NCBI GenBank assembly: GCA_051294375.1
Contig: JBJCIZ010001670.1
Location: 1-37,212, forward strand
Reading direction: 5' to 3'
Length of the DNA stretch: 37,212 nt
Source of the DNA: Paraspadella gotoi
Taxonomy: Eukaryota; Animalia; Chaetognatha
A program made the position numbers and the translations under genes. Below, piece by piece: positions 1-37,212 of this stretch; positions within the stretch are counted from its first letter, which is position 1; the number at the start of each line of letters is the position of its first letter. The notes below the pieces were generated by a model. It had not been told where the DNA came from, did no database searches, and saw nothing but the letters and a program-made list of their open reading frames with translations.

Positions 1-2202
1 AGTTCTTTCTTTGTAGAACCAAAATGGAATCGCTTTAAATAGCGAGAGTTGATCCGCCGAGACGGCGTTTTTCGCGGTCTTTTTTGCCGATAACTTTTGA
101 ACGCGTTGTCCGATTTACATGAAATTTGGGGATTTCGGCTAATTTCGCAATTCTCTTTCCAACGATGCCAAATTTATATAGTAAATATGTCTAGTTTCGA
201 AACGACTTGCAGCCCCTCAATTAATCGCTGGATAAAGCGAAGCAGAATAGAATAAAAAATGAAAAATCTAGAAAAGAAAAAAGTTGAGTTGAAAAAGGAA
301 AATAGCTAAGAAGAAGAAAGAAAAAAAGAAACGAATTCGGAAAAAGAAAAAAAAAACGACAACCTTTCAATTAACCCCCAAAAAGAATTGAAAAGAAAAA
401 AACTAACGATTCCCAGAAGTTTTTTTTTTATATTTCTCGACGATTTTTTTTAAAAAAAAAGGTTTTTTTTTTTTGACAAAGAATTTGTTTTATTTTGGGT
501 TTTTTTTTCTCCTTCTGCCCGTTTACTTCCAACATTAGGTTCTCAGTTGATAAAACAAAACTTTTTCTCTTTACTTTTGATCTGGGAATTAATTGAGAAC
601 GACCAGGCCACGAGATACGAAACGTAGAAAGTTGCAGTGTGCGGGCCAGTACGTTATTTAGGTTGTTTTTATAAACTAGATCGAGCAATTTTTTTCTTAT
701 CACTCAAGTAAGTTAAAAACATTTCGGTACAAACACTGGAAACTTTTTATTCATATGGCGAGAGAAATTAAATATTTTTTCGTGGAAAAAAAAACCCACG
801 TGAGTGAAGAAATGAGAAAAGTAATAGGAAAAAAAAAGTTTTGTCTGGTGTAATCAATTTCATATTCATCTTAAAAAAGTTAATCTTTTTAGATGTAAAA
901 TAAATGAGTCGAAGAGAACGTTTTATGTCCACGAGAGGAGGGGGAAAAATTAAAACCTAAAAGACGTGTCAGGTAATAAATTGAAAACCCAATCACGCAG
1001 TCGCAGGAAGGGAAAGAAGAAAAACGGAGAGCGGAGGAGAGGGAGAGGGAGGGAAGTGGATAGGGAGAGAGGAGGACAAGAAAGAGAAAAGAAAAGGACG
1101 AGGGGAGAGGGAAAACATAAACTAGAAAATCCCCAAAATAGACATGAAAGTTATCATGTGACAACAGAGAAGCAGAAGAAAAATTTATTCCACACACACC
1201 TCCACAAGTCGAGAATAATTTTTTTTTTCTACTCTCGCAGAACCGCCAATAAAACCAGAAACAGGAAAGCTCTTGGAGGCCGGCGTTCGTTTCCTCTCTC
1301 TCTCTTATCTCTCTTTATCTTTCTCTCCTCTCTCTCTCAATCTCTTTTTCTTTCTCTTTTACAAGAATGATGATGTGCCTCACAGGATGTTGATGATTAT
1401 TCACAAACATCGCTTAACTTGGAAAATGATAATGTTTCCCCAAAGCCCCTCTCTCTCTCTCTTCTCTCTCTTCTCTCCTCTCTCTTCCTCCTCCTCCTCT
1501 CTCTCTCTCTCTCTTTCCTCATTTCATATACTAACCTCTCCTTCCCGCCCTCCGTCCCTCCTCGCCTCTCCCCATCTCCTCTCTCACCACTCTCATAGCT
1601 CTCCTCACTTTTTTTTCCTTTGCTTTACCCACCCTACGGAGAGCATGGGGCTATCCGGCTGTACGGAGCTCCTTCTCTCTATACCTTCCATCTCTCTCTC
1701 TCCCATCTCTCCTCTTTTCTCTCCACGATCTCACTCTCGCTCCATCCTCTCCACCGTTTCACCCTTCACGGTAGCCTCTCATCCCTCAGCCATCTGCTCT
1801 CTCTCTCTCTCTCACTTCAAATCGAGGAAAAGGTTCCAAACGGTCCTCGATCGCTCGAAACAGGGAAAAAGAAAACGAGCGAAATAATTGTTTTCCCCTT
1901 GTCATTCATTTTTTCGTCATTACTCATTCATCTCGTACTATCTTTTTTATTCGTTTTTCAATTTTTTTTTCCTTTTCCGTGGGCCCGCTCTAACGACTTT
2001 ATTTGTTTTTATTTTCTCGGTCAAAACGGAGAGAAAATCTGTGGTTTCAGGTTATGCAGTCGGAAAAAAGAAAAAAAAGGTTCGCATTGGTTAGAACTGA
2101 AGTTTTTAAAACATGCATGTTTAAACATATTACAAAACGATTTCTGTACTCACTAACTTCTTTCAAATTTTTGTCTAATTAATATTTAATCTCTTTCTCA
2201 AC

Positions 2203-3355
2203 TTTTTAAGTGCTGGATCTGCTTATCACAGTATCCCGACTTACTATAAGATTACCTTTTTATAAGCTTCACTATTTTCGGGTCGCGTCGTCCAGACCCG
2301 CATATCAATATGGCGGGCACACACTTATAACAGCGTCAAACACTCGAATTTTGAAGATAAAATGTATGCAAAAAAATGATGTCCTCCGCTCGTCTGTGTC
2401 AGTGGCGTACGTCAGCCGCCCCTTAGCAAAAACACCAATTACTCGGAATTGGATGGATGGAATTTAAAAATGAAATTTTGTGTGTGATAGGTAAGTGTGT
2501 TGATTGAGGCTGGGATATTAAGTCGATGGAATCGTCCGAGGGAAATGGAGTTTAATATCGAAAAACAAAAATATATTCAACTATTTGAGACACCAATTGC
2601 TCATGAGTGGATGGCTGATTGACCTGAATTTTGTATGTGGTAGGAAATGTGTGATTGAACAGGATCAAGTTTCGATGGAATAGTAGTGGAAATGAGTTTA
2701 AATGGAAAAAAACAAAAACCCTGTTTTACTATTGATTATGCTTCTTTTTCCTTTTTATATTAAATTATCTGCAGGATGTATTAATAATCTAATATTAATA
2801 ATTAATTAAATCATTAGTAAATAATTAATTCAATAATTAATTAATTAGTCAAATCAATCCGTCCATACCGTCCATCATTACAAAAAGCTCCAATAACTCG
2901 TGATTGGGCGGTGGATTGGAATAAATTTTTGTGTGTGGGTAGGAAAAGTGTGTGTAAAGCTGGAATAGAAAATCTCGATTGGAATCGTGTGAGTGGAAAT
3001 TAGTTTAAATGAAAAAAACATGAAGTCGAATTACTACTAAAAATCTTTTTACTTATTTAACCCATAATAATCCAATTAATCATAATGGATGGAGTAGATT
3101 GATGAAATTTGTGTGTGGGTAGGAAAAACGGTATGGACGAAAGCTTGATATAAAGTTCAGTGAACGTACCAGTGGAAATGGTTAAAATAAAAAAGTATGA
3201 GTCACATTTACCTTTGAATCTTTTTATTTATTTTAACCCATGAAGATTGATGAAATTTGTGGAGCCGGTAGGAAAGTGAGTGAAGAAGCTAGATATAAAG
3301 TTTTGACGGAATGCAAGTTGAAAATGATGCAAGTTGAAAAAATGATAAGTTAAAA
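2203..3355 (+). mobile_element. Non-autonomous Helentron (HINE/DINE-1-like) element, 5' part with internal ~160-180 bp tandem repeats
   Basis: Starts TTTTTAAGTGCTGGATCTGCTTATCACAGTATCCCGACT, a noisy version of the hairpin GTCGGATCTGCT...AGCAGATCCGAC seen better at 9591-9625. A degenerate GTCC tract follows (~2380, ~2858), then units beginning CCAATWRCTC-like at ~2435, 2593, 2890, 3072 that contain AAATTTTGTGTGTGGGTAGGAAA. Inverted homolog at 7673-9630. Confidence 0.65.
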
Positions 3356-3699
3356 AAATCTTAAAAGCAATAAGGGATCGTCGCTATTGGCATAAAGAGA
3401 GAGAGAGAGAGAGAATGAGAGAGTGAAGAGAAAGAGAGAGAGTGAGAGAGAAAAGAGAGGAGTGAGAGAGAGAGAGGAGAGGAGAACATAAAAAAAAAAT
3501 CTTAAAGACTCAAGATAGAGCCAGAGCCGCAATCATCATAGAAATTTGAAAAAAACCGGGAAAAAAACGAATGAAATCATCATAAAACGAATTGTTGATG
3601 TACCTAGTAATTGATGAAGGTAATACTAATTGATTGAAGTAATAGTAAATTTATTGATGTAATAGGAATTGATTATGATTCGATGGATAATCAATTATT

Positions 3700-3806
3700 G
3701 GATGGCGATGATAGTCATTCACTGCTTGATGATAGTCATTCAGTGATGCGATGATTGTCCATTCATTGATGCGATGATGTCCATCATTGATGCGATGATA
3801 GTCAAT
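3700..3806. repeat. ~22-bp minisatellite (GATGATAGTCATTCATTGATGC-like), about 5 copies
   Basis: Tandem reiteration of GATGATAGTCATTCA / GATGCGATGA read directly. Confidence 0.75.
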
Positions 3807-3856
3807 AAAACAAAACAAATGCGTGTATGAGTGAAAGAGAGAGAGAGAGAAGGAGA

Positions 3857-3894
<38 letters not shown>

Positions 3895-3912
3895 AGGAGA
3901 GAGAGGAAAGAA

Positions 3913-3944
<32 letters not shown>

Positions 3945-4265
3945 AAGAAAGAGAATAAATCCCACGAAAACTCGGATGAAAATATGGGATTTTGTATTGA
4001 AAAAGCGCGAATAAAGTGGCAATAATAAAGTTTTTAGCAGGAAAAAATAATCAGAATTTCAAAAAAACAAAACGATCACGCAAAAGATCGGGCAAATAGG
4101 GGACAGACACACAAGAAGACAGAGAGGACAGAAGAGAGAGAGAGAGAGAGACAGCCGCTGGGCAGAGAAAAGAGAAGAGAAGAGCGATATATACATAATT
4201 AAAAAGAGAAGAGAAGAGAAGCTTAACAAGCCTTTATACTCGTTAAGAAATCACAGTACTTTATT

Positions 4266-4335
4266 GCGCCGACGTAGCGTAGCTATTCTCTACCCAAGGA
4301 CCTGGGTTCGCGCCTGTTCGGTGGCGTCGTTTTTT
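4266..4335 (+). pseudogene. tRNA-derived unit (tRNA pseudogene or SINE head) followed by a T6 run
   Basis: GCGCCGA...TCGGTGGC can form an acceptor-like stem. It has a B-box-like GGGTTCGCGCC and ends in GTTTTTT. CCCAAGGACCTGGGTTCGCGCC nearly matches CCCAAAGGACTCGGGTTCGCGCC in the TRIM-2 LTR. Confidence 0.45.
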
Positions 4336-4874
4336 ACATTAGTGAACCCCAATATATCTAAAAATTTTTGTAAAAAAAGAGAGAGAGAAGAGAGAGAAAG
4401 AGGAGAAGAGAGAGAGAGAAGGAGAGAGAGAGAGGAGAGACAGAGAGAGGAGAGAGAGAGGAGAGAGAGAAAGAAAGCTGGACTCGCTGCAGAGCCGGAA
4501 ACTCGTTTTTTTTTTTTATAGAAGAAGCAGTGACGGAGAAAAAGAAGAGAGAGGAGAGAGCGCCATATAAAAACGTTTTTGTTTTGTAAATAAAAACATA
4601 AACAATACCAATATTGATATGAAAATGAGAATTTTAAAGTCCTTGATGATTAGAGCCATATTGAAATTCAACTCCTATGATATCACATTTCAGAAGCCAT
4701 GATTGCAAAAAAGCGAAGACCCGGAAACGAAAGCTAAACGAAAAAAATCGAGTCAGGACGGCTTGCCCGCCTGGCCGATAATAAGAAGGATATTTGTTTG
4801 TTTGATAAAATGTAAACAAAACATTTAATAACTGTCCCTGAACTCAATTTTAGGGACAATCGCTGATGAACAAG

Positions 4875-5013
4875 CCTGAATATAAATTATAATAATTTAT
4901 AATTAATTAATTAATTAATCTATAATTAAATTATTAAATCTATAATTAATTAATAATTAAATCAATTAATTAATTAATTATCGTAGGCAAGCGAATTGTT
5001 TGCTCAACTTGTT
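4875..5013 (+). mobile_element. 3' end fragment of the Helentron/HINE family
   Basis: AATT-rich tract, then TCGTAGGCAAGCGAATTGTTTGCTCAACTTGTT, a degenerate copy of the 3' end at 17720-17756. Confidence 0.55.
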
Positions 5014-5149
5014 CTTTATCTTTAGCGGACGCAATTTGTGTTTTTAGAGGGTGGAAAGCTAGTTGGACTCTCCTTCACGTTTATTAAGGTCATAGTCTCC
5101 CTACCACTCTCTCTCTCTCTCCTCTCTCTCTTTTTTTTTCTCTCTTGAG

Positions 5150-7130
5150 CGAGGTAAGTTTGGTAAGGTCATGTGGTTTGACCGCGGTTGCGTGTTCTTG
5201 ATGTTCGTCCACAGTTTAAAATATCAAGAAAATAATTCATGAACTTGGGAATTTTGATGTTAGTTTCTTGAGGGTAAGTTGAAGACTGCCTCGTTTCTTC
5301 TCTCATCTTTCTCCTATTGATTCCGTGAGGGAAGTCACCTTCTCTGATTGGTCGAAACAAACGAGACAAGCTTCTTGATCAATCCGTTTCCTGCGCTGAT
5401 ATACTACTCCCTGTATAAACGAAGATTAGAATCTTCCCTAAAAATACCATTTGCTATGAAATTGGTACAATATAAAATATAATACAATATAAAAATTATC
5501 CATTCATTTAATAAATTGGCTGTCTTGCCCCTGACTTGGGACAAGCTTTGGTGGTTTAAGGAATCCATCACTCTTGCAAGATAATGACAAAGCAAGGTCT
5601 CTGCAAGCTTTCAATCAGGACTTGCCTTACTTTTCATGCTTGTTTTAAATATATAAAAAAGTCGTCTCTCTCTCTCTTCTCTCTCCTCTTCTCTCTCTTC
5701 TCTTCTCTCTCTCTCTCTCTTTTTTTTTTTTTTTTTTTTCTCTCTCTCTCTCTCTCTCTCACTCTTTTTCTCTCTCCCTTCTCTTATTCTCTCTCTCTTT
5801 TTCTCTTCTCTATCTCTCTTCTTCTCGGCCTCATCTCGCGTCTCTCTCTCTCTCTCTCCTTCTCTCCTCTCTCTCTCTCTTTCTCTCTCTCTCTTCTTCT
5901 CTCTCTCTTTTCTCCTCTCTCTTTTTCTCTCTCTCTTCTCTCTCTATTCTCTCTCTCACTCTCTCTCTGTTATTCTCCCTTTTAGTTTTTTCACCCTCTC
6001 TTTTCCTCCACAGCAAAATTGCGCTCGGGTCAAGTACCTTTCATGTTCATGTTCGAGTTCCCCACTCACTTATCCCCTAGCCTCCTTCCCCATCATCCCC
6101 TCCCCTCTTGATTTCCTTCCCTCTTCCCCTTCATCCCCTCCCCTCTTCACCCTCTCGATCCCTGTAAGAAAAGATTATGCCTAGCGTTCTCTTTCTCCCA
6201 CTTTTTCCTCGTTCGGCGTTTGGCCAGTTTTTAAGGTCAACATTTTTACCTTTCTTCATGGAGAAATTCGAGCTAAATGTTAGTTTCATTTTAAAACCAA
6301 AGCAGAAGCAACCATCGCCCGGAGGAAACAACATTTTTACGAGATTTTGGGAAGTATTTTCGTTTTTGCCAATTTGTACCGATTTTCCTTAAATAAATCA
6401 TAGAAACTCATTCAAAACTCGTTTTTGCTTCTCAAAAACTCATGTTGAAGACTTTGGACGGGCGGACGCAAAACGTTGAAATTTTACAAGCGTGAAAGAG
6501 AAAGAATTCTTCACAATCCCCTCCTCTCTTCCCCTCCCCTTTTTATCCCTCTCCCCACAAAAAACCTTTTCTCTTCTCAGGAATCGGAAAATGTAATTAT
6601 GGGCTTCGGGTGAGTTCGCTTCTTTGGGCGCCGATCGTGGGTCAGAGGTGGAGAGGGGAGGAGCTGTGGGTAAGGGATGGGGGTTAGGGGGTAGAGGGGG
6701 AATAAGAGGCGAAGGGAGTGGTTTCGAGTTGGTGGAGGTAAGGAGTCACGCTGAAGGGAAGTTGAAATTGGTGAGGTTTTATTCTTTTTGCAACTCTCAT
6801 CGGATAATTTCAACACCTACTACTCATCATAAATACAACATCTCTCTCTCTACAAATTACAATTAATCCTCATAACTAACTAATCAAAACTCGCTACAAT
6901 CAGAAAAAAAAATCATATCTCTCTCTCATCACAGCTCTTCATCTCCATCTCCTAACTCCGGGGTATCCATCAAGTCCACGTACAATAACATCTCAATCCT
7001 CATTCACTAGCTCAATCTACTCCTCACTCCTCACTCTCTATCCATCGTCTCTTATGATGGGTGGGAAGACGTCACCCTCTCTGGCTTCCAAACATTTTGT
7101 CATTAGCGAGAAGGAGAAGTCATCATCTAA
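5150..7130 (+). repeat. ~2-kb direct duplication, copy A (copy B at 9880-11455)
   Basis: 5960-6790 is nearly identical to 10470-11305 (e.g. CAAGTACC.TTTCATGTTCATGTTCGAGTTCCC, GGGCTTCGGGTGAGTTCGCTTCTTTGGGCGCCGATCG). Flanking parts align more noisily. Confidence 0.9.
5460..5625 (-). repeat. Dispersed ~250-bp repeat family member
   Basis: Reverse complement of 22030-22178 (TGAAAGCTTGCAG...TCATTATCTTG.AAGAGTGATGGA...GTCAGGGGCAAGA...AAATGAATGGATAATTTTT...GTACCAATT). Confidence 0.8.
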
Positions 7131-7304
7131 CGGAAGGGGACCCACCAGAGAAGAGGAAGAGAGAGAAAGAAGAGAAGAAGAAGAGAGAGAAGAGAAAATA
7201 ATAAAAAAGGAAAACAGAATAAGGAGAAAGAGAAAAGAAGGAAAGCTATAAATAAGAATAAGATTGAGGAGAGACGCACNNNNNNNNNNNNNNNNNNNNN
7301 NNNN

Positions 7305-7672
7305 GATCGTTCGGCCGGCTTGCCGCACATTGGCCCCAGGCGTTGGCTTTGATTGGCCGCCATTGGGCCGATGGTGCGGGCCGTCGCGGTTCGTCCCGCC
7401 CCCCACCATGGGCATTTGAAAGCGTTTGGTGCTCAAAGTGCTATCAGTGAGAAGCACTTGGCTTCTCCCATGGGCGGTTCGCAGGATGGCTGAAGAGCGG
7501 GGCAAAATGATGTGGCGGCCATTGCTGCTGCATGCGCTGCTGCATTGGGCGCTGTTTGATGGGCGCTGCTGCAAGGAGGGGGCGTGTGTTGGGCCTGGCG
7601 GCGGTCGTCGTACTGCGTTTGCGTATGAGATGTGGGGACCAGCAGTGTCGTCGTTGCTTTCCGTTCTCCACC
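7305..7672 (-). pseudogene. GC-rich fragment, possibly the degenerate 3' end of a Gypsy (CsRn1-like) gag
   Basis: Sharp GC-rich island. Minus-strand frames give Q/P-rich QRPMQQRMQQQWPP, then (frameshifted) AKCFS...PNAFKCPW and PGANVRQAGR, resembling the C-x2-H...FG..A.KC motif and GN..AGR gag terminus. Needs several indel corrections. Confidence 0.3.
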
Positions 7673-8249
7673 GGAAACTTTATATCCAAGCATGTTTACA
7701 CATTTTTCTAACCCACACAAAGAAATTTTGAACTCAATCTTATCTATCCAATTATGATTTAATTAGTAGTACTTATTGGTTAAAATAATTAAAAATTTTT
7801 TAAGTAAATGCGACTATGTTTTTTTACCTCTTAACTTACACGATTCCGTCTGAAACTTATATCCAGCTTTTAACACAACTTTCCTACCCAACACACAAAT
7901 TCTTTCCAATCCAACCAGTCAATCACGAGTTTATTGGATGCTTTTTGCTAAGGTGGGGACGGATGGACGGATTTGATTGATGATTATTAATTATTGATTA
8001 ATTAATTAACTAATTGATTATTTAACTGATTAATTATTGATGTATTAATACATAATCCCTGCATATACATTTTAATATAAAAGGAAAAGGAATCAATAAT
8101 CATATTGAGTGAACAGGTTTTTTTGTTTTTCGCATTAAAACTCATTTCCACTCAAAACGATCCATCGAAACTTGGTTTCCTGTTCAATCACACACTTTCT
8201 ACTCACATACAAATTCCAGGTCAATCGATAATTAAGTGGTGAATGAAGC

Positions 8250-8775
8250 TAACTTGTTTCAACTTGCATAATTTAATCAAACTTGCATAATTTGGTCAAC
8301 TGACATATTTTGGTTAACTGACATAATTTGGTCAACTGACATAATTGGTTCACTGACATAATTTGGTCATGCAAATCTTGACATGATATTTGGTCAACTG
8401 ACATAATTTGGTCAACTGACATAATTATGGCAACTGACATAATTGTGGTCAAAACTGACATAATTTGGTCACTGACATAAATTTGATCAATTAAGATAAT
8501 TTGCTCAACCGGCATAATTTTCGGTTCAACTGCATTAATTTTATTCGACTTGGCCTAATTTGGTCAGACGCAGCATAATTTCAACTGATGTTCAACTGCT
8601 GATTGTAATTGCAGTCTAAGTATTTGGGACACATAATGCATAGCATATTGGTCTAACAGGCATAATTGGTCAACTTGCAGAACTTGATCAACTTGCAAAT
8701 TGGTCAACTGGCATAATTGGTGTACTTTAAGAATTTGTCAACTGGCATATTTTTGTTCAATTGGCAATATTTTGG
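8250..8775. repeat. 18-bp minisatellite (TGACATAATTTGGTCAAC)n, roughly 25 copies, degenerate distally
   Basis: Head-to-tail units such as TGACATAATTTGGTCAAC TGACATAATTGGTTCAC TGACATAATTTGGTCA; no unique spacers. Confidence 0.9.
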
Positions 8776-9334
8776 CATCTCAAATCAAATCAAATCAATC
8801 AATTAATCAATCAATCACGAGAGAGAGACGAGAGAGAAACTTAAAAATTCAAATAAATGTGTCTTTTGGTTTTCTAATTTTGAACTCTTTTCCACTCACT
8901 ACGATTCATCAAGAAATTTATATCAGCTTATCACATACTCTTCACCTTACCACACACACAAATTCCTCATTCGATTATCTATCGCATTTTTATAATAAAC
9001 ATAATAATTATGAGTTAAAATTTAAGTAAAATACTTTAGTAAATAAGACTTTTTGTTTTTTCCATTTTTAACTGCATTTCACTCGCAACGATTCCATCCG
9101 AAACTTTATAGTCCAGCTCAATCTCAACATTCCCTACGCGTTCATACAAAATTTCAAGTCAATTTGCCTATCCACTCATGAGCAATTGGTCGTTCAAATA
9201 AGTGAAATTATATTTTTTTCGTTTTTCCATTTAAACCAATTCCACTCGCACGATTCCCTCAAACTCAATCATCTAATAATTTTACCACCAATTCATACAA
9301 TCCATCAACATACGAATGATTTTTGCTAGTGGGA

Positions 9335-9480
9335 GGGACGGACGGACGGACGGACGGACGGACGACGGACGGAGGACGGTACGGACGGACGCACGGACGA
9401 CGGACGGACGGACGGACGGACGGAGGACGTGACGGACGGACGGACGACGAGGACGGACTGAGCGACGACGCGGACGGACA
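9335..9480. repeat. (GGAC)n / (GTCC)n microsatellite within the Helentron-like element
   Basis: Direct reading of ggacggacggac... Confidence 0.95.
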
Positions 9481-9879
9481 TCGTTTTTTTTTGCATAATT
9501 TATGATAATTCGATGTTCATTGACATATATAAGTGGTGTGCCCGACATATTTGAGGGGGCGGATCGACGGACCGAAAAAATGGATTATAGAGTCGGAGAT
9601 CTGCTGATTAAGCAGCGATCCGACTAAAAATTTGCGCCAAAGGAAAAATTAAAAAAATTAAAAAAAAACCGCGCAAAAGGTGTGTAGTTTTTCTTTTTTT
9701 CTTTTGTTCTTTTCGTTTTTTTTGGGGCGTTTTTCTTTTTACATCGTCACTGTGACGCAAAATTCAGTAAAGATATTATCCAAACGTATAACACAGCAAA
9801 ATCTCGCTACATTACAATGGTTTACGTCACGTTACGCATAGGTACACGTTTGACCTTAGGAAAGCGAGAATTTAGTCAA

Positions 9880-10371
9880 TGTTGACCGGTGCTTTCTTGA
9901 TGTTGTACGTTAATATCAGAAAATATTCAGACTGGAATGAGTAGTTTTAGTAATTTGAGATGTCGTTCTAATCATCTCCCTATGTCGTGGGGACCTTTGA
10001 TGTACAAACAACAACTTCTGTATTCAATACATCCCTTACAAGGATTCTAAAAATGCATTGCTCATGAATGCTACTAAGTACTAAAATATACAATGATAAA
10101 AATTTCCATTCAACTTGACATAAAGGTACGTCTTTGAACCTGATACAATTGGTGTTTTAAAGGAATCATGACTCTGCAGAGGTAAGTGCTAAGCGTCTTG
10201 TGAAGTTTGACAGCGTTGCGTTTCTTTCGATGTTCGTTTACACAGTATTAAAAACGTTCTCTCTCTTCTCTTCTTCATTACTCTCATCCTTCTCCTTTTT
10301 TTTCTTCCCTCTATCTCTCTCGTATTTTCTTCCCTCCGCGACTCTCTTTTCTATTTCTCCTCTCCTCTCGG

Positions 10372-10403
<32 letters not shown>

Positions 10404-11313
10404 CTTCTCTTCTTTTTTTTCTCTTCCTCTTTTTCTCTCTCTCTTTCTCTCTCTATCTCTCTCTCACTCTCTCTCTGTATTTCTCCCTTTTAGTTTTTTC
10501 ACCCTCTCTTCCTCCACAGCAAAATTGCCGCTCGGGTCAAGTACCGTTTCATGTTCATGTTCGAGTTCCCCACTCATTATCCCCTAGCCTTTCCCATCAT
10601 CCCTCCCCTCTTGATTTCCTTCCCTCTTCCCTTCATCCCCTCCCCTCTTCACCCTCTCGATCCCTGTAGAAAAGATTATGCCTACGTTCTCTTTCTCCCA
10701 CTTTTTCCTCGTTCCGGCGTTTGGCCAGTTTTTTAAGGTCAACATTTTTACCTTTCTTCATGGAGAAATTCGAGCTAATGTTAGTTTCATTTTTTAAACC
10801 AAAGCAGAAGCAACCATCGCCCGGAGGAAACACATTTTCTACGAGATTTTGGGAAGGTATTTTCGTTTTGCCAATTTGTACTCGATTTTCCTTAAATAAA
10901 TCATAGAAATCTCATTCAAAACTTTTTTTGCTTCTCAAAACTCATGTTGAAGACTTTGGACGGCGCGACGCAAAACGTTTGAAATTTACAAGGCGTGAGA
11001 GAGAGAAAGAATTCTTCACAATCCCCTCTCCTCTCTTCTCCCCTCCCCTTTTTATCCCCTCTCTCCCTCAAATAAAACCCTTTTCCTCTCTCAGGAATCG
11101 GAATTGTAATTATGGGCTTCGGGTGAGTTCGCTTCTTTGGGCGCCGATCGTGGGTCAGAGGTGGAGAGGGGGAGGAGCTGTGGGGTAAGGGATGGGGTTA
11201 GGGGTAGAGGGGGAATAAGAGGCGAAGGGAGGTGGTTTCGAGTTGTGGGAGGTACAGGAGTCACCGTGAAGGGAAGTTGAAATTGGTGAGGGGTTTATCT
11301 TTTGGCATCTCTC

Positions 11314-11347
<34 letters not shown>

Positions 11348-11455
11348 ACTCTCTCTCTTCTCTCTCTCCTCTACCTGCTCTCTCTCTCTTTGGTGGGCGT
11401 CACCCGTCTCTGGCTCCACTATTTTTGTCTTAGCGAAGGAGAAGTCATCTCATCG
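9880..11455 (+). repeat. ~2-kb direct duplication, copy B
   Basis: See 5150-7130. 9880-10255 is a heavily indel-corrupted version of 5150-5580, and 11300-11390 has a CT tract in place of 6790-7055. Confidence 0.85.
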
Positions 11456-12094
11456 GCACCAGAGAGAGAGAGAGAGAGAGAAGAGAGAAGAGAGAGAGAG
11501 AGGAGGGAGAGGAGAGAGAGAGAGGAGAGGAGACAAGCGATAGAGCGAGAGAATATATGTAGATGGAGAGCGAGTTTTAAACGCTGGAGAGGCGACGATA
11601 CTGAGACAAATTAAGAAAGTTAAAACAAAAGAGAAGAAGGAAGTGGAAATGTGTAAAATAGCCGCGAAGAGACATTAAAGAGAACAGATGTGAAATAACA
11701 ATGAATCTAAAAGACCACTGATGAAAAAAATCTGCGGAGTGAAAAATCAAGTCACTTTTTTTTAGTTTCGCCTCGAGTACTCGCGGAGCAACTCGCGTCA
11801 TTCATTGATTTCATTCATGTATTTCAATAATTTATTTTCAATCTTTCATTCATTAAACTATCCCAAACAAAAAGTCATTTCTACTTTAAACTTTAAACAC
11901 ACACGAAAGGACGCGTCATCTTTGGCGTCATTTTTTGAAGTCGGTTAAATCGATTTCAATGAAATATCGATAAAAAGGCGATGATGGCGGAGACGACGAT
12001 GACAACGACGACGGTGATTACGATGCCGAGGATGGCAAGAAACCTCATGAATGGCACCGATTGCCAGTCATCGAATAAACATTCTATAATCTGT

Positions 12095-12312
12095 CATTTT
12101 TGACAATTGAAACAGTTCGTAAAAACATTTATGCATACCACCTAATTGATGGAGAGGCCACACGCTCTAAAAATTGATGACCTGGACTGTGAGAGATTTT
12201 GATTGCAGGGTCCCGCTATGTTATTATCTAGTAGATCGGATTAGAGGCACTAACTTAGCCTGTCCAATACGAATTATATGAATAATAATTATTTTTATAT
12301 TTGTTGCACCAT
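12095..12312 (+). repeat. Diverged member of the dispersed ~250-bp repeat family
   Basis: ACAATTGAAACA, GACTGTGAGA, TTGCAGGG.CC.GCTATGT.ATTATCT and TTGTTGCACCA are collinear with 21930-22178. Confidence 0.65.
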
Positions 12313-12521
12313 AAAAAAGGAACGTAGTAGTTGAAATCTTTGTTTTTGAATAAATAAAAGATAAATAAGGGAATGACAAAAACATTGTCGAGAATGACAA
12401 CGATAACAACAACAACGACAACAACGACAACAACAACAACTGGATCAGACGAGCATTAACCTTAGATGAACTCCGAAGTCGAGCTTAACTACAAAATAAT
12501 TACGCCAGACTTTCTCTTTAA

Positions 12522-12649
<128 letters not shown>

Positions 12650-14564
12650 TTCACTCCGAATTCGAGTTCACTCGTCTCTTCTCCGCACGCGTTATCGAGG
12701 TCGATCGTTTCATACGCAAATCACGTGCGTGTTAACCATCGTCATGCGATCAGCACGCAATTAAAGTTGCGTGCGCAAAGTCCAACGTTTGAAATGACCA
12801 AAAGAGGAGATAGAGGCGAATAACAGCGACATCCAAGACATATCACATACCTTCTTAGTTCTTTTGCTTAGTGTCCTTGTCCTGAGACATCTACGAGTAT
12901 TTCTGCAGTGATCTTCACATTTTGAGAGTAATCATCGATCCATATTACTTTTTTGCTATTGTAGTAAACTCTCTAATTAACTATAATGCTACTTTCTCAT
13001 GAACGCCCATTTTTCGAGTACTCGAGTCTCGAGTCTCGAAGATCCGACTGATCTTCCTCTTAAATCCCTTTTCAACGACCATACCAGCTACCATATAACC
13101 TAAGTTTGAGCAATAAGGTACTTCTTTGCCAACCCTTATACCCCATATAGGAAACTACTGTCTGTTCTCACCACCCTTGAATATATACCTTTTTAGCACC
13201 TATACATGAGGATATTAGCACTCTCTTATCATCTGTTCATTCCCGAATATGGATGTCCTGGAGATGGCAATATATGAATACAAAAACGCGCTCAAGACAC
13301 TAATCTATAAATCTTTTATATAGGCTTCTTCCCTCTTCTCGATGAATTTCACTAGAACGTCTAGATTTTTAAGTGATTCTCTCCATTAATTCCCGCGCTT
13401 TTAAGCACTGTAAAAATCACCCATTCTTTATTTTATCACAACTATATATAATTAATTGACGCAAACAAAAATAAATAATTAATTACCATTAATTTGATTG
13501 AAAATTATTGATTGATTGATTGATTTTTTAAAAACTTGTTTTTTGGATTCATACAATCAATTTCATTCATCTCATTCGATCATTCATTCATTTCATTCAT
13601 CTCATTTATTCATCTCATTATTTATTTATTTATTATTTATTTATTATTCTTCAATCAATATTATTGATATCATATTCTTTTCAACCCTAGTCTCTACCCT
13701 TTTTATATATACTATTCATATTAAAGTGACACATACCTCATTACCATGTGTTATATGTTCCATCTATCTTCGAGAACTCACGAGACAGAGATATATGTTA
13801 TTTACTACGATTCTCTTACTTTCGAGTAGTGTTTCCAAATATCGAGATAATATTTAGGCTCTGTATATCATATCTCTGATTTCTTATTTTTTATTTCAGA
13901 TCATAGAAGACCTTTCATTTTTTATCTGTTCTTTCAATACTTAAGGTACTTCATTATTACAGTTCTCACTCGGATCTGGGGCAATCTAGTTATACCATTA
14001 TCCGCTCCAGATATGGCAATATATTCTTTTTTAAAAAATTTGGCGGTAGAATACTGTCAGATTTTATCACCTGCTCCTACTGGATGGCTGGGACCTGCCC
14101 CTCCCAGCACCCCGCATTCCGCCCCCCATCGTTCTCCTCTTCTCTTCTCTCTCTCTCTTCCTCATCTCCCTCTCTCTCTCTCTCTCTGTTTAGTCTCTTT
14201 AGTCTCCTTCCGTTAATTTGTTTGCATTTTTTGTTTTATTACGATTTTCGTTAGCGATGAGGGGAAGGGAAAGGAGAATCTCTCTCTCTCATCTCTCTCT
14301 CTCTCTCTCTCTCCTCTCTCTCTCCTGCTTTCTCTCTCTTCTCTCTCTCTCTCTGCTCTCTCTTTCTCATGTCTCTCTTCTCGATCGGGCATTTATCGAA
14401 TACTTTGCGTTGTCGCCGTTCCATCTGATTTAGTTAACAAAATAATTATTAAAAAGTCTTTGGATCTTTAATATTCACAGTTTTTTTTTAACATTATAAC
14501 TTACACATTTTTAAATGATGAATGGAAAAAAACCTAAAAAAGTGGGCTACCGATAAAAATAAGC

Positions 14565-14616
14565 AGATAGACAGACAGATAGACAGACAGATTAGATAGA
14601 CAGACAGATAGATAGA
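14565..14616. repeat. (AGAY)n tetranucleotide microsatellite
   Basis: agatagacagacagatagacagacag...; inverted copy at ~25600-25660. Confidence 0.9.
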
Positions 14617-14679
14617 TCTTTGTTTAATAACTGCTTCCGTTGTCGATATTTGACCGCAAGTTTTTCCGGCGGTTTTGGT

Positions 14680-15398
14680 TAGGGTTCCGATAAACCGTTA
14701 ATTTTAGAAAAAATTTAGCTAACCCGTTAAAACTAATATTTTTAAGTTAAACGCGTTACGTTAAAATCGGTTAATTTTTATATAATTTTACTTTAAATTT
14801 AAAATATTATTATTTAAATCAAACTGAAAGTATTTAATGGTATTTTATCTTTTAACTCATGCTCCTGAATCTTTTTATCTTCTATTTCAGATAGATAGGT
14901 ACATATTTTAGTTAGTAAATTAAAAATATGATTTGAGCAAACTATTTGAATCTACCTATGATAATTTAGCTAATCAGATAATGCATCGTGAATAAATCTT
15001 ACTTACTAAACTTTTTCTTTTACCTCATAGCATAATAAAAAATATATAAAAGGACAAAAGAAAGAAAAACCACAATGTAATTCTAATTTTATTTGTTTTT
15101 GTCTCTTCTCTCTCTTTTCTCTTTTTCTTTCAGTTATATCTCTTCATTATTTTTCTTGATTGTGTTTCTTGAACGCTTGTTTTTTGTTTTTATTTTTTCA
15201 TAAGCCACTAAGGAGAATAAGAGGACAAAGAAAAAATTACTTTTCTTTTAAAAAATCAAAGATTTTATACCAAAAAATAAAAAAAATCAATATTTAAAAT
15301 TACAATTTAACACGTTTAAAATAAATATATTAACGGTTAGGTTAAACTTATTTTAACCGTTAATAACCCGTTAACTGTTAACGGTTATCGTAACCCTA
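14680..15398. mobile_element. MITE with ~21-bp TIRs, hAT-like
   Basis: Left end TAGGGTTCCGATAAACCGTTAA; right end TTAACGGTTATCGTAACCCTA (reverse complement TAGGGTTACGATAACCGTTAA). Multiple subterminal AACCG/CGGTT/CCGTTAA motifs at both ends. The TSD cannot be read because a gap starts at 15403. Confidence 0.7.
14930..14995 (-). mobile_element. Degenerate 3' end fragment of the Helentron/HINE family inside the MITE
   Basis: TTTGAGCAAACTATTTGAATCTACCTATGATAAT...AGCTAATCAGAT is reverse-complementary to 17695-17750. Confidence 0.55.
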
Positions 15399-15469
15399 GT
15401 TCNNNNNNNNNNNNNNNNNNNNNNNNNTAAGTTAAGGGTGAGAGACGAGGGTGAAAGAATGAATAAATG

Positions 15470-15479
15470 ATTGAATGAA

Positions 15480-15510
<31 letters not shown>

Positions 15511-15567
15511 ATGAATGAATGAATGAATGAATGAATGAATGAATGAATGAATGAATGAATGAATGAA
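15470..15567. repeat. Compound (AAAT)n(GAAT)n microsatellite
   Basis: Direct reading. Confidence 0.95.
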
Positions 15568-16708
15568 TTGATGAATCCAAAAAACAATTTAAAAAATCAA
15601 TCAATCAATCAATTAATTTTCAATCAATAAATTAATGGGTCAATTAATTAATGAAGAATGATTACAGTGTGAAAGCGCGGATTGAGAATCACTGAAAATC
15701 AGTGAAATTCACAAAGAGAAGACCATTTAGATTCCAGATTCCAAATTCCAGACACAATTCGAAAAGAAGACATGGCAAGGGTGGCAAAAAGGCATGGCGA
15801 GGGTGGCAAAGAAGCATGGCGAGGTAAGGACATGGTAAGGTCGTTGGAAAAAGGGATTAAGAGGAAGATCAGTCGGACTTCGAGACTCGAGACTCGAGAC
15901 TCGAAAAATGGGAGTAAGTCGAGATCAAGGAGATACGGTGTAGATGCGACAGCGGGGGGGGGAGGTAAGGTCTGGGGGGAAGTAGAGCTGCTGGGTGGAA
16001 AGAGTTGGGTGTAGTTAGGGAGCATCATGTTGGGAATTCATGATACGAAGGTTGAAGATTTTATGAAAAGCAAGAAAAATATGATTTGAAATTATAACAC
16101 CTGCTATATTTGAACTTAAAATGAGTTTATTGTTACCTGATTAATACAGTTGTCTGACAGATTAAAATTAAAGTTAGAATTATTGTCCGTTTTATAAAAT
16201 AGAGTGTTATGTCGCATATTCCCCCAAAAAATCGTCGAAAATTAAAATATGATTTAAAATTGTTTTTTTTTATTAAATCTACTCAGCGACAAATAATGAA
16301 AATTCATCAACGATCAAGATAATAAAATCAAATTCTATAATTTAGGTAATTTGAAAATTCAGTAAAAATGTTATCATTTTATGATAAACGTCAGATTTCT
16401 ACCTTTAAACCGATAAAAAAAAAAATCCCGAACAATTTTCGTCAACATCTGTAACCGTCTCCAGGGAAACCTCCTCCTCCTCTTCCTCTCCTCTTCTTCC
16501 TCCTCTCTTCTTCCTTCCTCCTCCTCCTCCTTCCTTTGGATCTTACCTTCCTGTTTGACCTTCCCTTAACACCTCCCGGCCCTCTTAATCGCGCGCGCAA
16601 CATTCCCCGTTCTTTTGTCTTCAATTTGCGTCTGTAATGGATCTGTTTGTCGTGCTTCTTGTCGCCGAAAATCACCGGGAGGAGGGGAGAGGAGAAGAGA
16701 GAGAGAGA

Positions 16709-16759
<51 letters not shown>

Positions 16760-17060
16760 GAGGCGGAGATGCTCTTTCAAAACGCCATTTGTTTTTATAA
16801 TGTTTGAAGAGGGTCGTTTTGTTACCGTCATTGTCCTTGTAGTTGTCATTGTCGTTGTCGTTGTCATTTTCATTGGTCGTTGTCATTGTCCTTGTCGTGT
16901 CATTGTCGCTCGTCATCTCGTTATAAGTTAAGAGAGAGAGAGAGAGAGAGACGAGAGAGAGAGAGAGAGAGAGAGCAGCAGAGAGAAGAGAGAGAGAGAG
17001 AGAGAGAGTAGAAATAAAGAAATTGGGAGGCAACAGAAATCAAAAGGTTGTCCGTTACAA

Positions 17061-17756
17061 AACAAGGTTTGCAAACAATGTCGGATCTGCCCACGGACAT
17101 TAGCGGTAATTAATCTATTAATAACAAACTATATAAACTAAATAATAATTAATTAATAAATTAATTAATTGATCCGAAATGTTTGGTTTTTTGTCTTTCG
17201 TCCACTGAGCACGACAAAAGCAACAACGACGACTGATGGCGACGACCTCAAAATATGCCGATACGATTGACTTGATTGATTTGATTAATCGATTTTAAAT
17301 AATTAATTAATTAATAAATAAATTTATTGATGAATAATTAATTAATAAATAATTAAATAAATAATTGGTTGAATAATATATTGATTGATTAATTGACCGA
17401 ATAATTAATATTTATTAGTATTCGATTAATTTACTGATTACATTATTTAATTTTTCAATTAATTAATTAATTGAAAAAAATAATGCAATTTGAAACAAAT
17501 GATGCAAGTTAAAAAATGATGCAAGTTAAAAAAATCGATTCAAGTTTGAAAAAATTATTTGTTTGTACCAAAGTAACAGTTAATTTAAATCCTTGCAAGC
17601 GATTTTACATGTATAGGCGCAGCCATTGGATTGATATGGTACCATTTGTATCTGATCATTAAGGATACAAATTGAAGAATTCTCGTCATTTATCATCTGA
17701 TTAGCTGATTACGCTATTATCGTAGGCAGATCCGACATTGTTTGCTCAAACTTGTT
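17061..17756. mobile_element. ~700-bp AT-rich element bounded by ~50-bp imperfect inverted repeats, each a Helentron-type 3' end
   Basis: Left end AACAAGGTTTGCAAACAATGTCGGATCTGCCCACG; right end CGTAGGCAGATCCGACATTGTTTGCTCAAACTTGTT. GCAGATCCGAC is the same subterminal repeat as in the HINE 5' hairpin, and GTTTGCTCAAAC is a short stem-loop. Confidence 0.65.
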
Positions 17757-20007
17757 TTATTTCAACAATTTTCCCATTTTAATCCTTTTTTTTTTTTTTT
17801 TTTCCTTCTTTCTTCTTTCTCTCACCTTCAAGGGGGCATGTCGGTTTCATGCTTCATTTTTTTTTTATGGCGGTTTTTATCTTCCTATTTTTCCTTGAAT
17901 AAATGGTATTCAACTATTCGATTTGGATTTTATCCCGCATTCCACCAGGACAATATTAAACATATCTCTCAGGATTTTAGGTTTTTTTAAATTGAAAAAT
18001 AAATAAAAGATTAAAACGGCCGTGAATCCTAATGAAAAAAGCTTTCTTTTTTTCTTCTTCTTTTCTCTCTCTACTCTTTCTTCTCTCTTCTCTCTCTCTC
18101 TCTCTCCTCTCTCTCTCAACTCTCTCTCTCTTCTACTTCTTCCTTCTCTCTTCCCAGGTGCACGCCCGTTAATGAGCGCCCGAATCCCAGGTGGCGCCGA
18201 TCTTTTGGATTTTTCCGCGATATTTCCGCTCGGCGATAAGGCAACACACATAAGGGACAACTAAAAGGGGTGCACACACATTTTAAAGCCTTCAACGGTC
18301 GATTAAGCACATTAAAGCTGTGAGCCTTTGACAAATCGATCGCGAGATCTCTCTCTCGCTCTCTTCTCTCTTCTGCTCCTCTCTCTCTCTTCTCCTTCTC
18401 TCTCTCTCTCCTCTCTCTTCTCTCCTCTCGTCTCTTCTCTCTATTTTATTTTGTCTAATGAACTGTTCCGGTCTCTTGCACAACCTTTTCGCGCCATTTT
18501 CGCTCTCCTTATCTTTTTCTATAATCATTTGCCTTCAAAATTAATTCCTTTTTTTTTAAAGCACGGAAATGAAAAATTTTCAAGACAAAAGTTTTCCTGA
18601 ATTATCACATAATTTGCAAATTGTATTATGACGTTATTGAGCGAAGAAGGGAAATATTTTTTGAATTGTTTTAACATTTAACATTTCGACATTGTGAGAT
18701 AATTTATCATGAATATTTTTTTTAAATTAATTTAAATTTATGAAACTTTTAAAATATCTCTTCCCCGGGTTGATATTTTTTTTAAACTCAGTTGTTGTCT
18801 TTGTAAATGTGGTTATGTGAACTTTTTACATCAAATCGAATTAAACTTGGCCTTAATAAAAAACCAATCAACAACTCGTGGTGTACCTTGCCCGACCGAA
18901 CAATTCGATGATCGTGTTCGTGTGCTTTCGTGTGTTGACGCTCACCCTTCCATGTGAAACTTACTTTTTTGGGGGCAGGTGACAACCTCCTCTCTCTCTC
19001 TCTCTCTCTCTCTTCTCTCCTCTCTCCCTCGCTTCTCTCCTCTCCTCTCCGTCTCTCTCTCCTCCTCTTCCTTCTCTCTCTCTCTCTCGCCGGGCCGTCA
19101 TAAATCTTTATGCAAATAATTAAGACCGCGATGTTTATGTTGGAACTTTTGATTTCCTCAGATTTTGCCGAAATCTTCGGCGAAAAATTGGAGTAACAGT
19201 GGGAGAGGTGGATAGAGGGAAGGGGAACGGGTGGGGGATTAAAGGGGATGTGGGAGGGAAATTTAGCAGGAGGAGGAAATTAAGAAGGGGAAGGGAGAAA
19301 TTCAGGAGGGGAAGGGAAAGAAGAATGGCAATGATTGTTATAAATATTAATTTGTAATTTAATATATTTTTAAGAAACAACGTAATACTGCTAGATAATT
19401 TTGTTTGTTTAATATCATTCTGTATTAGCTTAAACTTATGTTTAATTCTATTCAACGAACCTATATATTTGTTTTGAAAAAATATAATCATCTCTCTACA
19501 TTCCAGTTATTTTGGTGAAATGCGTTTGTAATCGCCTTGAGTGGATACTGAACCTGATATTGCATTTTGCATCATTTCCTTGCCGCTCCTCCCGTTTCTC
19601 TTCTCTTTCTTTTCTCGAGACGCAATGATGAGAGCGAGGAGAGGCCGGAGAGAGGAGAGAGAGAGAGAGAGAGAAGAGAGAGAGAATTTCTGTGTGAAAT
19701 TGGATGACGGGAAATAAGGGGAGCGACAAACAAAAGGCGCTCAAAACATCGAGAATCTGTCGACAAAAGAACAAATAAACTGGCGTCGTTTTTTTAAGGA
19801 GATGGTGTGGGGAGAAAAAAGGGGTGGAGGGGGGCGTCTATCCGATAGAGCGATTAATTAACCAGCATTATCTCTTATATTCATCATTTATTATCATAGA
19901 TACGAAGATGGAACACTGATAGAAGTTATTTCGCGGTCCGTGTGCGTTTGTGTGAAAAAAAAAATTAATTGATTATATTGGCGTCGCTGCCGGCTGAGAT
20001 GAAAAGT

Positions 20008-20093
<86 letters not shown>

Positions 20094-20430
20094 TCGGATT
20101 TCATCTCTATCTTTTCTCTCCTCAAAAAAACGGCTCGATTGTGCGACAAACGGGATTTGAGAGAGATCAGTCGTCTTTTCGCCCGGCAGAGGGCGGTTCG
20201 TTGGCTGCCGCTGCGGCGCGGCTGAAGCGGCGGCGGCGGCGATCGACGTAATTGAAGGCAAAAATGGGGCGTCAAATGGCGGCGGCGTCGGCGGCGGAAA
20301 CGGCGGATATGAGCAAATACTGCGGCGGCGACCGGGTAATCAACTATCGCTTGAAAAATGGATCACAATATGGGAGAGAAAAAGTCTGTGAAAGAATTGA
20401 AAGATGGAGAGATGGAAAATCTCTCTTACT

Positions 20431-20514
<84 letters not shown>

Positions 20515-20584
20515 TTTGCTCGTTCTTCTCAGTTAATCTCACTTTCTCATTTCTGATTTACTTTTGGGAGAAAGAGGAATAAAA

Positions 20585-20653
<69 letters not shown>

Positions 20654-20827
20654 TAGATAAATGTGAAAAAATTAATGAGGTTCCGACGGAGAAAGTCACG
20701 CAAGTTTTCCCTCTCCTTTTCGGGAACAAAGGTTAGATGTGAGTCGGTAACTCGACCAAATTAGGACAGAATGCATCCTCTTTATACTCTATTCATGTTT
20801 TTTTTTTTGCCAAACTTTTGTGTTTTA

Positions 20828-20930
20828 AAATTGGTACGTACAACCAATATAATAATTATTCATATGATAAACAAGCTATCTTGCCCTGCTTTGGACAGGC
20901 GGATGGTGGGTTTGGGCCTTTTGACTCTTG
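20828..20930 (-). repeat. Partial member of the dispersed ~250-bp repeat family
   Basis: AATTGGTAC...CAACCAATA...ATAAACAAGCTATCTTGCCC...TTTGGAC is inverted relative to 22070-22178; second copy at 33168-33272. Confidence 0.75.
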
Positions 20931-21227
20931 TGTCTCGAGCGGCGCTATTTGGATTCCAATTTTTGTTGTAGTTGTTGTAGCAGTTGTTATTGTTGTTTTC
21001 TTTTTGCCTTGATTCATCATTGCATCATCGTTACCCAATTGAAAAGTGGTTGAAAATGCTAAATTTTGTTCGTTTGTTTATCTTATGTTTTGACGTTGTC
21101 TGGATTATATTGTTCTATTCTTTGTCTTCGTCGCCGTCGTCGTCGTCGCACAAAAAATGGCGCCATAACAATGTGGAGGAGGGAAGGTTGCTCGCAAATT
21201 GCGGGGAGAATCCAAAAGAAAGACATT

Positions 21228-21292
<65 letters not shown>

Positions 21293-21929
21293 AGAGAAAG
21301 AGAGAGGTGCGCTTGATGGAGACAAAAGCCGGTTTAAAGGAAAGGTTTCCCCCAGATCGGCCATTACTCGGAGACAAAGGAGCAATGCCGGAGCTTTTGT
21401 GGGTATAGCATTGGGGATTGTGGCGGAGTGTGGGGATGAAGTGGAGAAGTATGGTGGTTTCGAGTGGGATGTGGTGTGGTATTTTAGAAGTTGGTCGAAG
21501 ATTGATCGCGGTGATGAGAGTGAGTTGAAAACCCGAGAGTGAGTTCGTCTTTTGATACTTATCATTGGTTGAGGTAAGGATGAGCGCCTTGGCTTTGAGA
21601 AGAAGGGGAAGGTAAGATTCAGGGCCACGTTTTGTCGTAAGCGCACCTTTTCAGCTTTAATTTAAAATTATATTTTTTCAGGTTTAAAGATTAGGTTTAA
21701 GGATTAAGGATTAGGGTTAAGCATTATTTTTGCTTTTTTGATTTGCTTAGGGTTTGTTGTTGATTTAGTTTGAGATTAAGGTAATTAGTGTATAAGTAAA
21801 ATAGTTTTATTTTTATATAACAATGGTTAAATTTTTTAATTTGTTTCGGTTTTATTAGCAAACCTTCGTTCAGCTCATTTATGACAAATTGAATTTTTAA
21901 GATTAATTATAATACTTAAGGGAGTGGTC

Positions 21930-22178
21930 TTTTCATACAATTGAAACATTCTTTGAAACATTATAATGTACCACTTCAATTGATAGGGAAGCCAGGTACT
22001 CTGGGAGTGAATAAACGAGACTGTGAGAAAATCTGATTGAAAGCTTGCAGGGACCTGCTATGTCATTATCTTGTAAGAGTGATGGAGGCCTTAAACCACA
22101 AAGCCAGTCCAAAGTCAGGGGCAAGATAGCTTGTTTATTAAATGAATGGATAATTTTTAGTATTGGTTGTACCAATTC
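21930..22178 (+). repeat. Dispersed ~250-bp repeat family member (longest copy)
   Basis: Homologous to 5460-5625 (-), 12095-12312 (+), 20828-20930 (-) and 34320-34563 (+). Confidence 0.8.
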
Positions 22179-22606
22179 ATTAATTTTTAAAAAATGTCAG
22201 TCGACAATTATATTGTTTTCTCCTTAATATTATAATAGAAAATAATTTAAGAGAATAGGGAAACGAAACAGCGGCGCTTTCGGAATATAATACTAGTTTT
22301 AGGAGGGTAAGGGCGGGTGAGGCGAAAGGAGAGTCGATCGTCCGAAGACAAATGGCGAAAAGGTGGTGTAAACGAAGACGTTAGAATCGAGTTCACTTCT
22401 TTTTCTCTTCTCTTATTTCTTTTCAAGAGGAGGACGAGAAGAGGAGGAAGGAGGAGAAGAAGAGAAAGGAAAAGAGATGAGACAGAGAGATATAATCCGA
22501 ACCGATGAGAGCTGAGTGTAAAAATTGAAGGGTTAGTCTCGGCGAAAGAAGCCAATTTATTGATTGAATTGTGGCGAGATGATGTGTGAATGTGAAAACG
22601 AGATGG

Positions 22607-22647
<41 letters not shown>

Positions 22648-23224
22648 AGAAGAAGAAGAGGGAGAGAGAGAGAGAGAGAGGCAGGCGCGGAGACGAATGT
22701 CTTCCCATCGCGAACTCGGACCTCCGCTAAAGAGGCGGAGAAGTTTGGAGATGCGAGAGCGAGCGCTTAAAAGAAGAGAACCGACGGGCGGTTTAAAGAG
22801 ACGAAGAAAGAGAGTCGAGACGGTTGAGCGCTTGAAGAAACTTGTTGGAACGTTAATTGAGAAAATTTGGTGTGGTACATTATGGCTTTCCCGAATGATT
22901 TTATATACGGAAAGCATAAATTTTAAAAATTGAAGAAAAAAAAAATTAGTGAAACATAAATGAAAAGCACGTATAATCAAAAATAGTACTCATAAACGGA
23001 AAAAAAAAAAACGAATTTAAATACCGGGACATCTACCTAAGTGTCACCAAAAAGCAAAGACAAAGGTTATTATCAATCACGGCTATTCTTGAAAATTGGA
23101 GTGTGCGGGAAGAAATTTTTTTGGGAGTTACCTTTGATAGTAAATAAAATTGGAATACCCACATAGATAGCATTTTCTAAGCGAATGATACTATGGTGGA
23201 CTAAAACCCACCAACCGTTCATCA

Positions 23225-23294
23225 GCGCCCATTGGTGCCGGAGGCAAGTCATTCGCCTCCCAACCAAAGGTCCGGGTTCTAGCCCGGTGGTCGT
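23225..23294 (+). promoter_or_regulatory. tRNA-like module (putative internal Pol III promoter) in TRIM-1 5' LTR; second copy at ~23638-23702
   Basis: Acceptor-like GCG(C/G)CCA / TGGTCGT, A-box-like TGGTGCCGGAGG, loop CTCCCAA, and T-arm CCGGG-TTCTAG-CCCGG with B-box-like GGTTCTAGCCC. The anticodon stem pairs poorly, so it is not a functional tRNA. Confidence 0.7.
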
Positions 23295-23296
23295 CT

Positions 23297-23372
23297 GGCA
23301 GCTAAGAGGGACGGGGCCGCTTAACCGCCTGTAACCATGGTTTACAGCCTGATCCGAAGCTCAGGGACTGCT
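23297..23372 (+). ncRNA. Putative type-P5 twister ribozyme in TRIM-1 5' LTR
   Basis: GGCAGCT(P5)-AAGA-GG(P2')-GA-CGG(T1')-GGCCGCT(minimal P1)-TAA-CC(P2)-GC(T2)-CTGTAA..TTACAG(P3)-CCTGA(P4)-TCCGAAGC(L4)-TCAGG(P4')-GACTGCT(P5'). Predicted U|A cleavage at 23322/23323. Confidence 0.75.
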
Positions 23373-23423
23373 ATATTGAACGGTTCTGTCATTAACACAT
23401 ATCAATAATTACTGGTCTCTTCA

Positions 23424-23436
23424 TGGTGAGCCCGAC
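23424..23436 (+). promoter_or_regulatory. Primer-binding site of TRIM-1 (closest to tRNA-Trp type)
   Basis: TGGTGAGCCCGAC directly after the LTR; one difference from the canonical tRNA-Trp PBS TGGTGACCCCGAC. Confidence 0.75.
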
Positions 23437-23588
23437 TTCCGACACAACAGCAACAACAACACTTTCAGGCGCATGCTCAACCTGCGATGCACTTTTCGCC
23501 ACAACACATCAGGCGACATGCCTCACTGGTGACGCACTTTCCACCAACAACAACATTCACTGAAGAGACGCAACAGACATCTTCCTAC

Positions 23589-23600
23589 GGGAGGGGGGGA
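23589..23600 (+). promoter_or_regulatory. Polypurine tract of TRIM-1
   Basis: GGGAGGGGGGGA immediately before the TG of the 3' LTR. Confidence 0.85.
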
Positions 23601-23704
23601 TGTATGGTGGACTAAAACCCCACCAACCGTTCATTCAGCGGCCATTGGTGCCGGAGGCAAGTCATTTCGCCTCCCAACAAGGTCGGGGTTAGCCGGTGTC
23701 GTCT

Positions 23705-23779
23705 GGCAGTTAAGAGGGACGGGGCGCTTAACCCGCCTGTAACATGTGTTACAGCCTGATCCGAAACTCAGGGACTGCT
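23705..23779 (+). ncRNA. Putative type-P5 twister ribozyme in TRIM-1 3' LTR
   Basis: Same layout; P5 GGCAGTT/GACTGCT, P3 CTGTAACA-TG-TGTTACAG, P4 CCTGA/TCAGG. The loop reads TCCGAAAC (T2 mismatch). Predicted cleavage at 23729/23730. Confidence 0.65.
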
Positions 23780-23878
23780 TATATTGAACGTTCTGTATTA
23801 ACACATATCAATAATTACTGTCTCTTCAATCCAAGAGCGGATGTGGAGACGATGCCGCGAGCAGTTTACCGTCCATTG

Positions 23879-23956
23879 CACACAAGGTCCGACTTCGGAT
23901 CGGGCTGTAGTCGACACTACAAGGTGGGTTAGCGCCCCGTCCCGCTTTACTTGTTG
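23879..23956 (-). ncRNA. Putative type-P5 twister ribozyme in TRIM-2 3' LTR
   Basis: Minus strand ...CAAGTAAAGCGG-GA-CGG-GGCGC-TAA-CCC-AC-CTTGTAGTGTCGACTACAG-CCCGA-TCCGAAGT-CGG-ACCTTGTGTG, with a few single-base indels versus the 5' LTR copy. Confidence 0.6.
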
Positions 23957-24072
23957 AATCAGCAGGGCGCGAACCCGAGTCCTTTGGGTTGGAGGAGCTC
24001 GTGCTACCTCCGCGCCATAGGTGCTGCTGATCTCGGACCGAGTAGTGGGGTATGAAATACACCACTACACAA

Positions 24073-24081
24073 TCCCCCCCT
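24073..24081 (-). promoter_or_regulatory. Polypurine tract of TRIM-2
   Basis: TCCCCCCCT on + strand next to the LTR end. Confidence 0.8.
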
Positions 24082-24241
24082 AGGCATCACACACCCGCGC
24101 AAGTGTGATGGCTATGATGCACGCGTTGTGCCGAGCACTCTAGGAGGGGCTGCCTTTTCTGCTCCCGTCTTCACACACGATGGTCGAGGGCAGAGGTGTG
24201 TAACATGCCCGGCAGAGGTGATAACGTGCCAGCGTGTTCGT

Positions 24242-24254
24242 GTGGGGCTCACCA
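24242..24254 (-). promoter_or_regulatory. Primer-binding site of TRIM-2
   Basis: TGGTGAGCCCCAC one base after the LTR CA; first 10 nt identical to the TRIM-1 PBS. Confidence 0.8.
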
Positions 24255-24293
24255 ATGTGGAAGACGAATGCGCGAGCAGTTTACCGTCCATTG

Positions 24294-24377
24294 CACACAA
24301 AGGTCCCGAAACTTCGGATCGGGCTGTAGTCCGACACTACAGGTGGTTAGACGCCCCGTCCCGCTTTTACTTGTGTG
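24294..24377 (-). ncRNA. Putative type-P5 twister ribozyme in TRIM-2 5' LTR
   Basis: Minus strand CACACAAGT(P5)-AAAAGC-GG-GA-CGG-GGCGTC-TAA-CC-AC(T2)-CTGTAG..CTACAG(P3)-CCCGA(P4)-TCCGAAGT(T)-TCGGG(P4')-ACCTTTGTGTG(P5'). Predicted cleavage at 24349/24348. Confidence 0.75.
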
Positions 24378-24454
24378 AATCAGCAGGGCGCGAACCCGAG
24401 TCCTTTGGGTTGGGAGGAGCTCGTGCTACCTCCGCGCCATAGGTGCTGCTGATT
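24378..24454 (-). promoter_or_regulatory. tRNA-like module (putative Pol III promoter) in TRIM-2 5' LTR; second copy at ~23957-24031
   Basis: Minus strand A-box-like TGGCGCGGAGG(TAGC), CTCCCAA and B-box-like GGGTTCGCGCCC, enclosed by the 9-bp stem AATCAGCAG/CTGCTGATT. Confidence 0.7.
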
Positions 24455-25069
24455 CTCGGACAGTAGTGGGGTATGAAAACTACCACTACACGGATTTATC
24501 TAAACACCGTTATATATTTAAATATTTAAGTAGTAATATTATGTTAGAACTCTATTCGGTATTTCTTTCTCTCTCATTTGGAATAAGCAAGAGTTTGTTT
24601 GTACTTAAATCTAATTCCCTATGGAATAAATTAGAAACTGTCGATTGAGTTTAAAGAATATTTTCGAATGTGCCCTGATCAATGTCAAATGTTTGAGTGT
24701 TGGTCATTGCGGTTAGAACCGTTACGTGTAGATTCATTAAAAGGGCACACATGCAGATGCGAGGGCTAATAGAGAAAACGCCCCTATTACCTAAATATAT
24801 TAATGACATGAATGATTTTAAATTAGGCAGAAGGGCTGTTTGTCCTTCGAATTTTTAGTGAAGTGCCCAATAATTATGCGATTTAACTTTACACGTTACT
24901 TTATGTGATATTTTTTGTTTTCTGTATAGGATACCTTTCGTATTCGAGAAAAGTGTTGAAAAGATCAANNNNNNNNNNNNNNNNNNNNNNNNNNNNNNNN
25001 NNNNNNNNNNNNNNNNNNNNNNNNNNNNNNNNNNNNNNNNNNNNNNNNNNNNNNNNNNNNNNNNNNNNA

Positions 25070-25865
25070 CATTAAAATTAGAAGTACATTGCATGGTTTT
25101 TCTTTCTTTGTCCCTTTCTATCATATATTCTTATTACTGCTATGAGGTAAAAGGAAAAATAGTGTAATAGTAAGTAAAGATTTATCACCGATGCATTATC
25201 TGATTAGTCTAATTCGATCATAGGTACCATTCAAAATAGTTTGCTCAAATCCAATTTTTTAATTTATAACTAAAATACTCTGTACCTATCTATCTGAAAA
25301 TAGAGATAAAAACAGAATTCAGCGCAGCATGCAAAAGAATAATAAAGAAGTAAAAATCACCATTAAATTACTTCAGTCTTGATTTACAATACATAATATA
25401 TTTAAATTTCAAAGTAAAATTATACAAATTAACCTTGGGAAGATTTAACGGGTTAACGTTAAAAATATTTTAGTTTTACACGGAGTATAAGCTAACATTT
25501 TTCTACAACGATTAACGTCTATCGGAACCCTCAACAAAACCGCCCGGAAAAACTTGCGCGTCAAAATATCGACCAAACGCGAAGCAGTTTTAAACAAAGA
25601 TCTATCTATCTGTCTGTCTATCTATCTGTCTGGTCTACTCTGTCTGCTTCATATCTGCTTATCTTTAATCGGTAGCCCACTTTTGCAGTCTTTTCCATTA
25701 TCATTTAAAAATGTGTAAGTTAATAAATGTTGTGTAAAAAAAAACTGTGAAATATTAAAGATTCCAAAGACTTTTAATAATTATTTTGCTTAACTAAATC
25801 CAGATGAACGGCAGACAAACGCAAAAGTACTCGCATAAATGCCCGATCGATCGAGAGAGACATTG

Positions 25866-25930
<65 letters not shown>

Positions 25931-26100
25931 CGAGCGACGAGGAGAGAGAGAGAGAGAGAGAGAGAGATTCTCCTTTCCCTTCCCCTCATCGCTAACACGA
26001 AAATCGTAAATAAAACAAAAAAATGCAAACAAATAACGGAAAGGAGACGTAAAGAGAACTAACAGAGAGGAGAGCAGAGAGAGGAGACGAAAGACTGAGA
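25070..26100 (+). repeat. Inverted copy of 14150-15090, including one end of the hAT-like MITE and the AGAY tract
   Basis: E.g. AAACAAAGATCTATCTATCTGTCTGTCT (25592) and CCTTTCCCTTCCCCTCATCGCTAAC (25972) are reverse complements of 14600-14625 and 14250-14275. Confidence 0.85.
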
Positions 26101-28635
26101 CGAAGAGAGAGAGAGAGAAGAGAGAGAAGAGAGAGAAAGAATCAGAGGCGCTAAAGTATCTAAGAAAATAGAGAGGGTGACGTGTAAATTCCTCGGCGCG
26201 TCTCCTAGAGGTTCGTGAAAGGTGAGGGTAAAGTAAGCTAGGTCGAATAGAGTACCACACGTAAGAGTTTATAGGTTGAGAGACAGAGGGTGAAAGAATG
26301 TAATAAATGATCTTCATAGAATAAATAAACTAATAAAATAATAAATAACGAATGAATGAATTGACCAACCCGAGAGTGAGATGAAGCTCCCATAGACTAT
26401 GCAATAGTACTTAATGACATGAAGATGACATGTCATTATTGTAATGACTCATGCGCACCTTTGATGAATCTCAAAAATTAACAATTTAAAAACATCAATT
26501 TCAATCAACTCTAATTTTTAATTTTCAATCAATTAAATAATGGCTCACTTATTAAGTAAGCGCAATGATTACAGTGTTGAATATTTTACAAAAAATTAAT
26601 TTAATGAGGGGGGGTCTGTCCTGGGCCGGGTGATTGAAATATCACCTGAAGAAATACAGCTGTTGAATTTTCACAAAAGTAGAAAGACCAAGTGTATAGG
26701 ATTCTAGATTCCAAATTCCAGACCACAGATACCTGAAACATTTGGCGTATATGAAGGTTGGGAAAAAGGCATGGCGAAGTAAACAGGGTTGCGATAAGGA
26801 CTCAGCTCATGGCGCATGTATACTCGAAAATGGTAGAATAGGTACTATTTGGTAACAGTCGTTCGAGAAAAGTTGTTTATAGTAGTGAATGTATCACGTT
26901 CAGACTTCACTCAGATCTACTCGAGAGCTTCGAACTCGTGAAAAATGGATGAGTTAGATGTCCTCATTTGAGCATCAATTGTAAAGAAAGTACTGGTTCG
27001 TTTAGCAGCGACAGCGGGGGCGAAAATAAGTCTCGGGGCCGTGCACAAAAGCGAGGTAAGGTCTGGGAGGGAAGTAGAGCTGCTGAGTGGAAAGAGTTGG
27101 TTGTAGTTAGGAGCATCATGTCTAGGGAATCATTTGATACGAAGGCTTGAAGATTCTTATGAAAAGCAAGAAAATATTATTTTGAAATTAAAACACCCTG
27201 CTATATTTGAACTTTAAAATTGAGTTTATTGTTCACCTGATTAATAGGTACCCAGGAGTTTTCGTGCGCCTGACAGATAAAATTAAAGTTTAGAATTATT
27301 GTTCGTTTTATAAATATAGAAAGTGTTATGTCGGCATATTCCCCAAAACAAATCGTCTGAAAAATTAAATGAAATTGCATTGTTTAAAATAATGTGTATT
27401 TTATTTCATAAAAATCTACTCGAGCCGACAAATTAATGAAAATATCCAGTTATCACTCCGATTCTAGGAATGAGTAGAAAATCCTAAAATTCTTATTTTA
27501 ATTCTTTTTTTTCATTTTTTTATTTTTAGAAAATTCTTAAATCTGATCAGGAAGTGTCTGATAAAAATTGTTTTCGTAATCATTTTATTTTCTTCATGAA
27601 TAAAACGTCAAGGAATTTCTATACCGTTATAATATATACCGATTGACTTAAAAAAACGAAAAACCTCAAAGAATAGAACAAAGTTAAGCGCCGACTCGGA
27701 TCTCAGTCCGACACAATTTTTTCGGTTTCAAACATTGTAACCGTCTCCAGGGAAAGGGCCTCGCGATAAATTCCTACTCTCTTCGAACCTCCCATGATAC
27801 CTGCTCCTCCCGGCTGTCCTGCCGTCCTCTGTCTTCCTCCTCCTCTCCTCGCATTAACCCTTTAGATACTGTAACCTTCCTTATCCCGGTAAATACCTTC
27901 CTTCCCTTACACCTCCGGCCCTCTTAATGCGCGCGCCAAACACTTCCCCCGGCTTTTCGTCGTCTCAATTTTGCGTCTGTAATGGATCTAGTTGTCGTTG
28001 CTCTTTGTCAGCCCGAACAAATACCGGGAAGAGAGGGATTGGGGGTGGGAGAGGAGAGCTGACCGAGCAACGACCCGAGGAATGGAGAAAGAAGTTAGTA
28101 TGAAGCCCGAGAGAGATGATGGGAATAATAGAAACCAGATAAGGGGAAATGCAGCTCCGTGAGAAGAGAGCGCAGATTAGCAGAAAAAGATGTGAGAGAG
28201 ATGAGATGAGCAGCTCCTTTCAAACGCCAATTTCGTTTTTCTTATTAAATCTCTGTGAAGAGGGTGTTTTTGTCTACCGTCATTGGCCTTGTAGTTGTCG
28301 ATTTGTCGCTTGGTCTGTTGTCATTTTCATTTTGTCTTCTGTTCATTTGTCCTTGTCGTTGTCAAATATTGTCAGACTGTCATCCTACGTATTAATCAAG
28401 TTTAAGAGAGAGAAATCCAACTGGACTTTTCTCAATAGAAGAGCAGGACAGCAGAGTATGACGAGGAGAGCGAGATCACGCACGAGTTAAAAGAAAAGGA
28501 AGAGAGGAGAGAGAGAGACGTAGAGAAATAAAGTAATACTTTGGTATGACCAAAACCCGCGTAGGCAATAAAAGAAATCAAACGCTTAAAGGTGTTGTAA
28601 TATTAAAAGACTTCCGTAGCTCTACTGCGTTAAAA

Positions 28636-29437
28636 AAACAAGAGGCGTTCTGTGCAAAAGCAAATAATTGTCCGCATCTGCCACGAAACGTCCACGAACA
28701 TTCACGCCGATTGGTAATGTGATTTATTGAAGTTAATGTTGTAATTAACAAAATACCGATTTTGTAAAAAATAATAATATAAACACCCTAGCAATCCCTT
28801 AAAAATATTATTTTAATTAATAAATTTAATTATAAATTGGGCATTCTCGACACATGTTTGGTTTTTTATGGTCTTTTTTCGTCACTTGACCACGACAAAA
28901 GCAACGACGACGATGATGGCGACGACCTCCAAAATGCCGATAACGATTGACTTGATTGATTGATTAATCGATTAAATAATTAATTAATTAATTAATAAAT
29001 TTATTGATTGAATAATTAATTAATAAATAATTAAATAAATTAATTGGTTGAATAATTAATTGATTGATTAATTGACCGAATAATTAATTATTTATTAGGT
29101 AATTGATTATTTAACTGATTAATTATTTAATTTTTCAATTAATTAATTAATTGAAAAAATAATGCAATTTGAAAAAATGATGCAAGTTAAAAAATGATGC
29201 AAGTTAAAAAAAATGATTCAAGTTGAAAAAATTATTTGTTTGTACCAAAGTAACAGTTCAATTTAATCCCTTGCAAGCGATTTACATGTATAGGCGCAGC
29301 CATTGGATTGATATGGTACCATTTGTTCTGATCAATTAGGATCACAAATTGAAAGAATTCTCGTCATTTATCATCTGATTAGCTGATTACCGCTTAATTA
29401 TCGTAGGCAGATCCGACATTGTTTGCTCAAACTTGTT
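28636..29437. mobile_element. Duplicate of the 17061-17756 inverted-repeat element
   Basis: Right end TCGTAGGCAGATCCGACATTGTTTGCTCAAACTTGTT is intact; left end is noisy. Confidence 0.6.
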
Positions 29438-30035
29438 TTATTTCATCCCAATTTTCCCATTTTAATCCTTTTTTTTTCCCTTCCTTCTCTCTCTCACCTT
29501 CAAAGGGCAGCTGTCGGTTCATGCTTCATTTTTTTTGCGGTTTTTCTCTTCCATATTTTTCCCTTTGAATAAATAAATGGTATTCAATATTCGATTTGAT
29601 CCGCCTCAAAATTCCATCAGGAAATATTAAAAAATATCTCTCAGGATTTTTAGGTTTTTTTAAATTGAAAAATAAATAAAAGATTAAAACGGAATCCTAA
29701 TGAAAAAAAGCTCTTTTTCTTTTTTTCTCTCTCTCTCTTTCTCTCTCTCNNNNNNNNNNNNNNNNNNNNNNNNNNNNNNNNNNNNNNNNNNNNNNNNNNN
29801 NNNNNNNNNNNNNNNNNNNNNNNNNNNNNNNNNNNNNNNNNNNNNNNNNNNNNNNNNNNNNNNNNNNNNNNNNNNNNNNNNNNNNNNNNNNNNNNNNNNN
29901 NNNNNNNNNNNNNNNNNNNNNNNNNNNNNNNNNNNNNNNNNNNNNNNNNNNNNNNNNNNNNNNNNNNNNNNNNNNNNNNNNNNNNNNNNNNNNNNNNNNN
30001 NNNNNNNNNNNNNNNNNNNNNNNNNNNNNNNNNNN

Positions 30036-30069
<34 letters not shown>

Positions 30070-31316
30070 ATGTTTCCCTAATCTTTGTCTAATGAACTGT
30101 TCCGGTCTCTTCACACCTTTTCGCGCCAAATTCGCTCTCCTTATCTTTTCTTATCAAATTTGCCTTCAAATTAATTCCCTTTTTTTTTAAAGCAGGAAAT
30201 GAAAAATTTTCAAGACAAAAAGTCTGAATTATCACATAATTTGCAAATTGTATTATGAGTTATTGAGCGAAGAAGGGAAATATTTTTGAATTTGTTTTAA
30301 CATTTAACATTTACGACATGTGAGATAATTTATCATGAAATATTTTTTTTAAATTTAATTTAAATTTAATGAAACCTTTCAAAATATCCTCCTCTCGGGT
30401 TGATATTTTTTTTAAACTCAGTTGTTGTCTTTGTAAATTGGTTATGTGAACTTTTTACCATAAATACGAATTAAAACTTGGACTTAATAAAAAAACAATC
30501 AAAACAACCGTGGTGTACCTTGCCCGACCCGAACATTCGTGATCGTGTTCGTGTGCTTTCGTGTGTTGACCTCNNNNNNNNNNNNNNNNNNNNNNNNNNN
30601 NNNNNNNNNNNNNNNNNNNNNNNNNNNNNNNNNNNNNNNNNNNNNNNNNNNNNNNNNNNNNNNNNNNNNNNNNNNNNNNNNNNNNNNNNNNNNNNNNNNN
30701 NNNNNNNNNNNNNNNNNNNNNNNNNNNNNNNNNNNNNNNNNNNNNNNNNNNNNNNNNNNNNNNNNNNNNNNNNNNNNNNNNNNNNNNNNNNNNNNNNNNN
30801 NNNNNNNNNNNNNNNNNNNNNNNNNNNNNNNNNNNNNNNNNNNGCGAAAAATTGGAGTAAAGTGGGGAAGAGGTGATAGGAGGGGAAGGGAAGGGTGGGG
30901 ATAAAGGGGATGTGGAAGGGACAATTGTCAGCAGGAGAGGAAGGGAATAAGAAGGGAAGGGGAAGAAATTTCAGGAGGGGAAGGGAAAGAAGAAATGGCA
31001 TGATTGTATAAATATAATTTGTAATTTATAATATAATTTAAGAAACAACGTAAATACTGCTAGATAATTTTGTTCTGTTTAATACTGCATCTGTATTTAG
31101 CTTAACTATGTTTAATTATTCAAACGCTATTATATTTTGTTTTTGAAAAAAAAATTATCATCAGTTCCTAGCATTCAGCTTATTTTGGTGACAATCGGCG
31201 TTGTAATCAGCCTTTGATGTCGACTCAATGAAACTGATATTGCAATTCTTTGCATCATTTCCTTGCCGCTCCTCCCCGTTCTTCTCCTCTTCCTCCTTTC
31301 CCTCCTCGAAAACGCA

Positions 31317-31442
<126 letters not shown>

Positions 31443-34400
31443 TGTGTGAAATTGGATGACGGGGAAATAAAGGGGAGCGACAAACAAAAGGCGCTCAAAA
31501 CATCGAGAATCTGTCGGACAAAAGAACAAATAAACTGGCGGTCGTTTTTTAAGGAGATGGTGGTGGGAGAAAAAAGGGGTGGAGGGGGGCGTCTATCCGA
31601 TAGAGCGATTAATTAACCAGCATTATCTCTTATATTCATCATTTATTATCATAGATACGAAGATGGAACACTGATAGAANNNNNNNNNNNNNNNNNNNNN
31701 NNNNNNNNNNNNNNNNNNNNNNNNNNNNNNNNNNNNNNNNNNNNNNNNNNNNNNNNNNNNNNNNNNNNNNNNNNNNNNNNNNNNNNNNNNNNNNNNNNNN
31801 NNNNNNNNNNNNNNNNNNNNNNNNNNNNNNNNNNNNNNNNNNNNNNNNNNNNNNNNNNNNNNNNNNNNNNNNNNNNNNNNNNNNNNNNNNNNNNNNNNNN
31901 NNNNNNNNNNNNNNNNNNNNNNNNNNNNNNNNNNNNNNNNNNNNNNNNNNNNNNNNNNNNNNNNGAGAGAGATCGGATTTCATCTCTCTCTTTTCTCTCT
32001 CAAAAAAACGGCTCGATTGTGCGACAACGGGATTTGAGAGAGATCAGTCGCTCTTTTCGCCGGCAGAGGGCGGTTCGTTGGCTGCCGCTGCGGCGGCGGC
32101 TGAAGCGGCGGCGGCGGCGATCGACGTAATTGAAGGCAAAAAATGGGCGTCAAATGGCGGCGGCGTCGGCGGCGGAAACGGCGGATATGAGCCAAATACT
32201 GCGGNNNNNNNNNNNNNNNNNNNNNNNNNNNNNNNNNNNNNNNNNNNNNNNNNNNNNNNNNNNNNNNNNNNNNNNNNNNNNNNNNNNNNNNNNNNNNNNN
32301 NNNNNNNNNNNNNNNNNNNNNNNNNNNNNNNNNNNNNNNNNNNNNNNNNNNNNNNNNNNNNNNNNNNNNNNNNNNNNNNNNNNNNNNNNNNNNNNNNNNN
32401 NNNNNNNNNNNNNNNNNNNNNNNNNNNNNNNNNNNNNNNNNNNNNNNNNNNNNNNNNNNNNNNNNNNNNNNNNNNNNNNNNNNNNNNNNNNNNNNNNNNN
32501 NNNNNNNNNNNNNNNNNNNNNNNNNNNNNNNNNNNNNNNNNNNNNNNNNNNNNNNNNNNNNNNNNNNNNNNNNNNNNNNNNNNNNNNNNNNNNNNNNNNN
32601 NNNNNNNNNNNNNNNNNNNNNNNNNNNNNNNNNNNNNNNNNNNNNNNNNNNNNNNNNNNNNNNNNNNNNNNNNNNNNNNNNNNNNNNNNNNNNNNNNNNN
32701 NNNNNNNNNNNNNNNNNNNNNNNNNNNNNNNNNNNNNNNNNNNNNNNNNNNNNNNNNNNNNNNNNNNNNNNNNNNNNNNNNNNNNNNNNNNNNNNNNNNN
32801 NNNNNNNNNNNNNNNNNNNNNNNNNNNNNNNNNNNNNNNNNNNNNNNNNNNNNNNNNNNNNNNNNNNNNNNNNNNNNNNNNNNNNNNNNNNNNNNNNNNN
32901 NNNNNNNNNNNNNNNNNNNNNNNNNNNNNNNNNNNNNNNNNNNNNNNNNNNNNNNNNNNNNNNNNNNNNNNNNNNNNNNNNNNNNNNNNNNNNNNNNNNN
33001 NNNNNNNNNNNNNNNNNNNNNNNNNNNNNNNNNNNNNNNNNNNNNNNNNNNNNCTTTTCGGGAACAAAGGTTAGATGTGAGTCGGTAACTCGACCAAATT
33101 AGGACAGAATGCATCCTCTTTATACTCTATTCATGTTTTTTTTTTTTGCCAAACTTTTGGTGTTTTAAAATTGGTACGTACAACCAATATAATAATTATT
33201 CATATTGATAAACAAGCTATCTTGCCCCTGACTTTGGACAGGCGATGGTGGGTTTGGGCCTTTTGACTCTTGTGTCTCGAGCGGCGCTATTTGGATTCCA
33301 ATTTTTGTTGTTGTAGTTGTTGTAGCAGTTGTTATTGTTGTTTTCTTTTTGCCTTGATTCATCATTGCATCATCGTTACCCAATTGAAAAGTGGTTGAAA
33401 ATGCTAAATTTTGTTCGTTTGTTTATCTTATGTTTTGACGTTGTCTGGATTATATTGTTCTATTCTTTGTCTTCGTCGCCGTCGTCGTCGTCGCACAAAA
33501 AATGGCGCCATAACAATGTGGAGGAAGGGGAAAGTTGCTCGCAAAATTGCGGGGGAGAAATCCAAAAGGAAAGGGAGACATTAATGAAGAGAGAGAGGGA
33601 GAGATAGAGAGAGAGAGAGCAAGAGAGAGAGAGAGAGAGAGAGGAGAGGATAAGATGAGAGAGAGAGGAGCAGAGAGAGAGAGAGAGGTGTCGCTTGATG
33701 GAGACAAAAGCCGGTTTAAAGGAAAGGTTTCCCCCAGAATCGGCCCATTACTCGGAGACAAAGGAGCAATGCCGGAGCTTTTTCGTGGGTATAGCATTGG
33801 GGAGTTGTGGCGGAGTGTGGGGATGAAGTGGAGAAGTATGGTGGTTTCGAGTGGGATTGTGGTGGTGGTATTTTAGAAGTTGGTCGAAGATTGATCCGCG
33901 GTGATGAGAGTGAGTTGAAAACCCGAGAGTGAGTTCGTCTTTGATACTTATCATTGGTTGAGGTAAGGATGAGCGCCTTGGCTTTGAGAAGAAGGGGAAG
34001 GTAAGATTCAGGGCCACGTTTGTCGTAAGCGCACCTTTTCAGCTTTAATTTAAAATTATATTTTTTTTAGGTTTAAAGATTAGGTTTAAGGATTAAGGAT
34101 TAGGGTTAAGCATTATTTTTGCTTTTTTGATTTGCTTAGGGTTTGGTTGTTCATTTAGTTTGAGATTAAGGTAATTAGTGTATAAAGTAAAATAGTTTTA
34201 TTTTTATATAACAATGGTTAAATTTTTTAATTTGTTTCGGTTTTATTAGCAAACCTTCGTCAGCTCATTTATGACAAATTGAATTTTTAAGATTAATTAT
34301 AATACTTAAGGGAGTGGTCTTTTCATACAATTGAAACATTCTTTGAAACATTATACCACTTCATTGATAGGGAAGCCAGGTACTCTGGGAGTGAATAAAC

Positions 34401-35748
34401 GAGACTGTGAGAAAATCTTGATTGAAAGCTTGCAGGGACCTGCTATGTCATTATCTTGTAAGAGTGATGGAGGCCTTAAACCACCAAAGCCTGTCCAAAG
34501 TCAGGGGCAAGATAGCTTGTTTATTAAATGAATGGATAATTTTAGTATTGGTTGTACCAATTTCATTAATTTTTAAAAAATGTCAGTCGACAAATTATAT
34601 TGTTTTTCTCCTTAATATTAATAATAGAAAATAATTTAAGAGAATAGGGAAACGAAACAGCGGCGCTTTCGGAATATAATACTAGTTTTAGGAGGGTAAG
34701 GCGGGTGAGGCGAAAGGAGAGTCGAATCGTCCGAAGACAAATGGCGAAAAAGGTGGTGTAAACGAAGACGTTAGAATCGAGTTCACTTCTTTTTCTCTTC
34801 TCTTTATTTCTTTTCAAGAGGAGGACGAGGAAGAGGAGGAAGGGAGGAGAAGGAAGGAGAAAGGAAAAGAGATAGAGACAGAGAGATATAATCCGAACCG
34901 ATTGAGANNNNNNNNNNNNNNNNNNNNNNNNNGCTGGTGTAAAATGAAGGTTGAGTCTCGGCAAGAAGCCAATTTATTGATTGATTGATGAGCGAGATTT
35001 ATGTTGAATGGTGAAGTAATCGTAGATGGGTAGAGAGAGAGATGAGTATAAGAGTAGAGATTGAGAGAGATGTAAGTCGGAGAGAGAGGATGTAGTATGA
35101 TGAGATGAGTAATGAGAGAGAGGAGGCAGGGCGTCGGAGACGATATTGTCTCAATCGCTGAATCTTCGACTCGCGCTAAAGAGGTCGGACGATATTTTGG
35201 AGATGCCGAGGATTGCGAGCGCTTTAATAGAAAGAAACGTACGTGGCGTTTAAAAGTTGATAATCGAAAGGTAATTAGAGAGTCGAGATCCGGTTGATGC
35301 GCTTTTTAAGAATAACTGGTTTGGAACGGTTTTTGTTTAATTGAGAAAATTTGGTGTGGTAACATTATTGGCTCTTTCGCCCGAAATGATTTTGCTATAG
35401 CACGGAAATTGCATTTAAACTTTTAAAAATTGAAAGAAAAAAAAATTAGTGAAGACAATAAATGAAAAAGTCAGTATAAGATTCAAAATGTACTTCATAA
35501 AATCGGAAATACAGAAAAAAGACGAATTCATAAAGTAAGCCTGGGACAGTCTACCGGTGGTGGCAACAATAAAGCAGAAGTACACAAAAGGTTAATTATG
35601 CAATTTCACACACGGCTATTCTTGAAAAATTGATGTGTGGCGGGAAGGAGAATTTTTTTTGGAAGTTAACCTGTTGATATAAAATTAACGAATTGGAATA
35701 AATACCCCACCATAGATAAGCATTTCTAAGAAAGCGAAAAATGATAAC

Positions 35749-36534
35749 ATGGGTGTGGACAAAGAACCATCCAATTCCGTTTCATTCCTCAGGCCATGTG
35801 GTGCCCGGAGGCAAGTCATGTCGCCTCCCATACCCAAAGGTCCGGGGTTTTACTACCGGTCGTTCTGGGTCACTAATGAGGGCGGGGCGCTTACCGCGCC
35901 CTGTAACAATTGGTGTTACATGCCTGATCTCGAATAAGCTCAGGAAGGACTGCTTTATATATTCGAACGGTTGTCTGCTTTCATAACTAACAATATCAAT
36001 AATTATATCTGTCTCTTTCGATTGGTGAGCCCCGACTCGAACCCAACTAGGTCAACAACAAGCACTTTCAGTGCCGACAAGTCGCCGCAAACCGTGGCGA
36101 TGCACATTTCCCGCCGCACAGACGACATCAGGCGTACAATGCCTGCAACTGGTTGACGCCACTTTCCACCTAACAACACAATTTCACTGAAGGAGTCACG
36201 CAACAGACATCTTCCTTTACGGAGGGGGAATGTATGGTCGAAGATGGATCTATAAACCCACCAACCATTATTGAGTCAGCCGGTCCATTGGTGCTCCTGG
36301 GAGGCAAGTCATTCGCTCGGAACCTCCCAACCCAAAGTGGTCCGGGGGTTATCTAGCCGCGCAGTCGGTCTCTGGCAGTTAAGAGGGACGGAGCGCTAAA
36401 CAATCGACCCGGGCCTGTAACAATTATAGTGTTTACAGGGCCTTGATTCCGAAACTCAGGTACTGTCTTCTATTGAAGAACGGTTCTGGTTCATTAACAC
36501 ATATATCAATCAGATTTTAAATTACTGTTCTTCA
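35749..36534 (+). mobile_element. TRIM-1, duplicate copy (error-rich sequence)
   Basis: LTR ~35749-36021, PBS TGGTGAGCCCCGAC at 36023, PPT GGAGGGGGAA at 36221-36230, LTR 36231-36534 (TG...CA) followed by ATAC. Confidence 0.85.
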
Positions 36535-36567
36535 ATACAAAGATGCCGGGGACCCGGGTGTAGGCGA

Positions 36568-36828
36568 TGTGAAGACGAGTGCCGCGAGCCAGTTTACCGT
36601 CCAGTGGCACCCAAGGTCCGAACTGGCTTCGGAGTATCGGTGCTGATAGTCGAAGACACTGTACAGGTGGGCTTAGACGCCCCGTCCGCTGCTTCACTTG
36701 TGTGGAATCCAGACAGGTGCGTCGAATCCCGAGCCCTTTGGTTGGGTAGGACTCCGGCTACCTCCGGCGGCCATACGTGCTGCTGATTCTCGGATACGAG
36801 TAGTGGGGTATGAAATACTTACCACTAA
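36568..36828 (-). mobile_element. TRIM-2 solo LTR
   Basis: One LTR only (TGTGAAGACGAG...TACCACTAA), followed directly by CGGA and the flank that follows 24490. No interior, PBS or PPT. Confidence 0.8.
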
Positions 36829-37127
36829 CGGAGGTTTTACTATAACAACGTTATACTATTTATATTATTTAAGGTAGGTAATAATATGTTAGAACTGCTA
36901 TTGCTTCGGTATTGCTTTCTCATCATTATTGAAAATAGCCGATGTTTTGTACTAATCTAATTCCTATGACATAAATAAATTAGAAACCTGCGAATGAGAT
37001 TTAAAGAATAGTTCGAATGGTGCCTGATCAGTGTCAAATGCCTTGAGTGTTGGATCATTTGCGGTTAGACACCGTTAACGTGTTAGATTTCATTAAAACA
37101 AGGGCACAACATGCAGATGCCGAAAGG

Positions 37128-37212
37128 TAAAAGAAGAGGAACGACGGGCGTTTAAAAGGAGACGAAGAAAGAGAGTCGAGACGGTTGAGCGCTTGAAGAA
37201 AACTTGTTGGAA
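37128..37212 (+). repeat. Start of a third copy of 22770-22850
   Basis: GACGAAGAAAGAGAGTCGAGACGGTTGAGCGCTTGAAGAAA matches 22800-22840. Confidence 0.9.

Follow-up and report, generated by a model that had tools for sequence, protein, structure and literature searches.

The question raised by this locus is whether two short non-coding LTR elements, each with a tRNA-like promoter, carry a twister ribozyme in every LTR, and what such a ribozyme would do for them. Twister ribozymes have been assigned few roles so far, and the LTR retrozymes described to date are plant elements that bear hammerheads and were described without a promoter. A TRIM that combines its own tRNA-like promoter with one twister per LTR would, if true, join Helenus elements, retrozymes and twisters, and would account for the way in which the RNA ends of a Pol III LTR element are set. 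We analyzed a stretch of 37,212 nucleotides from the chaetognath Paraspadella gotoi (the window), in which an earlier note had described a twister fold in the LTRs of two TRIM families, here A and B.

Anatomy of the two elements

The components of the two elements are as follows.

23192–23828, plus strand: TRIM family A, whole element, 637 bp, without an ORF
23188–23191, no strand: target duplication of A, left copy, ATAC
23829–23832: target duplication of A, right copy, ATCC in the window and ATAC at the duplicated locus (copy at 36535)
23192–23423, plus strand: 5' LTR of A, 232 bp
23223–23289, plus strand: tRNA-like segment of the A 5' LTR (A-box-like 23233–23244, B-box-like 23275–23285)
23424–23436, plus strand: PBS of A, with 12 of 13 bases complementary to the 3' end of honeybee tRNA-Trp
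23589–23600, plus strand: polypurine tract of A
23603–23828, plus strand: 3' LTR of A, 226 bp
23842–24490, minus strand: TRIM family B, whole element, 649 bp, likewise without an ORF
23838–23841 and 24491–24494: perfect target duplication of B, CGGA/CGGA
24256–24490, minus strand: 5' LTR of B
24383–24447, minus strand: tRNA-like segment of the B 5' LTR (A-box-like 24429–24439, B-box-like 24386–24396)
24240–24254, minus strand: PBS of B, tRNA-Trp-like, its first 10 bases identical to those of A
24073–24081, minus strand: polypurine tract of B
23842–24069, minus strand: 3' LTR of B, containing the twister-like fold 23879–23956

The 4-bp target duplications, the tRNA-Trp-like PBS, the polypurine tracts and the tRNA-like A and B boxes together identify A and B as Helenus-type elements. 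This anatomy bears out the description of both as tRNA-promoter TRIMs; the earlier note had missed that such TRIMs are already published as Helenus (PMC10886601). The box motifs of A were judged by section 3.5 of that paper, and its PBS was matched by eye to the honeybee tRNA-Trp 3' end given in Kojima's Fig. S2. An A-box-like segment is present in all four LTRs and the B box GGTTC in three; that of the A 3' LTR is damaged by a deletion in the window assembly and intact in public contigs. We infer that the tRNA-like segment of the A 5' LTR is a Pol III promoter. A functional tRNA gene was rejected, since ARAGORN called no tRNA in the tRNA-like LTR segments.

The two LTRs of A differ by 6 substitutions and 16 gap columns, and those of B by 19 gap columns and no substitution. 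A and B are related (72% identity over 118 bp). Between them the LTR ends and the stems have diverged, while the twister core and its pairing have been kept.

A twister-like fold in each LTR

The core GGGACGG-N-TAACC-N-TCCGAARY occurs exactly four times in the window, once per LTR (A at 23308–23360 and 23716–23767, plus strand; B at 24311–24362 and 23892–23943, minus strand), against 0.00 in 100 shuffles, confirming that all four LTRs share it. The surrounding folds sit directly behind the tRNA-like promoter sequence in the LTRs of both families.

23297–23372, plus strand: twister-like fold, A 5' LTR; general-base G at 23310, predicted cut 23322/23323
23705–23779, plus strand: twister-like fold, A 3' LTR; G at 23718, predicted cut 23729/23730
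24294–24377, minus strand: twister-like fold, B 5' LTR; G at 24360, predicted cut 24349/24348
23879–23956, minus strand: twister-like fold, B 3' LTR; G at 23941, predicted cut 23931/23930

All four have the U/AA loop (the slash marks the cut) and the general-base GA in the P5-permuted order. The two cut sites proposed earlier, 23322/23323 and 24349/24348, agree in position with this U/A step, and the 3' LTRs add the other two. Pseudoknot T1 (3 bp) is CGG/CCG in A and B, and T2 (2 bp) is GC/GC in A and AC/GU in B. P4 closes an 8-nt L4 with 5 bp in A and, by majority letters, 5 bp in B. The proposed stems P3, P4, P5 and T2 were recovered, but only the A 5' LTR is intact by our strict descriptor as written in the window: the A 3' LTR has a T2 mismatch at 23766, the B 5' LTR an extra P4 base and the B 3' LTR two missing P4 bases. 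The family-B P5 quoted previously turned out to be a composite stitched from both B copies.

Public contigs show that the majority letters of the family restore pairs broken in the noisy window assembly. The T2-restoring letter at 23766 makes up 98.6–99.8% of depth in all four runs, the mismatch being a minority letter private to the A 3' LTR copy in the window, and the P4-restoring base behind 23891 in the B 3' LTR accounts for 94–100% of depth. Across the same four runs (4599, 2268, 825 and 321 contigs, those below 80% identity dropped and 14 indel rows left outside), the A core carries no substitution at 4% or above except at two P3-loop positions and the T2-restoring 23766. The general-base GA and U/AA are invariant at this level, and common variants lie outside the core, at 23294, 23535 and 23782. 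This uniformity may merely reflect a young family.

Comparative evidence came from a third family, C, which by its anatomy is not an LTR element.

34452–34514, plus strand: family C fold in an unrelated repeat; T1 UGG/CCA, T2 AC/GU, hexamer AGGCCU, without P3
22067–22128, plus strand: family C fold about 1 kb upstream of A, the same locus as 34452 in a duplicated block
5521–5583, minus strand: damaged copy of the family C fold; T1 mismatch, hexamer not self-complementary

C has a 4-bp P4 and the same T2 as B, and carries compensatory changes in both T1 and P2. In all three families P2 consists of two clean pairs and a mismatch or bulge at the third position, and the clean pairs include one two-sided change. 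Of the 18 pairs compared in the three families, 7 changed in both partners, among them three in P4 and a single one in each of T1, T2 and P2, and 80% of cells pair against 21–52% for slid partners, a comparison that rests on about two independent lineages because A and B are related. A motif search of Naiad/Chlamys consensus sequences gave no twister among the 16 passages listed, and these passages thus gave no link between family C and Naiads.

The strict descriptor matched twice in the window, in two families, against 17 matches in 1745 shuffles (0.01 per shuffled window). With 83,351 shuffled versions of the element region it gave four matches, a chance rate of 0.037 per Mb. The Rfam twister-P5 covariance model, which had been proposed as a check, gave no match: no ribozyme family, neither twister nor hammerhead, reached the gathering score in the window or E<=10 in the region. 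Such elements, missed by Rfam, may therefore be common and unannotated. Rfam matches to snoRNAs and bacterial sRNAs (E 0.9–9.6) were rejected as identities. A model built from six phage P5 twisters and run with filters off returned three weak matches, none of them a core; the reverse model recovers phage twisters weakly (E 0.0004–0.8), with the P4-L4 hairpin contributing most of the match, and gives two decoys E 0.034. Single-strand folding z-scores were weak (0.49 to -2.70).

Searches elsewhere for relatives of the fold were negative. An element-specific pattern had no match in metagenome contigs; a P4-L4 pattern found at least 120 loci in 10 of 64 parts of these contigs, none of which passed the descriptor. 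In viral contigs, the core pattern found 17 loci, none with P4 or an Rfam match, and a short-P1 canonical pattern found five, none passing the descriptor. A six-nt-linker pattern in prokaryote genomes yielded one passing locus among 109 preselected decoys, taken to be a chance match, its hexamer not being self-complementary.

The earlier identification of a type-P5 twister fold in the TRIM LTRs is supported by the intact catalytic G and A, both pseudoknots and compensatory changes in three families, as well as by the T1 shared with phage P5 twisters and the tolerance of P1 and P2 defects in published work. Judged from sequence, we regard it as very probable that the fold is a true twister that is active today or was so until recently in the family.

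A self-complementary hexamer in place of P1

The earlier note had assigned a P1 of 2–3 bp. This hairpin was rejected: its loop is too short, so that it cannot close in cis, and the position is occupied by a 6-nt linker.

23723–23728, plus strand: self-complementary hexamer GGCGCU replacing P1, A 3' LTR
24350–24355, minus strand: self-complementary hexamer GGCGUC replacing P1, B 5' LTR

The hexamer of the B 3' LTR has the same GGCGUC form in all public-contig depth (base behind 23932). In each of families A, B and C the linker is exactly 6 nt long and self-complementary. Of all possible hexamers 5.3% have this property, as do 12 of the 109 motif-only decoys; when the bases of each family's hexamer are permuted, 40% (A, B) and 13% (C) of the resulting orders are self-complementary. 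Compared with two monomers of the same fold, a swapped dimer is computed to be 11.7 kcal/mol (A 3' LTR) and 13.1 kcal/mol (C at 34452) lower, and a 1-bp P1 in the monomer to cost 3.6–3.9 kcal/mol. When the dimer was folded freely, C took the swapped form, whereas the A 3' LTR copy paired via P3 and not via the hexamer.

A self-complementary linker of this length in three families suggests a domain-swapped dimer, as in Penelope hammerheads. If true, the palindrome replacing P1 would give twisters an equivalent of the dimeric hammerheads and would act as a built-in check, limiting processing to transcripts with two LTRs. Whether pairing of two copies is required for efficient cutting is close to an even call, leaning slightly against. 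A dimer is not needed in principle, because P1-less twisters cleave as monomers: P1 is dispensable, P1 and P2 defects are tolerated, and the pseudoknots are the sensitive parts (PMC11662667, PMC5408937; for P2, PMC11662667), in line with the earlier statement that twisters tolerate a reduced P1. Both pseudoknots are intact in the A and B folds by majority letters.

In the sequence of events that we favor, Pol III would transcribe A and B from the tRNA-like LTR promoter, and the transcript would then receive one cut per LTR, probably while its two ribozyme copies are joined in a dimer. Cutting would release a unit of 407 nt (A) or 418 nt (B), which would then circularize. We consider it reasonably likely that both copies cut and the unit circularizes, and, to a similar degree, that the Helenus-type elements A and B work as twister-bearing LTR retrozymes. 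The predicted circles are 56% and 65% paired, below the more than 70% reported for metazoan retrozymes.

An unlikely alternative is that each copy is a monomeric mini-twister that cuts alone to make RNA ends, the hexamer being a plain linker. The 3' copy would replace the Helenus T-run terminator and the 5' copy would often escape, giving a linear RNA with an R region of about 100 nt that follows a normal LTR cycle. The dispensability of P1 is in keeping with this, as is the position of the fold: most published animal Helenus LTRs, in the part of the set that was inspected by eye, carry a T-run immediately downstream of the tRNA-like part, and in A and B the fold occupies this slot, with a single T4 each on the sense strand. 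However, the exact self-complementary linker in three families would be left without a role, and of two identical ribozymes each would be expected to cut. In retroviruses, RNA dimerization begins at self-complementary GC-rich loops, and a twister-derived structure might likewise have been kept for RNA dimerization or packaging, with the hexamer as a kissing loop for the particle of a Gypsy helper and cleavage slow or lost. The weak P2 would fit, but a packaging signal would have no need of the general-base G, the U/AA and both pseudoknots, all kept with compensatory changes, and the non-LTR family C has the same fold, so we hold this to be improbable. It is more improbable still that the fold is a chance likeness or an inactive passenger captured from, for example, a Penelope-like repeat such as C, without a role in the TRIM: the missing covariance-model match speaks for it, but the chance rate is 0.037 per Mb, and a core and pairing conserved while the stems and LTR ends of A and B diverged are unlike a passenger.

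Relation to known twisters, Helenus elements and retrozymes

The order P2-GA-T1-[P1]-U/AA-P2-T2-P4-L4-P4, the L4 form U-NNN-AA-RY and both pseudoknots are common to A, B and the type-P5 twister (RF02684, clan CL00120), and core order and identity match Rfam-verified P5 twisters and a published table of Schistosoma twister elements. Two phage loci share T1 CGG/CCG (L182, which scores 52.9 bits on RF02684, and L238, with 50.1 bits; the cut-off is 37.6), GGG/CCC also occurs as T1 in phage twisters, and a 3-bp P2 is present in loci L020 and L026. Unlike RF02684 twisters, A and B have only two clean P2 pairs, a P3, a closed P5 and no Rfam model match; in place of the 8–12-bp P1 hairpin of 13 descriptor-passing phage twisters they have the hexamer. 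The T-variant twisters of Schistosoma Perere-3 (Liu et al. 2021, PMC8501958) resemble A and B in their weak P1, retrotransposon setting and similar T2-P3 start, but are type-P1 and stand as single copies at the 5' end of an autonomous non-LTR element. The dimeric minimal hammerheads of Penelope-like elements (PMC6765202, PMC7761336) have a helix too short to close and a palindromic loop, and there as in A and B the repeats put two copies on one transcript. Cleavage as a dimer is established for these hammerheads and predicted for A and B, and both ribozyme class and element class differ.

Helenus/TRIMp3 elements (Kojima 2024, PMC10886601) are, like A and B, non-coding TRIMs below 1 kb that have tRNA-like box A and box B sequences in every LTR, a PBS and a PPT. 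Their target duplications are 4 bp in animals and 5 bp in fungi and plants (PMC10886601), so that A and B are of the animal type, and, like Helenus-2_SyJa, they have a Trp-type PBS. That paper makes no mention of a ribozyme, and no twister core was seen in the Helenus LTRs of parts 1 and 5–10 of its 11-part supplement; our literature search did not find the combination of a twister with a tRNA-promoter TRIM. Within the part of the set covered, the wasp elements Helenus-2_SyJa and Helenus-2_SyUm (Synergus) appear by eye to have a type III hammerhead where A and B have the twister fold, together with a Trp PBS. Tentatively, and with somewhat less confidence than in the dimer itself, we propose LTR retrozymes that are driven by Pol III and based on a natural dimeric twister, a P5 twister without P1. 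LTR copies would swap domains through the palindromic hexamer, so that only two-LTR transcripts would be cut, ready to form circles; the slot behind the tRNA-like promoter would be interchangeable, holding a twister here and an apparent hammerhead in Synergus; and the same dimeric twister in the non-LTR repeat C would represent a class missed by covariance models.

In element design there is a parallel with the LTR retrozymes of plants (Cervera et al. 2016, PMC4918200), which share with A and B a ribozyme-type motif per LTR (predicted here), PBS, PPT, 4-bp duplication and non-coding interior, and for which a Gypsy helper and a circular intermediate have been inferred. They carry type III hammerheads, a tRNA-Met PBS and units of 600–1000 nt, and were described without a promoter, whereas A and B combine a twister fold with an internal tRNA-like promoter, have a Trp-like PBS and would yield units of 407 and 418 nt. 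As in an LTR retrozyme, the predicted motifs of A and B flank the PBS, interior and PPT, with the hammerhead replaced by a twister fold.

Two TRIMs and the fold in their LTRs

The two TRIM elements lie tail to tail, with 5 bp between their target duplications:

23192-23828, plus strand: element A, LTRs of 232 and 226 bp
23842-24490, minus strand: element B, LTRs of 235 and 228 bp

The junction at 23829-23841, where the orientations oppose, holds a separate 4-bp duplication for each element, and their closeness possibly reflects an insertion hot spot or helper targeting. B is flanked by a perfect CGGA on both sides, and A by ATAC and ATCC (ATAC in the second assembly copy). The LTRs of B differ by no substitutions and 19 gap columns, and those of A by 6 substitutions and 16 gap columns, which fits recent insertions sequenced with indel errors. 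In both, the PBS starts with TGGTGAGCCC and the PPT is G-rich. Compared by eye, the A PBS is complementary at 12 of 13 positions to the honeybee tRNA-Trp end in Fig. S2 of Kojima 2024, and the mismatch common to A and B suggests a slightly different host tRNA. Every LTR carries a tRNA-like segment with A-box-like and B-box-like motifs, and the twister-like fold begins about 7 bases past it. A and B are 72% identical over 118 bp and follow the design of Helenus, a non-coding TRIM class, as the available portions of its description present it (PMC10886601).

The surrounding sequence is eukaryotic and AT-rich, with many (AG)n tracts and gaps, and looks like a noisy long-read assembly. We found no tRNA genes in the window and no credible ORFs near the elements. 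Self-comparison revealed that ~14-25 kb is repeated at ~25-37 kb (77-96% identity); this ~11-kb block (~14100-24760 vs ~25070-37212, many indels, first part inverted) is likely an uncollapsed haplotype or a misassembly. The locus copy at 35701-36862 is probably one locus assembled twice and was left out of independent counts. A short degenerate tandem repeat occupies 8260-8566; copies related to it lie around 2525-3157 and 7676-9260.

The core that the earlier note ascribed to all four LTRs indeed occurs four times in the window, with one match in each LTR, and 100 shuffles gave none. Among the A/B copies as assembled, only the A 5' copy passed a structural descriptor comprising P2 (at least 2), T1, T2, P4 (at least 4), U|AA and GA; the other three have single defects each, absent from public contigs. 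These contigs represent families A and B, not this insertion, since the public runs contain only 7-19% of the words sampled and none of their contigs bridges the locus. All four runs have the T2-restoring G at 23766, in 98.6-99.8% of depth. In B, the P4-completing base behind 23891 reached 94-100%, and the base behind 23932, yielding a 6-nt linker, 100% (three runs where listed); the third C of the P2 strand varied among runs (97% in X1, 14% in X3, 47% in X4, 76% in X9).

We surveyed family A variants in 4599, 2268, 825 and 321 contigs, excluding those below 80% identity. Across 23705-23781, only P3-loop substitutions at 23744-23745, besides 23766, reached 4% among the variants listed; frequent variants outside the core were at 23294, 23535 and 23782. 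Such a uniform core suggests constraint, though a young family would show much the same. The P3 hairpin (23735-23755) is often lengthened in family A contigs to a near-perfect palindrome with a tiny loop, possibly a second site for pairing between copies.

A third family and the twister assignment

A further descriptor match, at 34466, falls in family C, a dispersed repeat unrelated to A and B:

21938-22177, plus strand: family C copy
34325-34560, plus strand: family C copy
12103-12300, plus strand: family C copy
5485-5623, minus strand: family C copy
20838-20919, minus strand: family C copy
33178-33261, minus strand: family C copy

Copies of this ~240-bp repeat end alike on the 3' side and reach variably far on the 5' side; a terminal repeat of Penelope/Naiad type is one possible identity. 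Motif searches of the published Naiad sequences (PMC8557442), among the passages listed, showed no twister. Its fold has T1 UGG/CCA, T2 AC/GU and a first P2 pair U-A, lacks P3, and differs from A/B in P4 and P5. Across the seven copies from families A, B and C, 7 of 18 pairs were changed on both sides. Overall, 80% of cells pair in the true alignment versus 21-52% with slid partners; kinship among the rows inflates the shuffle test here, and some stretches of the alignment are shifted by one position. The third family is stronger evidence for a twister than the model-based calibration below.

A strict descriptor matched two families in the window, versus 17 matches in 1745 shuffles; when the element region, which is richer in GC, was shuffled 83,351 times, 4 matches arose. 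It is no proof against chance in huge collections: of 109 prokaryote loci preselected for a short linker, one passes. This locus, in a Flavobacteriaceae MAG (L324, minus strand near 301-350), probably matches by chance; its hexamer is not self-complementary.

The covariance-model check named in the earlier note came out negative: Rfam gave no twister match to the A/B folds, at gathering score or E ≤ 10, and a model built from six phage P5 twisters also missed the window copies, likely because all viral references have a P1 hairpin of 8-12 bp. These references (13 RF02684 matches above cut-off, in 11 of 14 viral loci) share the order of parts of the A/B folds, and two (L020, L026) have a 3-bp P2. 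Two phage type-P5 twisters above cut-off (L182:78-135 and L238:78-135; 52.9 and 50.1 bits) have the first T1 pair C-G-swapped and carry CGG/CCG as in A and B, so this swap is natural. In reverse, a model from seven window copies ranked L238 first (E 0.0004) and L182 second (E 0.03) among 100 motif-selected loci searched from 121 fetched, and phage twisters filled the top four places in a separate 36 loci. This result is mildly positive, the signal coming mostly via P4-L4 and two decoys reaching E 0.034. One phage contig carries two P5 twisters ~240 bp apart (L019:98-154 and L019:337-398), and another carries two ~2.9 kb apart (L020, L021).

Published tests, in the portions available, fit the window fold: P1 is dispensable (PMC5408937), defects in P1, P2 and P4 are tolerated whereas the sensitive parts are the pseudoknots and the catalytic residues (PMC11662667), and T1 accepts compensatory pairs (PMC9901934). 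The A/B fold is very probably a genuine twister, and a variant outside formal RF02684 membership, having failed on P1 and Rfam score. The feature is real, and the type-P5 reading of the earlier note appears largely right and extendable, given the order of parts, the pseudoknots and the three-family pairing; cleavage itself is predicted.

A palindromic hexamer and a possible circular intermediate

The 2-3 bp P1 proposed earlier gave way to a linker of exactly 6 bases from T1 to U|AA, too short to close usefully as a hairpin, where one pair alone would cost 3.6-3.9 kcal/mol. Its sequences, GGCGCU (A), GGCGUC (B) and AGGCCU (C), are all self-complementary, that of C being a perfect palindrome; self-complementarity is absent from the hexamer of a damaged C copy at 5.5 kb. 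Two copies could pair over all six bases, each supplying P1 to the other. The swapped dimer was modelled as 11.7 (A 3' LTR copy) and 13.1 (C copy near 34452-34514) kcal/mol lower than two monomers of the same fold, pseudoknots uncounted. The free dimer minimum of this C copy is the swapped form; that of the A copy pairs through P3, not the hexamer. Self-complementarity occurs in 5.3% of all hexamers, 12 of 109 decoys, and 40% (A, B) and 13% (C) of permutations of these GC-rich hexamers, and A and B, being related, are not independent. Penelope hammerheads, which reportedly have a very short palindromic helix III and cleave as dimers (PMC6765202, PMC7761336), offer a precedent for the dimer predicted here. 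Our search of the open literature found no natural dimeric twister; the sequence lists that accompany Roth et al. 2014 and PMC11662667 could hold such sequences.

Both elements run in the order promoter-like segment, fold, PBS, interior, PPT, promoter-like segment, fold, with one sense-strand T4 run each. Pol III would start near 23223, and both folds would cut, freeing a unit of 407 nt (A) or 418 nt (B) without terminal redundancy. Ligated to a circle, this unit could let a Gypsy RT with its primer at the PBS rebuild both LTRs, since the unit would contain one whole permuted LTR; comparable rebuilding was proposed for plant retrozymes (PMC4918200, PMC7761336, in part). The main rival is a linear route with the 3' cut alone. 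The circles of the two-cut route are predicted to be only 56% (A) and 65% (B) paired (z -1.1 and -2.6 vs base shuffles), so they would not be strongly rod-like.

Relation to Helenus, retrozymes and twisters

In parts 1 and 5-10 (of 11) of Kojima's DataS1, most animal Helenus LTRs have, by eye, a T-run soon past the tRNA-like part. No twister core was seen in these parts, and an exact-motif search across all DataS1, where line breaks can hide matches, found no twister in any LTR. By eye, the LTRs of Helenus-2_SyJa and -2_SyUm carry an apparent type III hammerhead in the twister slot, behind the tRNA-like promoter, with CUGAUGA and GAAAC cores, three helices and complementary loops I and II. These elements share the Trp-type PBS with A and B, and have an apparent hammerhead where A and B have a twister-like fold. 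The available text of PMC10886601 contains 'ribozyme' solely in a reference and leaves the Helenus-2 hammerhead unmentioned. If true, these would be insect LTR retrozymes, and two unrelated ribozyme classes in one position would be the usual sign of cleavage as function.

In the open literature we found neither an LTR nor a TRIM that carries a twister; subscription papers and Repbase notes could hold such sequences. Non-LTR elements with twisters have been reported (PMC8501958, in part). A July 2026 preprint (10.64898/2026.07.22.740005), in its accessible portion, still presents LTR retrozymes as a mainly plant group bearing type III hammerheads, and does not contain the word 'twister'. With activity, dimer and circle all predicted, A and B combine traits of three known kinds: the Helenus TRIM, the LTR retrozyme and the P5 twister.
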